Source: Candidatus Babelota bacterium
GTDB taxonomy: Bacteria; Babelota; Babeliae; Babelales; JAUPTZ01
DNA length: 64,000 bases
Assembly (NCBI GenBank): GCA_030917815.1
Contig: JAUPTZ010000001.1
Location: forward strand, 2,102 to 66,101
Reading direction: 5' to 3'
In this document: positions 1 to 64,000 of the stretch, piece after piece
Position numbering within the stretch: the first letter of the stretch is position 1
Layout of the letters: every line of letters starts with the position of its first letter
Program-made: the position numbers and the translations under genes
The notes under the pieces: model-generated
The model's input: only the letters and a program-made list of their open reading frames with translations
Database searches by the model: none
What the model was told of the DNA's origin: nothing

Positions 1-211
1 CCATTTTTTTATGCGCTTTGAGACAGAGTACTGCATATGCGGTGGCACCGATTCCGCTAACACCAGCGATTTTAGCCGAGCGGGTAGCAAAAAGGTTAGA
101 AATGTTTGAGGAAGATTCGGTGGCAGCAGTGCCGCTTATTGCGCTGAAGGGCATACCGAGCGATAGTGCGACGAGGACGAATAACGCATAGGTTTTATGT
201 CTCAATTGCAT
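1..211 (-). CDS. 5' part (first ~70 codons) of a membrane-anchored protein of the local leader family; the gene continues beyond the left window edge
   Basis: Not in the ORF track because there is no stop in the window. ATG at 211 is preceded by AAGGAA. The reverse-strand translation MQLRHKTYALFVLVALSLGMPFSAISGTAATESSSNISNLFATRSAKIAGVSGIGATAYAVLCLKAHKKM stays open to position 2. SAKIAGVSGIGATAYAVLCLKAH parallels VAKVAGVSGVAALVLIALCVKAH of the 32564 protein. Confidence 0.55.
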   Translation of the reverse strand, partial: MQLRHKTYALFVLVALSLGMPFSAISGTAATESSSNISNLFATRSAKIAGVSGIGATAYAVLCLKAHKKM

Positions 212-310
212 ACGGTTCCTTGGCTAGCGGTTTAAGGATAAATGGTTACAATATGTATCTATTCTAGCGTATTCTCCCTAAAAAATACAATAGTTAATCC
301 GGTAGCTGCC

Positions 311-3300
311 TTAGGCGGCGATGGCCGCTTGAGGGGATTTTGGAGTGTCTGCAGGAGTGTTAGATGAAGGGGCATCATCGCTAAAAATAGCGGTAACATC
401 GGCAACCACTTGTTGATCATCGCTCAGTGGGGCATCGTTTGCGGTTGGGGGTGCCGTTTTTATTGTGCTGCTTGGTGTGGCTACCGTCACAAAATCACCC
501 GGGTTAAGTGATTTTAAGAAATCGGCAGATGATTCTGGTACTGGTCGTTTGGCTTCTGCGGCAGGGGCTGCTGCGGTGGTGCTTGGTACTGCAACACCGG
601 TTGATGCGGTGGTGGCCACCGCTTCTTCAGGAGTAGCTTTCATCAAAGCGGCAATCGTCGGCGGTAGATAGCGTGGATCTGATGGGTCGGTTACCGGAGG
701 TTCTTCTTTTGGCGCCGTTGCTATTTGTATGCCGGCTACTTTTTTATTTGCTTTTGGACTGGTAATGGCTTGTGCATCAATAACTGTAATGTTTTCGTAC
801 AATACATTAGTACTACCGCTGCTTAACGCAAAGTACGCGACAGTGTCTGGTGAGTCCGGCTTTGGATTATTCCAAGAGAAGAGCTCTTTGCTGTGAGGGT
901 CGCCGGTACCAACGCTGATCGTGTTGTTTTGGTAGGTAATCCAGAGTGATTTGGTTATTGGTTTGACCGTTACATCAAATTTTCCTGCAACCGTATCTTT
1001 ATCCATGATGACCGACTTGGTATTTTTCCATCCACCAAGGATAACGGCGTAGCGTGGCATCATGCTTGGTATATTGTTGAGGCCAATGTAGACCTCACCG
1101 TTTGATGCGGTGACGTCACAGGTGAGTGTTTGCCCCATTTTGAGTTTCCAGTGTGGATTCCAGGTAAAAACTCCTTGTTTATTATAAGAGTTGTAGATCG
1201 AATTAACTGGCCATGAAATACCTTTGACTGAGGCCATTTGTTCTACGGTAATCATTTGATCGTTAGCGGCCAGTGCATAGTAGATGATTCCTCTATCGGC
1301 CTCAATCGTATCATCATGCCAGAAGAGGAGGATGTTGGTCCCCGGTTTGTCTCCCAGACCAACGCAGACGCTGCCGTGGTCATAAAGCACCCAATAAAAA
1401 GCCGGAACATATTGATTTTTGATAACTGCATTGGCGCTATCAATTGCGGCAACTACGCTTCCATTTGACTTGATAACCGTACGGCTATTTTTATCGGCAC
1501 CGATAACGACTTCGTAGAGTGGTGTGCCTCCGGTACTATTATGCAGCCCTATGCAGAGGTCATTAGCGCCTCGAGCTTTGAGAACGATGCCTCCAAAATC
1601 GGACTGAAGGAGTCGCCATGTTTGGTCAAACTTATATTTTCCTCGGTTGGCCGGTATAACGTACTGATCTACTTTTTCTTGTTTGGCAACCGGCAGGTTC
1701 TGTATGTTGCTGTAGCGTACGTTGCTGGCATCGCTGCTGAAACTAAAATAGGTCGCCTCACTGCTCATGCTATCTTTCCAGTCAAGGAAGGTTTTTACAC
1801 CCGGTTTGTTGCCGGCGCCAACGCTGATATGATCTTCATTGAAAATTACCCAGTACGTGCTTGCATGACTAGGAACGCTGACAACGCCTCGTGCATCGGT
1901 AATCGATTCAACAATATTCCCTTGTTTTTTTATCTGTGCGCCGGTGTTTTTATTGGCACCAATAATTACTTCAAACAACGGGTTTGCCAGTGTTGCAAGT
2001 TTGTTGTCGAGTCCAAAGTAGTAAGGCCCGTCTCCTTGGACATCAAAGACAATGCTGCCTGCACTGTTAGCGCTCAACTTCCATTTATCTGAGAAGGTGT
2101 AGGTGCCTTTACGCATATTGGCCGAAAAACTGGTATTTCTTTTAAGTACACTGGTTGAAGATCTTTGGCTTTCAATAGTGCGATACGTTGCTTGGCCGGT
2201 ACTGCTGCTTACCGAAAAGCGTTGCATGATATCAACCACATTAATATTTTGGTAATCGGCTAAGAGCGAGTCATTATTTTGGGTTGTTCCTTGACCCACT
2301 GCAATGTACCCTTTATCAAAAACAATCCAGAATGCTTGAAAATCTTCTTTACTTACGAGTGGTTGGCTGCCGAGTTCACTCGTCGCTACGAGGACGCCAT
2401 TTTGTGTGATGGTGCAATTTTTGCCAATTTTAATGACATAGGTCGGTTCTGCTTTAGTGCCGGTAAGGCCGATAACTGCTTCGCTGTCGGTTTTTACTTC
2501 AAAGGTTATGAGGCCTTGTTCCGGCTTTGCCAGGGCCCATGGCGATAACCAATTAAACACTCCTTTTTCTTGGCACGCGCTATACGTCTGGTAAGCCGGC
2601 ATTGCATTGCCGGGGAGTTGGGTGGTGTCTTGGTAGGTTGCATCGCCGTTGGCGCTTGCTAAGGCAAAATGGGTAATCTCTTTGGCCGGCTCTCGGTCAA
2701 GCCATTCCAGGACCGTATTTTTATGAGGATCGCTATTACGCCCCACGGTGAGATGTCCTTTATGGTAGCTAATCCAAAATCCATAAAAATTGTCACCGTC
2801 TGGCAACAATGCATCGCTATCGGTGCTTCGTGCTACGACAGTCTTGTTTTTGCGCACAGTTGCTTCTTTACCGTTTATAAATACTTCGTATACGGCACCG
2901 CTTTTTTGGTTGCCAATGCCTATACACAGAGTGCCTGATGAGCGTGCATTCAAAGTCATGATACCTGCGTCTGGTTTATGAAGTTTCCAGGCCTCTTCCC
3001 AGACGTAAGTAGCGGTTGGTTGCGGGGTATGAGTGGTATAGGCTTCTGCAAGCAATGCATCACCATATTCGGTAACAATGATCGGATCTTTGGGATCAAG
3101 AGCGGCAATTTTTTTGCAATATAAGGAAGCTTGCGTTTGATTGCCTATAGCAAATGAGGTGAATGCCGGTTTCGCCGGCAGTGTTGTCTGCCCAATAATA
3201 TCTTTTTGCGTGACCGGGCCATGGCCATAGGCGAGCGCGCCAGTGGCTTTATTGTAATGTACCCAATAGGGATAAAAATTAAAGGGATCGGTTATGTAGG

Positions 3301-5497
3301 TTGCTTTGTTTTCGGTGGTAACGAGGATAGCTCCTTTGTCGTCGGCTACGGTAGTTTTTGTACCGCCTGCATCGCCAACGACCAGCGTGTAGATCTCTTT
3401 TGCATCGGTCTGTAGGCCAACGCTGAAGCCGAATTGAGTTTTTGCCGCAAAGATGAGAAGCAGGTCATCGGTATTGGGGAGAGTCCAGCTGCTGCGCCAT
3501 GTCAGTGGTGTTTGTGGCCCGGCCGTAAATTGAGTGCCACGGCGTAATGGTTTATCGAGAGGAAGAGCTGCAATCGAATTAAATTCAACATGATCGGTGT
3601 TATTAGTAAAGCAGAAATGGGTGAGTGGTTGTTTATCGGTTGGTGTTTCAAGAATAACATCGTTGCCGGGAGTGGTACCGGTGCCCAACATGCAGTAACC
3701 GTCTTCATCATAGGCAAACCAGTAGGGGGTATAGCTACTTTTAGCGGCGATTATTGCTTCGGTATCGGTAGTTTCAGAAATAACTTTTTTGGTGTGATCA
3801 CTGAGTGTTGTTTTTGTGTTTTTCTCGGCACCAATAGTGCAGAGCAATGTATACGAGTTGTCGGTTGAGGTGCCATTTGTGTGTAAAGCAAGGCACATGT
3901 CACTCGCTCCTTTTCCATGCCACGTTACAATGCCTTTTCCGGCGGTTGGGAGTGCCCATGTTTCATTCCATGTGCATGCAAAATGACGATTAACCGCACT
4001 GGCCATAGTGCCGATTGGGCAGGCGACAGCCGGCTGTATAACGATATCGCGAATTTCTACCGGATTATCCCAGCTACTGAACGAAACATATTGGATAGGG
4101 CATCCACCACCGCCTTCGGTTGGTTTTTTTGCCGGATCGATTGGCGTTGCCGGCGTGTCATGATGCTCGGCGGGAGCTGCAGAATGGGCCGGTGCAGTGG
4201 ATGAAGGTGGCGCTTCGGCCAGTATGTTGACGATAACCGATGGGGCCATTGTTGCCGGGTCTGCATACATTTCACTGATAATATTTTTTGATGGGTTCGT
4301 GCCGCTACCGATTACAAAATGACCGTTGTTGAACGTTGCCCAGTACGGATGATACGTTTTATTGCTGCTGTCTGAAAGGGTTGCATCAGGGTCTTGTGAG
4401 ATGGCAAGATAGTTGTAGGTTTTACCATCGGGCGCGCTCGTAGCCATTGTTGCTTTGCTATTGCCTTCAGCGCCAATGGCTGCGAGATATCGCGCAAAAG
4501 TAGCATGGGGATTATCACTTAAGCCAATGGCAATGTGTTGCGATGCTTTTGCGGTAAAGGTTATGGTACCGTTGTTAAGTGCCGGTAATTTGAGTGGCCA
4601 TGAGAATTGGTTATAGGCATTGTATGAGCTGTATTGTGAACCAAATGCTTGAGTGCTTGGCGGACCGGTATGAATGTTTACAAAAGCGAGTTGATTGTCT
4701 TGTGAAGAGAACGAGAAATATTGAATTTTTTCGGGCAAATTAGGAACATTCCAATCAAACAGAAGTTCTTTGCCCGGTGTTGCGCCACGGCCAACCGAAA
4801 CATATCCCTTGTTAAAACTTGCCCAATAGGTTTGAAAGCCACCGTCTTTTTTTTGTAGTACGAGTCCGTTCGGATCGCCACTGGAGAAGAGTACTACGTT
4901 ATTTTGATCACGGATGACGTTAATCGAATTTTGCTTTGTGCCCAGTAAAATATCAAAATCTTTGTTATGTACCTGTTCTTTTTCATGTACTTCATGATGG
5001 AACGCGATATGTATTTCCCGATCGCCGGCAACATCAAAGATAACGCTGCCACTATCGGCTTCAGGAAGCTTCCATTTTTCGATCCAGCGAAACGTATTTT
5101 TCATGTTATTAACGGTGTACGATACCGGATCTTTTTCATCTACAATGCTGGCCGTTTCATCCGGGGTAAGGAAATCAATCGTCCCCATGCTTTTTATGTC
5201 TTCGGCGGTGAAGGGGAACTTTTGGCGCATTGCGGCTAGGCGTTGTGCGTTCTCGGCCTGGATTTTTTTCAGTGCATCATCACGATCCCGCAATTGTTTT
5301 TTGATGCCGGTTTGTTCTACTACGGTGGTATTTTTTTTGACTTCTAACGCGGTGAGATCGGATAAGAACGCTTTGCGGTGTTCTGCGATTTTTGCAAAGA
5401 TATCATCTTTAGATCCATGTGACAGCGGGTTGAAAATATCTGCGATCATGTTGCCAAAGCTTGCAAGCGTTCTCTCCGGATGAGTAAGGTCAAGCAC
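311..5497 (-). CDS. giant (1728 aa) repeat protein with nine tandem FAMeT-like (Methyltransf_FA-type) beta modules, a helical N-terminus and a P/A/T/S-rich tail
   Basis: 5187-nt ORF. Nine ~150-aa modules each carry IGxxKN(T/S)xxxI, (Y/F)W(V/I)x(F/Y)xxGx(I/V)xVGxG..PG and YF(S/A)(F/L)SS-type motifs. Examples are YEVVIGADKNSRTVIK...FYWVLYDHGSVCVGLGDKPG and AVILGGWKNTKSVIM...SLWITYQNNTISVGTGDP. The listed GTG start has no SD, and the frame stays open upstream to the stop of the preceding gene. Confidence 0.9.
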   Translation of the reverse strand: MLDLTHPERTLASFGNMIADIFNPLSHGSKDDIFAKIAEHRKAFLSDLTALEVKKNTTVVEQTGIKKQLRDRDDALKKIQAENAQRLAAMRQKFPFTAEDIKSMGTIDFLTPDETASIVDEKDPVSYTVNNMKNTFRWIEKWKLPEADSGSVIFDVAGDREIHIAFHHEVHEKEQVHNKDFDILLGTKQNSINVIRDQNNVVLFSSGDPNGLVLQKKDGGFQTYWASFNKGYVSVGRGATPGKELLFDWNVPNLPEKIQYFSFSSQDNQLAFVNIHTGPPSTQAFGSQYSSYNAYNQFSWPLKLPALNNGTITFTAKASQHIAIGLSDNPHATFARYLAAIGAEGNSKATMATSAPDGKTYNYLAISQDPDATLSDSSNKTYHPYWATFNNGHFVIGSGTNPSKNIISEMYADPATMAPSVIVNILAEAPPSSTAPAHSAAPAEHHDTPATPIDPAKKPTEGGGGCPIQYVSFSSWDNPVEIRDIVIQPAVACPIGTMASAVNRHFACTWNETWALPTAGKGIVTWHGKGASDMCLALHTNGTSTDNSYTLLCTIGAEKNTKTTLSDHTKKVISETTDTEAIIAAKSSYTPYWFAYDEDGYCMLGTGTTPGNDVILETPTDKQPLTHFCFTNNTDHVEFNSIAALPLDKPLRRGTQFTAGPQTPLTWRSSWTLPNTDDLLLIFAAKTQFGFSVGLQTDAKEIYTLVVGDAGGTKTTVADDKGAILVTTENKATYITDPFNFYPYWVHYNKATGALAYGHGPVTQKDIIGQTTLPAKPAFTSFAIGNQTQASLYCKKIAALDPKDPIIVTEYGDALLAEAYTTHTPQPTATYVWEEAWKLHKPDAGIMTLNARSSGTLCIGIGNQKSGAVYEVFINGKEATVRKNKTVVARSTDSDALLPDGDNFYGFWISYHKGHLTVGRNSDPHKNTVLEWLDREPAKEITHFALASANGDATYQDTTQLPGNAMPAYQTYSACQEKGVFNWLSPWALAKPEQGLITFEVKTDSEAVIGLTGTKAEPTYVIKIGKNCTITQNGVLVATSELGSQPLVSKEDFQAFWIVFDKGYIAVGQGTTQNNDSLLADYQNINVVDIMQRFSVSSSTGQATYRTIESQRSSTSVLKRNTSFSANMRKGTYTFSDKWKLSANSAGSIVFDVQGDGPYYFGLDNKLATLANPLFEVIIGANKNTGAQIKKQGNIVESITDARGVVSVPSHASTYWVIFNEDHISVGAGNKPGVKTFLDWKDSMSSEATYFSFSSDASNVRYSNIQNLPVAKQEKVDQYVIPANRGKYKFDQTWRLLQSDFGGIVLKARGANDLCIGLHNSTGGTPLYEVVIGADKNSRTVIKSNGSVVAAIDSANAVIKNQYVPAFYWVLYDHGSVCVGLGDKPGTNILLFWHDDTIEADRGIIYYALAANDQMITVEQMASVKGISWPVNSIYNSYNKQGVFTWNPHWKLKMGQTLTCDVTASNGEVYIGLNNIPSMMPRYAVILGGWKNTKSVIMDKDTVAGKFDVTVKPITKSLWITYQNNTISVGTGDPHSKELFSWNNPKPDSPDTVAYFALSSGSTNVLYENITVIDAQAITSPKANKKVAGIQIATAPKEEPPVTDPSDPRYLPPTIAALMKATPEEAVATTASTGVAVPSTTAAAPAAEAKRPVPESSADFLKSLNPGDFVTVATPSSTIKTAPPTANDAPLSDDQQVVADVTAIFSDDAPSSNTPADTPKSPQAAIAA

Positions 5498-5722
5498 CAG
5501 CTTTAAATTTTTCTTTACGCCAAACAGGTGGATCAGTAGAAAGAGGTCAAGTGATCCTTGTACGACATTTTTTATCGAACATCTGAATGCTGCACCATCA
5601 ATTCTAAAAACTTCAAAAGCTGCGGTGATGATACCTTTGACCGCAATGGTCAGTCCTTTGGTTATTTCTTCGTTAGCTTTAAATGCGGCCCATGCAGTAA
5701 TTAAGGTTCCTTGCGCGACGTA

Positions 5723-7414
5723 TTATGAAAGATTTGTTGTATTGAGTGCTAGACTGAATGCTAATACCTCGGCTAACTCTTCGATGGTCAGGGGATTTGC
5801 TGCTACCAAAGCGGCTTCAAGGCCGACGTATGATGCTTTGAGCGCTACTTCTCCGGCTGCATAGGAGAGTGCGTAGGTGACTGTTAATATTTCTGAAAGT
5901 GGTAAAACCAACGCTTTGACCGTTTCAAGCACGCCGATGGCAACACCGCGTGCCGTTTCGACTGCCGCTACGCGTACACTCCAATACGTAAGCTCAGCAA
6001 CCTTCCAAAACTCGTACCATTTCATGCCACGAGCAACGCGCTTAAGGCTCGCGATAGCATGATGTACTTCGGAATTAAGTGAGTTTACTTTGGTAACAGC
6101 GGCCGCAATTTTCTTTCTGCCCTCAAGCATTTTTTTTCGAGCGGCGAGAATTTTTCCCAATTCGTGGCCAAGATTTCTATCGGCTTCTTCTACCGCCTTT
6201 ACCGCCGAGTCAATTCCTTTTTGTGCGCCATTCATTGCGGCAAAATAAGCGGCTTGTGCGTGCTTAAGTTTTGCACTGAGATTGCTAATGTCGTGTTTAA
6301 GTCCATCAACTTTTTTGCGTGCATTCTCAATTCCTTTCTCAGCTTTTTTATACACATTGACTAATGCATCACCAACTTTGGTTACGGCCGCCTTTGCTTC
6401 TTTTTCTATGAACCCAATGAAGTTATTTTCTACGGCTCCTTCTAGAAAAAAATCACCGTCGTTGAGTTTAAATTCGGCAAGAAAGGTGGTGGAAAACATG
6501 CCAAACAAATTGGCGTAAGTCATTAAGTGAATGGTCTCTGAGGCAATAATAAGATCGATTTCTGCCATTGCACCAAAAAGGTCAACCAATCCGCTTAGGG
6601 TCACTTTTTGCACCTTCTTATCAAGCCGTATTTCGGCGAGTACGCCATCGTCGGCAGTTCCATACTTACCATCAGGCCCAACGCCGGTGATTTTTATAAG
6701 ATTGGCAACGTTGATCTCTTTCATATAGGCCTGTAGGAGTAATCCCTCGGTATTCACGGCGAATGTGGCGCGAAGATATGCGCCCCAACCGAGCGACATT
6801 TTTGCGGTCATGCCAAAACCGTTTTTTGAAATATCTACACCGGCCTCTTTGAGTCCGGTTAAATTATAGGCAAACAAATCGGTATCTTTTTTTACAGCAG
6901 TTGTTTTTTCGGTTTCATTTTTTTGTGCAGCGGCAAGAATTGTTTTCTTTTCCGCTTTGGCAGCCTCTACTTTAGCCGCACTTTCCTCGGCAGTTATTGG
7001 CGCCGGCCCTGTGTCCGGTTCAGGTGCCGGTAATGCCACTGCCGGTACGATTGCATTATCCGATTCGCTCGGATCAAATGCAGCTACGTTATCGGTGTGT
7101 GCAGTAGCCATATACGACACCGGCTTTTCATTTGGATCGGTACCATCAACCATCGCCATTTCGGCCTGAGCATCGGATGGTGGATTGGTGCCATCGCTAG
7201 TGTCTGCATTATCGGTGGCGACTTTTTCAGTAGCCGGCTCGGCCGATTTTGGTGCGGCATCGGTGGTCGATGCTGGAGTCACTGGTGCAACGGCCGGGGC
7301 CGGAGTGGTTGTTGGATGCGTGGTAGCGAAGAGGAGAAGGGACAGGCAGGTGAATACTACGATGATTGTGCGAGGAGCACCGTTGTTCGGCGATCCGGTT
7401 GGAGTATGATTCAT
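5723..7414 (-). CDS. secreted or membrane-anchored hypothetical protein (563 aa) with a GK-YGTADDG domain and a long helical C-terminal half
   Basis: ATG at 7414 is preceded by AAGGA; the ORF-track start at 7438 would overlap the upstream gene by 20 nt. It has a hydrophobic anchor IIVVFTCLSLLLFATT and a P/A/T-rich spacer. The segment KITGVGPDGKYGTADDGVLAEIRL...LFGAMAEIDL is paralogous to the C-terminus of the 7419..10637 protein. The C-terminal half is coiled-coil and hydrophobic helical. Confidence 0.8.
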   Translation of the reverse strand: MNHTPTGSPNNGAPRTIIVVFTCLSLLLFATTHPTTTPAPAVAPVTPASTTDAAPKSAEPATEKVATDNADTSDGTNPPSDAQAEMAMVDGTDPNEKPVSYMATAHTDNVAAFDPSESDNAIVPAVALPAPEPDTGPAPITAEESAAKVEAAKAEKKTILAAAQKNETEKTTAVKKDTDLFAYNLTGLKEAGVDISKNGFGMTAKMSLGWGAYLRATFAVNTEGLLLQAYMKEINVANLIKITGVGPDGKYGTADDGVLAEIRLDKKVQKVTLSGLVDLFGAMAEIDLIIASETIHLMTYANLFGMFSTTFLAEFKLNDGDFFLEGAVENNFIGFIEKEAKAAVTKVGDALVNVYKKAEKGIENARKKVDGLKHDISNLSAKLKHAQAAYFAAMNGAQKGIDSAVKAVEEADRNLGHELGKILAARKKMLEGRKKIAAAVTKVNSLNSEVHHAIASLKRVARGMKWYEFWKVAELTYWSVRVAAVETARGVAIGVLETVKALVLPLSEILTVTYALSYAAGEVALKASYVGLEAALVAANPLTIEELAEVLAFSLALNTTNLS

Positions 7415-7418
7415 GGTG

Positions 7419-10400
7419 TTATCCTTGTGCGCGAACATAAAACTCTACGTCGGTAAGACCAAATTTAGGAATAAGGTCGCTTGGTATATGACAAATATCG
7501 GCAATGTCGTGGAGCGTGAGCGCATCGTATTTGCCGGCAAAACTACAGCCGAGCGTATTGATATCGCCAAATAACATTGCTTGTGCCGACTTACCTAATT
7601 TAATGGTACCATTGGCGCGAAAACCAAGGCGCCATCCTTTATGGTACGTTTCGCCAACGATGTGTGCATCAAGAATGCCAAGAAGCTTCATAAGCATCTT
7701 AAAGCGAAGATGGAGGAGGCCGATATCAATTTCTATTTCGGCCGATGAGCCAAAAAGTTCGGCCATTGCAGAAACAAAAATGCGTTGTTCAGTCAGTGAT
7801 AATGCGGCATAAAAAATAGGGCCATCGTCGGCTGTGTTGTATTTTCTATCTTTTCCTTTGCCGGTAATTTTTAGCGGACCAAGATTGAATTTTGGCATCA
7901 TCGCATACAGCTTAAACCCGCCCATGATATCGAGGTTAAATCCTGCTTCAAGTTTGGTATTGATGACATACGGAATTTTAAGTACCAGTTTCCCTGAGGC
8001 GCTTATACCAGGGTCAAAATAGATTTGTCCGATTTGCCCACCGATTGGCGCGAACTTAAATTTTACATCATAGAGTGATATGTCAATTGCCTTGATGATA
8101 TCCAATGGGCCTAGATCAAGACCCATTTTGCGGATTAATGCAGGCAATACGAAGAGGGGCCATTCATTGATTTCAGCGAGGAGTAGAATACTGTTAGGTG
8201 CTATTTTAACCGCGGCACGCGCGATAATATCGCCGAGTTGGATAGCACCGGTGATGCCGGCACCAACCGGTGGAATGAGCGGTGCATAGGGTAGTGACAT
8301 TTCTACGGCAACATCGCTTACGGTAATGCCCGGAATGCTGAACGGGTGCCGCCAGACTCCTTGCATTGTTCCTGCTATGGTAAAGAATCCAGGGCTGAAC
8401 GCTATGCTCGCCGTGAAAATGAGTGGAGGCTTGCTTCGGTCGGTTATAAAGGCCAAAGAAACCATTATGGTAAGACTGCCGTCACCACTGATTTGAACAA
8501 TGATATTGTGAATGCTCACTCTGCTTGAGAGTTTTATATCAAGTGGTATCGCAATTTGGATGGTATACCAAGGCATTGATTTCAAGATTGTTATGCCGCC
8601 GATTAGCTTCTTTGGCAGAATGGGGAATATTTTGCGAACCGATTTAAAAAGGCCTTGCGACATATCAAGAGCGCCAAACATATTAAGGCCGGCCTGCATC
8701 ATCATGCCTGACTCGGCATCAAGATACGCACTTTTTACAAAACCGAAGGTGATTGTTTCAAAAACAAGCGAATCGCCAATACTGCCTTTAAGAGAGGGGA
8801 ATGAATCGGAAAGACGCCACGCTTTTTGGGTTGAGGCCATGATTCCTTTAGCGGCGCCAAGCAATACTTTTGCCTGTGTTGCAATACCAAAGAGAACGGT
8901 TTCGCCGCCGATAAATGTTTTTTTTGCCGAATCAATACCAAGAGCCGATTTATTTAAGATAAAGTCTTTAATTCCCGGTATTTCGTTGAGGCCGGGAATG
9001 CATTCAAGCGGTTTTATTGGTTTGCCGCCATTAATTTCTCCGGAAAATTGAACCATTCTTGTTTTTCCACCGAGCGCAGCGGCAGCGCCAGGTCCGAGCA
9101 TGCTCATATCCGGTTTTATGAGACGCAGGATTGGTACGATTTGAAGGCCAAACAAATTGAAGGTACTTTTTACCGCGACATTAAGGTTACTCTGCTCTTT
9201 GCCACTTGCATCGACCGACATGCCTTTCTGTGAAGAGAGAACAATATCTGGATTCTTAAATTTTATCGGGCCCCAATCAAATGAGTTTCCTAGGCTGCCG
9301 ATAAGCTCAAATTCACCATACGCTTTTCTGCCATGTACCGGTATATTAATAAGACCAACAACCGGCAGATTGCAAGAAATGATGCCGCCGATACCAATTT
9401 CTGCTTCTACTGCGCTGCTCCCAAGGTTCATTTGAATGTTCGGCTTGTCCAATGCAATATCGGTATCAAGTTGTAATGGTGTTGTCCCTTGTGCTTCAAG
9501 CATAATCGTAACACCACTGAAAATGATGGTAACGTCGGAGCTGCTTAAATGTGTTTTTCCGTAGAGTACAATTTGGTCGAGATTTGCCGTGGCAGTGATA
9601 GTGCTACTAGGAACACCACCAGAGGCGGCAAGTTCTTGTACGGCATTCAGCGGGTTAAGAAATGATATTGAAACGCCTGACAATGTTATGGTTTCGGCCT
9701 GTTTATTCCCTTTTGCTTGCGACACAATACTGGTAAGCGGAACATCTTCATCTATGGCGGCCGTTGCACCACTATTATTTGGTGTTTCAACACCAAAAGT
9801 AAGGGTCGTACCTTTCTTTCCTGGCGTGAACATTGACGATTTTGCGGTGAGTGTTGGGCCGGTAGGGGCAAGGCTCAAAGTAAGCGTGGAGATCGAGATT
9901 GGTTTTCCGGGGAGAATGTCGAAAGTGAACGGTTTTGCGCAGGTTAATTTTAAGCGGAGCTCAGGTGCCTTGTCGTCATATTTTATGACCGATACCGTAG
10001 CTTCGGTGTCCTTTATGGTGCAGGTACCAGAGAGCGAGAGGTGACCGGTTTTGTCCACGTATCCGGCGAGATCTTTAAACGAAAGCAGACCAACGCTGAG
10101 GCTTTTTTTGCCGGCTTTATCAATGATATCTTTGCGGGTAAGGCCGGCAGGAGAAACGGTTTTGTCGGCAATCGATTCCGGAGAAGGACCGAAGTTGAAA
10201 ATCCCAATTATTGGTAGGGAAACATCGGCACCGTCTACGGCGGTGTAGATGCCGGGGCCGGGGTCGTTGTCGCTGTCATCGCTCGATGACTGAGCCTCTT
10301 CTGCATCTGCCGTTTCTGGTGCATCATCCTTAGTGGTTCCAGTTTCGTCAGGGGTGGTCGCATCAGGAGAATCTTTACTCTTTTCGGCCGCATCGAGGAG

Positions 10401-18122: not shown

Positions 18123-18842
18123 ATGTCAGGTCATTCTAAATGGGCGAATATTAAGCATAAAAAAGAAAAAGAAGATATTAAGAAGGGTAAGGTATTTACC
18201 AAGCTCGTGCGTGAAATAACGATTGCTGCTCGTGATGGTGGTGGCGATCCGGCTATGAATATTCGGCTACGTCTTTTTGTTGATAAGGCAAAAGCGGCCA
18301 ACATGCCGAGTGACAATATTACTCGGGCTATCAAAAAAGGTACCGGTGAGATTGCCGGCAATGCCTATGAAAGCATTTCGTACGAAGGATATGGACCGCA
18401 CGGGGTTGCAGTGATTGTGGAAGCGTTAACCGATAATAAGAATCGCACCGCTTCTGAAGTGCGTCATGCCTTTGGTAAAGGAGGAGGCAGTTTGGGCGGT
18501 GACGGGAGCGTTTCCTGGATGTTTGCACGTCGCGGTGTGGTCACCTTGCATGCAACCACCAAGAGCGAGGATGAGCTTCTTGAGATTTTCTTGGAACACA
18601 ATATTGATACTATTGATATTGACGAGAATCAGGTGCGTATTGTTGGCGAACCATCGGAGCTCTTTGTTATTAAGGCAACGGCCGACAAAGCCGGTCTGAA
18701 AGTCGATACGGTACAACTCGAGTGGATACCAACTACCTTTACGACGGTGACCGATCCGGTTGCTGAAGAGAAGGTGTATAATTTTTTGAGCATGCTGGAT
18801 GAGCTCGATGACGTACAGCACGTTTTTGCCAATATAGCCTGA
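18123..18842 (+). CDS. yebC: YebC/PmpR family DNA-binding regulator
   Basis: Canonical N-terminus MSGHSKWANIKHKK at ATG 18123; the ORF-track start 18105 adds 6 aa. Family motifs EGYGPHGVAVIVEALTDNKNRT are present. Confidence 0.9.
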   Translation: MSGHSKWANIKHKKEKEDIKKGKVFTKLVREITIAARDGGGDPAMNIRLRLFVDKAKAANMPSDNITRAIKKGTGEIAGNAYESISYEGYGPHGVAVIVEALTDNKNRTASEVRHAFGKGGGSLGGDGSVSWMFARRGVVTLHATTKSEDELLEIFLEHNIDTIDIDENQVRIVGEPSELFVIKATADKAGLKVDTVQLEWIPTTFTTVTDPVAEEKVYNFLSMLDELDDVQHVFANIA

Positions 18843-18860
18843 GGCCTTACTACTGGGCTG

Positions 18861-18915
18861 CTGGATTGCCGCGGCTTTATAGAAAAAGCCTCGCAATGAC
18901 GGCAGTAGCCGTCTA
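18861..18915 (+). repeat. intergenic palindromic repeat module M1, copy 1
   Basis: CTGGATTGCCGCGGCT...AGCCTCGCAATGACGGCAGTAGCCGTCTA matches 38410..38461. It contains the hairpin GACGGC-N4-GCCGTC. Confidence 0.8.
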
Positions 18916-18953
18916 TAGAGTTTAGAGTAGGATAATATATCGCTAATTAATAT

Positions 18954-19002
18954 GCGCGTCATCACGAGGGCTGCCTTGTCAGCCAGTGGTGATCCAGGTA
19001 GA
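18954..19002 (+). repeat. intergenic palindromic repeat module M2, copy 1
   Basis: GCGCGTCATCACGAGGGCTGCCTTGTCAGCCAGTGGTGATCCAGGTAGA matches the two halves of 38278..38387. It can form the hairpin TCATCAC..GGCTG/CAGCC..GTGGTGA. Confidence 0.8.
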
Positions 19003-19016
19003 ATAAATCCAGAATG

Positions 19017-19046
19017 CTCCTCGCAATGACGGCGAACGCCGTCGTG
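19017..19046 (+). repeat. partial third copy of the M1 core (CCTCGCAATGACGGC-N3-GCCGTC)
   Basis: CTCCTCGCAATGACGGCGAACGCCGTCGTG. Confidence 0.7.
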
Positions 19047-19139
19047 GGAAACAAGTACATTGAACCGCGCTGCCCGTGGGCAGTTCGTCTCATATCAACT
19101 ATGAAAGATGGTAAGCGAATGAAACTTCAAGAGAATTCT

Positions 19140-20030
19140 ATGATTACCAGCATGACCGGCTTCGCTAATGTCTCGGTTATTTTACTTGAGCATAATGGTG
19201 AGCAATGTAGCGTTGATATCGAAATAAAAACCTTTAATTCAAGGTTTTTTGAGCCGACCTGCAAGATGCCTAACGCGTTGAGTTCCTACGAGATGGATCT
19301 GATTTCACGTATGAAAAGTGGCCTTATCCGTGGTCGTGTCTACTGTACGGTACGGATTAACAGCCACGGTGCGTTGCTTGAGAAAACCGTTTTTTCACCG
19401 GTTCGCGTTGAAGAATATCTTGAAGCCAGTGCCTATATGAAAAAGCAGTTCGGGCTTGATGGTCAACTGACTATTGCCGATATGATGAATTTGCCACAGG
19501 TGTTCTCTTCTGAGCGCGCTGCGTTATCCGATGACGCGGTTGCCCGATTTTTGGCCGGCGTTGATCAAGCGGTTGCTCAGGTTATTGTTGCTCGCAAGCA
19601 GGAGGGCAAGAGTCTCTTGGTTGATTTGAGTAATCGATTAGTGGTTATTGTAAAGACGATGACCGAAATCGAAGCGTTGACCGCTCGTTTATTGGTGGCT
19701 CAGAAAGAGGAAGTTGCGCGTTGTCAGCAATTAGCACAGGAGGGTGACGAGGCGGCTCGTGCCTTATTGCCTGAGCGACTACAGGCGCTTGATAAAATGG
19801 ATGTTCATGAGGAAATTGTACGTTTTGGTTCACACGTAAGCGCCATTGAGCGGTTATTGTCCGATACCGCTATGGAAAAAGGGCGTAAGCTCGATTTTAC
19901 CCTTCAAGAATTAATGCGCGAAGTGAATACGGTGACCTCAAAGTGTACTAATTACGAGATGAGCACCCGCGCGGTAGATATTAAGGTGGAAATTGAGAAA
20001 ATACGGGAACAAGTGCAAAACATTGTATGA
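19140..20030 (+). CDS. yicC: YicC family stress-induced protein
   Basis: N-terminus MITSMTGFA is typical of YicC. The C-terminal DUF1732-type motif GRKLDFTLQELMREVNTVTSK...IEKIREQVQNIV is present. The ORF-track start 19014 lies inside a repeat element and is unlikely. Confidence 0.85.
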   Translation: MITSMTGFANVSVILLEHNGEQCSVDIEIKTFNSRFFEPTCKMPNALSSYEMDLISRMKSGLIRGRVYCTVRINSHGALLEKTVFSPVRVEEYLEASAYMKKQFGLDGQLTIADMMNLPQVFSSERAALSDDAVARFLAGVDQAVAQVIVARKQEGKSLLVDLSNRLVVIVKTMTEIEALTARLLVAQKEEVARCQQLAQEGDEAARALLPERLQALDKMDVHEEIVRFGSHVSAIERLLSDTAMEKGRKLDFTLQELMREVNTVTSKCTNYEMSTRAVDIKVEIEKIREQVQNIV

Positions 20031-20093
20031 TGATAGGTGATGTGGCTAAGGTAGAGGGCGGGGTACCGGTGTCATGAGGTTCTGGGGGGAACA

Positions 20094-21809
20094 ATGAAAA
20101 AGCTACAAGTCTATCTAATATGCCTGGCTTCAATGCCAGCACTATTTGTTCATGCGCGGCATGATGCCGTCCTTGCTGGTGGATTGAGCGCGGCCGCTCT
20201 TTCAGGACTTGTTTTGGCGGTCGAGAAAGCCCGAGTTAATCGGTTAGAAGAGGAGGTGGGTCGGCTGCGTGCATCTGGTGCGAGCGAAGAAAGCATTCAA
20301 AGAATTCGTACGCAGATTGCAACGGTTCCTTTATATCACAAGGTAGCCCGTGTGGGCCTTCCGGTTGGTGGTATTCTTGCGGCGGCCGGATTTTTTATGC
20401 CGCAGTCGGTCGAGGGTAATCGAGATGCCGATTCGACTCAAGCTACTAATACGGTAGTGGTGGCGCCGGTTGTCACAAAGCGGCCGCTTGTTCCTACCGG
20501 TGATGGTGTGGCCAAACCTGATTCTAAACCAGATTCTAAGCCGGCAGTTAAGAAGCGCTCCGGTAAAGACGGCGAGCGGGCGATTGATGCTGATATTAGT
20601 GCGATGATTGATGCGGCGAGCGATCGCGGTGTGGCGGTGTCAAAGAAAACGTTTGTGCATGTGCCGGTTGCCGGTGATGGTAATTGTGGTTTCCATACTC
20701 TTGGTTTCTTTGCCAACATGCTTGATAGTGAAAGTTATGAGAAGAAGCTTTTTCGTGCTGAAGCGGGCGATATTGCCCAGATTCGTCGTTCAACCTACGA
20801 AAAAATGAAAGAATTGGTTGAGCAGGAATTAGCGGCACTTGATAAGGCCGGTATTCGTACCGTTCGCGACCTTGAAGATGCTAATAAAAAAGAGGCTTCC
20901 GGCTATCGGTATCCGTGGGTGGTACGCTTGGCAAGTAGATTTAATGATGCCGAGGTCTTTGGCTATGATTCCGGCTTGAGTCGTCAGGACGTATGCGAGC
21001 AACTGCTGCTAGGTGACCCGGACTGTATGAAGCAGGTAGCGGCTCGACTTAACCTCACCAGTCGATATAAGATGTCTGATGATCAAATTGTGGCGTCGAT
21101 GAGGTCTGTCGGGGGCGTTGGGGCCTTTTTTGAAGCGGTGGAGCAAGAGGTTGCTCAACGGCTTACGTCAAAGGTAAAAGTCTATGTTGGCCAGGTCTGT
21201 GCCGATATTGATGAATGTGCCGAGATGTCTGATGATCAAAAATTTATGTATATTAAACAGCATCCCGATCTTGCAGCCGCTCTGCTTAACCGCTTTGCGT
21301 TGCCTCGGTACACCGGTGCTATTAAGCCGGGCAGAACAGGAACTATTACCGAAGAGGATCATTTTGAGGTACACAGCGGTCTTTTGGATGATAAACGAGC
21401 AGTAAGCGCGCAGGCGTGGATCGGTATTTTGGCTCGCCGCCAAGCAAATACGCTTGAGCGTGCCGCATCTGAAGCGGTACCTCTGAGGCCGCTTGCCAAA
21501 AAGATGCTCGGGCACTATCGGCAGATAGTGGGCGAAGGGGAGAATGTTGTGCTTGCAAACAGCGAGCACGCATCGGCCTGGTTGGATAAAATTGAGTTTG
21601 ATGTTAAGGCTGAAGAGATGGAGCGCCCAATACTTATTTGGGAGCGTGATGGGAGTGGCTATAAGGTAGCCTCAATTTCTGGTAAGCAGTATTGGGAAAA
21701 ATGTGGCAAGGAAATGACCGAATGTATGCATGTACTGAATGAGGGGAATGGGCATTGGTCGGTCTTGGTTCCAGAAGCAGGGCTTCCTATGCCAATGATG
21801 GAAGAGTAA
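20094..21809 (+). CDS. membrane-anchored OTU-like cysteine protease (putative deubiquitinase), paralog 1
   Basis: Leader with three hydrophobic segments and a KPDSKPDSKP linker. Cys box HVPVAGDGNCGFHTLGF (OTU-type D-G-N-C) and C-terminal His box LNEGNGHWSVLVP are present. Confidence 0.6.
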   Translation: MKKLQVYLICLASMPALFVHARHDAVLAGGLSAAALSGLVLAVEKARVNRLEEEVGRLRASGASEESIQRIRTQIATVPLYHKVARVGLPVGGILAAAGFFMPQSVEGNRDADSTQATNTVVVAPVVTKRPLVPTGDGVAKPDSKPDSKPAVKKRSGKDGERAIDADISAMIDAASDRGVAVSKKTFVHVPVAGDGNCGFHTLGFFANMLDSESYEKKLFRAEAGDIAQIRRSTYEKMKELVEQELAALDKAGIRTVRDLEDANKKEASGYRYPWVVRLASRFNDAEVFGYDSGLSRQDVCEQLLLGDPDCMKQVAARLNLTSRYKMSDDQIVASMRSVGGVGAFFEAVEQEVAQRLTSKVKVYVGQVCADIDECAEMSDDQKFMYIKQHPDLAAALLNRFALPRYTGAIKPGRTGTITEEDHFEVHSGLLDDKRAVSAQAWIGILARRQANTLERAASEAVPLRPLAKKMLGHYRQIVGEGENVVLANSEHASAWLDKIEFDVKAEEMERPILIWERDGSGYKVASISGKQYWEKCGKEMTECMHVLNEGNGHWSVLVPEAGLPMPMMEE

Positions 21810-21814
21810 TGTTT

Positions 21815-23764
21815 ATGAAAAAATGGTTGGTACCTTGTTTGGTGGCAGTTGGTCTGGCGACAGCCCCCGTTAGTGCGTGGAGTAGTCGCCATGTGGTTGG
21901 CGCAAGTGGCGTGGGTGTGACTACGTTGGCCGGGATGGTCGTCTGGCTGACACAGAAGAAAATTAATCGTCTTGAGACTCGCTTGGCTCGTCTACAGCCA
22001 ACGAAGGCTCCGGTTACGCCGTTGGCAGCGATGTGCATGAAGCAGATTACTACCGAGATTGAGCGGCTTACCCTTATGCGCAATGTGGCCTTGCCTTTCT
22101 TGCCTATTGGGGTTGGCCTCATGGGCGGCGCCGGGCTTTCCTGGTGGCGCAATCGGGGTAAGGAGATCGAAGAATCGCCCGATTACCAACCGATTCATCC
22201 GAAGCCGGACGCATCCGGTAAGCGGTTGGGTTCACGTTTAGCTACGTGGACCGTTCCGCATGATTTACTGGCCGAGGTGTCGGCCGACGTGAATCGTAGT
22301 GCTGCCTATAAAGAGGCCGGGCTTACTGAGCACTGCTATTCGCAAGAAGGGCGATCCGGTACCGGTTTTATCGCGAAAAATGACGATGAGGCCGCGTTTG
22401 TACTGGCCGATATGATAGTTCACCACACGGAAAAGGGTCTGGTGGTGCCGGAGAGCTACTTTAATAATATTGATATGGATGGCAGTACCTTGGATTGTGG
22501 TTTCAACGCTATCAGTTTTTACCGTGGTTTGCGAAAGAATAAGAAATATGGACTTGCGCGCTATCGTGGCAGTGATATCGCAGAAGTGCGCCAAGCGCTT
22601 GCGGCAAAGATGAAAGAACGGGTTGAGGCCGAGTTGGCTCAATTGGAGAAGAGGGGCATTGGATATGTTGGTCTTTTTGAGCAAATCAATGAGCCTTGCT
22701 GGGTGGACGGCAAGGTAATGGCCGGAAGAGTGGGGCCTACTATTCTGGGACTCATTGATCGATTTAGTGATGCTGCGGGTGGAGATGTTCTTTCACGATC
22801 GGTCGTTGGTCTAGAGCTTTTTAAGGAGCATGCGGCGGCGGCGCACGAGGTTGTTGCGAGGCTGGATCTTGCGCGGCGGTATGGCAAAACAGAAGATGAA
22901 TTGGTTGAAATAATACAGAAATATGGATTTAGCAGGATGGTTGAGGCTGGCGAAACAAATCATGGGAAAGCGGTTGTTGCCGGGATCAATGAGTATTTGG
23001 TAGCGGCCTGCAAGGACGTACCGAGCGAGAAAGAAATGTCTGCGGAAGAGCGGTTCATGTATGTTAAGAGCCATCCTGAGTTAGCGGTTGCTATGGTTAA
23101 GCGGTTTGCGTTACCGTTTTATACCGGTGCACAAAAACCGAGTAAGCGCGGGGAGGCAATTACCGAAGAAGATGATGTTAAGGAGCTGCTAGATCGCTTG
23201 CATGAAGATCGCAATAAGAGCGCTGAGGCGTGGATAAAAAACCTTGCTTTTCGTGAGACCAGTGCGATCGATGAGGCGGCTTATAAAAATTGTGTAAAGC
23301 TCCGCCCACTTGTCGAAAAAATGCTTCATTATTACGAAGAAAATGTGGGCAAAGGGAAAACCTCATTTGAGGGGCATAGGCGATCCCGGTTCTTGGAAAG
23401 GACCGAACTTGATAATGAGGCCGAGATTGTGGGACGGCCTATTGTGCAATGGACTCATGTTGATGGGCACTATGTGGTAGCTTCGGTTTCTGGGGGGCGA
23501 TACTTTGAAGCGGTAGGTAAAAAGATGAGCGAGTGTATGCATATGCTCAATGAAGGTAACGGTCACTGGCGTGCATTGGTTCCGGCTAAAAATGATGATT
23601 TAACCGTAGAGAGAGTAGTGCCGGCCGCTTTCGCCGACCTTGCTGATGGTTGGGAAGATTGGATGGGGTACGATTCCTTCGACGATTTTAGCGTTGATAG
23701 CGAGGATCTCGATGAAGAAGAGTCGGAACGGTCTGACACAGAGGCTAAAGGAGCGGCAGCTTAG
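21815..23764 (+). CDS. membrane-anchored OTU-like cysteine protease, paralog 2
   Basis: Starts MKKWLVPCLVAVGLATAPVSA; an ATG at 21809 overlapping the upstream TAA (TAATG) is also possible. Cys box DGSTLDCGFNAISFY and His box LNEGNGHWRALVP are present. It is collinear with 20094..21809 and has an acidic C-terminal tail. Confidence 0.55.
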   Translation: MKKWLVPCLVAVGLATAPVSAWSSRHVVGASGVGVTTLAGMVVWLTQKKINRLETRLARLQPTKAPVTPLAAMCMKQITTEIERLTLMRNVALPFLPIGVGLMGGAGLSWWRNRGKEIEESPDYQPIHPKPDASGKRLGSRLATWTVPHDLLAEVSADVNRSAAYKEAGLTEHCYSQEGRSGTGFIAKNDDEAAFVLADMIVHHTEKGLVVPESYFNNIDMDGSTLDCGFNAISFYRGLRKNKKYGLARYRGSDIAEVRQALAAKMKERVEAELAQLEKRGIGYVGLFEQINEPCWVDGKVMAGRVGPTILGLIDRFSDAAGGDVLSRSVVGLELFKEHAAAAHEVVARLDLARRYGKTEDELVEIIQKYGFSRMVEAGETNHGKAVVAGINEYLVAACKDVPSEKEMSAEERFMYVKSHPELAVAMVKRFALPFYTGAQKPSKRGEAITEEDDVKELLDRLHEDRNKSAEAWIKNLAFRETSAIDEAAYKNCVKLRPLVEKMLHYYEENVGKGKTSFEGHRRSRFLERTELDNEAEIVGRPIVQWTHVDGHYVVASVSGGRYFEAVGKKMSECMHMLNEGNGHWRALVPAKNDDLTVERVVPAAFADLADGWEDWMGYDSFDDFSVDSEDLDEEESERSDTEAKGAAA

Positions 23765-23921
23765 TCATCTTTTATACTAATGGAATCATGTGTTTTGGGG
23801 GAAAGCCGAAACTTTTTCTCCAAATTATTCCAGCTTTGTGATAGTCTCTGCTATTATTGTAAAGTGTATGTTACGTTTTTTGCCTAGTAAATTGTTTTTT
23901 CAGCCTTTGTTTGGGGGATGT

Positions 23922-26150
23922 ATGTTACGAGATAAAATTTTTATAATGCTAGCCGCCGTTTTTGTGAGCGGTTTTGTGGTTAATGAGTGTTCGGCCATGG
24001 ACCGTGACGTGTACGGTGCGCAACAGGCGTATATAGCTGCTTCGCAGCTTGCTAACGCAGAAGTACAGAATCTGCGAGCTTCGGCGGTACAGGCTAGAGC
24101 TGACTTGGATGCAGCGGTTGCAAATGGTCGGGCTCGGCTTGATCAATTGAAACGTGATGCTGAGGCCGCGGCCCAGCGAGCGGCAGCGGACGGTGTTGAT
24201 GCGTTGAAAGGCCAAGTGCAACAACAAATTCGGGCAGAACAACAGAGAGTAACTCAAGCGATTCAGGAGTGTGAGCGGAAAAAGCAGGAGCTCGCAGCTG
24301 ATTATGAAGAAAAGAAGCGAGGTTTGACTCGCGAGGTTGAGCAAAAGCGAAGAGAATTTGAAGAAGCAAACAGGCGGTTTGTGGAGCAGCATAAGCAAAC
24401 AACCGAAGCTGATCGTAGAAAAGCCGAGGAAATGCAACGTGCAAAGATTGCTGCGGACGAAAAGTTGCAGCAAGATCAGCAGGCATTTTTGCGAGCTGAG
24501 GCAGATGCTGGACCTGGCCGTCTTAAAGCACTCGAAAAAACTAAACTTGAGGCAGAGCAAGCAAAGCACTTGCAAAAAGTTCAGTTCGATCGTGATAATG
24601 CTGAGAACACCGCAATGCAAGCGTTGAGAATAGAAGCGCTTAAGGGCTCTGCGCTGCGTAAGGGTACCCCAACCGCCGCAGAGCTAGAAGCGGCACCGTA
24701 TAGTGATGAAGATGGTTATGATTACGACGCAATCATTGCCAAAATCAGAGCCGGAGGCACCGACGAGGATGCTTTGCGAGCTGACAAGATGCTTGAGCGC
24801 CGCCAAATTCAGCAGTCGATGGCCGATTATGAGCTTTTCAAGCGCTCTGCCGAAATTTCAGCCGAAGCAAAAATGTTAGAAGACAAAGAAATACAGGCGT
24901 ACGAAGCGGCATTGTTGCCGAAGCGTATTGCGGCACAAGCGGCAAAAGATATTCAAGAGCAAAAAGTTGCTGAAGTGTCGGCGCGTGAAACGGCGTTGAT
25001 GAACAACAAGTTTAAGCCGCTTGAATATAGAAATAACAAAGAAATGCTTAAGATGAAGATGGAAGGGCTCATGAACCTTGCCAAGATGGTTGGTGATGGG
25101 TTTACGCCTAAGAATGTTGCCCTTGCCGCTGCCGGTATCGGTGGTACTTACGGATTGGTCAAGTTGCTTGGCGTTGGTTCCCGTCAGTTGGAACGTATCC
25201 TGAAGCAACCGGTGTTGGTCCGTCATTCTTCACAAGGTGGTCCATTGACTAAGCTATTCCGTTCTATTTTCCCTAAAAAATCTGATCACGCTACCTACCA
25301 TTTGAGCGATATGATCTTGAACCCAGATCTTGCTAAAAAGCTTGAGCGGATTTCAAACATGATCAAGCTGGCTCAACAACATGGCGCACCATTGCCTGGT
25401 GTGGTGGCTTACGGTCTACCGGGTAACGGTAAGACGATGTTCATGGAAGCATTGGCAAACGATTCTGGTATGAACTTTGCAATGATGACCGGTGGCGACG
25501 TATCTGCCTTGCTTTCAAGCGGTGGTAAGAACGCGGCCGTTACCGAAATTCATAAGTTGTTTGACTGGGCAATTACCGCCGGACCAACATTGTTGTTTAT
25601 CGACGAAGCCGATGCGTTCCTTAAGAAAGGCCGTGATGCTAAGTTGAGTGAAGGCTTGGCCGCTGCGATTAACGCCTTCTTGAACCGTACCGGTGCTTCA
25701 AGCAACAAGGTGATGATTGTGTTGGCTACTAACCATCCACACGTGTTCGACGAAGCGGTGGCAAGTCGTATGTCGATCTGGGTTAACTTCCCAGCTCCTG
25801 GCTTTAACGAACGTGCTAAGATGTATGTTAAGTTCCTTGATGACGTGGTTAATGAAGGTGTGGGCGACGATCATACCCCAGTGGTTATTGTACCGGAAGC
25901 TCGTTCAGAAAACTTCGTTCAAGAAGTGGCAAAACGTACCGATGGCTACTCAGGTCGTGATATGACCCGTAAGATCTTCGACTCGTTGCAACGTGAAATG
26001 CTTGCCGAAGGTAAGTTCCAAGTAGATCGTTCGCTCATTATGCAAACGTTGAATGAGATCGATGCACAAGAAAAAGAATTGAACTCGTTTAACACCGTTG
26101 GAAACAATGGTTCGAGTTTCGTCAATCATGCGGCCGCTATCGCTGCGTAA
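23922..26150 (+). CDS. ATAD3-like protein: N-terminal hydrophobic segment, long coiled coil, central TM, C-terminal AAA+ ATPase
   Basis: ATG 23922 is preceded by GGGGGA. The AAA core GLPGNGKTMFMEALANDSGMNFAMMTGGDV...HKLFDWA...LLFIDEADAFLKKG...NAFLNRTGASSNKVMIVLATN closely matches my recollection of eukaryotic ATAD3 ([76 protein letters not shown]). The TM and juxtamembrane region ALAAAGIGGTYG...ILKQPVLVRHSS parallels ATAD3 ...ILGQPSLIRESS. Confidence 0.8.
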   Translation: MLRDKIFIMLAAVFVSGFVVNECSAMDRDVYGAQQAYIAASQLANAEVQNLRASAVQARADLDAAVANGRARLDQLKRDAEAAAQRAAADGVDALKGQVQQQIRAEQQRVTQAIQECERKKQELAADYEEKKRGLTREVEQKRREFEEANRRFVEQHKQTTEADRRKAEEMQRAKIAADEKLQQDQQAFLRAEADAGPGRLKALEKTKLEAEQAKHLQKVQFDRDNAENTAMQALRIEALKGSALRKGTPTAAELEAAPYSDEDGYDYDAIIAKIRAGGTDEDALRADKMLERRQIQQSMADYELFKRSAEISAEAKMLEDKEIQAYEAALLPKRIAAQAAKDIQEQKVAEVSARETALMNNKFKPLEYRNNKEMLKMKMEGLMNLAKMVGDGFTPKNVALAAAGIGGTYGLVKLLGVGSRQLERILKQPVLVRHSSQGGPLTKLFRSIFPKKSDHATYHLSDMILNPDLAKKLERISNMIKLAQQHGAPLPGVVAYGLPGNGKTMFMEALANDSGMNFAMMTGGDVSALLSSGGKNAAVTEIHKLFDWAITAGPTLLFIDEADAFLKKGRDAKLSEGLAAAINAFLNRTGASSNKVMIVLATNHPHVFDEAVASRMSIWVNFPAPGFNERAKMYVKFLDDVVNEGVGDDHTPVVIVPEARSENFVQEVAKRTDGYSGRDMTRKIFDSLQREMLAEGKFQVDRSLIMQTLNEIDAQEKELNSFNTVGNNGSSFVNHAAAIAA

Positions 26151-26167
26151 TACGACGATATAATTTT

Positions 26168-26201
26168 AAAGCGGGCCTGTGGGAAACCATGGGCCCGCTT
26201 T
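26168..26201 (+). terminator. hairpin terminator after the ATAD3-like gene
   Basis: AAAGCGGGCC...GGCCCGCTTT gives a 10-bp stem 18 nt after the stop; the T tract is weak. Confidence 0.6.
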
Positions 26202-26310
26202 GCGTTTGGCCGTATTGATTATTGTGTGTATTGTGTCACACCAAAGTAGTTCTTTCACAACATTCCCCCACACAATATTGTCACAAGCGTGTCATGTTTG
26301 AATCCGAAAT

Positions 26311-26439
26311 CGTGAGGCGATCGCGCACCAGGGCTACCACAGTCGCTCAAACATACATTTGAGACCTCCCCCCGATGGGGGAGATGAAAGTCTCAAGCCG
26401 TAACTCGCTTTGTGTGGCACCCTGGCTTACGCTTACCGC
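26311..26439 (-). repeat. ~110-130-nt structured intergenic element, copy A (inverted relative to copy B)
   Basis: The reverse complement aligns by eye with 30597..30700 through CAGGGTGCC, GCGAGTT, CGGCTTGAG, ATCTCCCC..GGGGAGG and TGGTAGCCCTG. The central hairpin is CTCCCC/GGGGAG; the ends are CAGGG(T/C)..(G)CCCTG. Confidence 0.7.
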
Positions 26440-26704
26440 ATTAAACATTGAACTTTTATTAAATCACCAGTGGCACAACGCTGCATGACTAATGGCCTGC
26501 GCAGAGCAGCTGAGCAATGGGGGTATGCTCTGCAAAACGCGAGTATCGGGGAGCGTGCAGAGCCGTACCCCTTGCGAGCATTCAGCAGGCCCTAAAGGGA
26601 GTGATATTTTTATTCTGGTAGAGTTGTGACACTATCACGTTGGTAAGACAGTTATTGTATGTACTGTTGAATTTATTACCCAAATCTCTTACGCTACAAT
26701 CATT

Positions 26705-34290: not shown

Positions 34291-36135
34291 ATGAAGAAAA
34301 TGTATCGATTACTACTCTTAACGGTCGCGGTGTTTGTAGCGCCGTGCACTTCTTTGCAGCCCAATGTGCGCGTTATAGGTGGTGTTTCAGTTGCAGCGGC
34401 AGCTGCTTTGGTAACGGGGCGGTATATTGTTGCCAATAAAAATCTTGCGGGAGCCAGGGAGCGACTGCATGAGGCTTTGAGGCCACTACCGGTCCTGATA
34501 ACCGATGGGGGAGAGGTTGCCGAGCATGTGGCTGGTATGCAGGCACAACCCGACTATATCATACAGAAGGCGCGGCGTGGGGTTGAGGTAGCGCAGAAAG
34601 AATTTGATCGTGTCGATAAGGTTCTTAAGGGGTTTATTGCGATCTTTGGTGTTGGGGTAATTGTGCTAGCTATTCGTCATATGATGGCTCCGGAATCTGA
34701 GGATGCCTCATTACTCGGTACCGTGACAGGCGGAAAGCCGGCTACAAAGCCAACGAGCGATGATACAAAGCCACTTGTGGTGACGCCACCAGTAATCGAT
34801 GATACAAAGAAACCAGATGAAGAGAAACCAGATGATAAGCCTGGTGCGATAGAGCCACCGGTAGTTGTGGTTACGCCACCAGTAGTTGTGGTTACGCCAC
34901 CAGTAGTTAAACCGTTGACCCCTGCAGAGCAACGTGCTGCCGATATTGCAGCAAGGGAGGCCGCGCTCCAGGCAGAGCATACGAGAAAGATGCAGGAGGC
35001 AGAGCGCAGGCGGCAGGAAGAGTATGCCAAAGACGAGGAAGATCGGAGATTAGCGCGAATTGCCGATGCCAAAGAGGAGCGAGAAGCGAGAGCGGCAGAG
35101 CGTGAAGCGGAGCGGATACGTGCTGAAAAAGAAAAGCCAATGCGGGATTTCATGGCCGCACTTGATGAGGCGCAGAGAGGAAAGCCATCAGATCTTGATC
35201 AGTATAGGAAGCTGGATTACATGAAAGAAATGAATGCACTTGGTGATCGGCGTAATCTTCAAGAAATTGTTCAAAAAATCGGGGCAATGCCAGAGCCGGA
35301 GCGAATGATGCTTAGGCAACGGATATTGGCTGCGAGTGGAAGAGGGCCGTTTCTTTCCCGATTCCGCGCAAAGGATTTGAAGGCCGATGACGTTGAAATT
35401 TTGCGGCAGCTTCTTAATGTGGTTGATGTCGGGCCCAATGCTTGGATGGTTGAGCGCGATAGATCTTTTGAGCCGATTAAAAGATTTGATGATATTGCAG
35501 TCGGCGAGACCCAAGAGGCTTTTGATGCTTCTACTAATGTCGCGCAGGATTTTGCGGCCCAAATAGATCTTGCCGTTTTGCTGAGAAGCAGAAATATTGC
35601 CTTTTCTCTAAAAACACCAAATGGCAGCGTATTGTGCAGCAACGAAGGTATAGAATTTGACGTAGACACCATGCGCTACCGTAGCCGTGATTGGAGTGAT
35701 AGAAGTAATTTCAAACCGGATGGTACTTTTAGGCATAGGGTAATTGAGCGATTGAACCAGTATGAAGCGGCTAAAAGTAAGCTCGGTGCTTGTATTGCTA
35801 GCGGAGATATAGAAGGATTTAAGGCAGAATTAGCGAGACATCCGAAGCTTGATATCGATTGTCCGGTGGCGGAGTATCAGTATCAACCACTGCTTCTTCT
35901 TGCGGTGGGATCCGATAACGATCACCATCGTGAGTTTGTGACCGCTTTGCTTGAGCGTGGGGCCAATCCACGCATTGTTGCGTCTAATAATGGTGCTATT
36001 TTCGCGGCACGCCAGGCGGCAGCGCAGCATTATGATGTACGATTGAGCGACGATAGGCAAAGTGATAAGTACCGTGAGTATCAAGAGGTTCGTGAAGATC
36101 TGCGGGTAGCTGTTCTTGCGCAGCAGCTAGTATAA
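34291..36135 (+). CDS. membrane-anchored protein with a PPVVVVT repeat, an E/R-rich coiled coil and a weak C-terminal ankyrin-like repeat
   Basis: Leader MKKMYRLLLLTVAVFVAPC plus TM segments. Contains EAERRRQEEYAKDEEDRR. The ANK-like stretch is PLLLLAVGSDNDHHREFVTALLERGANPRI. Confidence 0.7.
   Translation: MKKMYRLLLLTVAVFVAPCTSLQPNVRVIGGVSVAAAAALVTGRYIVANKNLAGARERLHEALRPLPVLITDGGEVAEHVAGMQAQPDYIIQKARRGVEVAQKEFDRVDKVLKGFIAIFGVGVIVLAIRHMMAPESEDASLLGTVTGGKPATKPTSDDTKPLVVTPPVIDDTKKPDEEKPDDKPGAIEPPVVVVTPPVVVVTPPVVKPLTPAEQRAADIAAREAALQAEHTRKMQEAERRRQEEYAKDEEDRRLARIADAKEEREARAAEREAERIRAEKEKPMRDFMAALDEAQRGKPSDLDQYRKLDYMKEMNALGDRRNLQEIVQKIGAMPEPERMMLRQRILAASGRGPFLSRFRAKDLKADDVEILRQLLNVVDVGPNAWMVERDRSFEPIKRFDDIAVGETQEAFDASTNVAQDFAAQIDLAVLLRSRNIAFSLKTPNGSVLCSNEGIEFDVDTMRYRSRDWSDRSNFKPDGTFRHRVIERLNQYEAAKSKLGACIASGDIEGFKAELARHPKLDIDCPVAEYQYQPLLLLAVGSDNDHHREFVTALLERGANPRIVASNNGAIFAARQAAAQHYDVRLSDDRQSDKYREYQEVREDLRVAVLAQQLV
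34856..34909 (+). repeat. 21-nt coding tandem repeat (about 2.5 copies)
   Basis: CCACC(G/A)GTAGTTGTGGTTACG repeated, encoding PPVVVVT. Confidence 0.9.
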
Positions 36136-36149
36136 TAACGTATGTAATG

Positions 36150-36188
36150 AAAAGAGGGACATGCTTGAATGCGTGTCCCTCTTTTTTT
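36150..36188. terminator. bidirectional rho-independent terminator between convergent genes
   Basis: AGAGGGACA / TGTCCCTCT 9-bp stem flanked by an A run and a T run. Confidence 0.7.
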
Positions 36189-36205
36189 ATGAACGATGTT
36201 GTGTA

Positions 36206-36637
36206 TTAATGCACGTTACCTTCGTTGCCGCCCTCATTGCTAAATAAAGCCTGATATAATACCCGCTGTGTCGGCGACTGGATACTTTGTACCTCGCTTA
36301 ATTCGGCACCGCGCATTGAGCAATGTTGCGCGTGACCGCGATGAGTACCGCTGTTTCTGTGTTTTGATTTCTTTTTTGCACGACGAGCCGGCATTTCAGC
36401 ATCATGGGCTGTTGCTTGAATGTGATGCTCAATGTAGCGAACGAAACTGCTGAGCGTTTCATAGAGTTGATCGGAGGAGACGGTAATATCTTTATCGCTT
36501 GCCATGAGTGCCAGCTTATCTTTAAGTTCGGCATCAATAGTATCGGTAATGAAGGTCGCAAATGCATCACTTTTGTGCGTTAAAACCCATTGCATAAATG
36601 TGATGAGTTCTATGGATATCGTCAATTGAGTGGACAT
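36206..36637 (-). CDS. hypothetical protein (143 aa) with a basic His/Arg/Lys-rich centre
   Basis: The ORF fills the gap between the terminator and the next gene. No motif recognised. Confidence 0.5.
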   Translation of the reverse strand: MSTQLTISIELITFMQWVLTHKSDAFATFITDTIDAELKDKLALMASDKDITVSSDQLYETLSSFVRYIEHHIQATAHDAEMPARRAKKKSKHRNSGTHRGHAQHCSMRGAELSEVQSIQSPTQRVLYQALFSNEGGNEGNVH

Positions 36638-36743
36638 GGTGTCCTCCTTGTAAAGATGCGTGACGAAATAAACCTGTCATTAAAAGTGTTTACCAATACT
36701 ACCACAAAAGTCATTAACTTTGTGAAAATAGTTTAGAACCTAT

Positions 36744-37235
36744 TTACTGACTAGCACCGCGTAATGCACTCATAAAGAAGGTTGCAAATTGCTCTTCTTC
36801 TTCAGGTGACATGGCGTAGGCCTCATCGTTATCATCAAAATCGTCATCATCTTCGTTGAGTACCGATTCAAGGTCTTTGAGGAGTTGTTGTGTGATTGCC
36901 GGATCAACCTGAGTCAGCTGTTGTCTGCCTACGAATGGGTCGGGACGTGGCGTGAACTGCGGTTGTGGCTGGGCTGCTGGAGCCGGGGTTGGCTGAGGCG
37001 CCGATTTTTGGTGGACGGTAGCCTTATCGTCCATTGAAGGAAGAAAGACTTGCTGTGTCGCTTGCTTCCAGGCTGAGCCGATACGGCGCTCTTTTTTGGG
37101 CTTACGTTCTTTTGGTTGCAGTGTCTCCTGTGCCGCTTGTGCGGAAATCGGCACCGAGCTCTGTACCGCTTGCGGAACAGAAGCAGTGGCCAAAGAGAGG
37201 CACAACGTAAACATAAAGAAGTATGAAAATCGCAT
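36744..37235 (-). CDS. secreted hypothetical protein (163 aa) with a P/Q-rich middle and an acidic C-terminus
   Basis: Signal peptide MRFSYFFMFTLCLSLATASVPQA. Contains DDDDFDDNDEAYAMSPEEEE. Confidence 0.6.
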   Translation of the reverse strand: MRFSYFFMFTLCLSLATASVPQAVQSSVPISAQAAQETLQPKERKPKKERRIGSAWKQATQQVFLPSMDDKATVHQKSAPQPTPAPAAQPQPQFTPRPDPFVGRQQLTQVDPAITQQLLKDLESVLNEDDDDFDDNDEAYAMSPEEEEQFATFFMSALRGASQ

Positions 37236-37319
37236 AAAACCCTCAGTGGAGCACTAACTTATGGTGTTTCATAAGCTTAGCAACTGTGGGTATCGTGTCA
37301 AGCAACCTATGGGTTGATG

Positions 37320-38045
37320 TTAATTACGATCAAAAAGGGCGAAGAGGGCAAAGCGCAACAACTCGGTGCGCTTTTTTTCAGGCAATCGGGTAAATGGCTC
37401 ATTTCCCTTAATATCAACGAGGTCGAGGCGGGCATGGTTCTTTATGAGGAGATGAGCAAACTGTATATAGAGTGCGCCGGCTTTCCCATGAAGGTGAAGT
37501 GGCGTTTGGCCGAGGTCGTTTTGCGCGTCGACATGGGCGCCGGCAATAAGAAGAATCTCAGCGATTTTTAATGTTTTTGCGGTGAGGTGTGTGGCTACGA
37601 CGTGGAGTGGGGTGTTGCCATATTCATCGCGGAGCACCGGGTTGGCACCATGGGTCAGCAGGAATGTGGCAATCGCTACATCTCGATTGATGATGGCGAT
37701 GATTAAGGGCGATAGCCCGTCACGCATAGTGTCAATGTTGGCACCTTGCGCTATAAGACGGGCTATCATTTGGGGGATACGCTTGTTCTGCACGGCGCTT
37801 AAGAGCGCGTCGTCTAGGGTGTTTTGAGCCGAATGCAAAGCGGCCTGTATTCTAGGCGAGCTTAGGACGTCGGTTGTTTCTCCAATAGGGCCTTCATGAA
37901 TCTCATGGATAGACCGCTTATGGTACACCACTTGTTGCCCCAGCGCGCTGCTACAAAGGTAGGCAGGCGCAGGCAACTGCACATTTTTACGTTTCATTAT
38001 ACGTTTCTCCATTTTTCTCGTGTCGTGTTGTGTTAGGCACTTCAC
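37320..38045 (-). CDS. ankyrin-repeat protein
   Basis: Three or more clear ANK repeats (LIAQGANIDTMRDGLSPLIIAI; FLLTHGANPVLRDEYGNTPLHVVA; LLIAGAHVDAQNDLGQTPLHL). Confidence 0.85.
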   Translation of the reverse strand: MKCLTQHDTRKMEKRIMKRKNVQLPAPAYLCSSALGQQVVYHKRSIHEIHEGPIGETTDVLSSPRIQAALHSAQNTLDDALLSAVQNKRIPQMIARLIAQGANIDTMRDGLSPLIIAIINRDVAIATFLLTHGANPVLRDEYGNTPLHVVATHLTAKTLKIAEILLIAGAHVDAQNDLGQTPLHLHGKAGALYIQFAHLLIKNHARLDLVDIKGNEPFTRLPEKKRTELLRFALFALFDRN

Positions 38046-38277
38046 AAGTATTAACCTAGTATGGGCAGAATGTATTCTTATTGTAAATAGTATTGGAAAA
38101 ATACCGGTAAAAAGCCTGTTTTTCGGTGGTATTGGTGATGGAACACTTCAGGGTGTGGAGATTTTCTTGCGCTTCTTGCCGTATTACCGATAGAATACCC
38201 ACGTCATCGCGATTGTTTTTGCGTAATAATACGATTATGGCTGAAGCAGTTTGAAATGTTAATTGGTGAGCGCGTAA

Positions 38278-38387
38278 GCGCGTCATCACGCCACCGCCGC
38301 CCTTGCGGGCTAAGGCGCGCCTCGCTGTAGCTCACGAGAGCGCAAGCGGGAGGGCTGCTTTGTCAGCCCGTGGTGATCCAGGGTAGA
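38278..38387 (+). repeat. repeat module M2, copy 2, interrupted by a ~59-nt GC-rich insertion
   Basis: GCGCGTCATCACG (38278..38290) and GAGGGCTGCTTTGTCAGCCCGTGGTGATCCAGGGTAGA (38350..38387) are contiguous in the 18954..19002 copy. Here they are split by CCACCGCCGCCCTTGCGGGC..., whose first ~25 nt resemble 30507..30532. Confidence 0.75.
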
Positions 38388-38409
38388 TTGGTATAGATTA
38401 CTAAGTCAT

Positions 38410-38461
38410 CTGGATTGCCACGGCTTCAGTGGAAGCCTCGCAATGACGGCGTTGCCGTCTA
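38410..38461 (+). repeat. repeat module M1, copy 2
   Basis: CTGGATTGCCACGGCTTCAGTGGAAGCCTCGCAATGACGGCGTTGCCGTCTA. Confidence 0.8.
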
Positions 38462-38520
38462 GTAATTACCTATGTTGAATAGTGTTGACTATAAATCCCT
38501 GAAAGCATTCAAAGGAAACG

Positions 38521-41241
38521 ATGATTCCTCATCAAATAACCCTCTATAACTTTCTCAGTTACGGTGCGACGCCGCAAACTATCTCGTTTGAGGGGTATAG
38601 TCTTATCTGTTTATCCGGTCGTAATGGTCACGGCAAGTCGGCGCTACTTGATGCGATGACCTGGGCGGTCTGGGGACAGGCTCGCAAAACAACCGGTACG
38701 GCAAAGCCTGATGAGGGTCTTTTGCGGCTTGGTGCTCGTTCGATGATGGTAATGTTTGAGTTTTACGTGGGGACTCGTTTGCATCGGGTACGGCGTGAGC
38801 TCACCATGAGGCCGGGCAATAAGCCTTTTGTGACGCTTGATATGAGTGTGTATGACGAGGCGGCCGGGCAGTTTCACAGCCTAACCGATAAAACTATTCG
38901 TCAAACGCAAGAGGTGATTAACCGCACGGTGGGGCTTGAATATGACACTTATGTGAATTCGGCATATCTGCGGCAGGGCAATGCAAATGAATTCTCTCAA
39001 AAATCGCCCAAAGATCGTAAAAAGATTTTAACCGCTATTCTTGGTATTGATAAATATGATGCGTTGCAAACCCGCGCACTTGAGCGGGCTCGAGACTATA
39101 GTGCTCAAGCCACTCTCTTAAAAGAGTTAATTACTCGAGATGAAAAGGAATTGGCTGCGTACCCCTTTATTGTGGCACAGGAACAGGAAGTAGCCGTCGA
39201 GATTGCTCGCTGTAGTAATGATCTTGCGCTGCAAGACAAAGAGCGAGCGGTTGCACAAGAGGCGTATACGCAGCAAGTAGCAAAGCATCGGGACTATCAG
39301 GTGCAGTGTGAAGCGCTGGTGCAGGAGCAGGCTGCATTGAGCGGCGAGCGTCTGGCTTGGGGAGCACGCGTTGCGGTGTATCGTCGCGATATGTGTGCGC
39401 TGCAAGGGCTTTCAAGTCGGGTGCAGATACAAGAACGACTGGCTCAGCTGCGGGTACAAGAGATGCAGCAGCGAGGCCAGCAAAAAGAGCTGATCCTCCT
39501 TCAGCAGAAGGCAATGGCGCTGGAGAAGCAGTTATTCATGCGAGAGCAGAAGATACAGCAGGAGTTGGCCGCTTCACGGCATGAATTACTTCAAAAGCAT
39601 CAAGCGGCTGCCATGGCCTGTGAGCAGGCAAAAGGATTTGAAAAGCAGCTGCGCACGCAGCGAGAGCAGTTGCTGGCTGAGCATGCTGTCGTGACACGCC
39701 AGCAGCATGACGGTGGCCTTGAGGTAGTGCGATTGACCGAACAAGCGGCCGCGTATAGCGTTGTGCGGGCCAGGTTTGAAAAGCGGAAAACTTTTTACAA
39801 TACCTACGTGCCTCGGATGCGGTGGCTTCAGGGGCAGCAGCAAGAGCTCTCTCATAAATCTACTATGGTTGGGAATGAGAGCCCTAGTTGCCCACTCTGT
39901 GAACAGATGTTATCGCTCAAGCGTAAGCAGTTCTTGCAGGAAAAGCTGCACAAGGAGGCGAGCATTGTTGCGCATCAAGCAACGCGGCTCCAAAAAAATT
40001 TAGAAACTCTTAAGGAATTGCTCATCCAAGACCATGCGAGAGTAAAAGAGGGTGAAGCGGTCCAGAGCACACTGCAAACCGCCTGCGGGCAACAAGAAGT
40101 GCATGCGGCTCGTCAGGCTCATTTACACGTTAGGCTTATGGCGGTTGATGAGGCATTGGCTAAGGCAACGGGCGAGGTGGCTGCGTTGCAAGAGCGGCTT
40201 GATGCAACGAGCGCTAAAAAAACCGCCTACGAACGAGATGCGCAACTGGTGCTGGCGCAAGACGCTGAGCTGATGGGAATGGCGCTGCAGGGAAAAGAAC
40301 TTGCGGCAAAACGCATCGCCTTAACGTACGATGAGCAGGCCCATGCGGTGCTTGAGCAACAGATAGCCGAGGCCGAACAACAAGCGGCTACCATTGAGAA
40401 ACTTGATGAGCGGCGGGCGCAGTTGGCGCGTATGCGGGCCGAAATTGATGCGCAGCGCCGACAACTTAAAGAGCAGGCTCGCCAGGTGCACGCAAAAGAG
40501 GCGGCGCTTAAAGCCTCACTACCTAGCGAGAGTGAGCGGGTGAGATTGGCCGCGGTGGTAGCCGATATTGAAAAAATGAGTGGCCTGCTGCGGCAGCAAA
40601 AAGAAGATGCGGTGAAGCGGTTGGGGCATATTGCCGCCCAAAAAGTAAGGCTTGATGAGCAGAAAAAGCAGATGGAATTGCGGATAGCTGAGGCAGCGGC
40701 GGTTGAAGCGCGTCAGTACGATTGCGTTGCGTTGGCCCAGGCCTGGAGTAAGAATGGGATTCAGGCGCTGCTTATTGAGCAGGCTATTCCGGAAATTGAG
40801 TTTGAGGCCAATGAACTATTGTCTCGGCTGAGTAATAACCAGGCACATATTTTTATTGAATCGCTTCGTGACTTAAAGCGGGGTGGCGCACGAGAGACGC
40901 TTGATATTAAGATCGCCGATGTTATGGGCGTACGTCCCTATGAAATGTTCTCTGGTGGTGAGGCTTTTCGTATCGATTTTGCGTTGCGTATTGCGATTTC
41001 AAAGCTTTTAGCTAAGCGGGCCGGTGCTTATCTGCAAGTTCTTATTATCGATGAAGGTTTTGGCTCACAAGATGAAGAAGGGCTTGCCCGGCTCATGCAG
41101 TCGCTGTATGCGGTGCAGGACGATTTTGCCAAGATCATTGTGGTAACCCATTTGCCATCGTTTAAAGAGAATTTTCCGGTGCATTTCATTGTAGAAAAAG
41201 GCCCGGCCGGTTCGGTGGTGTCGGTTGAACAAAGGGGCTAA
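38521..41241 (+). CDS. sbcC: SbcC/Rad50-like SMC-type ATPase with a zinc hook
   Basis: N-terminal Walker A SGRNGHGKSALLDAMTWAVWG, a long coiled coil with a central CPLCEQ hook, a C-terminal signature FSGGEAFRIDFALRIA and Walker B LQVLIIDEGFG. Confidence 0.85.
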   Translation: MIPHQITLYNFLSYGATPQTISFEGYSLICLSGRNGHGKSALLDAMTWAVWGQARKTTGTAKPDEGLLRLGARSMMVMFEFYVGTRLHRVRRELTMRPGNKPFVTLDMSVYDEAAGQFHSLTDKTIRQTQEVINRTVGLEYDTYVNSAYLRQGNANEFSQKSPKDRKKILTAILGIDKYDALQTRALERARDYSAQATLLKELITRDEKELAAYPFIVAQEQEVAVEIARCSNDLALQDKERAVAQEAYTQQVAKHRDYQVQCEALVQEQAALSGERLAWGARVAVYRRDMCALQGLSSRVQIQERLAQLRVQEMQQRGQQKELILLQQKAMALEKQLFMREQKIQQELAASRHELLQKHQAAAMACEQAKGFEKQLRTQREQLLAEHAVVTRQQHDGGLEVVRLTEQAAAYSVVRARFEKRKTFYNTYVPRMRWLQGQQQELSHKSTMVGNESPSCPLCEQMLSLKRKQFLQEKLHKEASIVAHQATRLQKNLETLKELLIQDHARVKEGEAVQSTLQTACGQQEVHAARQAHLHVRLMAVDEALAKATGEVAALQERLDATSAKKTAYERDAQLVLAQDAELMGMALQGKELAAKRIALTYDEQAHAVLEQQIAEAEQQAATIEKLDERRAQLARMRAEIDAQRRQLKEQARQVHAKEAALKASLPSESERVRLAAVVADIEKMSGLLRQQKEDAVKRLGHIAAQKVRLDEQKKQMELRIAEAAAVEARQYDCVALAQAWSKNGIQALLIEQAIPEIEFEANELLSRLSNNQAHIFIESLRDLKRGGARETLDIKIADVMGVRPYEMFSGGEAFRIDFALRIAISKLLAKRAGAYLQVLIIDEGFGSQDEEGLARLMQSLYAVQDDFAKIIVVTHLPSFKENFPVHFIVEKGPAGSVVSVEQRG

Positions 41242-41312
41242 GGTTTCGGTACAGGTGGGCCGATCGAAGCTTAACTCTCGCACTTTTTTCATCTTCTGCT
41301 ACACTTTACCTC

Positions 41313-41990
41313 ATGAACGAACTTATATTCTTCCTACACACCTTAGTCGTCTTTGGCGCCACCTTCGGCGCCTTTCTTGCGGGTAAGCACATGCTGCGGG
41401 CCCTTGCTTGTCTGTACGTGGTGTTTGCCAATCTTTTTGTGGTGAAAAAGATGATGCTCGGGGGATGTGTTGCCAGTGGATCTGATATGTACATTATTGG
41501 TAGCATCTGCGCGATTCTCATGGGGCGTGCGGTCTGGGGTGAGGCTTTTGCTAAGCGTACCGCATGGTTGTCGGTCGGCGTGTCGGTACTCTTTTTTATG
41601 CTCTGTTGGTTTCAGGTTACCTATGTGCCTTCGGCGGCCGATACTATGCAGCCGGTATTTCTCGACGTACTAGGGCGAATGCCCTGGATTACCTTTTTTA
41701 GTATTCTCGCCCACTATGTGTCACAGTTGGTGACCGTTGCGATCTCGAGTGCCTGTGCGCGGCGATTTATGTCTCGGGGCATCGTGTACTGGTCGTTTGG
41801 TGCCATGCTTATAGGGCAGCTCGTTGATGGGATTCTCTTTTTTGGTGGCGCCTTTTGGGGCGCATTGACGGTGCCAGAGCTTATGCAAATGGTGACGGTT
41901 AGTACCGGCATTAAACTGATCTTAATTCTCTCTAGTTCGGTACTTGTTGCCGGAGCGGTCTGGTGTAAGGAGCGTGGATATGTACAATGA
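41313..41990 (+). CDS. YhhQ/VUT-family (queuosine precursor transporter-like) membrane protein, paralog 1
   Basis: Polytopic, 225 aa. AMLIGQLVDGILFFGGAF resembles the YhhQ ...SDTLAFFFIAF region. It is paralogous to the next gene and lies next to tgt. Confidence 0.55.
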   Translation: MNELIFFLHTLVVFGATFGAFLAGKHMLRALACLYVVFANLFVVKKMMLGGCVASGSDMYIIGSICAILMGRAVWGEAFAKRTAWLSVGVSVLFFMLCWFQVTYVPSAADTMQPVFLDVLGRMPWITFFSILAHYVSQLVTVAISSACARRFMSRGIVYWSFGAMLIGQLVDGILFFGGAFWGALTVPELMQMVTVSTGIKLILILSSSVLVAGAVWCKERGYVQ

Positions 41991-42669
41991 ACTTCTTTTT
42001 GCGGCCCACATTATAGTAGCGAGTGCCTCGGTTCTGTGGGCATTACGCTATTCGTATGGTGCGTTGATTGCGGTGCTGAGTCTGCAATTGATTTTGGCTA
42101 ATCTTTTTGTAACGAAACAGATTATGGTTTTTGGCATTGAAACCACGTGCAGCGAGGTTTTTGTGGTAAGCGGTATGTATGGGATTAGTCTTATCCGCTC
42201 GTACTATGGTGATGCGGCTGCGCGCAAGGCGATATGGATTACGTTTGGCTTTCTTCTTTTATTTGTGTTCTTTGTTCAGCTTCATTGTGCGTATAGCGGC
42301 CTTGATCCGATTCTTTCTGTCAGTATTGCACAGATGTGTAGCGCCACCTTCCGCCTGTTCTTTGCGAGCTTAGCCGCTTATTTAGTTTCGGAGCGGGCCC
42401 ATTTGGCACTTACTCGTTTATGGGGCACGCGACATGCGTCCCCGATTGGCCAAATCGTAGCTATTGCCGGTGGGCAGGTGGTTGATACGGTAACGTTTGC
42501 TAGCCTCGGGCTCTATGGTCTGGTGGCCGATTTGTCCTCAGTAATTCTTTTTTGTTTGATTATTAAGGCAATTATTTTGGTAATGCTTTCACCCATTCTT
42601 GCGTTGACTTATCGGTATGCGGTTTGCCGCCATGAACGTCAACCAAATACATTAAAGGTTCACGCGTGA
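41980..42669 (+). CDS. YhhQ/VUT-family membrane protein, paralog 2
   Basis: ATG 41980 (MYNELLF) overlaps the upstream gene by 11 nt. Contains ANLFVTKQIMVFG and AGGQVVDTVTFASLGLYG. Its stop overlaps the tgt start region. Confidence 0.55.
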   Translation: MYNELLFAAHIIVASASVLWALRYSYGALIAVLSLQLILANLFVTKQIMVFGIETTCSEVFVVSGMYGISLIRSYYGDAAARKAIWITFGFLLLFVFFVQLHCAYSGLDPILSVSIAQMCSATFRLFFASLAAYLVSERAHLALTRLWGTRHASPIGQIVAIAGGQVVDTVTFASLGLYGLVADLSSVILFCLIIKAIILVMLSPILALTYRYAVCRHERQPNTLKVHA

Positions 42670-43793
42670 GTTTTACGTTCGAAATTCTCTATAAATCAAC
42701 CAAATCGCGTGCTCGTGTGGGTCGTATTCATACGCCTCATGGGGTCATAGACACTCCTGGGTTTGTTCCGGTCGGTACCAATGGGTGCATGAAAGGTTTG
42801 ACCGCGCATCAGGTTGCCGATCTTGGGGTCCAGCTTATGTTCTGTAATACCTATCATCTTATGGTGCAGCCCGGTGCCGATGTGGTTGCTGCGGCTGGGG
42901 GACTTCATACCTTTATGCAGCGAACACAGCCGTTAATTACCGACTCTGGTGGGTTTCAGGTATTTAGTCTGGCCTACGGTGGCTACACCGAAGAATTGAA
43001 GAGCAAGGGGGTTAAGCAGCAGCGCAACAGCGTGGCAAAGATTACCGAAGAAGGGGTTATGTTTCGCTCGTATCGTGATGGCAGTCCTTTGCTGTTGACG
43101 CCGGAAAGCTCGATTGCTGCGCAAAAAAAATTAGGTGCTGACATTATTGTCTCATTTGATGAATTGCCGCCGTATCATACCGATATTCGCCAGTTGCGAA
43201 AAAGTTTGGACCGTACCCATCGCTGGGAAAAGCGATCGCTTGAGGCTCATCAAGCCGATCCTAAGAATCAGGCTTTGTATGCGGTGGTGCATGGTGGCGT
43301 GCAAAAAGATATGCGCAGTCTAAGTGCCCAATATCTGGGAAGTATGCCGTTTGATGGCTATGGCATTGGTGGTAGTGTTGGAAAAGATCGAGCCGAGATG
43401 GAAGAAATGCTGCGCCATACCGTACATCAGTTGCCGGAAGATAAGCCGGTGCATTTGCTGGGTATTGGCGACATTCCTTCTATAGAGCTTGCGGTCCCGT
43501 TGGGAATTGATACGTTTGATAGCTCGCATCCGACAAAATGTGCGCGGCATGGCCTACTTTTTACCTCACAAGGTACCTTGCGTATTGTGCGTACCGCGTA
43601 TGCAATGACACCGGGCCCTATTGAGGTTGGCTGCCCTTGCTACACCTGTACCAACTACTCGGTAGCGTATGTACACCATTTGTTTAAAGCGCATGAATTG
43701 ACCTACTATACGCTGGCAAGCATCCATAATATTTCATTTATGATGCGGCTCATGGCTACGTATCGCTCCGCTATTCTGCATGGCTTAGTTTAA
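42666..43793 (+). CDS. tgt: tRNA-guanine transglycosylase
   Basis: ARVGRIHTPHGVIDTPGFVPVGT, NTYHL, TDSGGFQVFSL, GIGG and the Zn site CPCYTC...H are canonical Tgt motifs. Confidence 0.93.
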   Translation: MSFTFEILYKSTKSRARVGRIHTPHGVIDTPGFVPVGTNGCMKGLTAHQVADLGVQLMFCNTYHLMVQPGADVVAAAGGLHTFMQRTQPLITDSGGFQVFSLAYGGYTEELKSKGVKQQRNSVAKITEEGVMFRSYRDGSPLLLTPESSIAAQKKLGADIIVSFDELPPYHTDIRQLRKSLDRTHRWEKRSLEAHQADPKNQALYAVVHGGVQKDMRSLSAQYLGSMPFDGYGIGGSVGKDRAEMEEMLRHTVHQLPEDKPVHLLGIGDIPSIELAVPLGIDTFDSSHPTKCARHGLLFTSQGTLRIVRTAYAMTPGPIEVGCPCYTCTNYSVAYVHHLFKAHELTYYTLASIHNISFMMRLMATYRSAILHGLV

Positions 43794-45679
43794 AAAAGGG
43801 CTTTCAGGTTGCTGCCGATCCATGTCAGCGCGCTGGTATCTTCTTTTTTGTTCTTAACACTGGCACCAAGAGCATTAATGAACATCTCTTTGTGCTCTTC
43901 TATCGTGTATTTCATGAGCCCTATGAGTTTCTCAGCCTGTTCTTTGGTGTACCAAAAGTTAAAGGTTTTTGTTTCTGGCGAAGTCCGTGGATCGTAGCCC
44001 GGATGAAAATCTCTGTTCTTTTGGATGGTAATGTAAATGATGCTTGGTGTCTGTATGTCTGGGGATGGCCAATAACTTATTGGCTGATTGATTACCCCTT
44101 GTGCGTTAAACGTCATTCGTGGATATTTGTTTTGCAAGGCTTTAGCCGTTGTCTTCCAGGTAGATTCGGCATCTTTGGCGTTGATGCTGTTGCTTACGAT
44201 AATTACCAGGTCTGAATTTCTTTGTGGATGTGTTAACGGAATGACTGGAAGATTGCAATAATGTCCGGCATCGATGAGTGATATGGTTTTATCGTTTTTG
44301 TAGGGGGCATTTTCCATGCCGTAGGTGAAATTTGGTACGATTGCGGTACATTGTTTAGAACCAAACCATCGCTTCATAAGATTTGAGTGTACCCATGATT
44401 TTGGCACTAATCGAGCAAATTCGGCGTTCCGCTCATGGGTGTGGGCAAGAAGCTCTTGGAGGCTTACGCTAAACGCAGATCCCCAGATGCCCATGAAATA
44501 GCCAAGCCATGGCTCAGGAGCGAAGTCGATTGATTTGCCTTTATTGAAATGTCGCATAAAAGCCCAGGTAGGTATGCTATGTCCCGAATTGCTCATCTCT
44601 ATATTCCATGGTGACATGCTGACCCAGGTGTACTTTGTTTTTAAGCTTTTTCGATACGGTATTACGGCGCTGCAGAGCGGGTAGGGATGACAGGCAGGAT
44701 CAAGTGTTTTGGTCATGTGTGAGAGGAAGAACGAGAAGGGGTTGTCTTTGAGTGGCTGCAACAACCTCTTCGATAATACAAGGCTGTATAAGTCGGGTAG
44801 CCCGGTGCTGTTACCAAAAAGAGCTTTAATATGGCGCAGCGTATTGAAATCTCTGAGTGATTTTTTCACCAGCTTTTCTTCGGTGTGTTCGCCAATGTGC
44901 TGCGTAACAAAAGCGGCATATTCATGAATCGATTTCTTACTCATGATCCAGGGAATAAGCGCCCATGAGCCACCAGAAAGACTGGTTGCGTACTCAATAA
45001 TTGAAAGCATTCCTATAGTATCAAGGCCTTGGAGTACACCAAGGGTGGCAAGCATGGCGCGAAACCCGCCGCCACTGACGCAAAGTGTTACATGGGGGGC
45101 ATAGGCGACATTAATTGATTGACCAAGGAGCTTTTCGGCCGCTCCTAACGAGATTTTTTGGCGATCTTTTACATAGCGAGCTTCTTCATTACAGAGCTCG
45201 GTGGCGGTAGAACTTACCGAGGCAATAGCTCCGTAATGACGCGACTGTTCGGCGATACTTTTACGTAACTCTTCTCGCAAAACCTCAAAATCTTCTTCAT
45301 TAGCCGGTATTATTTCCGGTCCGCGTACACTTTCTACATAGATGAGACTTGTTGGTCGACCAAAGTTAACATTGAGTGGTGCAACGCCGAAGTAGAGTGT
45401 TTGATCTATTAAATCTATTTTCTGCGGTAGGTTTTCTTTGTGCTTATCAACATAGAGCATGCGGTTTTTCAGTAAACTCATGCAGGGGAGTTCTATATTT
45501 GCTACTTTTCCTGGTTCCACCGGAACAACATCGCTTTTGCGAAGTCCATATGATGAATTAGTATGATAGATTGCACCAAAAATAGTTTCTGTACTGTTGT
45601 TTTGAAGCGAAACACTTTTGGCTATAGCATGAAATGGTGCAATAACGCATAAGATTAAAAAAATGTAGTGTGCTTTCAT
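43790..45679 (-). CDS. secreted cPLA2/PLB-type (PLA2_B, lysophospholipase catalytic domain) phospholipase
   Basis: ATG 45679 gives the signal peptide MKAHYIFLILCVIAPFHAIA. CVSGGGFRAMLATLGVLQGL...SLSGGSWAL matches the GxSGGGxRAM / GLSG(G/S)(S/T)W oxyanion and nucleophile motifs. LIDAGHYCNLPVIPLTHPQRNSDLVIIVSNS parallels cPLA2 DSGLTFNLPYPLILRPQRGVDLIISFDFS, which contains the catalytic Asp. Confidence 0.85.
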   Translation of the reverse strand: MKAHYIFLILCVIAPFHAIAKSVSLQNNSTETIFGAIYHTNSSYGLRKSDVVPVEPGKVANIELPCMSLLKNRMLYVDKHKENLPQKIDLIDQTLYFGVAPLNVNFGRPTSLIYVESVRGPEIIPANEEDFEVLREELRKSIAEQSRHYGAIASVSSTATELCNEEARYVKDRQKISLGAAEKLLGQSINVAYAPHVTLCVSGGGFRAMLATLGVLQGLDTIGMLSIIEYATSLSGGSWALIPWIMSKKSIHEYAAFVTQHIGEHTEEKLVKKSLRDFNTLRHIKALFGNSTGLPDLYSLVLSKRLLQPLKDNPFSFFLSHMTKTLDPACHPYPLCSAVIPYRKSLKTKYTWVSMSPWNIEMSNSGHSIPTWAFMRHFNKGKSIDFAPEPWLGYFMGIWGSAFSVSLQELLAHTHERNAEFARLVPKSWVHSNLMKRWFGSKQCTAIVPNFTYGMENAPYKNDKTISLIDAGHYCNLPVIPLTHPQRNSDLVIIVSNSINAKDAESTWKTTAKALQNKYPRMTFNAQGVINQPISYWPSPDIQTPSIIYITIQKNRDFHPGYDPRTSPETKTFNFWYTKEQAEKLIGLMKYTIEEHKEMFINALGASVKNKKEDTSALTWIGSNLKALF

Positions 45680-45932
45680 AAGGGTCCTTTTCTTTGCACG
45701 AGATTTTGACGATATCTGTAGACAACGTACAGGCGCTGAAACCTCTTTGTACAGAAAATGCTGATATCGACTATCGCTGTCCCACAGCGAAGAATATTCG
45801 GCGATCATTTTTTTTGACCGTTGCATTTCTGCTATGATTGCGATACCATATCCTCTCGTGGCAGTATACGCATTATAACTCGTTGCTTTGTATGTAAATC
45901 GCCTTAAAGGCGGTTATGTAGAAGGTAGGTTT

Positions 45933-47396
45933 ATGTGGGTTGTACTTGTTTGTCTGTGCGGTAGTTTTGCCGCCTCTTGTTTTGGTGTAGCTCTTGAAGA
46001 GACCGCTTTATGGGGTTCTCTGGGTGAGTATCGGTTGTTATCTACTCAAAAAAAATCTTATTTCTTATCGGTTGCTCGAATCATCGACTCATTTTTTATG
46101 CATGAGCCTGATCGTTCTTTTGCCGATCTTCGTAGTTCCTGGCAGGCTTGCCTTCGCTGTTCGTTGCATGATTTTGCTGCAATTGAGCAATTGTGTGAGT
46201 CGATTGCTACACTTCTTTTATATGATAATGCTCTTAAAAATAGCCTTTCTCTTTCATCGGAACAGTCGATGCAGCTTAGGGCTATCGAAGAGTGGAGTCG
46301 GTCACTTGTTTCTGCATTATGTGAAACCGATAGCAGTTTTGAACCTTTAGCGCGTCGCATACAAGAAAAGAAGATCGCTCTGCCACGTAAGTGGCTTCGA
46401 TGGAGTGGGGTTATGGCTATAGGTGTCGTAGCTCTGTTCCTTCTGTGGTGTTTTCAGCGGCCGCATTCTGTTTGTGCCGATTCTTTTCCGATGGCGGTGC
46501 AAGCGTATGGCTTGCTCGGAGCTAGCGTTGATACGCCGCCGTTGCGTGCGCCGGTTGAGGACGGTAGGCAGATTTTTTCTCTCTTGCCTCCGGAAGCAAT
46601 AGATCGGCTTAAAGAAGAAGGCTTAGTGGTGCATGCGGCCACTACCGACTCAATGGTTATTGATGTGCCCGATGAGGCGTTGAAAGGGAAGCTGATACGC
46701 GAAGCTTCATGTGTTCATTTAAGTTCTGAAGATGCGGCGTGCGTTCGTGAGTCATACGAGCAGGTACAGCAGGCGCAGGCGAAGAAACCGCTCGATAGTG
46801 AAGGTGCTCGGGCGTTGCTGAAAGATGACCAGCGCGTTATTGATTTTGTTGCCCATGTTGTTGGCGGTGCGCCTGACCAAATGGCCTTATCTTTAAAGAA
46901 GATTCTTAAGAATAAGGGAGGCGTTGTTGCTGAGAGTTCCAGTAAATCGTCCGGAAAAGTGAATAAGAATTATCCTCATGCAGAGTCGGTTTTTCTTGAA
47001 GAATTGGTTGCCCAGTGTGGCGATGCCATCCAATTGTTTATTGATAATGCAGGACAAGATCCTTTCTCGATTGGAGGGTTTATGGGAGCGCGCTCCGATG
47101 ATGAGGATGTTCTCTCTCTGGTGCAATTTTTGAGTGAAGAAAAAGATTCATTGAGCGCTGTTTTTTCTCTCCTTAAGGATGATCGAGAGGAGCAGCAGCG
47201 TTTTTCGCGACTCATGATTCAATCATTTACCGAAATGATTATGCAGCGGTCAGATGGTGATGCCTTGCAGGCCCATAAAGCGCTTATCGGAGCACTTTGG
47301 GCGCGTAAGACATACGCAATTCTGCTTACTAAAATGCATCAACGGATAAGCTCCGCATCCCACAGCACTAACAACGTTGCTGGCGGAGCTTCTTAG
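45933..47396 (+). CDS. hypothetical membrane protein (487 aa)
   Basis: ATG 45933 is preceded by GAAGGTAGG. It has the N-terminal signal MWVVLVCLCGSFAASCFG and an internal TM WSGVMAIGVVALFLLWCF. No motif recognised. Confidence 0.6.
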   Translation: MWVVLVCLCGSFAASCFGVALEETALWGSLGEYRLLSTQKKSYFLSVARIIDSFFMHEPDRSFADLRSSWQACLRCSLHDFAAIEQLCESIATLLLYDNALKNSLSLSSEQSMQLRAIEEWSRSLVSALCETDSSFEPLARRIQEKKIALPRKWLRWSGVMAIGVVALFLLWCFQRPHSVCADSFPMAVQAYGLLGASVDTPPLRAPVEDGRQIFSLLPPEAIDRLKEEGLVVHAATTDSMVIDVPDEALKGKLIREASCVHLSSEDAACVRESYEQVQQAQAKKPLDSEGARALLKDDQRVIDFVAHVVGGAPDQMALSLKKILKNKGGVVAESSSKSSGKVNKNYPHAESVFLEELVAQCGDAIQLFIDNAGQDPFSIGGFMGARSDDEDVLSLVQFLSEEKDSLSAVFSLLKDDREEQQRFSRLMIQSFTEMIMQRSDGDALQAHKALIGALWARKTYAILLTKMHQRISSASHSTNNVAGGAS

Positions 47397-47405
47397 AATT
47401 GTTTG

Positions 47406-47517
47406 GCTAGCGATCCTTACGTGCTGCTAAATGGAGCATGCAACGAGAGCGTACGCTGTCACGAGTCTTCGATGATCGAGGTGTGATCATTTAGCATCGT
47501 GCCAGGATCGCTAGCCC
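47406..47517. repeat. 112-nt imperfect inverted repeat (long hairpin) between two genes
   Basis: The outer arms GGCTAGCGATCC (47406..47417) and GGATCGCTAGCC (47506..47517) are perfect complements. The inner arms CTAAATG / CATTTAG pair, and there is a central near-palindrome TCGATGATCGA. Confidence 0.8.
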
Positions 47518-47535
47518 ACCCACAAGGAGTATGTA

Positions 47536-47634
47536 ATGATGATTCAAAATATTCAAGCGCGCCTCTTTTTTTTTAGTAGCTGGGGGAGTATGGTTTCTCT
47601 GGTTTTCTACCGCTATTCCGGCTACGAGTACTGA
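47536..47634 (+). other. short ORF carrying the SD and start codon that appear to belong to the LRR gene; it is out of frame because of a T9 tract (47566..47574)
   Basis: AAGGAG (47524..47529), 6 nt, then ATGATG. It reads MMIQNIQARLFFF SSWGS...*. Removing one T gives MMIQNIQARLFFLVAGGVWFLWFSTAIPATSTEEGGTTL-MGVVCG..., in frame with 47654..50104. Confidence 0.65.
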
Positions 47635-47653
47635 GGAAGGCGGTACAACACTG

Positions 47654-50104
47654 ATGGGGGTAGTGTGTGGCCGTGAAGCGACACAGCTCTATACGGTGTA
47701 TTCGGCGTATACTGAATACCTTGAGCGCGGAGGAACGCTGCTCATTTCACTCAACAAAGTGAAATCAATGGTTATGCAGTGCGCATCGTTATCGGGTGCC
47801 GATGCAGTTGCGGCCGATATTCGGGCAAAAGTATCGGTACCGTTGATTAAGACAGGTTTGGCTGATGGTACTTTGTATCTTGTGCCGCCACTCTTTTTTT
47901 CCTCGCTGGGGCTTCCGGTTCCTGAGGGAGATTATCGATTAGACATTGATCGTAGAAGCATGCGGGTCTTCATGCAAATGATGGAGGGCTTGCGTCATTC
48001 TTTTACCCACGTTGCGCATGATAATGAAGCGATTTTGCAAAAAAGTCTGGACGATCCACGGTGCCGTTCATGTGCTATTAAGCGGGTTTTGCGCTCTTTT
48101 GATAAGGCGCCAAAATGGCTGGCGCGTGTTGCTATTGATCGAAGTCGCGATGGAGGATCGGTTACTTCCTCGGTATCATCAGGTGCCGATTCTTCATTTA
48201 GTATTGGGTATATGTCACGTAATAAAAGTGTTTCTGGGCTTGTTCTTGAGTATGGTTTAGAGCGATTTCGTACCTTGTTTTTTAAGAAAGCGGGGCGGCT
48301 TGACCTCTCTTCTCAGGGATTAAATACGCTCGATGATTTTTGTCAGGCGGTTACCACCATTTTTTCGCCGACCGAGTTAGCCGGAATAAGAGAACTATCA
48401 TTATCAGGTAACCAAATAGCTGCGTTGCCGGCCGGTATTTTTTCCTGTTTTCCTAATCTTGAAAGCCTTAGTGTTGGCAATAACCCCTTGAAAAGTATTG
48501 CGCCAAAGGCATTGCAGGGGCTTGAGCATTTGCTCAAGCTCTTTATTGCAGATGTTCCTGATTTGGATATGCCGGCCGATTTTCTGCAATATACTCCTCG
48601 ATTGCAAATATTTTTTGCTTCGGGATGTCGATTGAAAGAGATGATTTCTTTGCGTTCGGTCCCGCACTTAAAAGTGTTTGATGTTTCAAATAATAGGCTT
48701 TCCAGCATTCCTGATATGTCGTTTTTGGGAAATATGCGCGTATGTAATGCGATGGATAATGTAATTGAGATCTGTGATCTTAGCCGATTGCCTCGCAATG
48801 CGCGTGGTGAGATTTCACTGACCGCACTACAGTTGAATGATAATGCTATTCAGGTGGTACCTAGTGCTTTGTACGATATGATGCCACGAAGTGGGCTACT
48901 AATTACTTTGCATAACAACCCGGTTTGGGAGCGGCAAAAAAAAGCGATGACCTCTGCGTTGGCGCAATCTGGGTATCAGGCTTTCCCGCGGCAATGCCAG
49001 TTCGATGGATTGATCGCTGCTCGTGATGTTAGCGCTACGTTATTTGCCGATATTTCCGAAAAACTTTGTAGTTTTTTAGCTAAAGAGAAACCAATAGTTT
49101 CTTCGGTTATTGCGCATGAAATTGGCCGTAAGCGATTGCTGGCTAACATTGAAACGAAAGGGGCCGATAGGGCTCACTGGGTAGATGAAAATAGTTGGTG
49201 GATTATCGGAGGAGTTGCCGTGGTTACCGGTGGGGTTGGCGCTGGGGTAGGCTATTTTGTAAAGAAAACCGGTGAAGTGGCGGCTCGCCGTGCCGTTGCC
49301 TGTGGTACTGCCGGTGCGGTTGGGGGTCTTGCGGCCGCCTATGTAGGGTGCCATCTTGTTTCTGATGGCGGGTATGTTTTTCTCGATACCGGATCCCAAA
49401 CGGTACAGATGACGAGTGAGTTGAAAGCGCTGTATGGCGGGGTGTCTCGCATGGTGGCACTTTTGGCGATGTTGAAGCAATATTTGGTTGTGTGTAATAC
49501 CTGCTTGGAATGGTTGTTTCGGTACGATACGTATGCGGTTAATTCTCGGCGAGTTGATGCGGTAATAACCTATCTCGAGAAGCAGATGAATTTGCAGCGG
49601 CAGAAGTTTTTTGCCCGCATTGATGATCCGACAACTATTGCCTTACTCCATGAGTTGAGTGCTGAAGATCCACTTGCAGAGATCAAAAAACATACGCCTG
49701 ACGATCTTTTTTTCGGCACTCGCTTGGATGAGGTAAGTCTTGATACCGATGCTACTTTTATGTGGATTGAGCTGGAAAAAATCTATGTAGTGCGAACCGT
49801 TATCATGAAATTTAGTGCCGCGGCAAAAGCGCTCCGTGCCATTTTAGTGAATCGTTATTTAGGTACGTATGACCATGCTCAAGTGTGTCGCATTGTTTGT
49901 GATGGGAAAATTTTATGCGATGAACTTAAGTGTGTGGTTTCCGATATTGTGATGCCGCTGCTTACCGGTATGGAGCTGGCCGGAGAAACCGGTGAAGCGT
50001 GGTACAAAGAGTTACTGCATCTGCGTCTCATTGCGGATGAAACCGTTCGGCTGCTGCAGGAATTGCTTCGTCATAAGGAGTGTTTGGATAGAATCGTTGC
50101 ATGA
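47654..50104 (+). CDS. leucine-rich-repeat protein with Gly-rich TM segments and a helical C-terminal domain (the N-terminus probably lies upstream, see 47536)
   Basis: LRR units LSLSGNQIAALPAGIFSCFPNLESLSVGNNPLKSIAP..., LKVFDVSNNRLSSIP and LTALQLNDNAIQVVP. TM segments WWIIGGVAVVTGGVGAGVGYFV and CGTAGAVGGLAAAYVGCHLV. There is no SD before ATG 47654. Confidence 0.8.
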   Translation: MGVVCGREATQLYTVYSAYTEYLERGGTLLISLNKVKSMVMQCASLSGADAVAADIRAKVSVPLIKTGLADGTLYLVPPLFFSSLGLPVPEGDYRLDIDRRSMRVFMQMMEGLRHSFTHVAHDNEAILQKSLDDPRCRSCAIKRVLRSFDKAPKWLARVAIDRSRDGGSVTSSVSSGADSSFSIGYMSRNKSVSGLVLEYGLERFRTLFFKKAGRLDLSSQGLNTLDDFCQAVTTIFSPTELAGIRELSLSGNQIAALPAGIFSCFPNLESLSVGNNPLKSIAPKALQGLEHLLKLFIADVPDLDMPADFLQYTPRLQIFFASGCRLKEMISLRSVPHLKVFDVSNNRLSSIPDMSFLGNMRVCNAMDNVIEICDLSRLPRNARGEISLTALQLNDNAIQVVPSALYDMMPRSGLLITLHNNPVWERQKKAMTSALAQSGYQAFPRQCQFDGLIAARDVSATLFADISEKLCSFLAKEKPIVSSVIAHEIGRKRLLANIETKGADRAHWVDENSWWIIGGVAVVTGGVGAGVGYFVKKTGEVAARRAVACGTAGAVGGLAAAYVGCHLVSDGGYVFLDTGSQTVQMTSELKALYGGVSRMVALLAMLKQYLVVCNTCLEWLFRYDTYAVNSRRVDAVITYLEKQMNLQRQKFFARIDDPTTIALLHELSAEDPLAEIKKHTPDDLFFGTRLDEVSLDTDATFMWIELEKIYVVRTVIMKFSAAAKALRAILVNRYLGTYDHAQVCRIVCDGKILCDELKCVVSDIVMPLLTGMELAGETGEAWYKELLHLRLIADETVRLLQELLRHKECLDRIVA

Positions 50105-50231
50105 TTTTATGACTACAAGTATTGATTCAGCTTGATATTGTCGCCATAAAAGCCAACAGTCTTTACTGTTTGTATTGCAAATTGCTACCATTGTCTCAAG
50201 GATCAAGTGAGTATCCGGGGGCGAGGGTTTT

Positions 50232-50678
50232 GTGAGAATGTATCTGATTACTATGCTTTTTTTTCTTTCTTGCGGAGTGGTTAGCGGGCACGGGTTGTTG
50301 TCGGCAGCGCCGAATGTGTATAACGGCCGGAGTGCCCACTTTATTATTTCGCTGCCTGATGGGGTGGTGTTTCGACATGTGGAGCATGACGCGGAGAAGA
50401 AGATAGTTTTTATATTTCCTGGTCTGAGCATGGTTGAGTGTATCAGGAGAGTTGAGTTTAAGGGTGATGGTGCTCTGTTCGGTCATGTAGTGACTTCTTC
50501 GCCAGAGGGTGCCTGTTTTTCGTTGGATTTGCGTCAAGCGGTTTCGCCGGTAGTGACGGTGATGCGTTGCCGTGCGCCGTATCAGGTTATTATTGGGGTG
50601 CATGATGCTCCGGTCGGTTCACCTAGTTCGCCGTTTCACACTCAGGCTCACCATAGCGCCCCACTTCGTATGGCGTAG
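50232..50678 (+). CDS. small secreted hypothetical protein (148 aa)
   Basis: Signal peptide MRMYLITMLFFLSCGVVSG. The upstream GGGCGAGGGT box is shared with the next gene. Overlapping minus-strand ORFs look non-coding. Confidence 0.5.
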   Translation: MRMYLITMLFFLSCGVVSGHGLLSAAPNVYNGRSAHFIISLPDGVVFRHVEHDAEKKIVFIFPGLSMVECIRRVEFKGDGALFGHVVTSSPEGACFSLDLRQAVSPVVTVMRCRAPYQVIIGVHDAPVGSPSSPFHTQAHHSAPLRMA

Positions 50679-50750
50679 CAGCCGCTTTTTTTTTACCCAT
50701 AATATGCTATAGTTGCCTCCTATTTATAGGACGGGCGAGGGTAAGTTTTA

Positions 50751-52556
50751 GTGAACACAAAAGCATATTTTTTTCTACTGGGTTGTCTATGGTATAGCGT
50801 AGGTCTGGTTGGCTTTGTCGATGATGCACCTCCTAGTACAACAGAACAAGTTTTTCTTGATAAGCTTGAGCAGATGTCTGATGCCGAGATTGAGGCGTTG
50901 CTTGCTCAAGAGGGTATTGATGGGCAAGAGGTTGCTTCGGTCGTTCGTAATGAACTAAAAACGCTTATTGACCAGCCTCAAACGCGCCTTCCTGCGGGGA
51001 TGATGATCAGTAGTGCTGCGCAACAGCCGGCGCCCCCCGTAACGCTTTCAGATCTGATTGCTCGGGAGCAGAGTAAGAGTGGTGAAGATGATAGCTTTTT
51101 AAGGCATTATTTAACGTTTTATTCTTCGCCTGACTGCGAGTCTATTCCTGCTCCAAAGCCGGCAATCGAAGAGGTGTACACTAAGCTTCTTGATTTTATC
51201 GAAACGAAGGTCCGTGGGCGACGGCTTGAGGCGGTTGCAATGGTTGCATTTATTGTATATCGACAGCTTTCTTGGTTTTACTTGCAATACATTAAAGAGC
51301 AACTAGATGAGAAAGGGTTATCTGGCCGTGCGTATGACTATTCATATGCCGAGTCATTTCTTGGGCTGCTGGGGTTCAATTCCCGTGCGCTTGCCTACAC
51401 CGACCTCTTCATTCGGGTGTCGGTCTGTAGTATGCGTCTCTATCTTGACCTATCTTCATGGATGAAAGAGTTTAAGGAAGGCATGTTTTTTGCCGATCCT
51501 GATGGTTTCCTGCGATTGTTTAAAAATCATCTTCATCGTGCACAATTTATGTTTAAGAATCATGATTACTATGGCATTCATCTTTCGCTGATTAAGAAAG
51601 TGGTGTTGGGCCTTGCTCTGCCATTTACCTGGGCCGGGCTCTTTTCGAAAAAATCACCAGGGGCGCCATTCCATAATCCTATCTTTCAAAGTGCTCTTGC
51701 CGGGTTTTCTCGGCAACTGAGTTATGAAGCTGGATGGAATGCCCAACAGCGCTTTGAGCTGAAGGTGCCGCAAGAACTGCAAAAAAAGTTGTTTAATAAG
51801 AGTGGTGGATTGATTAGAGAGCGGCTTTTTGTTGATATGTCGCAGTGGATAGGTCGTTATGTTGGGCGGCGCTATGCCTACAATCAAGATATTGAAGCCT
51901 CAACATATTTTGGCAGAAAAGTTGGTAAGTATACGCTCCGTCATGTTTATCTTCATATTCTTATTAATATGATTCGATCGGCTACCCGTCATGGAGCGCT
52001 TCAAGCCACCGGATGGGTGTCGCATAAAGTAGGTCTATTGCTTACTAAGATTGGCTTCTTCAGCGAAAATCCTGCCGATGCTAGTCGGCAGTGGCTGCAC
52101 CGCGAGTGCGTTTCCAATGGTTTGATTGAGGAAGGCCAGCCGTTGGAAGAGGTGCTTGTGTATCCGGCCGCTATTTTTCCGGGAGCCTTTGCGCGTGCGG
52201 TACGTACCGTTATTACAAAACAAAAGCTCGCTCCTGTTCTAGTAAAGAACTCGGCCTTTATCGCTCATCTTAACGCGATGCATGGCATATCGCCGTATGA
52301 TCTATTGCGCATGATGTCGATTAACCCTATGGCACCACAGCAGATGTCGTCTCATGTAACCAGTGTAAAGAGTGCGGTGTCTCCCGAGGATTGGCATAAA
52401 ATATTAACGGCATTCCTGAATGAGTTGGTTCTTGAGGTCTTCTTTGATCGCCAACGCATTATCTGTCAGGTTATTACTGAGCCTCTGCTTGCATTGGCAA
52501 GTAAGCCGGTGTTGCATTCTCTGTATGGTGAGTTTTTACCGAAGAAGAAAAAATAA
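50751..52556 (+). CDS. hypothetical protein (601 aa) with an N-terminal signal or anchor
   Basis: GTG start is preceded by GGGCGAGGGTAAG. N-terminus MNTKAYFFLLGCLWYSVGLVGFV. No motif recognised. Confidence 0.7.
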   Translation: MNTKAYFFLLGCLWYSVGLVGFVDDAPPSTTEQVFLDKLEQMSDAEIEALLAQEGIDGQEVASVVRNELKTLIDQPQTRLPAGMMISSAAQQPAPPVTLSDLIAREQSKSGEDDSFLRHYLTFYSSPDCESIPAPKPAIEEVYTKLLDFIETKVRGRRLEAVAMVAFIVYRQLSWFYLQYIKEQLDEKGLSGRAYDYSYAESFLGLLGFNSRALAYTDLFIRVSVCSMRLYLDLSSWMKEFKEGMFFADPDGFLRLFKNHLHRAQFMFKNHDYYGIHLSLIKKVVLGLALPFTWAGLFSKKSPGAPFHNPIFQSALAGFSRQLSYEAGWNAQQRFELKVPQELQKKLFNKSGGLIRERLFVDMSQWIGRYVGRRYAYNQDIEASTYFGRKVGKYTLRHVYLHILINMIRSATRHGALQATGWVSHKVGLLLTKIGFFSENPADASRQWLHRECVSNGLIEEGQPLEEVLVYPAAIFPGAFARAVRTVITKQKLAPVLVKNSAFIAHLNAMHGISPYDLLRMMSINPMAPQQMSSHVTSVKSAVSPEDWHKILTAFLNELVLEVFFDRQRIICQVITEPLLALASKPVLHSLYGEFLPKKKK

Positions 52557-52581
52557 TAAAACTTGTGTGGATATATGAAAA

Positions 52582-52612
52582 AAGAGGCTTAACCGATTCG
52601 GTTAAGCCTCTT
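52582..52612 (+). terminator. rho-independent terminator
   Basis: AAGAGGCTTAACC / GGTTAAGCCTCTT 13-bp stem followed by TTTTAATTTTT. Confidence 0.75.
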
Positions 52613-52620
52613 TTAATTTT

Positions 52621-52695
52621 TGGCTGGGGCGGAAGGGATCGAACCTCCGAATGGCGGCTCCAAAAACCGCTGCCTTACCACTTGGCGACGCCCCA
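52621..52695 (-). tRNA. tRNA-Gln (anticodon TTG), CCA encoded
   Basis: The reverse complement TGGGGCGTCGCCAAGTGGTAAGGCAGCGGTTTTTGGAGCCGCCATTCGGAGGTTCGATCCCTTCCGCCCCAGCCA folds as a cloverleaf. The anticodon loop is TT-TTG-GA, and it closely resembles bacterial tRNA-Gln. Confidence 0.9.
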
Positions 52696-52716
52696 GCAAA
52701 ATTTTACGATATTGTA

Positions 52717-53079
52717 CTACCTTTTTTTATTTTCCTCAATCAGTGGATGAGATTTTTTAATTTCTTCGGCCACTATTTCGTTAAGCTCTTCTGCTTCACC
52801 CTCATCACGCTCGGCAAAGCCAGAGTTTTTTGCAATGTGATATGCCTCAAGAACTTTACGCTCTATGATTTGACGCATCTCATTATTGAGAGGATGGGCT
52901 ATGTCTTTAAACGTTCCGTCTTTCTTGCGACGCGATGGCATCGAAACAAACAGTCCAAGCGCGCTTTCCACAAGTTTAACTTCCCGAACAATAAAACTAT
53001 TATCGAATGTTAAACTCACGTAGGCTCGCAGACGTCCGCCAAGAGAGACCGGGTAGATCTTTACCTCTGTAATTTCCAT
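52717..53079 (-). CDS. spoVG: SpoVG family protein
   Basis: MEITEVKIYPV...LRAYVSLTFDNSFIVREVKLVES..GLFVSMPSRRKKDGTFKDIAHPLN is canonical SpoVG. ATG 53079 is used; the ORF-track start 53106 adds 9 aa. There is a ~25-aa acidic C-terminal extension. Confidence 0.9.
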   Translation of the reverse strand: MEITEVKIYPVSLGGRLRAYVSLTFDNSFIVREVKLVESALGLFVSMPSRRKKDGTFKDIAHPLNNEMRQIIERKVLEAYHIAKNSGFAERDEGEAEELNEIVAEEIKKSHPLIEENKKR

Positions 53080-53323
53080 TGATATCCCAAGATAATACTG
53101 ATGCATGTTACATTAAGGTGCCGTTAGGCGACCGTCAGGCTTCAGTATACCCGGTTAACCACAAGAGCTGGTGTCAAAAATCATTGGAGTTATTCATGTC
53201 TTGGTGTCGTGCCGAATATAACTAATTATACGCCAGCACGTTTTACTGCACTGCTCGCACGTTGTGGGGGAAATGATACGAGTTCTTACGTCGGTTGTCA
53301 ATAGTGTTTTGGCCCGTTTAGTT

Positions 53324-54238
53324 CTAGCGTTTTTGGGCAACCCGCATCTTTGCTGAACGAGAGGCGCGGTTACGGAGAACTTCCTCTTCGCTCGGTGAGA
53401 GTGGCTTACGTGTTATAATCTCTAGCGCATCGGGATGATCCCTGAAGAAATCTTTAACGATGCGATCTTCAAGCGAATGAAAGCTGATGCAGACCAGGCG
53501 TCCGCCTGGCTTGATCATCGAAAGAACATTCTTGAGGTAAATCTCAATGTTTTCTAATTCTTTATTCACAAAAATACGGAGTGCTTGAAAGGTTTTAGTT
53601 GCCGGATGAATTCGCTGATAACCACGTACCGGCACTAATTTTTGTATTAGGTCGGCCAGTTGCTTTGTCGTGGCAAAATAGGTTCCCGCCGTGCGTGCAT
53701 CGACGATAGCAGCCGCTATTTTACGCGACATTGTATCTTCGCCGTATTTATAAATGATATCGGCGATTTGATTTTGTGTGAATCGGTTAACGACATAGGC
53801 AGCATTGAAGTAATGATGTCCCTTCGACATGCGCATATCAAGAGGGGTGTCGTTGTTGAATGAGAAACCATCTTCATGCTTAATCTGGAATGCAGAGGTA
53901 CCAAAGTCGGCAAGGGCGCCGTCAATTTTAGTAATGCCATGCTTCTTGAGTAATTTGTAGCAGTTGGCAAAGTTACCCCACTCAGGGATAAATCGCTTGC
54001 CAAATTCTTCGGTGAGGGCAGGAGCGTTGTGCTTAATCGCTTCCTTATCCCAGTCGAGTGCGATAACTCGGCAGGTTGGGTCGCTTGTAAGTAGCTTGCG
54101 CGTATGACCGCCACCGCCAAATGTTGCGTCAAGATAGGTGCCGCCCGGTTTTACTACCAGGTTTTCCACCGCTTCTTCAAGAAGGACGGTGGTATGATAA
54201 ACGTTAATTATATCGAGGTTGGTATCTGATGTTTTCAC
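53324..54238 (-). CDS. rsmH: 16S rRNA (cytosine1402-N4)-methyltransferase RsmH
   Basis: HTTVLLEEAVENL..GGTYLDATFGGGGHTRKLL, DLGTS-like FGTSAFQ and SFHSLEDRIVK are RsmH/MraW motifs. Confidence 0.93.
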   Translation of the reverse strand: MKTSDTNLDIINVYHTTVLLEEAVENLVVKPGGTYLDATFGGGGHTRKLLTSDPTCRVIALDWDKEAIKHNAPALTEEFGKRFIPEWGNFANCYKLLKKHGITKIDGALADFGTSAFQIKHEDGFSFNNDTPLDMRMSKGHHYFNAAYVVNRFTQNQIADIIYKYGEDTMSRKIAAAIVDARTAGTYFATTKQLADLIQKLVPVRGYQRIHPATKTFQALRIFVNKELENIEIYLKNVLSMIKPGGRLVCISFHSLEDRIVKDFFRDHPDALEIITRKPLSPSEEEVLRNRASRSAKMRVAQKR

Positions 54239-55127
54239 TTTTTGAATTCGTTATTTTACGAGGTTCTTTAACTACAAAGTCAATTACGTCCCCCATTATG
54301 CCATATTTTTGGCTTTTTAGTATAACTTTTCTGTTTTCAAGTGCCGAAAGCAGTCCAAGGTTAATTGTTTGATGGCCCTCGAGAAGCTGATACGTAGAGT
54401 CGTACGCCTGTTTTTTCTCCGATTCATCAAAGATGGCTAGGAAGCCGCGGGTGTATTTTCGATCATATTGGTTGGTCATGGTATCAACGTCGATTACGCC
54501 GGTTTGATCAGGCTCAATTTTGATTACCGGTGATTTGTCGTAGCGCCATATTGGCATATCTTCTTTCTTTTCATAGATGAATGCGGTGGCGTAGAGTGGC
54601 TTGCCTGATCTATTTTCTACGGCAAAATCCAGCTCTGGTATGGCATGTGGTTTTGCGTTGTCAGGTACAAAGCTGTAGTCGAAAATGTCGCCGACAACAC
54701 CATATTTTTCTATGCCGAGTAATACTGTTTTATCACGGAGTTTCTGTAAGCGATCGAGATCGATTTTGTTTGCATCGGCCAAAAGTTCATAAATTGCATT
54801 GTCGGCTTCTTCGTAGGTAGTAAAGACCCCAAGGACGCCAAGTGCATCGGGTACACTGCGTGGTGATTTGAATGTGTCGATGGTGATGATGACATCTTTG
54901 TCTGGAATAAGCTCATACACGTTGGTTTTCTGCCAGCGCCAGCGAGGGGATTGTTCTTTTTTGATGTAGGCAAAGCAGGTCGCATAGAGGGCGCGCTTGG
55001 TGATGTTTCGTATCTTTACCGCCAGAGTGCACTCTGATTGAGCTGCTTTCGCACCTGGTTGATCGAAAGCACATCCGGTAATGTACAAAATCAGTAGAGA
55101 TAAGCCAAGATAGGTATGGATACGCAT
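54204..55127 (-). CDS. lipoprotein of unknown function with an internal two-module duplication
   Basis: Lipobox LLILYITGC. Module 1 is RNITKRALYATCFAYIKKEQSPRWRW...KYGVVGDIFDYSFVP. Module 2 is ENRSGKPLYATAFIYEKKEDMPIWRY...KYGIMGDVIDFVVKEP. The 3' end overlaps the rsmH start by 35 nt. Confidence 0.7.
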   Translation of the reverse strand: MRIHTYLGLSLLILYITGCAFDQPGAKAAQSECTLAVKIRNITKRALYATCFAYIKKEQSPRWRWQKTNVYELIPDKDVIITIDTFKSPRSVPDALGVLGVFTTYEEADNAIYELLADANKIDLDRLQKLRDKTVLLGIEKYGVVGDIFDYSFVPDNAKPHAIPELDFAVENRSGKPLYATAFIYEKKEDMPIWRYDKSPVIKIEPDQTGVIDVDTMTNQYDRKYTRGFLAIFDESEKKQAYDSTYQLLEGHQTINLGLLSALENRKVILKSQKYGIMGDVIDFVVKEPRKITNSKSENIRYQPRYN

Positions 55128-55204
55128 GCTAGAGCCTTTTTTTTATGATTTGGTATTTCAACGCTACCATAGCATGCATGACAGGATAATCAGAATATTT
55201 TTGT

Positions 55205-56626
55205 TTAGCGGTTAAGAATCTCTTCTTCTAGGCGTTGTATTTTGCCGGCAAATACTCGATCGGCTTTGCGACGCTCCTCTACGGTCGTGATAGCGTGAAT
55301 GATGGTAGAGTGATCGCGACCATTTAAAAATTGGCCGATTGCCTGGAGTGAGTGATTGGTCAGTTTCTTCATGATGTAACAAGCGATTTGCCGTGCGGCT
55401 GAGACATCTTTATTGCGATTTTTTGATTTGAGGTCGGCCATGGTTATGCCGCATTTTTTTGCGATCTGAGAAGCGACGTCGTGCAGATCAATGGTTTGTG
55501 GTCGTGGTTCATTAAAGTTGAGCAATACTCGCTTTGCAAGGGCTAGTGAGATTGTTTGTCCAGTTAGTGAGGCAAAGGCATCAACTCGAATCAATGCGCC
55601 TTCGAGCTGACGGATGTTGGTGTGTACGCGACTGGCAATGAAGTGACTCACTTCATCATCAAGGGTTATGTTGTGTTGTTCTGCTTTTTTGGTGAGAATG
55701 GCTATTTTTGTTTCCAGATCAGGTGTTTGCATATCTGCAACCAAGCCCCATTCCATGCGGGAGGTGAGTCGGCTTTGCAGGCCTTTTATCTCTTCGGGGA
55801 AGGTGTCGCTTGAGAGCACAATTTGCTTCTTTTGTTCGTACAAAGCGTTGAAGATATGAAAAAACGTTTCTTGTGTTTGTTCTTTGTTGGAGAAGAACTG
55901 AATATCGTCGATAAGTAAAAGGTCGAGGCTTAGATAGCGATCGCGAAACTGGTGTGCCTTGTCGAAGCGAATAGCTCGAATAAAGTCGTGCATGAATTGA
56001 TCGGAGGTCTCATAGCGAACGCGAATATCAGGGCATTGCCTTTTTGCTTCGTTGCCAATGGCATGAAGAAGATGGGTTTTGCCTAGGCCGGTGCCACCAT
56101 AAATAAAAAGTGGGTTGTAGACCGTGCCTAACGATTGACTTACCGCGTACGATGCCCCGTGGGCGAGTGAGTTACTTGGACCTACGACGAATGTATCAAA
56201 GGTATAGAGTTCATTGAGCGGTTGCTGTTCGCGAGGCTTTGTCGGTGTAGTGTGTGGCACCAACTGAGAAGATCCCATTTTTGTTATAGTTGCCGGTCTA
56301 AATGTTGGCATCAAATGGTTTAACTCGGTCGAGTCGACCGGTTTTTCAACATTTCTTTTTTCGGTTTGGGGTCCGGCAAAAATGATAATGATGCTTGCGG
56401 TATTAAGGAGGCGCTTGAGATGGGTTACCAGAAGGCTGTGGTAATGCTCTTGAATCCAGTTACTTACGAATGAGTTTGGCATTATCAGTGTGATTTCTTG
56501 GCGATCAATGTTGATGGCATCTAAGGAAACAGCCTTGAACCAGGTTTCTACAACCTGACTTCCGGCTTCTTCTTTAGCAATTTTCAAAAATTCTTCCCAT
56601 ATTACATGAGGGTGGAGATGCCGCAT
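55205..56626 (-). CDS. dnaA: chromosomal replication initiator DnaA
   Basis: GGTGLGKTHLLHAIGNE, LLIDDIQF, SDTFP, the box VII region and the C-terminal DNA-binding domain (SAARQIACYIMKKLT..SLQAIGQFLNGRDHSTIIHA). Confidence 0.97.
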   Translation of the reverse strand: MRHLHPHVIWEEFLKIAKEEAGSQVVETWFKAVSLDAINIDRQEITLIMPNSFVSNWIQEHYHSLLVTHLKRLLNTASIIIIFAGPQTEKRNVEKPVDSTELNHLMPTFRPATITKMGSSQLVPHTTPTKPREQQPLNELYTFDTFVVGPSNSLAHGASYAVSQSLGTVYNPLFIYGGTGLGKTHLLHAIGNEAKRQCPDIRVRYETSDQFMHDFIRAIRFDKAHQFRDRYLSLDLLLIDDIQFFSNKEQTQETFFHIFNALYEQKKQIVLSSDTFPEEIKGLQSRLTSRMEWGLVADMQTPDLETKIAILTKKAEQHNITLDDEVSHFIASRVHTNIRQLEGALIRVDAFASLTGQTISLALAKRVLLNFNEPRPQTIDLHDVASQIAKKCGITMADLKSKNRNKDVSAARQIACYIMKKLTNHSLQAIGQFLNGRDHSTIIHAITTVEERRKADRVFAGKIQRLEEEILNR

Positions 56627-56754
56627 AATGCTACCGTTTATGAAGTTTGGTTTTAATGGATGACTGGTGTAATGTATCTCAGATTTTTCTTTTGGCTGTC
56701 AATGGGTGGCGAAGTATAGCAGAATCTTGCGTCTCTTGATAACTGATTCGTACC

Positions 56755-57369
56755 ATGTCGAGAAAGAGGAGTCGTGTGAAAAAGGTACTTATTTTTTTGA
56801 GTTGTGTCATCTGGAGCTGGTTTTTGGCCGCGACGTACGTGTTTGAACCGTTGTTTGAGACTGGTGGGCGTGCCCCGAGTGTTTGGCATGAGAGTGATGC
56901 GCGGGTGCGGTTGATACAATCACCGGAAGAGCTCATTGAGGCCGGCTTGGCGCCTGGGGTTCGTGGGCTGCTTTTAATAGGAGAGAAAAGATTTTTTGAT
57001 GAGATATTGCCGGTTCCCCCCAGTATCCCTGAGGATCGAAAAATTTTTGCTTTAGATATGACGACGCATCGGTATGTAGTGCATGCGATTGCGAAAACGG
57101 TAAAAATTCGTTCTTTCCCGGCATCTTGCGCCGTTGTGTTTGTCGATGGTGCACTTCGGTTGCCACCGATTATGTTTCAACAAGGAGCTCGAGATGCTTT
57201 TTGGCGGCAATGTGCCGAAGAAGAAGTAGCGCCAGAGGCTCAGTCGCCACAAGGAGTTGCTTTTCTAGGGGACTATATGTATGAAATAGCTCAATCCTTG
57301 TATTATGGTTTGCAAAATGCGTACCATTGGATTATCGGTATTAAAGAACTTTTTACAGTTCAGCGATAG
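56755..57369 (+). CDS. hypothetical membrane-anchored protein (204 aa)
   Basis: Basic N-terminus followed by the TM VLIFLSCVIWSWFLAATYVF. No motif recognised. Confidence 0.5.
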   Translation: MSRKRSRVKKVLIFLSCVIWSWFLAATYVFEPLFETGGRAPSVWHESDARVRLIQSPEELIEAGLAPGVRGLLLIGEKRFFDEILPVPPSIPEDRKIFALDMTTHRYVVHAIAKTVKIRSFPASCAVVFVDGALRLPPIMFQQGARDAFWRQCAEEEVAPEAQSPQGVAFLGDYMYEIAQSLYYGLQNAYHWIIGIKELFTVQR

Positions 57370-57387
57370 TCTGAAGCGGGGCTTTAT

Positions 57388-59400
57388 ATGTTTCCTATGG
57401 TGTGGCGATATCAGCGCATTATACTGAGCTTTTTTTTGTTGATGCCAGCATGTTCGTCGGCCAATATTTTTGATGATTTATTTAAGGTTGCTATTGGTGG
57501 TGCCGTTGCGGCAAATCAGGTGCGGCAAGCGGCGACGAGTATAGGTGCGGCGGCTACAACGGTTGGTAGTGCGGCAGGTCAGGCTACTGGCGGCGGCGGT
57601 CTTGGTGCGTTTTTAAATAATCAAGCAAAAGCGTTTGCTGCCGACTTAGCGCAAGCTGGAACTGGTGTTGGCACTGGTTTGACGAATGGTCTAACGCAAA
57701 GTGTCAATGGACTTAATACTGGGTTAACCAACAGTGTAAATACGCTTGCTAATACGGTAAATGCCAACGGGCAGATGCTTAATAGCACGGCACTCTATGG
57801 CATTGGTACGGCACAGAATGTCTCGCAACAGGGGATTGATGCTGCCAATCTTAATGCGCTGGCATTGAATGCCACGGCGAACAATGCAGTGAATACGGCA
57901 AACGCGCAGGGTACTGCATGGAATACGACGGCCCAGCAATCGATTGCATCGGCAAATACTACCGCTCAGCAAGCAATTAATACGGCAAATACCACGGCCG
58001 TGAATACGGCCAACATGGCCAACACAACGGCAAACAATGCGGTGAATGCGGCTAACACGACGGCAAATGCACAAAGTGCGGCTTGGAATGCGACGGCTCA
58101 ACAGTCTGCCAACATGGCCAATGCCACGGCGAACAATACAATGAATGCGGCTAACACGACGGCAAACAATGCGGTGAATGCGGCTAATACGACGGCAAAT
58201 GCACAAAGTGCGGCTTGGAATACGACGGCTCAACAGTCTGCCGACATGGCCAATGCCACAGCGAACAATACAATGAATGCGGCCACTACAACGGCACAAT
58301 CGGCGGTTGATGCCGCAAATGCGCAGGGATCATCTTTTAATACTGCGATGAATGCAGCAAATGCCGCAACACAGCAAAATATTAATGCGACCGGCACTCA
58401 ATTAAATAACAATCTACAAGATCTTGGTACTGCGATGCAGCAAGGAGCTGCTGCGGTGAATAGCTCGGCTCAGCAGAGTACGGCGGCATTTAATAATGCC
58501 GTTCAGGGTGCTAATGCCACCGCCGGTGCTATTGCGGGAAGTCTCGCTTCTGTATCACCGGCCTCATTCGCGCCTACTTTAGTAATTGCGCCAACAAGCG
58601 GCGATATTGCCTGGTTTGCGACGCAGACATTGAATGGTACGTTGCAGCCAATATTTACGGCAGCTGGTGGGCAAATCTTTACTTTGGCAAAAACTTCATT
58701 AACAACACTTGCCGGGTCCTTATTGGCAGTTAAGAGCGCTCTTCTTATCCAGATGCGTGCTGATAAGTTCAAGAAGCTTACGAATGCACAATTCAAAGAG
58801 TACTTGGCCGATAAAACTGCCGAACTTCAAGCAAAAAACAATAACATTGCTGATGGCACCGCTGATAGTGTTGCGCGTATGGTAACCGGTCTTGATGGTG
58901 ACTATTACGTGCCGTATATGACATCGGCATTTACCACGCAAATTACGCAGGCTAAACAATCGTTTGTTAATAATTATTCTCCGCTTGTACAGGACGCTAT
59001 ACGGCAAGCGCAACCGGCCTTATTTGGTCCATTCTTTACATCGTATTCTTCTTATGAGAGTGCGGCGTCGATTAACAATAGTTTACAAAGCGCAGCCAAT
59101 AGTGCTAATGGTACAGTGACGCGTACGATTAATGGTATTACTGTGACGACAACCGGTTCCTTGGATGGTGCAAGTACCTCTGTGGCCACCTCGATGACTA
59201 ATGCTGGCACTGCAACTGCCACAGCGTATCAAACAGCGATGCAGAATGCTGGACTGACGTCGGCGCCATCGACGATTACTCCGGCTGTAGCGGCACAGCA
59301 GGTTGATCCGACGCGCAGCACGATTGGTGGTCAAACGCAAACAGTGGTAAATTCGACAACCGGTGCTACAACTACTGTTGTAGGGCGTCGTGGTGGATAA
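57388..59400 (+). CDS. secreted N/A/T/Q-rich repeat protein (670 aa)
   Basis: Signal-like IILSFFLLMPACSSANI followed by a long low-complexity region with 44-aa repeats (NTTANNAVNAANTTANAQSAAWN(A/T)TAQQSA(N/D)MANATANNTMNAA). The C-terminal ~250 aa are more complex. Confidence 0.75.
   Translation: MFPMVWRYQRIILSFFLLMPACSSANIFDDLFKVAIGGAVAANQVRQAATSIGAAATTVGSAAGQATGGGGLGAFLNNQAKAFAADLAQAGTGVGTGLTNGLTQSVNGLNTGLTNSVNTLANTVNANGQMLNSTALYGIGTAQNVSQQGIDAANLNALALNATANNAVNTANAQGTAWNTTAQQSIASANTTAQQAINTANTTAVNTANMANTTANNAVNAANTTANAQSAAWNATAQQSANMANATANNTMNAANTTANNAVNAANTTANAQSAAWNTTAQQSADMANATANNTMNAATTTAQSAVDAANAQGSSFNTAMNAANAATQQNINATGTQLNNNLQDLGTAMQQGAAAVNSSAQQSTAAFNNAVQGANATAGAIAGSLASVSPASFAPTLVIAPTSGDIAWFATQTLNGTLQPIFTAAGGQIFTLAKTSLTTLAGSLLAVKSALLIQMRADKFKKLTNAQFKEYLADKTAELQAKNNNIADGTADSVARMVTGLDGDYYVPYMTSAFTTQITQAKQSFVNNYSPLVQDAIRQAQPALFGPFFTSYSSYESAASINNSLQSAANSANGTVTRTINGITVTTTGSLDGASTSVATSMTNAGTATATAYQTAMQNAGLTSAPSTITPAVAAQQVDPTRSTIGGQTQTVVNSTTGATTTVVGRRGG
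58021..58284 (+). repeat. 132-nt coding tandem repeat, two near-identical copies flanked by degenerate copies (~57870..58330)
   Basis: AACAC(A/G)ACGGCAAACAATGCGGTGAATGCGGCTAA... recurs at 58021 and 58153 with only a few substitutions. Confidence 0.9.
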
Positions 59401-59427
59401 TAACTATGATGAGCAGGAGAGCTTGGT

Positions 59428-60129
59428 ATGAATAAAAAAGTAGGTCTATTTTTTTTGCTAGGGCTGGTGTCTGCGCAGTCGGCATATGCTGTTGGTGGTA
59501 TGATGCCTGATCCGAATGCTGGGATGGGGGGTTATCTTAATAAGTTTAGTAGCTTTTTAATGAAGGGTACAACGGCTGCGGCACAAGCTACAACCGGTCT
59601 TGCAATGGCTGGTGGCGCGATGGCGGGGCAGTTGGCAGCGACACGAAATAATCTTACTACTGGTTTGCAGGCTGGCATGCAGGCTGGTATGCAAGCTGGT
59701 GCAGGCGGCGTGGCTGGTGCGGGATTGCCGGTTGCGGGTACCGTTCCGGTAGCTGGCGGGGCGATGGCTGGCGCGGGGGCTCCTGTGGTAACTCCTTCCG
59801 CCGATAGTTCTGCGGCCGATGCACAAATGGCCCAAGCGCAGGCGCAAGCCGATGCACAGGCAAAAGCGGCTCAAGACAAGCAGGCGCAGCAAGACGCAGC
59901 TACGGCGACCGATGTTGCCAATTTGAATGCGACGGCACAGGCCACGGCTCAGCGGGCTGAAGATGCCGAATCACGTGATGCGGTTAAGGCTTCGAATGCG
60001 GCGCTTGATGCCGCCTTTAGTCTGCCTACTTCTTCCGATTCAGGTGATGGTGCGGCGAGTACGGTTGGCATTGATGGTAGTTCTGCCGGTGGCTCAGGTG
60101 TTTCTACTGATGCTGGGGCTCCTTTATAG
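59428..60129 (+). CDS. secreted A/G/Q/M-rich low-complexity protein (233 aa)
   Basis: Signal peptide MNKKVGLFFLLGLVSAQSAYA. Contains GLQAGMQAGMQAGAGGVAGAG, encoded by a 12-nt DNA repeat at ~59665..59706. Confidence 0.65.
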   Translation: MNKKVGLFFLLGLVSAQSAYAVGGMMPDPNAGMGGYLNKFSSFLMKGTTAAAQATTGLAMAGGAMAGQLAATRNNLTTGLQAGMQAGMQAGAGGVAGAGLPVAGTVPVAGGAMAGAGAPVVTPSADSSAADAQMAQAQAQADAQAKAAQDKQAQQDAATATDVANLNATAQATAQRAEDAESRDAVKASNAALDAAFSLPTSSDSGDGAASTVGIDGSSAGGSGVSTDAGAPL

Positions 60130-60230
60130 GGTTATAAATAGCTATACCGCTTACCTACTAGTTATTTTTTTTGTGTATGTGTACTCTTGCGCACTCGTGT
60201 ATATTTTTAACGTAGTGGTTGAGGGTTAGA

Positions 60231-62294
60231 ATGCATAGTAATTTTTTGAAAATTTTGCGCGGTAAGCCGATTCAAACTATTTATGACGCGCTCGCGTTAA
60301 TTCCCCGTGAAGTTTCCGATGCTTTAAGCATGGTTGATGAGGCTATTGCCGATGTGATAGCGCTTAAGAAAGAGATTTTATCTTTTGCTCCTGAGAACCG
60401 TACCTACGCCAATACGGTTGCGGCGTATGATGAAATGACCGGCCTGGTTTTTGTTGCAAGCTCAATGGCAGGGATTGTAAAACAAGTGAGTGCCGATATA
60501 CACATGCGTGCTGCTCCGCATTGCAAAATTCAACAGGAATCGATTAAAATTTGTAAAGATGCCGCTCTTTATAAGGCTTTTTGTGAGTATCGTGATTATG
60601 GCATGAGTCGTGAAACACTGAGTAGCGAGCAGCAGTATTTTTTTAAGAAGGCCATGGCCGACTTTAAGCGTAGCGGGTACGACAAAGGGGCGGATGCCTT
60701 TGCTCATTTGTCGCATCTTGAAGAAGAAATGCAGCAGGCCTGTAGCGCATTTGATTCAACATTAGATAATGATGTTACATCGGTAGCTTTTCTTGAGGAA
60801 GAATTAACCGGCATTACACCAGAGTTTATAGCGGCGCAGCATCGCGATGAGCAGGGTCGCGTTGTTTTACTTTGCAATCGAACTACATTAAGTGCGATTC
60901 TGCCGCATTGTAGTAATGAGATGGTGCGACGAACGTTTAAAAAAGCCTATGAACGGCGGGCATTTCCGGCAAATGCCGATAACTTACAGAGAATGCTTGC
61001 GCTGCGTCACGAGTATGCAGTGGCGCTGGGGTATGAAAATTATGCAGCGTATGCACTGGCCGGGTACATGATGGAGACGCCGGCCCAGGTGCATGATTTT
61101 TTAGATACCTATTTTGCTCGCATACGGCCTCTGGCTGAGCGTGACTTTGCCAATATTATTTCTACCTTGCCAGACGATGTTGTACTTGTTGATGGCAAGT
61201 TGCAGTCGTGGGACGTGCCGTATGCGGTTGCTACCTATGAAAAAATCCACTCTGAGCTTGACCAGCGGCAAATTGCGCACTACTTCCCGGTTGATAAGGC
61301 AGTGGCAGGTATTTTTGCTATATATGAAAAATTCATGGGTTTGTCGTTTGATTATCATGCGACCATTGACGGTGCGTGGCATGAGTCAATTCAGGGAATT
61401 ACTGTATACACCAAAGATCGATCTCGTGTCTTGGGATATATTTTCCTTGATTTGTATCCACGACCACAAAAATATTCGCATGCGTGTTGCTGGGAGGTGA
61501 CCCCGCGTGTCTTGCGTCATGACGTACACTCTGGGATGTTGTACGAGGTGCCGTCGGTGAGTGTTATTATTGCTAATTTCCCTAAGCCGCATGGTGATCG
61601 ACCGGCTTTATTCTTGCACAGCGACATCACTACTTTTTTTCATGAATTTGGGCATGCAATTCATAACGTACTAAGCTGTACGAGTCATACACAAACAAGT
61701 GGAAGCATGGGGGTTATGCTTGATTTTGTCGAGTTGCCATCACAAATTATGGAAGAGTGGATGTGGCGAAGCGATATGCTGCGATTGGTAAGTGGACATT
61801 ATCAAACAGGTGAGCCGCTTCCCGATGAGATTATACAAAAAATGGTTGCGGCGCGTACGTCAGGTCGTAGCTTTTTTGAGATGAATCAGGTGTATTATTC
61901 TAATGTTTCGCTGGCGCTGCATGAGCGCTCGATTCCGGTTGATTTAGATGGTCTATTGCATGAGATGTATACGACTTATATGCAAGGTCTTGTGTGGGAT
62001 GAGGGTAATAAATTTTATACCTCATTTGGTCATTTGACCGGGTATGGGCCTTGTTATTATGGGTATTCGATTTCCCGTACCTATGCGCATGATGTATTTT
62101 CTCGTATTGAAGAGCATGGGCTCCTTAATGAGGCTATAGGCAAACAGTTTGTTGAGATTATTTTGCGGCCGGGTGGGAGCGTGCATCCGCGTGAACTGCT
62201 GGCGAAATTTCTTGGTCGGCCAGCATCAAGCGATACATACACTCAATGGCTTGAGCGAGAAGCGGTAAAAAACAAAAGAGGCAATCATGTTTAA
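60231..62294 (+). CDS. M3 family metallopeptidase (oligopeptidase A / thimet-like)
   Basis: Zinc motif FFHEFGHAIHNVL with a downstream ELPSQIMEEW (the third-ligand Glu region). About 690 aa. ATG 60231 is preceded by GAGGGT. Confidence 0.9.
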   Translation: MHSNFLKILRGKPIQTIYDALALIPREVSDALSMVDEAIADVIALKKEILSFAPENRTYANTVAAYDEMTGLVFVASSMAGIVKQVSADIHMRAAPHCKIQQESIKICKDAALYKAFCEYRDYGMSRETLSSEQQYFFKKAMADFKRSGYDKGADAFAHLSHLEEEMQQACSAFDSTLDNDVTSVAFLEEELTGITPEFIAAQHRDEQGRVVLLCNRTTLSAILPHCSNEMVRRTFKKAYERRAFPANADNLQRMLALRHEYAVALGYENYAAYALAGYMMETPAQVHDFLDTYFARIRPLAERDFANIISTLPDDVVLVDGKLQSWDVPYAVATYEKIHSELDQRQIAHYFPVDKAVAGIFAIYEKFMGLSFDYHATIDGAWHESIQGITVYTKDRSRVLGYIFLDLYPRPQKYSHACCWEVTPRVLRHDVHSGMLYEVPSVSVIIANFPKPHGDRPALFLHSDITTFFHEFGHAIHNVLSCTSHTQTSGSMGVMLDFVELPSQIMEEWMWRSDMLRLVSGHYQTGEPLPDEIIQKMVAARTSGRSFFEMNQVYYSNVSLALHERSIPVDLDGLLHEMYTTYMQGLVWDEGNKFYTSFGHLTGYGPCYYGYSISRTYAHDVFSRIEEHGLLNEAIGKQFVEIILRPGGSVHPRELLAKFLGRPASSDTYTQWLEREAVKNKRGNHV

Positions 62295-62306
62295 TGATTG
62301 CCTCTT
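62276..62306. terminator. bidirectional hairpin terminator overlapping the peptidase stop codon
   Basis: AAGAGGCAATCAT / ATGATTGCCTCTT 13-bp stem. The TAA stop sits in the loop and stem, and TTTT follows. Confidence 0.65.
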
Positions 62307-62326
62307 TTGTGAGTGTTGGTGATAAA

Positions 62327-62479
62327 TTAGTTAGCCGGTTTTTCAGCCGCTTTAACTTCTTTAGTTTCTTTGGTAGAAACTTTTTCAGTGGTCTTAGTTT
62401 CCTTGTTGCAGGTAAACCAGCCGCAACCTGTCATTAATACTGCGCCAAGCGCCGCTACAAGCAATAATCCTTTTTTCAT
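62327..62479 (-). CDS. small lipoprotein (50 aa), absent from the ORF track
   Basis: The reverse strand has GGAGA, 7 nt, then ATG. Translation is MKKGLLLVAALGAVLMTGCGWFTCNKETKTTEKVSTKETKEVKAAEKPAN*. The lipobox is LMTGC. Confidence 0.6.
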   Translation of the reverse strand: MKKGLLLVAALGAVLMTGCGWFTCNKETKTTEKVSTKETKEVKAAEKPAN

Positions 62480-62597
62480 AGTAAGTCTCCACATTATGGT
62501 GTTTGGTTACCTGTTCGGCATTTTTCCGAAGCATAGTGAGCTTATCGCTTCGATTCAGATACGGTCAAGGTTCTGAAGATAAAACATGAGCTTTTAG

Positions 62598-62630
62598 CAA
62601 AAGAGGCCGCTTTTGAAGCGGCCTCTTTTG
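62598..62630. terminator. hairpin terminator downstream of dnaK
   Basis: CAAAAGAGGCCGC / GCGGCCTCTTTTG 13-bp stem with a 7-nt loop, symmetric with A/T runs. Confidence 0.75.
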
Positions 62631-62651
62631 CTATTGACTGATTATGAGCAG

Positions 62652-64000
62652 TTACTCAGCGTCGGTATCTATTGGATTCTGCTCTGCATCGCCTTCTGAA
62701 TCAGTTGCGGTGCTTTGCGCTCCTGCATCGCCTGTTTGCGCAGAGTCTTTATAGAGTATTTCTGCAATTTTATGTGAAGCAGCTAGAAGATCGTCACTCG
62801 CTTGCTTGAGCGCGTCACCATCGTTTGGCTGATCTTTCAGGACTTGCTGTGCTTTTGAAAGGGCGGCGTTGACCGCTGCTACTTCTTCGGCAGGAAGCTT
62901 GTCTTTGTTTTCTTTGATGGTCTTTTCGATTTGCATGGTCAGATGATCAAGTTGATTGCGTTGTTCAACCACCGCTTTTTGTTTTTGATCTTCTTCTGCA
63001 TGAAGTTTTGCTTCATTAACCATACGTTCGATATCTTCTTTTGACATGCCGCTTGAATCGGTAATCGTGATTTTTTGTTCTTTACCGTTTCCTTTGTCTT
63101 TAGCAGACACGTTTACAATGCCGTTTGAATCGATATCAAAGGTAACTTCAATTTGTGGTACGCCACGTGCAGCCGGAGTGATGCCTTCGAGGCGAAAGCG
63201 TCCCAGCGTCTTGTTGTCGCGCGCAAATTCGCGTTCACCTTGAACGACGTGGATATCAACGGCTGTTTGGCTGTCTTCGGCTGTTGAAAACACCTGTGAT
63301 TTTTGCGTAGGGATTGTGGTATTGCGCTCGATAATTTTCGCGCTAATACCGCCCATCACTTCAATGCCAAGTGATAACGGAGTAACGTCAAGAAGCAGTA
63401 CGTCGGTTACGTCGCCTGAGAGCACGCCACCTTGAATTGCTGCCCCAAGAGATACTACTTCGTCAGGGTTTACTGAGCGATTTGGTTCTTTGCCAAAAAA
63501 CTCTTTAACCATTTGCTGAACTTTAGGAATACGTGTCGATCCACCAACCAGAATCACTTCGTCGATTTGCTTGATATCAACTTTTGCATCGGCGATAGCT
63601 TTTTTGCATGGTTCAAACAATGCCTTAAAGATATCGGTACAAAGGTTTTCAAGCTTGGTGCGTGTGATCTTTGCTACTAGGTGCTTAGGGCCGGTAGCAT
63701 CTGCGGTGATATACGGAAGGTTGATTTCGGTTTCGGTAGCTGACGAAAGCTCGATTTTTGCCTTTTCAGCCGCTTCTTTTAGTCGTTGGAGCGCCATCTT
63801 GTCTTGCATAAGATTGGTGCCATGTTCTTTGTTGAATTCATCAACTAAAAACTTGATTAATACTTCATCAACGTTGTCGCCACCAAGCTCGGTGTTACCG
63901 TTCGTTGCTTTTACTTCAACCACGCCGTCACCAACTTCTAAGATCGAAACGTCAAACGTTCCGCCGCCAAAGTCGAATACGGCAATAGTTTCATGCGATT
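62652..64000 (-). CDS. dnaK: molecular chaperone DnaK (Hsp70), 3' portion; the gene continues beyond the right window edge
   Basis: The reverse strand reads ...[44 protein letters not shown]..., [29 protein letters not shown] and [23 protein letters not shown]. It is open to position 64000. Confidence 0.97.

Follow-up and report, generated by a model that had tools for sequence, protein, structure and literature searches.

A giant gene of Candidatus Dependentiae encodes nine PF12248 modules of predicted lectin-like fold

The stretch of DNA analysed here (the window; 64 000 nucleotides) comes from a Candidatus Dependentiae MAG, and genes for RuvB, GyrA, DprA and SbcC within it bear out the bacterial host named in a first-pass annotation made from the sequence alone. 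Dependentiae (TM6/Babeliales-type) are obligate intracellular parasites of protists. The locus has a conserved gene order, in which two trigger-factor-like genes are followed by an orphan partner gene for a protein of approximately 1050 aa, by the giant gene that is our subject and then by rpmH. Because it is conserved, origin-proximal and vertically inherited, it is not an island. In L003, L005, L006 and L007, all the related loci examined, the partner gene adjoins the giant gene, and since the two overlap here by 20 nt they are likely to form an operon. No terminator or promoter consensus was found downstream of the giant gene, at positions 1..400 of the window. The window also encodes an LRR protein that resembles type III effectors. 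The main features at the level of the genes are as follows.

7419..10637, minus strand: orphan partner gene, 1072 aa, with a signal peptide; upstream of the giant gene (20 nt overlap)
311..7438, minus strand: complete frame of the giant gene, a 571-aa ORF and a 1728-aa ORF in the same frame; a single protein in homologues
5723..5725, minus strand: in-frame TAA nonsense codon at codon 572, replacing a conserved Tyr (S-Y-Y to S-stop-Y)

The giant gene runs on the minus strand from 7438 to 311 and consists of 2375 codons and a terminal stop, broken once. The first-pass annotation drew the gene boundaries around ORF 311..5497 (1728 aa from a GTG; 1712 aa in NCBI) and overlooked the in-frame TAA. 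That ORF covers just the downstream three quarters of the frame, and the TAA at 5723..5725 is the sole separator from the 571-aa ORF upstream (5723..7438). In homologues P0002–P0006 and L003, both parts make up one protein of 2226–2470 aa. A Tyr occupies the position of codon 572 in all of L001–L004 and P0002–P0006 (encoded by TAC in L003), and the remaining 1803 codons of the window gene contain no second stop and no frameshift. Sequences L001–L004 were retrieved by a GTDB genome scan with a four-sequence alignment; the same scan with the single protein returned no relative. The common frame of the two ORFs, the position of the stop at a conserved Tyr and the uninterrupted gene of L003, L005 and L006 together indicate that the pair is one single gene. 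The TAA reflects either an error in sequencing or assembly or a mutation that inactivated the gene very recently; translated as it stands in the assembly, the array of modules would be without a signal peptide. In NCBI the two parts are listed as proteins of their own, P0162 (‘Chromosome segregation ATPase-like protein’) and P0001 (‘hypothetical protein’), and the former name is an artefact of the coiled coil. On the practical side, the public MAG annotation thus cuts a giant gene in two and misnames its first half.

The uninterrupted protein starts with a Sec signal peptide and a P/A/T-rich spacer, continues with an orphan beta-rich domain, into which a long coiled coil is inserted, and a second coiled coil, and ends with nine PF12248 modules and a disordered P/A/T/S tail. 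From the N-terminus onwards, its parts are placed as follows.

7310..7381, minus strand: Sec-type signal peptide region, aa 20–43, RTIIVVFTCLSLLLFATT (Kyte–Doolittle scan)
6881..7309, minus strand: P/A/T/S-rich low-complexity spacer, aa 44–186, 53% PATS (composition)
5468..6880, minus strand: orphan scaffold, a predicted beta-rich domain (aa 187–335 and 611–657) with approximately 275 aa of very long helices between (AF2 topology from homologue P0002)
5123..5467, minus strand: second coiled-coil segment before the array
4652..5122, minus strand: PF12248 module 1 (Pfam 52.4 bits; internal HMM)
4022..4636, minus strand: PF12248 module 2, 205 aa, enlarged by an internal loop (Pfam 27.0 bits)
4097..4270, minus strand: 58-aa P/A/T/H-rich and GGGG low-complexity loop in module 2 (alignment; composition)
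3551..4003, minus strand: PF12248 module 3 (Pfam 27.6 bits)
3089..3535, minus strand: module 4, divergent (Pfam 14.1 bits; phmmer from module 1, iE 1e-4; internal HMM)
2603..3043, minus strand: module 5, divergent (alone no Pfam match; phmmer from module 1, iE 3e-11)
2153..2587, minus strand: PF12248 module 6 (Pfam 27.4 bits)
1682..2131, minus strand: PF12248 module 7, the one modelled (Pfam 48.5 bits; AF2 pLDDT 96.4)
1217..1666, minus strand: PF12248 module 8 (Pfam 42.4 bits)
767..1198, minus strand: PF12248 module 9 (Pfam 39.6 bits; motif census)
314..766, minus strand: P/A/T/S-rich tail, 151 aa, with a conserved PVTDPxDPRY motif and an Ala-rich C-terminal end (AAIAA) (composition and homologues)

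The signal peptide segment is the only TM-like hydrophobic stretch in the protein, and a classical signal peptide stands at the start of 10 out of 10 homologues; from these two observations we infer that the protein is exported. Pfam and NCBIfam scans of the giant protein, its N-terminal part and the partner found no autotransporter barrel, RTX/T1SS, T9SS-CTD or LPXTG signal, and the N-terminal Sec signal was the only one recognized, with no recognizable route across the outer membrane in the Pfam scans. What had been described as a helical N-terminus is in fact the internal coiled coil of the orphan beta/coiled-coil scaffold, the true N-terminus carrying the signal peptide, while the P/A/T/S-rich tail was described correctly (56% P/A/T/S over the C-terminal 151 aa). 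The scaffold is kept in all family members, and its topology is taken from an AF2 model of homologue P0002 of low confidence (pLDDT 63). A Pfam scan, a PDB profile search and Foldseek yielded no Pfam or PDB relative for it: profile matches to keratin and ApoA-I were rejected as coiled-coil noise, and Foldseek matches of the model to SMC/JetC coiled coils (TM approx. 0.16) were uninformative beyond ‘long coiled coil’. Its beta part is paralogous to aa 886–996 of the upstream 1072-aa protein, and this domain of approximately 100 aa is common to the scaffold and the partner, which has no Pfam or PDB match of its own. The new beta/coiled-coil scaffold that the two operon proteins share could represent a novel device for surface display or secretion.

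The assignment of the array to PF12248 (Methyltransf_FA), already present in public databases and proposed independently in the first-pass annotation, was confirmed by hmmscan (ORF 311..5497, E = 5.2e-74, 247 bits in eight stretches; gathering cut-off 24.2 bits). Repeat detection likewise upheld the count of nine: there are exactly nine homologous modules of approximately 150 aa at 767..5122 of the window, where limits of 730..5095 had been claimed. With module 1 as the phmmer query the other eight were recovered at iE 1e-4 to 4e-24, and an internal HMM gave nine full-length matches. Scored alone against PF12248, seven of the nine modules exceed the cut-off (27.0–52.4 bits), while module 4 reaches 14.1 bits and module 5 has no match. 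The family signature quoted for the last module, AVILGGWKNTKSVIM, is indeed present in module 9, the only module with the canonical form (LGGWKNTKSVI, in agreement with (I/L)GGWxN(T/S)x(S/T)x(I/V)); the other eight are degenerate (IGAxKN...). Among 160 retrieved family proteins the GGWxNTxS hallmark occurs in 67, and five times in an amphioxus protein. The linkers between modules are 5–7 aa long, with one of 15 aa; such very short linkers would also suit a purely structural rod. A P/A/T/H-rich stretch with GGGG exists as described, as a loop inside module 2 that precedes its last strands (IQYVSFSS) in the alignment, and not as an inter-module linker; the enlargement of this module is kept in five orthologues (184–226 aa).

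Orthologues of the giant protein are 30–58% identical and all keep nine modules. The paralogous modules are mutually 15–32% identical, whereas orthologous modules share 32–72% identity, and in five homologues the modules show strict 1 : 1 positional orthology. Tandem repeats at the DNA level are absent, and a recent duplication or an assembly collapse of the array was rejected. On the sequence evidence, the nine modules are old paralogues, each of which has retained its own position throughout the family. The low paralogue identity, the higher orthologue identity, the positional orthology and the lack of DNA-level repeats together point to selection for a fixed nine-position array.

The AF2 model of module 7 is an all-beta sandwich of high confidence (pLDDT 96.4), in agreement with the beta-sandwich that had been anticipated. 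It has the two-sheet jelly-roll, superposable on lectins and CBMs, of the concanavalin-like lectin/glucanase fold. In Foldseek the model matched galectins, CBM66 (4b1m), the fungal galectin CGL3 and the L-type lectin VIP36 (E approx. 2e-4, TM 0.56–0.63), all carbohydrate-binding domains, and every one of the 35 PDB chains at E ≤ 1e-3 belongs to these groups; however, the likeness is at fold level only, with 6–15% identity. Further matches were to ConA-like receptor-binding domains of phage tail proteins and to viral ConA-like and LamG domains, and one module in a relative scores at the threshold for PF06439, a ConA-like family. No Pfam match to galectin (PF00337) or to a CBM family was obtained, galectin being absent even at E ≤ 1, and no galectin sugar-binding motifs were identified in the modules. 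A search of the PDB with a 43-sequence module profile detected no solved structure of the PF12248 family; a weak phmmer match to NanS-p (a phage sialate esterase, 6yp6; E = 0.025) was absent with this profile and was discarded as chance. From the model, we predict that the modules are not methyltransferases and that each folds as a concanavalin-like (galectin/CBM66-like) beta-sandwich. Taken at face value, the Pfam family name, the one point in favour of such a reading, would make the protein an array of genuine farnesoic-acid or small-molecule O-methyltransferases. That has next to no chance of being right: an all-beta sandwich is predicted instead of a Rossmann-type SAM-binding fold, no methyltransferase family was matched, and the activity, doubted for arthropod FAMeT, was never reliably demonstrated, a Drosophila mutant showing no juvenile-hormone phenotype (PMC10015273). 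The methyltransferase reading is already effectively refuted, and the enzymatic name of PF12248 is probably wrong.

PF12248 is widespread: clustering at 50% identity gives approximately 1700 clusters among 1.84 billion representatives. Its relatives were taken from an exhaustive search of representative sequences; a word-indexed homology search with the nine-module alignment gave no match, and we found no literature on PF12248/Methyltransf_FA in bacteria or Dependentiae. Arthropod FAMeT proteins (PF12248 with or without DUF3421/DM9) belong to the same Pfam family, share the GGWxNTxS signature with module 9 and have tandem copies too, but they contain one to four modules, usually followed by DUF3421 (PMC10015273), whereas the Dependentiae protein has nine modules, a signal peptide and an orphan coiled-coil scaffold, and lacks DUF3421. 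Long tandem arrays of the same domain occur in animal proteins such as Lingula anatina LOC106167937 (14 modules, 3814 aa); these are eukaryotic with other flanking regions, and no orthology is implied. From the same phylum-level source, TM6/Dependentiae-type MAGs, come other large proteins with C-terminal PF12248 modules (Tectonin with three PF12248, approx. 1500 aa, and MIR-Tectonin-PF12248), which differ in having three modules rather than nine and an N-terminal beta-propeller lectin rather than the beta/coiled-coil scaffold. The giant protein adds a new architecture to a domain family that was already known.

In other bacterial PF12248 proteins the module is joined to Tectonin (five of the seven Tectonin-type architectures checked), MIR or galactose-oxidase domains, and in the galactose-oxidase-type fusion it sits where a carbohydrate-binding module would normally be. 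These fusions suggest a glycan context by association. The multivalent lectin or adhesin envisaged in the first-pass annotation gains strength from the signal peptide on the true N-terminus and from the recurrent lectin and oxidase fusions, and falls short of proof; to our knowledge, ligand binding has been demonstrated for no PF12248 domain. On balance we lean towards a secreted multivalent lectin-type adhesin of Dependentiae, whose binding we infer. The protein would be exported by Sec and then displayed on the cell or released from it, possibly with the help of the co-transcribed 1072-aa partner. The coiled-coil scaffold would act as a stalk, and the nine non-identical lectin-like modules would bind a broad range of glycans on the surface of the protist host at high avidity, which would promote attachment to and uptake by the host. 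In functional logic this resembles the staphylococcal ‘periscope’ proteins Aap and SasG, which are exported and carry a ConA-like L-type lectin domain for host glycans on an extended stalk (PMC9999234). Those proteins have one lectin domain, near-identical spacer repeats and an LPXTG anchor (PMC9999234), whereas here the lectin-like domain itself occurs nine times in diverged form, with no known anchor or secretion signal beyond Sec.

The nine sandwiches might instead form a rigid rod or lattice of the envelope (S-layer-like, a spacer or a ‘periscope’) with no specific ligand, the adhesive part lying elsewhere, for example in the tail or the partner. We consider this unlikely, although the 5–7 aa linkers, the fixed and conserved module number, the core-like nature of most conserved residues (W, G, YW, FSFSS) and the failure to identify a sugar-binding motif all agree with it. 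Spacer arrays of known giant adhesins usually owe their origin to recent duplications and differ in the number of copies, whereas the 15–32% identity and strict positional orthology of these modules suggest position-specific functions; moreover, in other proteins the module recurs next to true lectin domains and next to an oxidase. A secreted effector or toxin that acts on the host from inside the vacuole, with amphipathic scaffold helices engaging host membranes and the array, made of a domain otherwise typical of animals, mimicking or binding host glycoconjugates or proteins, would fit the intracellular life of Dependentiae, the type III effector-like LRR protein, the abundance of PF12248 in eukaryotes (Lingula, Branchiostoma, arthropods) and the long amphipathic helices. 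We regard it as rather improbable, however. Being near the origin, conserved and inherited vertically, the locus is no island; neither a secretion-system signal nor a toxin domain turned up; the helices lack a TM-grade hydrophobic stretch; and the scaffold model is too poor for a claim of membrane insertion.

A genuine stop at the TAA would make the locus a recently inactivated pseudogene or split gene, with the 1728-aa ORF unmade, or signal-less and non-functional. This is possible, if doubtful. The codon is there in the assembled sequence, and NCBI lists P0162 and P0001 as two proteins, but it is a one-base difference (TAY to TAA) in a MAG, and the 1803 downstream codons, free of further lesions, are still 55–58% identical to intact orthologues. 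The split is absent from every other genome: recurrence was rejected, as the apparent second case, P0163, is a truncation at a contig end.

Returning to the lectin-type adhesin, the giant protein, which is conserved, exported and encoded near the origin and has nine lectin-like modules, can be named as a concrete candidate for the factor by which Dependentiae attach to their hosts. More tentatively, the Dependentiae-specific operon of the 1072-aa orphan and the nine-module giant might be an unrecognized host-attachment apparatus, in which nine functionally distinct PF12248 lectin modules read different host glycans. The Dependentiae family is bacterial, single-exon and highly modular, with very confidently predicted modules, and these properties make it convenient for obtaining both a structure and a ligand of PF12248. 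What the ‘FAMeT’ domain does in animals has been a matter of dispute for about 20 years; if the attachment-apparatus reading is true, it would provide a first biochemical function, glycan binding, for PF12248.

The minus-strand ORF at 311..5497, listed for the window as 1728 aa from a GTG start, matched PF12248 ('Methyltransf_FA') over eight stretches (hmmscan against Pfam-A, E=5.2e-74, 247 bits; curated cut-off 24.2 bits), establishing the family membership proposed by the first-pass annotation. An NCBIfam scan of the ORF gave no matches, and we rejected a face-value 'methyltransferase' reading of the family name. The proposed nine homologous units were borne out by two tests independent of Pfam: module 1, as sole phmmer query, retrieved eight further units (independent E-values 1e-4 to 4e-24), and an HMM built from the units gave nine full-length matches in the array protein. 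Submitted singly to Pfam, seven of the nine modules exceeded the cut-off (27.0-52.4 bits); module 4 scored a sub-threshold 14.1 bits and module 5 went undetected, and internal sequence comparisons clearly indicate that both are homologous to the remainder. The array spans 767..5122 (-), close to the 730..5095 originally given. The string quoted as a family signature in the last module, AVILGGWKNTKSVIM, was located in module 9, the only module of the protein to keep GGWxNTxS. This motif is the hallmark of the family: of 160 family proteins retrieved, 67 contain it, with five copies in one Branchiostoma protein.

An AlphaFold2 model of module 7, built from 43 aligned module sequences, paralogues and orthologues together, was predicted with high confidence (pLDDT 96.4, pTM 0.91) and has eleven strands. 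Foldseek against the PDB yielded only concanavalin-like lectin-fold proteins (E about 2e-4, TM 0.56-0.63, identity 6-15%), namely galectins 1, 2, 3 and 10, CBM66 (4b1m), the fungal galectin CGL3 and the L-type lectin VIP36, and the matches among viral models were tail-fibre and structural proteins, in their ConA-like, LamG and galectin domains. The β-sandwich suggested earlier is thus supported at the level of a predicted ConA-like fold. A profile search of PDB sequences with the module found no relatives, so PF12248 is apparently without a solved structure.

The array ORF had been taken as a complete protein, which it is not. Homologues of 2226-2470 aa carry approximately 650 more N-terminal residues, and these match a separate 571-aa ORF just upstream (5723..7438, -). 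The two ORFs share one frame and are separated solely by a TAA at 5723..5725 (-), a position occupied by Tyr (S-Y-Y) in each of the five homologues and each of the four related loci compared, with codon TAC in the L003 locus. Together these observations show a single 2,375-codon gene, 7438..311 (-), with one nonsense codon. The 1,803 codons downstream of the TAA contain no second lesion, and the stop is thus either a consensus or sequencing error in the metagenome-assembled genome (MAG) or a very recent mutation; real pseudogenisation in the window genome is the rival reading, to be set against that undamaged downstream frame. A second apparent split, P0163, was rejected as contig-end truncation only. 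NCBI annotates the halves as two proteins: the first is P0162, whose name 'Chromosome segregation ATPase-like protein' probably stems from the coiled coil it contains, and the second is P0001, a 'hypothetical protein'.

The real N-terminus of this giant protein carries RTIIVVFTCLSLLLFATT, a Sec signal peptide segment and the protein's sole hydrophobic segment of transmembrane grade; a classical signal peptide opens all 10 of 10 homologues. The 'helical N-terminus' described earlier is actually an internal coiled coil, part of a larger orphan scaffold. In a low-confidence model from the closest intact homologue (pLDDT 63), the scaffold comprises a β-rich domain broken by helices as long as 134 residues and then further coiled coil; fold and profile searches returned only generic coiled coils. 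The P/A/T/H-rich and GGGG stretch (58 aa, 4097..4270), previously read as an inter-module linker, aligns as a loop within module 2, before its final strands. Its position is kept in five orthologues with varying length, and it is missing from P0007. Genuine linkers span 5-7 aa, except for a single 15-aa one.

An identical protein is on record from a 'Candidatus Dependentiae bacterium' MAG, and the window includes housekeeping genes of bacterial type (RuvB, YebC, YicC, GyrA, DprA and SbcC). Orthologues are 30-58% identical and all have nine modules. Modules within the protein are 15-32% identical to each other (mean 23%), same-position modules between orthologues are 32-72% identical, the best match is invariably at the same position, and no DNA-level tandem repeat was found in the array; these comparisons show an ancient array in which each position is individually conserved. 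The L003 orthologue is intact (2470 aa, 55% identical). Its 392-kb contig, CAYSBJ010000002.1, is labelled 'uncultured Pseudomonadota bacterium' yet shows Dependentiae-type synteny, and the label is probably wrong.

Gene order is conserved in four related loci (L003, L005, L006 and L007): RuvB, two trigger-factor-like genes, an orphan of 1046-1102 aa, the giant gene and rpmH/rnpA. The neighbouring genes in the window are:

7419..10637 (-), partner orphan, 1072 aa, with signal peptide and acidic low-complexity region
10743..12029 and 12176..13489 (-), highly divergent trigger-factor-like pair, 428 and 437 aa, 15-27 bits to Trigger_N/Trigger_C
14135..15544 (+), ADP-ribosylglycohydrolase-family protein, 469 aa, adjoining ruvB and in the same place in L006

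The partner always lies immediately upstream of the giant gene, abutting or overlapping it (by 20 nt in the window and in L006). It has no Pfam or PDB match, and the ~100 aa at its C-terminus are a paralogue of the scaffold β domain (blastp 1.8e-10, HMM 1e-16). The trigger-factor-like genes, adjacent to each other and directly upstream of the operon, are kept in all four loci. Rather than an island, the locus forms a core operon passed on by vertical descent.

Elsewhere, the window has an unusually high content of orphan proteins, listed here together with two other ORFs:

20094..23764 (+), 32534..36135 (+), 43790..45826 (-) and 57388..59400 (+), large orphan ORFs of 546-678 aa, with no Pfam or NCBIfam matches
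21755..23764 (+), 669-aa orphan ending ...GAAA, unrelated to the giant protein
23790..26150 (+), 786-aa CDC48-like AAA+ ATPase ending ...AAAIAA, unrelated to the giant protein
47654..50104 (+), 816-aa leucine-rich repeat protein, with weak likeness to type III effector LRRs (SspH2, XopAC)

The giant protein itself ends ...AAIAA (311..325), and most homologues end AAAAA, AAPAA or PAAA; such Ala-rich ends may represent a C-terminal motif, particular to the lineage, for sorting or as a degron. The leucine-rich repeat protein also weakly resembles a Leptospira fibronectin-binding protein; eukaryote-like repeat proteins of this kind are typical of intracellular bacteria.

Across 1.84 billion cluster representatives, an exhaustive HMMER search found 1,708 proteins at E<=1e-3, 150 of them at E<=1e-30. 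Among the named members are animal proteins (from Branchiostoma, and from Lingula with 14 modules), one EukProt protist entry and proteins of MAGs, several of these being TM6/Dependentiae and others labelled Gamma- or 'Epsilonproteobacteria'. Tectonin-PF12248 proteins of TM6/Dependentiae type also occur in MAGs under the label 'Epsilonproteobacteria bacterium H6679', so that this label is open to the same doubt as that of the L003 contig. Four of five checked bacterial proteins of the ~1,500-aa class combine a Tectonin β-propeller lectin with three modules; other bacterial architectures are MIR, Tectonin and three PF12248 modules, and four modules with a galactose/glyoxal-oxidase catalytic domain. 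One module also attains the cut-off for PF06439, a ConA-like family.

From the signal peptide, scaffold, predicted lectin-like fold and lectin-domain company, we infer an exported, stalk-mounted, multivalent glycan-binding adhesin, in keeping with the lectin or adhesin role first proposed; a protist parasite would use it to bind its own host. No autotransporter, RTX, T9SS or LPXTG features that would mark a route across the outer membrane were found; the conserved partner is the obvious candidate helper. A purely structural rod is a rival explanation, against which stand the strict positional orthology of the diverged modules and the Tectonin associations. The protein could alternatively be a host-directed effector.

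PF12248 is already precomputed in public resources for P0001-P0007 (the window's array protein and relatives), so the core domain finding is not new. Our literature search found no paper tying the domain to bacteria or Dependentiae. The architecture of signal peptide, orphan scaffold and nine position-specific modules appears undescribed, as do its confinement to a Dependentiae clade, the partner gene conserved beside it and the lectin-domain associations. The giant family could yield the first structure and ligand for the widespread, mis-named PF12248 domain.

Follow-up and report, generated by a model that had tools for sequence, protein, structure and literature searches.

The minus strand of the window (the whole stretch of DNA analysed, 64 kb) carries between 7414 and 311 what we consider, at a probability of about 0.9, to be one ancestral gene of ~2,367 codons that contains a single premature stop and has lost its function, with no designed split into two genes. 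A nonsense allele is an ordinary and already known phenomenon, and no special translation mechanism is involved. The original prediction of an ancestral ~2370-aa protein split by a nonsense change or a base-call error is borne out by orthologues that are uninterrupted and that have Tyr or Phe codons where the window has TAA. Its further suggestion, readthrough or reinitiation, finds no support as a designed mechanism, given an unconserved stop, a TAA-T context, no detectable structure, and neither a start codon nor an SD at the junction.

Reading frame and domains of the interrupted gene

The whole ancestral gene (311..7414, minus strand) runs from ATG 7414 through 563 codons to 5726, then through the in-frame TAA (5725..5723) and 75 open codons (5722..5498), and continues from GTG 5497 for 1,728 codons and the terminal stop to 311 (563 + 1 + 75 + 1,728 = 2,367 codons). 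On the minus strand the junction reads ...AAT CTT TCA TAA TAC GTC GCG CAA GGA..., with the TAA appearing as TTA on the plus strand. It is the sole internal stop of the 2,367-codon reading frame; when 7438..311 (minus strand) is translated in this frame, the 2,376 codons include one internal and one terminal stop. The ORF list gives two minus-strand entries for this region, 5723..7438 (571 aa from the first ATG) and 311..5497 (1,728 aa from GTG), where a listed downstream ORF begins at the first ATG, GTG, or TTG after the stop, here 5497.

The ORFs 5723..7414 and 311..5497 had been said to lie in one frame, and they do ((5723-311)/3 = 1804). The 225 nt between them are indeed stop-free, and the 75 residues that follow the TAA match the string given with the original prediction exactly. 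This stretch also holds no ATG, GTG, or TTG, the first canonical start in the ORF list being GTG 5497, and the claim that this GTG has no SD stands as well, the preceding 21 nt (GTAAAGAAAAATTTAAAGCTG) containing no GGAG/AGGA-type motif. Such motifs precede several other genes in the window, and the gene's own start, ATG 7414, has an SD-like AAGGA at 7426..7422. At ~46% GC, the stop frequency would be ~0.053, giving 75 open codons a chance probability of ~0.016, or ~0.005 after a factor of 1/3 for the shared frame; a chance origin of the open stretch is irrelevant here, because homology shows the 75 codons to be coding. The TAA at 5723 is the only place in the window at which long open stretches join at one stop without a nearby start. 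The other same-frame pairs across one stop are adjacent genes with an ATG 13-19 nt downstream, together with one non-gene pair that consists of open stretches on the opposite strand of the giant gene.

The N-terminal part of 563 codons (5726..7414, minus strand) is a separate protein at NCBI, MDQ5890130.1, named 'Chromosome segregation ATPase-like protein' and derived from a 157-kb contig of a Candidatus Dependentiae MAG. It includes a signal peptide or TM-like hydrophobic segment, a Pro/Thr/Ala-rich low-complexity stretch, and most of a ~460-aa domain, which reads as beta plus long-helix/coiled-coil in the fused translation. A Pfam search with the 563-aa part gave coiled-coil-type matches only, all of them sub-threshold, and the N-terminal domain has no sequence match in the PDB at E <= 1. 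The AlphaFold2 model of an orthologue (P0002), computed from a 3-sequence alignment, was too poor to use (mean pLDDT 37.7), and its hint of long helices followed by a spacer folded as a beta-hairpin was set aside. The C-terminal part (311..5497, minus strand) comprises a linker, at least seven tandem Methyltransf_FA (PF12248) repeats, and a low-complexity C-terminus. The Methyltransf_FA match is strong (E = 9.8e-74; 246.1 bits against a cut-off of 24.2) and falls into 7 stretches; the orthologues P0004 and P0006 likewise match this family. The whole of 7414..311 encodes a giant protein that is predicted to be secreted or located at the cell surface.

The 75 codons between the two ORFs (5498..5722, minus strand) encode the C-terminal end of the conserved N-terminal domain, so that the 225-nt 'intergenic' stretch is coding sequence and not a spacer. 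They carry the motif FRIDG..F...(11 aa)..G.LDL...(7 aa)..FG.KK.LKL.LD, which in the window takes the form FRIDGAAF...GSLDLFLLIHLFGVKKNLKLVLDLTHPE and matches the final conserved motif of distant homologues; the same closing motif ends P0018, P0031, P0044, and P0068. Identity to L005, the closest complete orthologue, is 71% across the 75 codons, the best of the gene, compared with 65% in the N-terminal domain and 59-61% in the repeats. Between the window and L005, these codons also have the lowest pN of the gene (0.167) at a pS near saturation (0.64). The GTG at 5497 aligns as a Val codon within the conserved motif LKL[VT]LD, which is present in all orthologues; the variable residue is Val in the window and in L001, and Thr among L003-L007 (4-5 loci). 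Because the codon sits inside this motif and is without an SD, GTG 5497 is not a real start.

The ~460-aa domain corresponds to residues ~140-602 of P0002 and aligns in many unrelated large proteins. In many distant homologues it forms the C-terminal end, for example in P0018 (876-1346 of 1,348), P0056 (892-1348 of 1,349), and P0068 (93-505 of 506). The stop in the window is equivalent to about residue ~503 of P0002, which cuts off the last ~100 residues of the domain. Since the stop falls ~100 residues inside a ~460-aa domain, the break is not a split at a domain boundary.

Orthologous loci and the ancestral codon

The relatives compared comprise six loci (L001 and L003-L007) and eight distant giant homologues (P0004-P0011), and all 14 are continuous through the position of the window's stop. 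L003-L006 and L007 were obtained from one genome per species and from JGI metagenomes; L001 comes from ENA, as a metagenome scaffold. When proteins were searched with a query across the junction, P0002 was also retrieved, which has 49% identity and is uninterrupted at the window's stop. In each of L003-L007 (5/5), the frame aligned to the fused query has zero stops. Two of these loci hold complete single genes, open for 2,480 codons in L005 and for 2,282 codons in L007, to which the fused translation could be aligned end to end with tblastn (L005: residues 42-2323, 57%; L007: residues 1-2253, 45%).

The upstream neighbour of the interrupted gene (7419..10637, minus strand; 1,072 aa, no Pfam family) was used as the anchor for gene order. 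In L001, L002, L003, L005, L006, and L007, its homologue (53-66% identity) immediately precedes the giant gene, and the common order is two trigger-factor paralogues, a ~1,050-aa gene, and the giant gene. Because this gene order is conserved, we treat the loci as positional orthologues; the order was confirmed for five of the six, the contig of L004 beginning at the giant gene itself. The comparison of orthologous loci proposed with the original prediction gave one gene in every locus, and the pattern that would contradict a broken gene, a conserved stop combined with an RBS-bearing start, was sought in the orthologues and seen in none. The family as a whole consists of ~2,200-2,500-aa Dependentiae proteins and is conserved at the same genomic position across Dependentiae.

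The eight distant homologues are 1,329-2,572 aa long and align beyond the junction. They were found with P0002 as the query of a HMMER scan that covered all 1.84 billion cluster representatives, and each represents a different 50%-identity cluster. They are counted as independent because none is >66% identical to any locus already compared. A profile search with the junction alignment had found no homologues, its word-based candidate step missing relatives that HMMER found later, and a homologue search with the 75 codons plus the downstream 430 aa, which used the same word-based step, returned nothing.

In the codon alignment, TCA TAA TAC of the window stands against TAC TAC in L003, L004, and L005, TAT TAT in L006 and L007, and TTT TAT in L001. 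The stop column thus holds Tyr (TAC or TAT) in five loci and Phe (TTT) in one, and TAA is one third-base change away from TAY; S-Y-Y stands at the junction in the three closest giant representatives. The ancestral codon at 5725..5723 was therefore Tyr.

L001, which is 49-53% identical to the window, reads through the position of the window's stop and has a single in-frame TGA of its own 104 codons further on (...AAA TTC ACC TGA GAA CTT...). It lies at position 2317 of ERZ19566047 scaffold_7470. The column of this TGA is variable, with S, N, P, or G in the other orthologues and G in P0004, the closest intact relative; elsewhere the L001 frame stays open, both before and after a gap in the scaffold. 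Two premature stops within ~105 of ~2,300 codons have a chance probability of ~0.1. A premature stop is thus present in this gene in at least two of the lineages available, and the simplest reading is that so long a gene offers mutation a large target and is lost repeatedly.

Age and authenticity of the stop

We propose that a Tyr codon (TAC or TAT) became TAA by a third-base change at 5723 (minus-strand A, plus-strand T), and that translation would now end after residue 563, within the ~460-aa domain and short of its last ~100 residues. The downstream 1,803 codons, which lack their own start codon, ribosome-binding site, and promoter, would therefore remain unmade, apart from a trace by near-cognate readthrough.

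Outside the TAA, the gene is undamaged. The 1,803 downstream codons contain no second stop or frameshift, and in a relative-rate test with L007 as the outgroup, the lineage of the window is no more divergent than that of the intact L005, either in the first repeats (identity 0.52 for the window and 0.49 for L005) or in the remaining downstream part (0.44 for both). Downstream dN to L007 is 0.500 for the window and 0.526 for L005, so that neither excess divergence nor relaxed constraint is detectable downstream of the TAA in the window lineage relative to L005. Dating of the TAA by dN/dS is impossible because synonymous sites are saturated even in comparison with the closest orthologue (pS 0.64-0.80). 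We assumed that some 4-5% of random substitutions produce a stop and that indels arise at about one-tenth of the substitution rate; by a rough estimate with these rates, neutral sequence of 5.4 kb would be hit by another disabling lesion after ~0.1-0.4% divergence. From the undamaged state of the downstream 5.4 kb it follows that the TAA is either very recent or not real, and we infer a very recent change.

A genuine nonsense allele, very recent or still segregating, is the probable state of the locus, and within the explanation of a single broken gene a young or segregating allele takes up by far the larger share. In a host-dependent bacterium, nonsense alleles of a 7-kb gene are not rare, whereas a short-read consensus seldom contains substitution errors, which occur far less often than genuine nonsense alleles of such a gene. 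The alternative, a consensus or assembly error, is distinctly less likely. In that case the organism would have TAC or TAT at 5725..5723 and would make the full 2,367-aa protein. The TAA is only one base from the orthologous Tyr codon, there is no other damage across 7.1 kb and no sign of relaxed constraint, and the source is a MAG, all of which speaks for an error; the rarity of consensus substitution errors and the position of the TAA outside any homopolymer or repeat count against it.

Data from a separate assembly bear on both sides of this question. A Logan contig (L008, run SRR24011150), the one found by an exact look-up of the 1,072-aa neighbour, is identical to the window at 5773..11983 in 6,211 of 6,211 bases, which speaks for an accurate consensus next to the TAA. 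The contig breaks off 48 nt from the TAA and leaves the site uncovered, so that it neither confirms nor contradicts the stop. Its end near 5772 may reflect branching of the read graph or a variant close to the TAA, such as would arise from strain heterogeneity, which is conjecture; a nearby branch of this kind would also be in keeping with an assembly error. Exact look-ups for other assemblies of the same strain across the TAA, with P0001, the 1,728-aa ORF, and its 1,712-aa ATG-start version, returned no match, as did an exact cluster look-up of the 1,728-aa ORF, the query translation of which begins with V and not with M, a possible cause of the miss.

Translation across the stop and the protein family

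We also considered a functional split or recoding, in which the gene would yield the 563-aa protein together with either a full-length readthrough product, through misreading of UAA by tRNA-Tyr or tRNA-Gln, or a C-terminal protein reinitiated at the in-frame ATT 5701. The 1,803 downstream codons are intact and as conserved as in the intact orthologues, L001 has its independent single TGA with an intact ORF downstream, and an SD-like AAGGA (5712..5708) is correctly spaced before the ATT, which begins 6 nt after it. Against this, the stop at the TAA column is absent in all 14 relatives, and the cut falls inside a domain and not between domains. The ATT is the sole candidate reinitiation site, and the AAGGA before it is merely the conserved codons for Gln-Gly; no start codon with a ribosome-binding site is present at or near the TAA, the first ATG, GTG, or TTG lying 75 codons downstream in the form of the SD-less GTG 5497, and a reinitiated C-terminal product would have no N-terminal signal sequence. 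On the minus strand, the 75-codon stretch is also free of sites resembling a promoter or terminator. The stop context, TAA followed by T (TCA TAA TAC), is a strong one; by what is established in E. coli, no other terminator context of bacteria is as efficient. Folding of the 151 nt of RNA around and after the TAA was no better than in shuffled sequences (z = +1.1), an Rfam scan matched only the tRNAs of the window (Lys-CTT, Leu-TAG, and Gln-TTG) and no recoding element, and the window encodes no suppressor tRNA or UUA anticodon. Taken together, these features make a functional split or recoding very improbable.

The second interrupted orthologue raises a related possibility, namely that the interruption is recurrent and tolerated or used, and not accidental. 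We regard this as highly unlikely. If true, it could reflect a giant host-interaction protein that is switched on and off or controlled in dosage, with a truncated N-terminal product, a trace of full-length protein by readthrough, and a downstream part that is still under selection. Both lineages have one stop near the end of the N-terminal domain with >1,600 codons intact downstream, which is the basis for the idea of a tolerated interruption. The intact 1,803 downstream codons of the window are also compatible with a downstream part that is still expressed and selected.

Reassignment of TAA to an amino acid, which would agree with its alignment to Tyr in the orthologues, can be set aside almost entirely, as 22 of the window's 43 open stretches of >=200 codons end in TAA (with TGA and TAG used as well), only a single TAA in the 64-kb window interrupts a long frame without a nearby start, and no tRNA with a UUA anticodon is encoded there; the genetic code is thus standard, TAA being the commonest terminator in the window.

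The interrupted gene resembles known nonsense-disrupted bacterial genes in having a single stop one step from the orthologous sense codon and intact positional orthologues, and in that annotation yields two ORFs with a seemingly open 'intergenic' stretch between them. It differs from them only in its size (2,367 codons) and in showing no measurable relaxation. Nonsense-disrupted genes are especially common in host-dependent bacteria and among very long genes. With programmed readthrough, as in the coat-protein extension of phage Q-beta or at the UGA for selenocysteine, the window shares a stop beyond which a long conserved extension continues in frame; unlike those systems, its stop is unconserved, is TAA-T and not a leaky UGA, and is accompanied by no structure or recoding element. 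Split genes with translational coupling likewise consist of adjacent same-strand ORFs that jointly cover a protein that is fused elsewhere, whereas the junction in the window is without a start or RBS, breaks within a domain, and is unique to the window assembly.

For annotation, the 563-aa protein and the ORF of 1,728 codons belong together as a single gene, to be flagged as interrupted, or as intact if reads show TAC or TAT at the site. The TAA itself adds no new insight into translation, and the uncharacterised family is the more interesting outcome: it joins a widespread, unannotated ~460-aa domain to an array of Methyltransf_FA, a domain otherwise discussed only in eukaryotes. In the literature searched, the Pfam name Methyltransf_FA occurred only in papers on eukaryotic proteins, and a search on Dependentiae together with farnesoic acid found nothing. 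With the arthropod proteins that resemble farnesoic acid O-methyltransferase, and with the C-terminal regions of some thioester-containing proteins, the giant protein has PF12248 in common, here in at least seven tandem copies; unlike the eukaryotic proteins, it is bacterial (Dependentiae) and combines many tandem copies with an uncharacterised secreted N-terminal domain. The PF12248 match implies no catalytic function. The joining of the ~460-aa domain to a long Methyltransf_FA array makes it plausible that the giant protein is a host-interaction factor. The unannotated ~460-aa domain occurs in about 135 protein clusters.

Domain architecture of the giant protein

The C-terminal part of the giant protein is occupied by tandem Methyltransf_FA (PF12248) repeats (window 311..5100, minus strand), of which there are at least seven copies in this bacterial protein and, judged by their spacing, probably around 10. 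In the searchable literature, all papers in which the name Methyltransf_FA occurs concern eukaryotic proteins (FAMeT, CPAMD8, thioester-containing proteins, and plant BTB proteins), and this may be a case of a protist parasite that carries a eukaryote-like domain.

Ahead of the repeats is an N-terminal domain of ~460 aa (window 5126..6870, minus strand), corresponding to residues ~140-602 of P0002, a homologous protein that is continuous across the position of the window's stop. The domain has no Pfam family and no sequence match in the PDB. It comprises long coiled-coil helices, hydrophobic helices, and a beta-rich part in which the motif TG.GPDGKYGT.DDG occurs, and the domain's terminal motif is F.I.G..F...G.LP.L.L...FGK...L...D..P. 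HMMER searches identified the domain in 135 cluster representatives; among the matches it is frequently C-terminal in other proteins of 1,000-1,900 aa.

Interruptions and linker variation

The giant-gene orthologue in the related locus L001 (ENA ERZ19566047 scaffold_7470) contains a single in-frame TGA (L001:2317-2319; equivalent to approximately window 5410), 104 codons downstream of the position of the window's TAA. Elsewhere, the L001 gene has an open frame both before and after a scaffold gap of 10 N, and the column that holds the TGA is variable among orthologues (S/N/P/G). The TGA is an interruption of the giant gene that is independent of the window's TAA. Immediately ahead of the same column, the L003/L005 clade of related loci has a 22-residue insertion (NFMAGITAAGPSLQ[ED]RIQQNRAS; equivalent to approximately window 5420); thus, the linker between the N-terminal domain and the repeats is length-variable.

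Near the window's own TAA (5725..5723), a Logan contig from an independent k-mer assembly of public run SRR24011150 is a perfect match to window 5773..11983, ending 48 nt upstream of the TAA; this end may reflect a variant or a coverage break near 5772.

Upstream genes

The direct upstream neighbor, a 1,072-aa gene (window 7419..10637, minus strand) whose product had no match in a Pfam search, adjoins the giant gene in six of the seven related loci, these being all of those with a contig that reaches upstream of the giant gene. A segment of ~100 aa in this product (window 7650..7952, minus strand) resembles residues 222-322 of the giant protein (34% identity, E = 2.8e-8), and the two proteins are therefore partly paralogous. 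Further upstream, adjacent genes encode trigger-factor-like proteins of 428 aa (window 10743..12029) and 437 aa (window 12176..13489), both on the minus strand, with ~38-42% mutual identity. Both genes are retained in unchanged order in the related loci L002 and L007, so trigger factor is tandemly duplicated in this lineage. The trigger factor, 1,072-aa, and giant genes also occur in L005 (CAYSBJ010000002.1, a 392,730-bp contig) in the same order as in the Dependentiae and Babeliales MAGs, with 57-83% identity; the label of this record, "uncultured Pseudomonadota bacterium," is probably wrong.

Follow-up and report, generated by a model that had tools for sequence, protein, structure and literature searches.

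The window, the whole 64,000-nucleotide stretch of DNA that was analysed, is assigned to Dependentiae/Babeliales by its GyrA and contains two adjacent genes, designated copy 1 (P1) and copy 2 (P2). P1 consists, in order, of a signal-like N-terminus, a transmembrane (TM) segment, a charged helix, a second TM segment, a Pro/Lys-rich linker and an OTU-like domain whose helical lobe is giant. The features of the gene pair are as follows.

20094..21809, + strand: copy 1 (P1), 571 aa open reading frame; assigned by paralogy, family membership and AF2 model
20094..20156, + strand: P1 signal-peptide-like segment MKKLQVYLICLASMPALFVHA, aa 1-21; identified by inspection of the sequence
20166..20399, + strand: P1 membrane hairpin predicted from hydropathy; TM1 aa 25-43, Arg/Lys/Glu-rich helix aa 44-86, TM2 aa 87-102
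20400..20582, + strand: P1 Pro/Lys-rich low-complexity linker, aa 103-163; length and sequence variable across the family
20658..20711, + strand: P1 Cys box HVPVAGDGNCGFHTLGFF; putative nucleophile Cys198, codon 20685-20687
20721..21572, + strand: P1 expanded helical lobe, aa ~210-493; all-helical in the model
21573..21773, + strand: P1 C-terminal OTU-like core; W-L-D helix, beta strands and His box CMHVLNEGNGHWSVLVP
21809..23764, + strand: copy 2 (P2), 651 aa counted from ATG 21809; P1-like layout plus acidic tail
22466..22522, + strand: P2 divergent Cys box NIDMDGSTLDCGFNAISFY; Cys230, codon 22496-22498
23534..23584, + strand: P2 His box CMHMLNEGNGHWRALVP; His586, codon 23564-23566
23651..23761, + strand: P2 acidic C-terminal tail, aa 615-651
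23792..23822, + strand: terminator-like hairpin and T-run, 28 nt past the P2 stop; pattern match only

The ORF list places the start of P2 at TTG 21755, and ATG 21809 was taken as the likely start. This ATG overlaps the P1 stop codon by one base (TAATG) and has an SD-like GGAAGAG upstream, and P1 and P2 appear to be translationally coupled. The hairpin at 23792..23822 probably ends the P1-P2 transcription unit. The total of terminator-like sites in the region is not above the shuffled expectation. Pairwise comparison of P1 and P2 gave 33% identity across 590 aa (E 1e-81), a similarity far above chance by which the two are tandem paralogs, as described in the first-pass annotation. The neighbourhood of P1 and P2 gives no hint of a substrate in the form of an E1, E2 or ubiquitin-related gene. 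Ankyrin, LRR and cPLA2-like proteins are also encoded in the window, in keeping with host association.

Twelve further family members were found in related Dependentiae/Babeliales genomes, making 14 with P1 and P2, and no member was found outside the close relatives of this genome. The family locus always has yicC on one side and pgsA-pgpA-gyrA on the other, and carries arrays of 1, 2 or 4 copies. Orthologs are 37-66% identical, compared with 96.5% for GyrA, and the dN/dS of the family is 0.24-0.47, compared with 0.01-0.05 for neighbouring genes. All named family members in the searched databases are listed as ‘hypothetical protein’. Judged from these comparisons, the OTU-like family is small, fast-evolving and formerly unannotated.

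The N-terminal segment of P1 has a basic n-region, a hydrophobic core and V-H-A ahead of Arg, and the same signal-peptide-like layout is present in every full-length family member. Hydropathy places the hydrophobic segments of P2 at aa 29-47 and 93-113. With two hydrophobic segments per protein following a signal-like N-terminus, the membrane anchoring proposed earlier holds as a hydropathy prediction. The two-TM hairpin module is kept across the family, and an R-W-G-G motif occurs in most members. The signal and hairpin module seems to recur in at least one further, unrelated protein of this genome (34291-36135).

The Cys and His motifs quoted in the first-pass annotation were all present. 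Cys198 of P1 lies in HVPVAGDGNCGFHTLGF and the putative general base His554 (codon 21753-21755) in CMHVLNEGNGHWSVLVP, and Cys230 of P2 lies in DMDGSTLDCGFNAISFY. The Cys-to-His spacing, previously given as about 355 aa, is 356 aa in both copies, and copy 2 does have D-C in place of the N-C of copy 1. Conservation between the two proteins peaks at the P2 His box (16/20 residues). In a 10-member alignment (~16-36% identity to copy 1) only Cys198, Phe205, His554 and Trp555 form invariant columns, with Asp at Cys-3 near-invariant, and the Cys box and H-W pair are kept in 14/14 family members, including the four outside this alignment. As far as sequence can tell, the Cys and His boxes are therefore not chance motifs.

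When P1 or P2 was the sole query there was no Pfam, NCBIfam or PDB match. The Pfam OTU gathering threshold was not reached, P1 and P2 giving no match even at E up to 10, and the best family member had E 0.021 against Pfam OTU (PF02338). Because no library recognises P1 or P2 alone, their OTU identity becomes visible only once relatives are found. Significant sequence similarity appears at the family-profile level only: a 10-member profile searched against the PDB matched CCHFV vOTU with E 1.4e-4, and 21/25 of the matches listed are OTU domains (nairovirus OTUs, EschOTU and VCPIP1). The family Cys and His columns align, in the same order, with the vOTU stretches holding the catalytic Cys and His, the P1 Cys box aligning with PGDGNCFYHSI of CCHFV vOTU and the P1 C-terminal core with vOTU residues ~81-157, where the catalytic His lies. 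A short relative searched alone (L004:1-1098) had nairovirus vOTU as its 8 best PDB matches (E ~0.02), and the top matches in a viral library were giant-virus and nairovirus OTUs.

The structure-prediction check suggested in the first-pass annotation (AF2 and Foldseek) was run and retrieved OTU matches for copy 1. The AF2 model of copy 1 has a pLDDT of 69.8 and a pTM of 0.68, with core blocks at 80-95, and shows a central beta sheet with supporting helices, as in the OTU fold. In domain numbering, helix 34-45 begins with Cys198, His554 lies just ahead of strand 391-396, and the strands at residues 349-396 have a pLDDT of 71-89. OTU deubiquitinases make up 49/50 of the best Foldseek PDB matches, among them a rice OTUB-like protein (8e-3) and vOTU (probability up to 1.0). 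Taken singly, the Foldseek E-values are weak (8e-3 at best), and the TM-scores are low because of the helical insert. A chance resemblance of the Cys and His boxes in fast-evolving membrane proteins without protease activity would accord with the want of direct database matches to P1 and P2, and with a first AF2 model, built on a 2-sequence alignment, that was poor. This explanation is scarcely credible and already largely refuted, given that exactly these Cys and His residues are invariant across the family, that the profile matches OTU structures and finds both motifs in their proper order, that the fold matches are homogeneous and that dN/dS is below 1. The family profile and the fold matches support the original assignment of P1 and P2 as very divergent OTU-like cysteine proteases.

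The details of the putative active site agree with this assignment in part. P1 has the D-G-x-C Cys loop of OTUs (GDGNC), from which P2 deviates (DGSTLDC). In both, a His followed by a large aromatic residue stands in the order C...H, next to a beta strand in the P1 model, with H-W in 14/14 members, and C...H-aromatic is the typical OTU threading (PMC7396840). The D, N or E of OTUs at His+2 is replaced by Ser556 in P1 and Arg588 in P2, and E or N occurs at this position in only 7/14 family members. In A20-type and Lot-type OTUs the acidic residue is an Asp upstream of the Cys (PMC7396840, PMC7690952), for example D27 of LotB and D17 of LotC (PMC7690952), and in P1 Asp195 sits at Cys-3.

Copy 2 had been suggested to have altered specificity or to be decaying. 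The doubt is upheld by the rearranged Cys loop and by Arg at His+2, and is weakened by the intact 651-aa ORF and the retention of Cys230, His586 and Trp587. As judged from its sequence, copy 2 is either an altered-specificity or less active enzyme, or else a non-catalytic partner. One tentative possibility, to which we give a minor share of probability, is that copy 2, rather than being a decaying gene, is a catalytically dead OTU scaffold, e.g. a partner of copy 1 that binds ubiquitin or has a regulatory role. P2 lacks the near-invariant Asp at Cys-3, having Asp at Cys-1 and Cys-6 instead, and has Asn at Cys+3 where His is expected; the stretches best conserved between P1 and P2 include the His box and lobe motifs but not the Cys-box region; and the apparent translational coupling also suits a partner role. 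Catalysis by P2 is favoured by the retained Cys, His and Trp in an ORF intact over 651 codons, by the variation of His+2 in other family members (S, V, A, N, E), and by the Asp residues at Cys-1 and Cys-6, an acidic residue preceding the Cys in A20-type and Lot-type enzymes (PMC7396840, PMC7690952).

The distance from Cys198 to the conserved W-x-x helix (Trp496) is ~298 aa, compared with 59 aa in vOTU, and the intervening lobe carries a motif conserved between the paralogs (RFALPRYTGAIKP, aa 400-412, nt 21291-21329). A search for internal repeats in the P1 lobe found none. The model has a pLDDT of 80-95 in the N-terminal half of the domain and <50 at domain residues 204-212 and 238-268. At ~270-300 aa the helical lobe is longer than the 178-210 aa lobes of Lot enzymes (PMC7690952), and no larger helical insert has yet been noted in OTU-type enzymes. 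Across the 14 members the Cys-to-His spacing runs from 120 aa, which is canonical, to 358 aa, in classes of 120, 165-190, ~290 and ~357 aa, so lobe size varies within the lineage.

In the first-pass annotation the long spacing was taken as a possible extreme variant of the Legionella Lot class, and this is supported for length and position and unsupported for class membership. Like P1 and P2, the Lot enzymes (LotA, LotB/Ceg23, LotC/Lem27) are bacterial OTUs, and they belong to an intracellular parasite of amoebae (PMC7690952). Membership of P1 and P2 in the Lot class, with common ancestry of the extended helical lobe, is very unlikely, even though the insert is helical and, as in Lot enzymes, separates the Cys helix from the beta-sheet core (PMC7690952). 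The closest matches listed are nairovirus OTUs and otubains, and no Lot structure was among the best 50 Foldseek PDB matches or the 25 profile matches listed. The N-terminal Sec-like signal and TM anchor differ from the Dot/Icm targeting of Lot effectors, and the P1/P2 family forms a tandem array of variable copy number, unlike Lot. Lot class membership is supported neither by the matches listed, which showed no LotA-D relatedness, nor by the canonical spacing of the short members.

On balance, P1 and P2 are somewhat probably exported, membrane-tethered OTU-fold cysteine isopeptidases of obligate intracellular Dependentiae (Babeliales), probably used for stripping ubiquitin from host proteins. 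We infer their export, topology, host ubiquitin substrate and the role of the lobe as follows. The Sec-type signal and two-helix hairpin would bring the proteins into the membrane, and the linker and catalytic domain would come to lie beyond the cytoplasmic membrane, as suggested by the Arg/Lys-rich loop between the two helices. A Sec signal and two TM segments predict that the domain is at first periplasmic, and it might then be exposed or released hostward by a hypothetical route across the outer membrane, namely type II secretion, outer-membrane vesicles or insertion into the vacuole membrane. Type II secretion components are present in TM6 genomes (PMC4776705), 44% of Chromulinavorax destructans CDS carry signal peptides, and Dependentiae rely on Sec export (PMC6561590). 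Cys198, at a helix N-terminus, and His554, with a beta strand and followed by Trp555, would cleave ubiquitin or ubiquitin-like conjugates, and the ~300-aa lobe, an insertion at the site of distal ubiquitin binding in OTUs and Lot enzymes, may provide substrate recognition.

P1 and P2 could also be inner-membrane-anchored periplasmic OTU-fold proteases that act on bacterial envelope or exported proteins or on peptidoglycan-linked peptides. The Sec-like signal, the two TMs and the positive loop between them predict a periplasm-facing domain, type III/IV secretion is not reported for Dependentiae in PMC4776705 and PMC6561590, and the canonical acidic triad residue is absent from both proteins. 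We consider a bacterial-side target unlikely, in view of the matches listed, which are ubiquitin/ISG15-directed OTUs and include no NlpC/P60 or other envelope papain-like hydrolases, and of the organism, an obligate intracellular parasite with a Sec-dependent secretome (PMC6561590). The extreme divergence and copy-number variation at a fixed locus are also more in line with host-interaction genes than with housekeeping envelope enzymes.

A joint reading, in which host-directed isopeptidases form a distinct, Pfam-invisible OTU lineage with an export module, a diversifying lobe and copy 2 as a pseudo-deubiquitinase partner, is doubtful as a whole. If true, an OTU lineage would have been invented or radically remodelled in one Dependentiae clade, and the Sec signal and R-W-G-G hairpin would be a reusable export and anchoring module by which a host-facing membrane is reached without type III/IV secretion. 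The ~300-aa lobe would then be a new, rapidly diversifying substrate-recognition domain, and an arms race with protist hosts would have shaped the 1-4-copy array into a repertoire of specificities.

The Dependentiae, obligate parasites of protists, form a widespread phylum, and we know of no experimentally characterised effector from them. An exported OTU-type family, if true, would offer a testable handle on how Dependentiae manipulate host ubiquitin signalling. The P1/P2 family widens the known helical-lobe expansion of OTUs past the Legionella Lot enzymes, and its series of spacings is natural material on how lobes grow and what they recognise. It also gives a caution for annotation, as the family is missed by Pfam and NCBIfam and a profile from syntenic relatives was needed to identify its members.

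Among known systems, the best sequence and fold matches are the nairovirus OTU (CCHFV vOTU, PDB 3PHW/3PRM/3PSE) and other minimal OTUs. Common to vOTU and the family are the D-G-x-C loop followed by an aromatic residue, the His strand with H-aromatic, the order C...H, and the central helix and strand W-x-x...E..A..m..I.vW. The Cys-to-His spacing is 120-128 aa in short family members and 111 aa in vOTU, whereas P1 and P2 have ~240 extra helical-lobe residues and have Ser or Arg at His+2 in place of the Asp of vOTU. P1 and P2 differ further in being bacterial, in their signal-like sequence and two TM segments, and in escaping the Pfam OTU model. The nairovirus OTU proteases are presumably MEROPS C87, and C65 is the otubain family in MEROPS. 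C65 peptidases are among the secreted and membrane-bound proteinases of C. destructans (PMC6561590). These peptidases, compared by annotation summary only, come from the same phylum as P1 and P2, and standard libraries detect them but not the P1/P2 family. The genes for Cdu1 and Cdu2 of Chlamydia trachomatis are adjacent, like those of P1 and P2, and both proteins have an N-terminal membrane anchor, but they belong to the CE clan (Ulp1-like) rather than to the OTUs, and each has one TM segment and is type III secreted. These two homologous deubiquitinases (ChlaDUB1/2) come from an obligate intracellular bacterium (PMC5370187, PMC11527256), and Cdu1, which is located in the vacuole (inclusion) membrane and turns its catalytic domain toward the host cytosol (PMC5370187, PMC11527256), is, by analogy of arrangement, the closest functional counterpart for a putative membrane-tethered bacterial deubiquitinase of the P1/P2 kind.

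Two adjacent paralogous genes encode the OTU-like proteins of the window and are followed by a terminator-like hairpin:

20094-21809, + strand, copy 1, 571 aa
21809-23764, + strand, copy 2, 651 aa from the likely ATG at 21809 (the ORF listing starts at a TTG at 21755)
23792-23822, terminator-like hairpin 3' of copy 2

The ATG at 21809 overlaps the stop codon of copy 1 (TAATG), is preceded by an SD-like GGAAGAG and gives a protein beginning MFMKKW, with an N-terminus in line with the rest of the family. The two copies share 33% identity along 590 aa (E 1e-81) and are the tandem paralogs described in the first-pass annotation; every motif quoted there is present, and the Cys-to-His gap that it had put at about 355 aa for copy 1 is 356 aa in each (Cys198/His554 in copy 1, Cys230/His586 in copy 2). 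In hydropathy profiles the N-terminus is signal-peptide-like (MKK, a hydrophobic core and V-H-A or V-S-A). Next come a hydrophobic segment rich in Gly and Ala, an Arg/Lys/Glu-rich helix of 40-45 aa and another hydrophobic segment, which a Pro/Lys-rich linker joins to the catalytic region. The C-termini of copy 2 (23651-23761) and of GyrA (30250-30429) are both long acidic low-complexity tails, and the acidic GyrA tail is found in related genomes too.

Neither protein matched Pfam, NCBIfam, PDB sequences (phmmer) or any entry in a word-indexed search of 5.8 billion proteins. A two-paralog profile, run exhaustively with HMMER against 1.84 billion representatives, returned only self-matches and one distant relative, the 774-aa protein P0002, matched at E 5.7e-6 over the His-box region. 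Pattern scans of genome and metagenome contigs based on the family alignment gave no matches, and nothing specific was found in the literature on Dependentiae combined with deubiquitinase or OTU. Relatives were recovered by synteny, by fetching loci around close GyrA orthologs, together with exact look-ups; the exact copy 1 sequence is present in three Logan assemblies. P0002 was located on a JGI metagenome contig, L004, with pgsA, pgpA, gyrA, dprA and maf downstream, as in the window, and directly upstream of it lies a second relative, truncated at the contig end, in which Cys and His are only 189 aa apart. The window GyrA is 86% identical to that of L004, and 82-85% identical to those of metagenome-assembled genomes (MAGs) that carry the label Candidatus Dependentiae or Candidatus Babeliales; with more distant TM6 genomes its identity is 61-64%. 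The window therefore derives from a Dependentiae (Babeliales) bacterium. Isolate names suggest that the related MAGs came from river and lake water samples.

Family members in the related genomes sit at one locus, between yicC and pgsA, in the following numbers:

Family copies at the yicC-pgsA locus
Window: 2
L004: at least 2
L006 and L023 (the latter from the same MAG as locus L005): 4 in tandem
L007: at least 1, the gene being cut by the contig end
L008 and the genome encoding P0008: 1

Stop and start codons overlap within the tandem quartets (L006, 3747-8894; L023, 2689-8031). The L006 record reads "uncultured Pseudomonadota", yet it shares 96.5% GyrA identity with a Dependentiae MAG, and judging from this sequence the label is probably a taxonomic misassignment. 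No family members were found within the sequence available for the more distant Dependentiae loci L009-L011 and L017. The Cys box and the H-W box are present in all 14 members, and the N-terminal module, often with an R-W-G-G motif, is common to all that are full-length. A 10-member alignment, whose sequences are about 16-36% identical to copy 1, has just four invariant columns, Cys198, Phe205, His554 and Trp555, and Asp195 is near-invariant.

The proposal that the pair are OTU-like proteases gained support at the level of the family. With the short relative at L004:1-1098 alone, the eight best PDB matches were nairovirus OTU domains (E about 0.02); its Cys box aligns with PGDGNCFYHSI of the nairovirus OTU protease (vOTU) and its His box with the vOTU segment LLHSGQTHFDAL, the site of the catalytic His. 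The top ten matches of a 4-member profile were exclusively nairovirus OTUs and were not significant, and a 10-member profile reached the CCHFV vOTU significantly (E 1.4e-4), with OTU domains, EschOTU and VCPIP1 among them, making up 21 of the 25 chains listed. The central OTU helix and strand were aligned as well, the family's (D/A)WLD...AKEM..PILVW against EWGSTLEASMLAKEMGITIIIW of vOTU, and one member reached Pfam OTU at E 0.021, below threshold. Taken at the family level, these alignments support placing the window pair in a divergent OTU family that has no annotation and carries an unusual anchor.

An AlphaFold2 model of copy 1 residues 165-571 was built from an 8-sequence alignment and had a pLDDT of 69.8 and a pTM of 0.68; a 2-sequence alignment gave a pLDDT of 51.7. 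The pLDDT is 80-95 around the Cys, in the early part of the lobe and in the C-terminal sheet; confidence is generally low at about residues 200-290 of the modelled domain, and two mid-lobe stretches (domain residues 204-212 and 238-268) fall below 50. The modelled Cys opens a helix that follows a strand, the His lies just ahead of the last strand, and the roughly 270 residues separating them are all helical. The Foldseek comparison that the first-pass annotation had proposed, run for copy 1, assigned the predicted fold to OTU deubiquitinases in 49 of the 50 best PDB matches, among them a rice OTUB-like protein (8e-3), otubains, wMelOTU, A20, Cezanne and DUBA. Nairovirus OTUs matched with probabilities of up to 1.0 over 66-108 aligned columns at 2-6 Å, and giant-virus and nairovirus OTUs headed the matches in a viral library. 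The insert dominates the model, which makes the Foldseek E-values weak.

The added sequence separates the catalytic helix from the conserved W-helix, which places it in the helical lobe, and varies in length across the family:

Cys-to-His distance in family members
120-128 aa: 4 members
164-189 aa: 5 members
288-293 aa: 2 members
356-358 aa: the window pair and P0002

Cys198 and Trp496 of copy 1 are 298 aa apart, compared with 59 aa between the equivalent residues of vOTU. Helical lobes measure 50-60 aa in typical OTUs, 110-120 aa in otubains and 178-210 aa in Legionella Lot enzymes, in which the lobe binds ubiquitin (PMC7690952); the longest of the present family exceeds any found described for OTUs. 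The suggestion of a more extreme variant of the Lot class thus stands for the length and position of the lobe. Membership of the class was rejected as unsupported: the matches listed show no specific similarity to Lot enzymes and include no Lot structure, and lobe size varies within the family. Internal repeats were looked for in the insert and none were found. Parts of it (RFND/RFSD and adjoining helices) are common to the 290-aa forms of the family, and its best conserved segment between the window copies lies in a low-confidence region of the model, adjoining a segment with a pLDDT below 50:

21291-21329 and 23102-23140, + strand, RFALP(R/F)YTGA(I/Q)KP, second-best conserved stretch overall (14/20 residues)

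This segment could be a binding site or linear motif.

The typical OTU catalytic pattern is C...H-aromatic-D/N/E, and an Asp N-terminal to the Cys serves in A20-type OTUs (PMC7396840); for LotB and LotC, too, the authors assigned an Asp ahead of the Cys (PMC7690952). At His+2, Ser is found in copy 1, Arg in copy 2 and E or N in 7 of the 14 family members. Asp195 occupies Cys-3 in copy 1; this Asp has been lost from copy 2, which has a longer Cys loop (DGSTLDC) and Asn in place of His at Cys+3. Copy 2 could have lower activity or another specificity, or could be a pseudo-enzyme. The reading of copy 2 as a decaying gene was discarded, the ORF being intact and Cys, His and Trp retained.

Between L006 and the L005/L023 MAG, GyrA is 96.5% identical (dN/dS 0.04) and the four family orthologs are 66, 63, 44 and 37% identical (dN/dS 0.41, 0.28, 0.47 and 0.24); dN/dS is 0.05 for YicC and 0.01 for YebC. 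Between L007 and L008, GyrA is 93.5% and the family orthologs 27% identical. The family dN/dS values indicate purifying selection overall. The nonsynonymous rate is at least 10 times that of neighbour genes and copy number varies at a fixed locus; such fast change with copy-number variation is the behaviour expected of host-interaction genes.

Other genes of the window were also considered:

23922-26150, + strand, AAA protein of roughly 742 aa directly downstream of the pair (ORF listing from a GTG at 23790)
32534-34174, + strand, eukaryote-like ankyrin-repeat protein
34291-36135, + strand, 614-aa orphan protein with the N-terminal layout of the OTU family
43790-45826, - strand, eukaryote-like protein with a cPLA2/lysophospholipase-type PLA2_B domain
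47654-50104, + strand, eukaryote-like LRR protein, weakly similar to the LRRs of type III effectors
5723-7438 (-), 7419-10637 (-), 45888-47396 (+), 50751-52556 (+) and 57388-59400 (+), five ORFs encoding 502-1072 aa, none matching Pfam at E up to 0.001

The AAA protein begins with a signal-like segment and contains a coiled coil of ~380 aa and a single TM segment; its C-terminal AAA domain is closest to those of p97/VCP/Cdc48 (PDB E 4e-27). A functional link with the pair was rejected, as none of the related genomes examined has the gene at this position and the terminator-like site separates it from copy 2; its place beside the OTU genes may be coincidence. The orphan protein has MKK and a hydrophobic stretch, a Gly/Ala-rich TM segment, a charged helix, a second TM segment and a Pro-rich linker (TPPVVVVTPPVVVV); it matched the family HMM at E 0.0017 and the N-module HMM at E 0.052, its C-terminal part is unrelated, and the anchor module may, on this resemblance, be common to different exported proteins. 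The PLA2_B, ankyrin and LRR proteins fit a host-associated lifestyle. The five Pfam-less ORFs, of which 7419-10637 was also without a match in an NCBIfam scan, may encode further lineage-specific proteins. A 1728-aa protein (311-5497, - strand) contains the Pfam domain PF12248 (Methyltransf_FA, farnesoic acid O-methyltransferase) seven times (E 5e-74), which is unusual in bacteria. GC skew is strong and uniformly positive over the whole 64 kb and genes are mostly on the plus strand, which fits a single replichore arm.

In the window proteins an OTU-type core, whose Cys and His are invariant, is combined with a giant helical lobe and an N-terminal hydrophobic module. Dependentiae live as obligate intracellular parasites and have large secretomes that depend on Sec (44% of C. 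destructans CDS), and C. destructans has secreted and membrane-bound C65 peptidases (PMC6561590); type II secretion components are present in the phylum (PMC4776705). This context, together with the ankyrin, LRR and cPLA2-like proteins encoded in the window, supports a host-directed role for the family. Export would be Sec-dependent, and the catalytic domain would lie outside the inner membrane, as the positive-inside rule predicts from the charged loop; it may be exposed or released to the host, where it would cleave ubiquitin or ubiquitin-like conjugates. Chlamydia Cdu1 and Cdu2 are CE-clan enzymes. They provide the closest functional analogy, being a homologous deubiquitinase pair of which Cdu1 is placed in the inclusion membrane with its catalytic domain towards the host cytosol (PMC5370187, PMC11527256).

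Follow-up and report, generated by a model that had tools for sequence, protein, structure and literature searches.

An apparently exported cPLA2-type phospholipase belonging to a widespread family in Dependentiae

Phospholipases of the cytosolic phospholipase A2 (cPLA2) type are familiar from animals, so a gene for one that lies among bacterial housekeeping genes raises the question of what the enzyme might do in a bacterium and where it came from. The gene studied here lies in a stretch of 64,000 nucleotides that we refer to as the window. A preliminary description of this DNA had interpreted it as encoding an exported phospholipase of the PLA2_B family. The gene is real and our results support this interpretation:

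43790..45679, minus strand: complete coding sequence of an exported cPLA2-type (PLA2_B) phospholipase/lysophospholipase, 629 amino acids plus stop (open reading frame list, NCBI protein identity, PF01735)

The enclosing open reading frame is longer (43790..45826, minus strand). We consider the ATG at 45679 to be the correct start because an AAGGA Shine-Dalgarno-like motif is located 5 nt 5′ of it, the 629-amino-acid product matches NCBI protein P0001 with 100% identity and coverage, and neither of the orthologs P0002 and P0003 has the 49 residues that the upstream start would add. The 678-amino-acid version starting at 45826 was rejected on these grounds. P0001 is labeled [quoted passage not shown] at NCBI. 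Given that the gene was already annotated automatically, its value lies in the family-level picture rather than in the single locus. Beyond the preliminary description, this picture consists of a Dependentiae-wide family, an N-terminal module that replaces the C2 domain and the lack of a regulatory insert.

The neighbors of the gene are tgt, two Vut_1 transporters, sbcC, dnaA, rsmH and gyrA, and the locus shares synteny with that of an ortholog with 57% identity (L121). The GC3 of the gene is 0.441 (z = −0.45 relative to the genes of the window), and thus gives no compositional sign of recent transfer. No further copy of the gene or of its N-terminal module was found in the window.

The assignment to PLA2_B was checked against the Pfam model PF01735, which matches amino acids 198-538 with E = 1.1e-22. 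The score is 80.6 bits, compared to a gathering cut-off of 23, and the match is therefore not due to chance. None of the NCBIfam models match the protein. The catalytic domain and its key residues are as follows:

43838..45202, minus strand: cPLA2-type catalytic domain, amino acids 160-614 (phmmer, family profile, Foldseek)
45059..45073, minus strand: GGGFR box, amino acids 203-207, with the oxyanion-hole glycines and Arg207, corresponding to cPLA2 alpha Arg200 (translation, alignment)
44969..44983, minus strand: SLSGG nucleophile elbow, amino acids 233-237; the codon of Ser235, corresponding to cPLA2 alpha Ser228, is at 44975-44977 (alignment)
44270..44272, minus strand: Asp470 of the D-x-G motif (D470-A-G), second member of the dyad, corresponding to cPLA2 alpha Asp549 (alignment)
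44219..44221, minus strand: Arg487, corresponding to cPLA2 alpha Arg566 (PQRNSDL aligned to PQRGVDL)

Strong matches among solved structures are limited to human cPLA2 alpha and delta. With phmmer, the protein matches cPLA2 alpha (1CJY) with E = 1.4e-20 and roughly 76 bits, in an alignment that begins near query residue 160 and at chain residue 148. A profile of the family matches the same chain with E = 1.7e-98 and 334 bits, spanning cPLA2 alpha residues 144-429 and 541-733, and matches cPLA2 delta with E = 2.4e-70.

Three motifs had been singled out earlier: VSGGGFRAML (amino acids 201-210) as the Arg/oxyanion box, SLSGGSWAL (233-241) as the Ser box and DAGHYCNLPVIPLTHPQRNSDLVIIVSNS (470-498) as the catalytic Asp region. 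HMMER pairs them with the cPLA2 alpha segments GGGFR (R200), GLSGS (S228) and DSGLTFNLP...PQRGVDL (D549, R566), in agreement with all three proposals. R207, S235, D470 and R487 are invariant across 118 relatives (alignment A5). In a set of 244 sequences, R207 is present in 242, S235 and D470 in 243 each, and R487 in 234, and the Ser/Asp dyad is thus conserved in a proper alignment. G236, which follows the nucleophile, is likewise invariant in the family alignments. The first position of the elbow is Ser in the window protein and Gly in most relatives.

The N terminus has the appearance of a signal peptide, as the preliminary description had stated:

45620..45679, minus strand: predicted Sec (SPase I) signal peptide, amino acids 1-20, MKAHYIFLILCVIAPFHAIA, with a predicted cut after AIA (sequence inspection)

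By inspection, it is laid out as MK-AH, then YIFLILCVIAPF, then HAIA followed by KS after the cut. It thus has a basic n-region, a 12-residue hydrophobic core and A-x-A at positions −3/−1, and it has no canonical lipobox. A similar N-terminal hydrophobic segment occurs in at least 175 of 240 relatives according to a strict but crude heuristic. Visual inspection spoke against a lipoprotein, as each candidate Cys is preceded by Leu or His, and not by Gly, Ala or Ser. Given the predicted Sec signal peptide, the phospholipase would work outside the cytoplasm. What the peptide points to is passage through the inner membrane alone; that the protein then reaches the host and acts on its membranes is what we infer.

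The remainder of the protein is divided as follows:

45305..45619, minus strand: beta-rich N-terminal module (N-module) of roughly 105 amino acids (21-125), without family assignment, in place of C2 (AF2 model, HMM)
45203..45304, minus strand: helical linker (amino acids 126-159) that joins the N-module to the catalytic domain (AF2 model, helix 126-143)
43793..43837, minus strand: C-terminal tail TSALTWIGSNLKALF, amino acids 615-629, conserved only in the subclade of the window protein (alignment A3; helix 617-628 in the model)

The AF2 model was made from the 118-sequence alignment (pLDDT 91.6, pTM 0.89) and supersedes a poor one based on 6 sequences (pLDDT 57). In this model, the N-module has nine strands, with pLDDT mostly 94-98 for amino acids 21-90 and 78-90 for amino acids 91-125. 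An HMM of the module matches 89 of 156 family proteins, and the module is present in two to three tandem copies in P0101, P0077, P0051, P0027 and P0119. Among 31 members, no Pfam model, C2 included, matches the N-module at E ≤ 1. The module also has no sequence match in the PDB, and Foldseek yields weak local matches to beta-sandwiches (E about 0.02). The N-module alignment (A4) has no acidic position that is fully or almost fully conserved. The module carries no recognizable lipid-binding signature, and a role in membrane targeting is our suggestion.

Human cPLA2 alpha (group IVA, 1CJY) and delta (group IVD, 5IXC/5IZ5) share the PF01735 catalytic domain with the window protein at a pairwise identity of about 17-19%. 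The overall layout is also alike, in that a beta-rich N-terminal domain is followed by a linker and the catalytic domain, and the similarity to cPLA2 alpha extends from the equivalents of R200, S228, D549 and R566 into the C-terminal helices. By contrast, the C2 domain of cPLA2 alpha is not recognizable here by sequence, and its regulatory insert of roughly 110 residues (about 430-540) is reduced to some 24 profile positions. The spacing from Ser to Asp is about 229 residues (family median), versus 321 in cPLA2 alpha. In cPLA2 alpha, the missing region covers much of the lid and of the flexible loops and includes the phosphorylation site Ser505. Being bacterial and equipped with a signal peptide, the window protein is not cytosolic, unlike cPLA2. 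With a beta-rich module instead of C2 and without the animal regulatory insert, the Dependentiae proteins represent a naturally minimal cPLA2 that would suit structure-function studies.

Secreted fungal phospholipase B (PLB), represented by Aspergillus lysophospholipase 2 (P0157), resembles the window protein in its Pfam family, its export by a signal peptide, its lack of C2 and its GGG-x-R, SG and D-x-G boxes. However, cPLA2 is a much closer relative (P0157 gives 52.8 bits and 21% identity pairwise, and 116 bits with the family profile, compared to 334 for cPLA2 alpha), and the fungal PLB enzymes lack the N-terminal beta-module.

The family is large. At 50% identity it comprises at least 441 clusters with E < 1e-30, and the central member P0018 as query retrieves 710 proteins at E < 1e-10. 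A word-index search with the window protein or a 66-sequence profile as query retrieved only six family members. Where organism names specify a phylum, they are all Dependentiae, Babeliales or Babeliaceae. Most members are about 25-30% identical to each other, and tandem paralogs occur. Relatives are located within bacterial contigs of 1.2-1.45 Mb, and NCBI genome record CP064957.1 (1.45 Mb) contains one of them. At the loci compared, no conserved partner or immunity gene adjoins family members. A search of genome contigs with the degenerate DNA pattern SGGGxRA...G...SGxxW yielded 120 loci, all of them chance matches rich in G+C, in which hmmsearch found no homolog.

The fold had been called predominantly eukaryotic. 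This description is accurate for the curated and published record, as PF01735 is described from eukaryotes both in Pfam and in the literature that could be searched, but metagenome-derived proteins hold the large bacterial clade described above. Our literature searches found no paper on bacterial PF01735/PLA2_B members and none on this family that pairs Dependentiae, Babeliales or Babelota with phospholipase, and the words “phospholipase” and “lipase” are absent from three Dependentiae genome papers. The family shows that bacteria have radiated widely within the cPLA2-type branch too, and not just within the patatin branch of the superfamily.

The biology of these bacteria suggests a role. Fatty-acid and lipid biosynthesis are missing from TM6 genomes, and the route by which host lipids are taken up is unknown (PMC4776705). 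C. destructans has no lipid biosynthesis either; host membranes become disordered as its infection reaches a late stage, and signal peptides occur in 44% of the bacterium's coding sequences (PMC6561590). Since Dependentiae are parasites of protists and cannot make lipids, an exported cPLA2 family is a good candidate for attacking or harvesting host membranes. On balance, we think that the window protein is an exported cPLA2-type serine acyl-hydrolase that likely deacylates host-derived glycerophospholipids after release from the Dependentiae cell. Catalytic activity, positional specificity, export past the periplasm and the host-lipid substrate are what we infer from the following features. 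With its Ser235/Asp470 dyad, GGGFR oxyanion/Arg box and Arg487, the protein is predicted to be an active serine acyl-hydrolase, and its signal peptide would place this activity outside the cytoplasm, following release from the cell. An enzyme composed of the N-module, the helical linker and a catalytic domain free of C2 and of the insert could then deacylate host-derived glycerophospholipids by phospholipase A/B and/or lysophospholipase activity. This might damage membranes of the host vacuole or organelles, supply a parasite that makes no lipids with fatty acids and lysolipids, or both. The substrate and the position attacked cannot be read from the sequence because activities vary widely in the cPLA2 (group IV) family and include PLA2, PLA1, lysophospholipase and transacylase. 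The family is widespread and expanded, bears signal peptides and has an intact cPLA2 site, which makes it a testable candidate for lipid acquisition and host membrane damage.

A functional parallel exists in another bacterium that infects amoebae. PlaA of Legionella pneumophila is described as a lysophospholipase A that destabilizes the phagosomal membrane (PMC5701174). This secreted phospholipase is a functional analogue only, as it has the unrelated GDSL hydrolase fold. PlaA carries a Sec signal and leaves the cell through type II secretion. The other L. pneumophila phospholipases are patatin-like or PlaB-like, and we know of none that is cPLA2-type.

The same features could instead belong to a lysophospholipase/transacylase that performs housekeeping in the periplasm or envelope, remodeling scavenged host lipids for the bacterium's own membranes rather than serving as a host-directed weapon. 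Lysophospholipase and transacylase activities are known from cPLA2-family and fungal PLB enzymes, and the signal peptide indicates Sec export only. Moreover, the family is phylum-wide and lies among housekeeping genes without an effector-island context, and Dependentiae membranes must come from imported lipids (PMC4776705, PMC6561590). However, the expansion into paralogs, the variable number of N-modules and the fast divergence, which leaves most members about 25-30% identical, are more typical of proteins that interact with hosts than of a fixed housekeeping function. A broad phospholipase in the cell's own periplasm would also need tight control, and no conserved partner or immunity gene is adjacent. 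We regard this housekeeping role as rather unlikely, while taking it seriously.

A further step can be tentatively proposed, although we are doubtful of it: the family, with the N-module as a membrane- or lipid-targeting device, might be the missing host-lipid acquisition machinery of Dependentiae, which make neither fatty acids nor phospholipids. The enzymes would then remove acyl chains or lysolipids from the membranes of the host so that these can be imported, and host lysis or opening of the vacuole may follow as well. As a corollary, the animal cPLA2 domain and the Dependentiae family would be joined by an ancient transfer between domains of life, in either direction.

The question of origin can also be asked independently of this proposal. 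Among characterized proteins, animal cPLA2 alpha and delta are the closest, and PF01735 is described from eukaryotes, which might suggest that a single Dependentiae genome recently gained the gene from its eukaryotic host. However, at least 441 clusters are related at E < 1e-30, far above the roughly 76 bits of cPLA2 alpha, and their phylum names are all Dependentiae. In addition, the composition of the gene is native, and its synteny is kept with the 57%-identical ortholog. Given the size and distribution of the family and this native composition, the gene is not a lone import from a eukaryote, and a recent gain of this kind is very improbable. A cPLA2 gene may have been transferred between bacteria and eukaryotes in ancient times, in either direction. 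The bacterial family is a data point on the origin of the eukaryotic enzymes.

Bacterial phospholipases in this superfamily are better known from the patatin branch. ExoU and PlpD of P. aeruginosa, VipD of L. pneumophila and CapE/CapV of CBASS share the superfamily and the Ser/Asp dyad chemistry with the window protein, and they belong to a separate family. Several patatin-like bacterial phospholipases are host-directed or destroy membranes. ExoU is delivered by type III secretion and VipD by type IV, unlike a protein with a Sec signal peptide. With the dyad in common, a patatin/ExoU-type enzyme could have been wrongly labeled as cPLA2, and the protein does match the patatin model PF01734 weakly (E = 0.0044). 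Yet this match has 17.7 bits where 27.7 are needed, compared to 80.6 versus 23 for PF01735, and the only PDB chains that the family profile matches at E < 0.01 are cPLA2. Structure comparison gives the same answer. The ten highest-ranking Foldseek matches to the PDB consist solely of cPLA2 delta and alpha (E from 1.5e-26 to 7.9e-22, TM 0.57-0.62), and subsequent matches are weaker by 20 orders of magnitude. The patatin-like proteins PlpD, VipD, patatin and CapE are matched with E between 1e-4 and 1e-2 (best 1.7e-4), ExoU likewise has E ≥ 1e-4, and TM to patatin-like proteins is 0.22-0.31. In the model, the fold is thus cPLA2-type rather than the minimal patatin fold. The earlier distinction from the patatin/ExoU type stands, and mislabeling is highly improbable.

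The downstream end of the gene meets that of tgt:

43790..43793: convergent 4-nt overlap of the phospholipase and tgt open reading frames, whose stop codons share 2 nt (open reading frame coordinates; alike at ortholog locus L121)

Although the source is a metagenome-assembled genome, this overlap with a bacterial gene, found alike in independent assemblies, together with the Shine-Dalgarno-like motif, the relative in CP064957.1 and the full set of intact catalytic residues, leaves hardly any room for eukaryotic contamination, an assembly chimera or a catalytically dead pseudo-enzyme. A consensus scan found no terminator-like hairpin near the junction, as previously noted; the closest one lies within tgt, at 43255-43238 of the minus strand. 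The stop codons are TAA at 43791-43793 for tgt and TAA at 43790-43792 on the minus strand for the phospholipase, which bears out the claim that they overlap. An equal 4-nt convergent overlap with TGT occurs at the 57%-identical ortholog's locus. The arrangement is therefore real and conserved in the ortholog, yet ordinary in a compact genome.

The gene at 43790-45679 (-) encodes a cPLA2-type phospholipase whose active site is intact and lies on the correct fold. By itself, the gene is already auto-annotated. The minus strand of this region contains a single long ORF (43790..45826 in the ORF listing), in which an ATG at 45679, with AAGGA 5 nt upstream, starts a product of 629 aa. NCBI has the same protein, at 100% identity and coverage, from a metagenome-assembled genome (157-kb contig), labelled 'cytosolic phospholipase'. 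The 49 additional residues of the longer ORF are missing from the two closest orthologs, and we therefore took 43790-45679 as the gene. Translation recovers all three motifs quoted in the preliminary description, each in its expected place.

Assignment to the PLA2_B family is borne out by Pfam, in which PF01735 matches aa 198-538 (E=1.1e-22, 80.6 bits, gathering cut-off 23) and Patatin (PF01734) scores 17.7 bits, below its cut-off of 27.7. Of the sequences in the PDB, two human enzymes alone match significantly: cPLA2 alpha (1CJY, E=1.4e-20) and cPLA2 delta (5IXC/5IZ5, E=1.1e-17). A HMMER alignment to cPLA2 alpha pairs GGGFR207 with GGGFR200, SLS235GG with GLS228GS, D470AG with D549SG and PQR487 with PQR566; we take R200, S228, D549 and R566 to be the four residues that the activity of cPLA2 alpha requires. 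Both members of the proposed Ser/Asp dyad, S235 and D470, are invariant in an alignment of 118 relatives, as are S202, G203, G204, R207, G214, G236, P334, N450, R487 and P545. Among 244 family sequences, the Ser and the Asp are each retained in 243, Arg207 in 242 and Arg487 in 234. A profile of the 118 sequences, searched against the PDB, matches two proteins only at E<0.01: cPLA2 alpha, with 334 bits (E=1.7e-98), and cPLA2 delta (2.4e-70).

The 118-sequence alignment yielded a confident AlphaFold model (pLDDT 91.6, pTM 0.89, no segment below 50), in place of a poor six-sequence one (pLDDT 57). In a Foldseek search of the PDB, ranks 1-10 are cPLA2 delta and alpha chains (E 1.5e-26 to 7.9e-22, TM 0.57-0.62), whereas the next matches, with E>=1.7e-4 and TM 0.22-0.31, are patatin-type proteins (PlpD, VipD, CapE, patatin, ExoU). 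The distinction drawn earlier between the cPLA2 and patatin/ExoU types therefore holds.

The N-terminus, MKAHYIFLILCVIAPFHAIA with a predicted cut before KS, carries a predicted export signal, as first proposed. On inspection, its n-region is basic, its hydrophobic core spans 12 residues and A-x-A precedes the cut, with no canonical lipobox. N-termini of comparable type occur in most relatives. The phospholipase would thus exit the cytoplasm via Sec, and may deacylate host glycerophospholipids. We propose the latter because TM6/Dependentiae (Babelota) are without fatty-acid and lipid synthesis, their route to host lipids being an open question (PMC4776705), and because, late in Chromulinavorax infection, host membranes are disarrayed and the bacterial membrane is thought to be built from host lipids (PMC6561590). 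The main rival explanation is lipid remodelling in the periplasm, with the enzyme acting as a lysophospholipase or transacylase on scavenged lipids. Activities in the cPLA2 family range over PLA2, PLA1, lysophospholipase and transacylase, and the positional specificity of this phospholipase is therefore not inferable.

In the position of the C2 domain of cPLA2 lies a beta-rich module of nine strands (aa 21-125), whose pLDDT is mostly 94-98 up to aa 90 and 78-90 from aa 91 onward. Its HMM matches 89 of 156 family proteins, several of which have 2-3 tandem copies. The module has no Pfam match (including C2) and no PDB sequence match, and in Foldseek exhibits a weak local likeness to generic beta-sandwiches, nothing stronger. 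In an alignment of 31 module sequences, Asn, Tyr, Arg and Leu residues are invariant and a Pro nearly so; no acidic residue is fully or almost fully conserved. An N-x-S/T motif, or N-x-C in 2 cases, is near-invariant in the first strand (aa 28-30, 45590-45598 (-); 29 of the 31 sequences). This motif has the form of the eukaryotic N-glycosylation sequon, but may be no more than a structural Asx turn.

The family profile aligns to cPLA2 alpha residues 144-429 and 541-733, with about 24 positions opposite residues 430-540, and the Ser-to-Asp spacing is about 229 residues (median) versus 321 in cPLA2 alpha. On these alignments, the flexible regulatory insert of animal cPLA2 is absent from the bacterial family. 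Animal cPLA2 is a closer relation of the family than fungal PLB is, the family profile scoring 334 bits against cPLA2 alpha versus 116 against an Aspergillus lysophospholipase; pairwise, the phospholipase and the Aspergillus enzyme align at 52.8 bits and 21% identity. The C-terminal tail 'TSALTWIGSNLKALF' (aa 615-629, 43793-43837 (-)) is a predicted amphipathic helix, conserved only within the gene's own subclade (about eight sequences; consensus E-T-S-T-L-E-W-L-x-S-N-x-x-x-L-F).

When 1.84 billion cluster representatives were searched exhaustively with HMMER, 1550 matched at E<=1e-3; of these, 1043 reached E<=1e-10 and 441 reached E<=1e-30. Bit scores for the top 150 are 180-617, far higher than the ~76 for cPLA2 alpha. 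A central family member, used as query in a word-indexed search, found 710 proteins (E<=1e-10), labelled by JGI as '(cytosolic) phospholipase A2'; wherever an organism name goes down to the phylum, that name is Candidatus Dependentiae, Babeliales or Babeliaceae, the others being just 'bacterium'. The PLA2_B-type family is thus expanded within the phylum. Judged by these matches and names, the gene is one member of a large radiation, phylum-specific in the named subset, and not a one-off import. The preliminary description was confirmed in its observations and supported in its interpretation, with one correction: calling the fold 'predominantly eukaryotic' misses a big bacterial clade.

More distant family members lie amid housekeeping genes on bacterial contigs of 1.3-1.45 Mb. 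A Dependentiae-like contig (L126) has adjacent tandem PLA2_B paralogs at 8001-9929 and 9957-11945, with housekeeping genes and a beta-helix protein of secreted type (Pel9A-like) alongside. Other relatives have 2-3 tandem N-terminal modules or long unannotated N-terminal extensions, e.g. P0127 (1233 aa). The words phospholipase and lipase are absent from the Dependentiae genome papers searched, and no paper in our literature search deals with this family or with PF01735 members from bacteria. The family-level picture, the module in place of C2 and the connection with the way in which Dependentiae acquire host lipids appear to be undescribed so far.

Other features of the window are as follows.

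41313-41990 and 41944-42669 (+): two tandem Vut_1/YhhQ-like transporter genes (Pfam E~1e-15)
42666-43793 (+): tgt (TGT E=4.7e-120), into which the Vut_1 pair overlaps
45888-47396 (+): 502-aa ORF with a hydrophobic N-terminus, divergent from the phospholipase gene
47654-50104 (+): 816-aa leucine-rich-repeat protein (LRR_8/LRR_4, Pfam), with weak NCBIfam likeness to type III effector LRR regions (SspH2, XopAC)
37320-38045 (-), 32534-34174 (+) and 14135-15544 (+): two ankyrin-repeat proteins and an ADP-ribosylglycohydrolase, scattered among housekeeping genes
311-5497 (-): 1728-aa protein with four PF12248 stretches (Methyltransf_FA, farnesoic acid O-methyltransferase domain; E=5.2e-74)
55205-56626 (-): dnaA

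The window is bacterial, containing tgt, the two Vut_1 transporters, sbcC, dnaA, rsmH, gyrA, ruvB, dprA and dnaK, and this context is native to the phospholipase gene, whose GC3 (0.441) is within its neighbours' spread (z=-0.45). The TAA codons of tgt (43791-43793) and the phospholipase gene (43790-43792 (-)) have 2 bases in common, and the convergent ORFs overlap by 4 nt. In line with the earlier description, a consensus scan found no terminator-like hairpin close to the junction. A 57%-identical ortholog, which several independent assemblies contain, lies in the same setting of two Vut_1 genes, TGT and a convergent 4-nt overlap. The Vut_1-Vut_1-tgt trio (41313-43793 (+)), conserved at this ortholog locus (L121), resembles an operon for queuosine-precursor/queuine salvage. 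The 502-aa ORF has no Pfam or NCBIfam match, and the ortholog locus has other small unannotated genes in its place.

The 816-aa protein may be a membrane-anchored host-interaction protein, given a Gly/Ala-rich hydrophobic stretch at about aa 510-560. Ankyrin repeats and ADP-ribosylglycohydrolase are domains typical of interaction with eukaryotes, and proteins with ankyrin repeats or LRRs, such as those encoded here, have been described in Dependentiae (PMC4378268). PF12248 is unexpected in a bacterial protein. Cumulative GC skew climbs monotonically over the whole 64-kb window and does not switch at dnaA. The G+C content of the window is ~47%, which is high for Dependentiae.

Follow-up and report, generated by a model that had tools for sequence, protein, structure and literature searches.

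Results and Discussion

Organization of the locus

The window, that is, the whole 64-kb stretch of DNA analyzed here, belongs to the metagenome-assembled genome (MAG) of an uncultivated, intracellular-type member of Candidatus Dependentiae. The following features are relevant:

47399..47528, + strand: conserved RNA leader, structured and about 126 nt long, immediately 5′ of the Shine-Dalgarno (SD) sequence (covariation)
47524..47529, + strand: SD sequence AAGGAG, with 6-nt spacing to the start codon (read from the sequence)
47536..47565, + strand: ATGATG start codon and putative signal-peptide n-region, MMIQNIQARL, frame 0 (homologous position in in-frame relatives, gap-free alignment)
47566..47574, + strand: T9 tract, TTT TTT TTT in frame 0, candidate slippery recoding site (invariant length and codon phase)
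47573..47623, + strand: hydrophobic core of the predicted signal peptide, LVAGGVWFLWFSTAIPA, +1 frame (Kyte-Doolittle hydropathy)
47575..47634, + strand: frame-0 tail past the T run, SSWGSMVSLVFYRYSGYEY and then a stop (proposed unslipped dead-end product)
47624..50104, + strand: body of the leucine-rich repeat (LRR) membrane protein, +1 frame (the 816-aa ORF with its upstream extension; stop at 50102-50104)
47654..47656, + strand: database-annotated start, Met40 of the fused protein (P0001, NCBI annotation, begins here; not conserved)
48386..48715, + strand: LRR region, residues 284-393 of the fused protein (Pfam)
49202..49360, + strand: two adjacent glycine-rich hydrophobic segments, residues 556-608, a putative transmembrane hairpin (hydropathy; conserved in orthologs)

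The ATGATG (47536-47541) opens a frame-0 ORF of 32 aa that ends at 47634 and contains the run of exactly nine T's, preceded by C and followed by A. The 816-aa ORF (47654-50104) is read in the +1 frame, which is open since 47543 and contains neither ATG nor GTG nor TTG between 47543 and 47654. When the tract is read as eight T's (the T8 reading), the predicted product is a continuous protein of 855 aa (MMIQNIQARLFFLVAGGVWFLWFSTAIPATSTEEGGTTLMGVVCG...). In the window, T8 or T11 would yield this full-length product, T9 the peptide of 32 aa, and T10 one of 13 aa. The coordinates given in the initial annotation for the SD sequence, the ATGATG, the T run, both ORFs, and the open +1 frame all match the sequence. 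Only its statement that the start at 47654 has no SD was slightly too strong, as a weak purine-rich GAGGAAGG (47633-47640) is present 13–20 nt 5′ of this ATG. Together with this element, ATG 47654 might give rise to a signal-less isoform in the window lineage.

The LRR region scored well above the cutoff of 27 bits for both LRR_8 (E = 5e-15, 55.4 bits) and LRR_4 (E = 3e-14, 53.4 bits), and a profile search of PDB sequences matched it to the LRR ectodomains of LGR4 and LGR5. Kyte-Doolittle hydropathy of the T8 reading (19-residue window) peaked at 1.76 within residues 9-29. By hydropathy, n- and h-regions were also recognized in the T8 reading of all lineages compared and in most family members; the best 11-residue window ranged between 1.95 and 2.23 in all four, and the 19-residue threshold of 1.6 was passed by the window sequence only. 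A lipoprotein signal was considered and dismissed by inspection: neither FFLVCG nor FFLIC matches a lipobox, and the window sequence lacks a Cys at this place. The AlphaFold2 model of the ortholog P0002 was poor (mean pLDDT 40, pTM 0.28, from a three-sequence alignment). Overall, the gene product is best explained as a predicted exported, membrane-anchored LRR protein.

The T9 tract compared with other runs in the window

Runs of A or T of 7 nt (30 instances), 8 nt (15), and 9 nt (2) are present in the 64 kb, and none is longer. Only one of the two 9-nt runs, the T9 at 47566, is placed at an ORF junction; the other (T9 at 50686-50694) is intergenic, 8 nt past the stop of a 148-aa ORF, and was not considered further. 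No other A/T run of at least 8 nt in the 64-kb window coincides with a frame switch, and wherever an A/T8 run lies inside a long ORF of the window, the ORF is open on either side. Because 9-nt runs are rare, because only one of them is found at an ORF junction, and because the same arrangement recurs in the orthologs of the clade, the T9 tract is more than a chance occurrence. It also has one of the marks of a slippage site, a homopolymeric run of ~9 nt situated exactly where the ORF changes frame. In many bacterial genomes, counter-selection against slippage-prone A/T runs is evident from nine nucleotides, and a run that is kept among homologs is regarded as a pointer to functional transcriptional slippage (PMC1088944). 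Genome-wide slippage of the kind known from Buchnera was not indicated, as only one gene within the 64-kb window is affected.

Conservation of the split reading frame

Further lineages were gathered by protein searches and contig look-ups, which resulted in a comparison of three or four lineages only; a peptide-pattern scan of metagenomes gave zero matches. Three deep lineages share a common plan: SD sequence, ATG, 9–10 codons, TTT TTT TTT in frame, and the main ORF in the +1 frame. A purine-rich, SD-like sequence is present at the equivalent position in all orthologs. The proteins of T9 carriers are 44–48% and 66% identical to each other (44–48% for the window protein versus P0002 and P0003), and third-position identity at identical residues is 0.39–0.51, which means that synonymous sites are saturated. 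T9 was present, with the same length and codon phase, in 9/9 assemblies from eight or more samples and 3–4 lineages, which had been made by the NCBI, JGI, and Logan pipelines. T7, T8, T10, T11, and T12 alleles were found in none of these nine assemblies (consensus assemblies hide minority subpopulations), and a protein of the ON length (855, 879, or 886 aa, corresponding to T8/T11 alleles) was not found among the members of the three 90% clusters to which these proteins belong. Thus, run and frameshift are conserved among diverged orthologs and no indel variants were observed, which is another mark of a slippage site.

The ORFs of 816–874 codons are intact in all lineages, with no further disruptions. 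Identity between L001 and L004 is 0.96, 0.97, and 0.84 at codon positions 1, 2, and 3, respectively; the ORF is evidently under purifying selection in the carriers. Conservation of the mature region sets in at about residue 38. The frame-0 peptides are 16, 17, 31, and 32 aa long across the lineages, and neither length nor sequence is kept. Past the run, the lineages differ in their frame-0 codon (AGT, GAT, or GGT), and the sequences directly 5′ of the run (CGCGCCTC, AAATATC, and GTCTCAGC) contain no purine-rich motif. In L001 and L003, gene callers choose a TTG or GTG at the run's 3′ edge as the start codon, and translation may begin there without recoding.

In a gene downstream, L001 and L002 were found to differ by a nonsense SNP, not by a homopolymer, which splits the ORF (123 + 443 aa versus 599 aa).

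In-frame relatives and a structured RNA leader

In three syntenic sister lineages (L009, L010, and L011), the RNA leader and SD sequence are the same and a start codon is present at the equivalent place, but the predicted signal peptide is contiguous and there is no T run. The T8-read N-termini of the carriers align gap-free with P0014, P0015, and P0016, whose signal peptides are contiguous (for example, MINNIGRNIFFLICV versus MINSIRIHSFMVACI), and the fused product is homologous to these single-ORF relatives over the junction, as would be expected for a slippage site. A single sample, SRR8204324, yielded a T9 carrier as well as an in-frame relative. Judged by this comparison, ATG 47536 is the true start codon of the LRR protein. 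T9 carriers are monophyletic in a neighbor-joining tree; since they form one clade, the frameshift evidently arose once and was kept thereafter.

The view put forward in the initial annotation, that T9 cuts the LRR ORF off from a real SD sequence, a start codon, and a predicted signal peptide, was upheld and is strengthened by the comparative data. Orthologs starting at the equivalent of position 47654 with a ribosome-binding site of their own would have spoken against it; instead, they encode Ala (GCG) at this position and share T9, and the in-frame relatives begin at the upstream start codon.

The RNA leader consists of a 19-bp closing helix and inner hairpins, with compensatory changes in 16/37 pairs and 91.8% of cells paired. 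None of 500 shuffles attained the observed values, and slid controls paired at 26–44%. A scan of 47200-47800 against Rfam at E ≤ 1 gave no match, and a scan of metagenomes for the conserved RNA core pattern gave zero matches. The leader is present as a single copy within the window. As it also precedes the gene of L009, L010, and L011, it is tied to the locus and independent of T9. Not belonging to an Rfam family, it is a separate candidate for a new cis-regulatory RNA.

A proposed mechanism: programmed transcriptional slippage

The T9 tract is probably a site of programmed transcriptional slippage that limits the output of the exported protein. Translation would begin at ATG 47536 via the AAGGAG SD sequence, and a faithful U9 transcript would give the 32-aa dead-end peptide. 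Slippage of RNA polymerase on the nine-base U:A hybrid would produce a minority of transcripts with one U fewer (U8) or two more (U11), and only these would encode the 855-aa protein with an intact signal peptide (MMIQNIQARLFFLVAGGVWFLWFSTAIPA...); U9 and U10 mRNAs would be translated into dead-end peptides of 13–32 aa. The reading frame would be deliberately broken ten codons past the start, within the region coding for the signal peptide, and the tract would act as a fixed attenuator of exported-protein output. Premature termination may also touch the genes downstream. Beyond the observed anatomy, conservation, single origin, and N-terminal homology to contiguous signal peptides, we infer restoration of the frame in the RNA, the share of product that is full-length, and stabilizing selection on length nine, against T8 (constitutive expression) on one side and T10 (null) on the other. 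The argument for selection on tract length is that a nine-base homopolymer mutates fast in length, yet exactly nine bases were kept over saturating divergence. That the same split is kept in every related T9 lineage argues for a deliberate slippage site and not for an error or a dead gene. The lack of any alternative +1-frame start before 47654, together with the replacement of Met40 by Ala in orthologs, also speaks for slippage.

RNA polymerase of E. coli prefers slipping on poly(T), and on T8 a one-nucleotide deletion rescues a +1-frame reporter at about 10% (PMC6260861). In Citrobacter tssM, the +1 frame is restored through slippage (PMC4256274). The change required here (−1 or +2 nt) is, however, not what is most often described in classical cases like mxiE, where +1 is needed. 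As for a stimulatory hairpin or terminator, the 60 nt ending in the run and the 95 nt from the run were similar to shuffled controls (z −1.1 to +0.65; for folds directly upstream of the run, z −1.1 to +0.5). The sole recurring pairing near the run, between the purine-rich SD sequence and the U run, is weak, and a promoter and terminator scan revealed nothing above chance. The literature search returned no paper combining Dependentiae with transcriptional slippage; the only one naming both Dependentiae and frameshift was unrelated.

Other explanations

Four causes had been offered in the initial annotation, and slippage, either transcriptional or translational, is the one best supported by the comparative data. 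Single-base miscalls in homopolymers are the commonest source of apparent frameshifts in MAGs. Nevertheless, it is highly improbable that T9 is a sequencing or assembly error, or the mark of a decaying pseudogene: nine independent assemblies from different samples, pipelines, and lineages agree; the A/T8 runs in long ORFs of the window leave these ORFs open on both sides; and, T9 apart, the 2.5-kb ORF is undamaged in every lineage, with purifying selection instead of relaxed constraint in all carriers. Both causes were rejected. More consistent with the layout of the locus, though still unlikely, is slipped-strand phase variation at the DNA level, with T9 as the OFF state and T8/T11 as the ON states of a contingency locus for surface or host-interaction proteins. 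Classically, the homopolymer is found in the 5′ part of the coding sequence for a surface protein, and one may speculate that reduced-genome intracellular bacteria have poor mismatch repair. The pilC tract of Neisseria, reportedly placed in the signal-peptide region by Jonsson et al in 1991, is an example. It lies inside the reading frame and varies widely between strains, as known tracts do (G(9–20); PMC5953494). In contrast, exactly T9 was found in 9/9 assemblies of 3–4 lineages; neither a polymorphic tract nor an ON allele was detected in these nine consensus assemblies, nor an ON-length allele in the protein clusters, which disfavors phase variation.

If, instead, the frameshift were ancient and fixed and no recoding took place, the Sec signal would have been lost and translation would begin at downstream starts (ATG 47654, and TTG or GTG in orthologs). 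The protein would insert via its internal hydrophobic hairpin or stay cytoplasmic, and the mini-ORF would be a leftover or encode a leader peptide. Gene callers and NCBI do annotate these starts, GAGGAAGG lies ahead of ATG 47654, and the conserved mature region begins only at about residue 38. However, no downstream start is conserved from one lineage to another, nor are these starts homologous (Met40 is replaced by Ala in the others), and the TTG and GTG codons are not preceded by a purine-rich SD sequence. Moreover, SD sequence, ATG, basic n-region, open +1 frame, h-region, and exact T9 all persist despite saturation, although a neutral T9 would be expected to drift in length, and the frame-0 peptides are wholly unconserved, which does not suit a leader peptide. 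Such a relic is, on balance, quite unlikely. Programmed +1 (or −2) ribosomal frameshifting, for which we see a rather small chance, would account for the same conservation as transcriptional slippage does: all mRNAs would be U9, and tRNA-Phe in the P site would slip one base forward, with perfect re-pairing in the +1 frame permitted by the U run. Yet, in the manner of prfB, a conserved slow or stop codon and, often, an SD-like stimulator about 3 nt upstream would be expected; no stop and no conserved rare codon stands in frame 0 after the run (AGT, GAT, or GGT), and an internal SD-like sequence is absent from the few bases upstream. About four U's would suffice for a +1 slip, which leaves the exact number of nine unexplained; runs of nine are typical of slippage by RNA polymerase (PMC1088944).

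A variant of transcriptional slippage, which we regard as a long shot, is that T9 serves as a metabolic sensor rather than as a fixed attenuator and acts with the RNA leader (47399-47528) as a two-layer riboregulatory unit. Slippage during elongation would depend on the supply of the nucleotide after the run, here always a purine. With Dependentiae assumed to import host nucleotides, the U8 fraction would report host nucleotide status, and the cell would turn on export of the LRR host-interaction protein in response.

Implications and comparison with known systems

Reliance on programmed transcriptional slippage is known for only a few bacterial genes that are chromosomal and non-mobile; those cited are dnaX, Shigella secretion genes, and tssM. 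If transcriptional slippage at T9 is borne out, the list would gain an example from a phylogenetically remote phylum that is uncultivated and host-associated, with a recoding site within the signal peptide, where slippage would decide whether an exportable protein is made. The signature would be unusually clean, combining a single origin, in-frame sisters, and exact tract length through saturating divergence, and this evolutionary signature argues that the broken frame itself is adaptive. As current annotations use non-homologous internal starts and miss the signal peptide, effector and secretome predictions for Dependentiae would misclassify the protein.

Like pilC of Neisseria, the LRR gene has a homopolymer in the 5′ part of the sequence that codes for an exported protein, a tract of the kind that turns production on or off (PMC5953494). 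Tracts of the pilC type are, however, G or C runs of 9–20 between strains, whereas T9 is found here without exception, each time in the OFF frame. In Buchnera and Blochmannia, which are host-dependent bacteria, frameshifted genes with poly(A) tracts were reportedly described by Tamas et al in 2008. As cited in PMC5009743, such frameshifts are conserved between species and the genes are expressed by slippage. There, many genes are affected, which has been read as drift-driven damage tolerated through slippage; here, it is one gene in 64 kb, and tract length is apparently under stabilizing selection.

A conserved run of nine A or T as slippage site is also found in dnaX of Thermus thermophilus and in IS elements (A9/T9), and conservation among homologs is the diagnostic criterion for sites of this type (PMC1088944). 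Slippage in dnaX yields two useful proteins at a set ratio from one gene, and in IS elements a transposase fusion; the likely role here, in contrast, is attenuation of a single product. Like tssM1 of Citrobacter rodentium, the LRR gene is a cellular, secretion-related gene cut at a homopolymer; in tssM1, the +1 frame is reached through slippage (PMC4256274), as is proposed here. The tssM1 tract is a poly(A) of 11 nt (A11), lies late in the gene, and gives two functional length variants, whereas the unslipped product here would be a non-conserved peptide of 16–32 aa with no evident function.

Similar, too, is mxiE of Shigella flexneri, a non-mobile host-interaction gene with a T run in the sense strand near its 5′ end, in which a short upstream ORF (mxiEa) overlaps a long downstream ORF (mxiEb) and slippage leads to the longer, functional product (PMC1088944; PMC5009743). 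For mxiE, effects on the adjacent downstream gene have been reported in a review. The mechanism of mxiE was demonstrated experimentally, and that of the LRR gene is proposed from sequence. An additional nucleotide is needed in mxiE, whereas here the transcript would have to lose one U or gain two, and the site, unlike that of mxiE, splits a predicted signal peptide and would thereby gate export competence.

A nine-T run interrupts the LRR protein gene

The 816-aa LRR protein of the window is identical to an annotated protein of a Candidatus Dependentiae (TM6) MAG. The gene layout proposed in the initial annotation was borne out by the sequence:

47524-47529, +: SD AAGGAG (read from sequence)
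47536, +: start ATGATG (read from sequence)
47566-47574, +: T9 tract (read from sequence)
ending at 47634, +: frame-0 ORF, 32 aa (ORF reading)
47654-50104, +: 816-aa LRR ORF, +1 frame (ORF reading)

SD and start are separated by a 6-base gap, and the run consists of exactly nine T, with C on one side and A on the other. The +1 frame of the 816-aa ORF extends without a stop back to 47543, and ATG, GTG, and TTG are all absent from it before 47654. Removing one T (T8) results in MMIQNIQARLFFLVAGGVWFLWFSTAIPATSTEEGGTTLMGVVCG..., fused to the LRR protein (855 aa in total); in the window, adding two T (T11) gives a protein of 856 aa and adding one (T10) a 13-aa peptide. Across the lineages carrying the tract, the U9 reading of the mRNA yields non-conserved 16-32-aa peptides and the U10 reading 12-13-aa peptides in three of four lineages. 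That the start at 47654 has no SD was slightly overstated, because a weak GAGGAAGG is located 13-20 nt 5′ of this ATG.

In the fused protein, Pfam recognized leucine-rich repeats alone (residues 284-393), and matches in a profile search of PDB sequences were confined to the LRR region (LRR ectodomains of LGR4 and LGR5). Two neighboring glycine-rich hydrophobic segments (residues 556-608) suggest a membrane hairpin. The AlphaFold2 model of the ortholog P0002 (mean pLDDT 40) was too poor for use.

T9 is conserved across deeply diverged lineages

Protein searches located the orthologs P0002 and P0003 (47% and 42% identity to the window protein, respectively), and comparison at the DNA level showed that both share the window layout, T9 included: the SD is followed by ATG and nine codons, including those for basic residues, then by TTT TTT TTT in frame, and the main ORF continues in +1. 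A fourth sub-lineage (L004), with 94% protein identity to P0002, is organized in the same way; between the window and the other T9 lineages, protein identity is 44-48%. Across the full set of retrievable independent assemblies, the tract was T9 in nine of nine, from four lineages or sub-lineages.

Assemblies carrying T9
Window lineage: window; L012 (SRR24011150)
P0002 lineage: L001 (GCA_030917105.1); L002 (SRR13076586); L006 (SRR13076572)
L004 sub-lineage: L004 (CAYSBJ01); L008 (SRR11567520)
P0003 lineage: L003 (JGI 3300027924); L007 (SRR8204324)

The proteins of L001 and L003 are 66% identical. Third-position identity at identical amino acids was only 0.39-0.51 between lineages; synonymous sites are, therefore, saturated. 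Identity between L001 and L004 was 0.96, 0.97, and 0.84 at codon positions 1, 2, and 3, which clearly points to purifying selection in this pair. The presence of T9 in every assembly of such deeply diverged lineages, together with purifying selection and retention of the layout, thus rules out both a sequencing error and a decaying pseudogene. The L004 contig (CAYSBJ010000002.1; 393 kb) is titled "uncultured Pseudomonadota bacterium", a label that is probably wrong, given that the locus shares 94% protein identity with its counterpart in a Dependentiae MAG.

The frameshift arose once

A wider family emerged when 1.84 billion representative proteins were searched with a profile, and most of its members have an ordinary contiguous N-terminal signal peptide. 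Three closer relatives compared at the DNA level (L009, L010, and L011, encoding P0014, P0015, and P0016) are syntenic with the T9 carriers and preceded by the same conserved RNA leader; their SD and start codon, at the equivalent distance, are followed by a contiguous signal peptide without a T run. The N-termini of the carriers, read as T8, align with those of P0014-P0016 without gaps (e.g., MINNIGRNIFFLICVSSSAAYG with MINSIRIHSFMVACIAVSYIMA, and MMIQNIQARLFFLVAG with MMRTRIMLLSVLIVG); thus, homology spans the frameshift site, and the upstream ATG (47536 in the window) is, as judged from this alignment, the ancestral start. Neighbor joining placed all four T9 carriers in a single clade, with P0014 plus P0015 as its sister group; therefore, the frameshift arose once and has since been retained.

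In other predicted exported proteins of the window, in-frame T8 runs (50257-50264, 57430-57437, and 59449-59456) encode the same FFL motif; the carrier tract is in effect T8 plus one. Also, an in-frame T7 (50768-50774) encodes an FFL/FFLL-type motif opening the signal-peptide h-region of a predicted exported protein. Because several signal peptides encode such motifs at the start of the h-region by T7-T8 runs, T-rich tracts of this type are recurrent in this genome and a ready source of slippery sites.

Gene neighborhood and a structured RNA leader

The gene order, conserved across lineages (window 45888-52556 compared with L001-L003, L010, and L011), is ∼500-aa protein, RNA leader, LRR protein, and proteins of ∼140 and ∼600 aa, the latter two each with a predicted signal peptide; this set may form an operon. 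No Pfam domain was found in the window flanking proteins of 502 and 601 aa, and no Pfam match is on record for orthologs of the 148-aa ORF. The second T9 of the window (50686-50694) lies between the 148-aa ORF, whose stop is 8 nt upstream, and the 601-aa ORF, whose GTG start follows 57 nt downstream; it is intergenic and does not join two ORFs, and may represent the tail of a terminator or part of a promoter region. In L001 (NCBI MAG), a nonsense SNP (TGT to TGA; ∼5452) breaks the ortholog of the 601-aa gene into pieces of 123 and 443 aa, and the same gene is intact (599 aa; ∼5994) in the near-identical strain L002 (Logan assembly); the difference stems from either variation in the population or an error in the MAG consensus.

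The intergenic region just 5′ of the LRR gene SD is filled by a structured RNA of ∼126 nt, with a closing helix of 19 bp, inner hairpins, and a nearly invariant core (GAGCG.UA.GCUGUCACG). It is kept in seven lineages, whether T9 is present or absent:

window, 47399-47528, +
L001, 1218-1339
L003, 2034-2158
L004, 3836-3961
L009, 562-690
L010, 2081-2208
L011, 2237-2363

Compensatory changes occurred in 16 of 37 pairs, observed values were reached by none of 500 shuffles, and pairing was 92% versus 26-44% for slid controls. The leader, present once in the 64-kb window and without a match in Rfam, is a candidate novel Dependentiae RNA, either a cis-regulatory leader or a small RNA. In the minimum-free-energy folds of all three lineages folded (window 47515-47574; L001 1327-1386; L003 2151-2210), the purine-rich SD pairs with U9 and the start codon lies in a loop; fold energies did not differ from shuffled controls (z −1.1 to +0.5), and this pairing may be trivial purine-U complementarity.

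Transcriptional slippage as the best supported mechanism

Frame restoration by transcriptional slippage at T9 is the best supported reading. In many bacterial genomes, selection against A/T runs is evident from length nine, and a 9-nt run kept among homologs is an accepted signature of functional slippage (PMC1088944). RNA polymerase of E. coli slips preferentially on poly(T), and on T8, a one-nucleotide deletion rescues a +1-frame reporter with ∼10% efficiency (PMC6260861); slippage also restores the +1 frame in Citrobacter rodentium tssM (PMC4256274). The window contains 30 A/T runs of length 7, 15 of 8, 2 of 9, and none of 10 or more, those of lengths 7 and 8 being ∼5- to 10-fold above composition-based expectation; the drop at nine is suggestive, in this small sample, of selection against runs of at least 9 nt.

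Ribosomal +1 frameshifting, feasible on a U run, could possibly restore the frame as well, but the usual stimulators are absent since the codon after the run depends on the lineage (AGT, GAT, or GGT) and the carriers have no SD-like element upstream of it; the constancy of exactly nine T would also be left unexplained. Possibly, a signal-less isoform is made from a downstream start, i.e., Met40 in the window lineage and, in the orthologs, the TTG or GTG that gene callers place at the 3′ border of the tract; these starts are, however, mutually non-homologous across lineages and lack an SD. Phase variation is unlikely: it predicts length polymorphism and ON alleles, but neither was seen in the nine assemblies, and no protein of T8 or T11 length was present among members of the three 90% clusters holding carrier proteins.

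With transcriptional slippage, U8 or U11 transcripts would give rise to the full-length protein, the U9 and U10 frames ending quickly. A 9-nt homopolymer mutates fast in length, yet exactly nine T were kept across saturated divergence, which argues for selection against T8 and T10. We infer that tract length is under stabilizing selection and that the broken frame itself would be the favored state, T9 acting as an attenuator.

Comparison with known systems

No paper linking Dependentiae with slippage or frameshifts was found in the literature searched. Phase-variable tracts of Neisseria range from 9 to 20 in length (PMC5953494), whereas the tract described here was invariably T9 in the assemblies compared. 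The closest kin are mxiE and tssM, with conserved programmed frameshifting at a homopolymer. The T9 locus is unusual in that the recoding site lies inside a signal peptide, that the change needed is the loss of one U or the gain of two, and that tract length offers very clean phylogenetic evidence of stabilizing selection.
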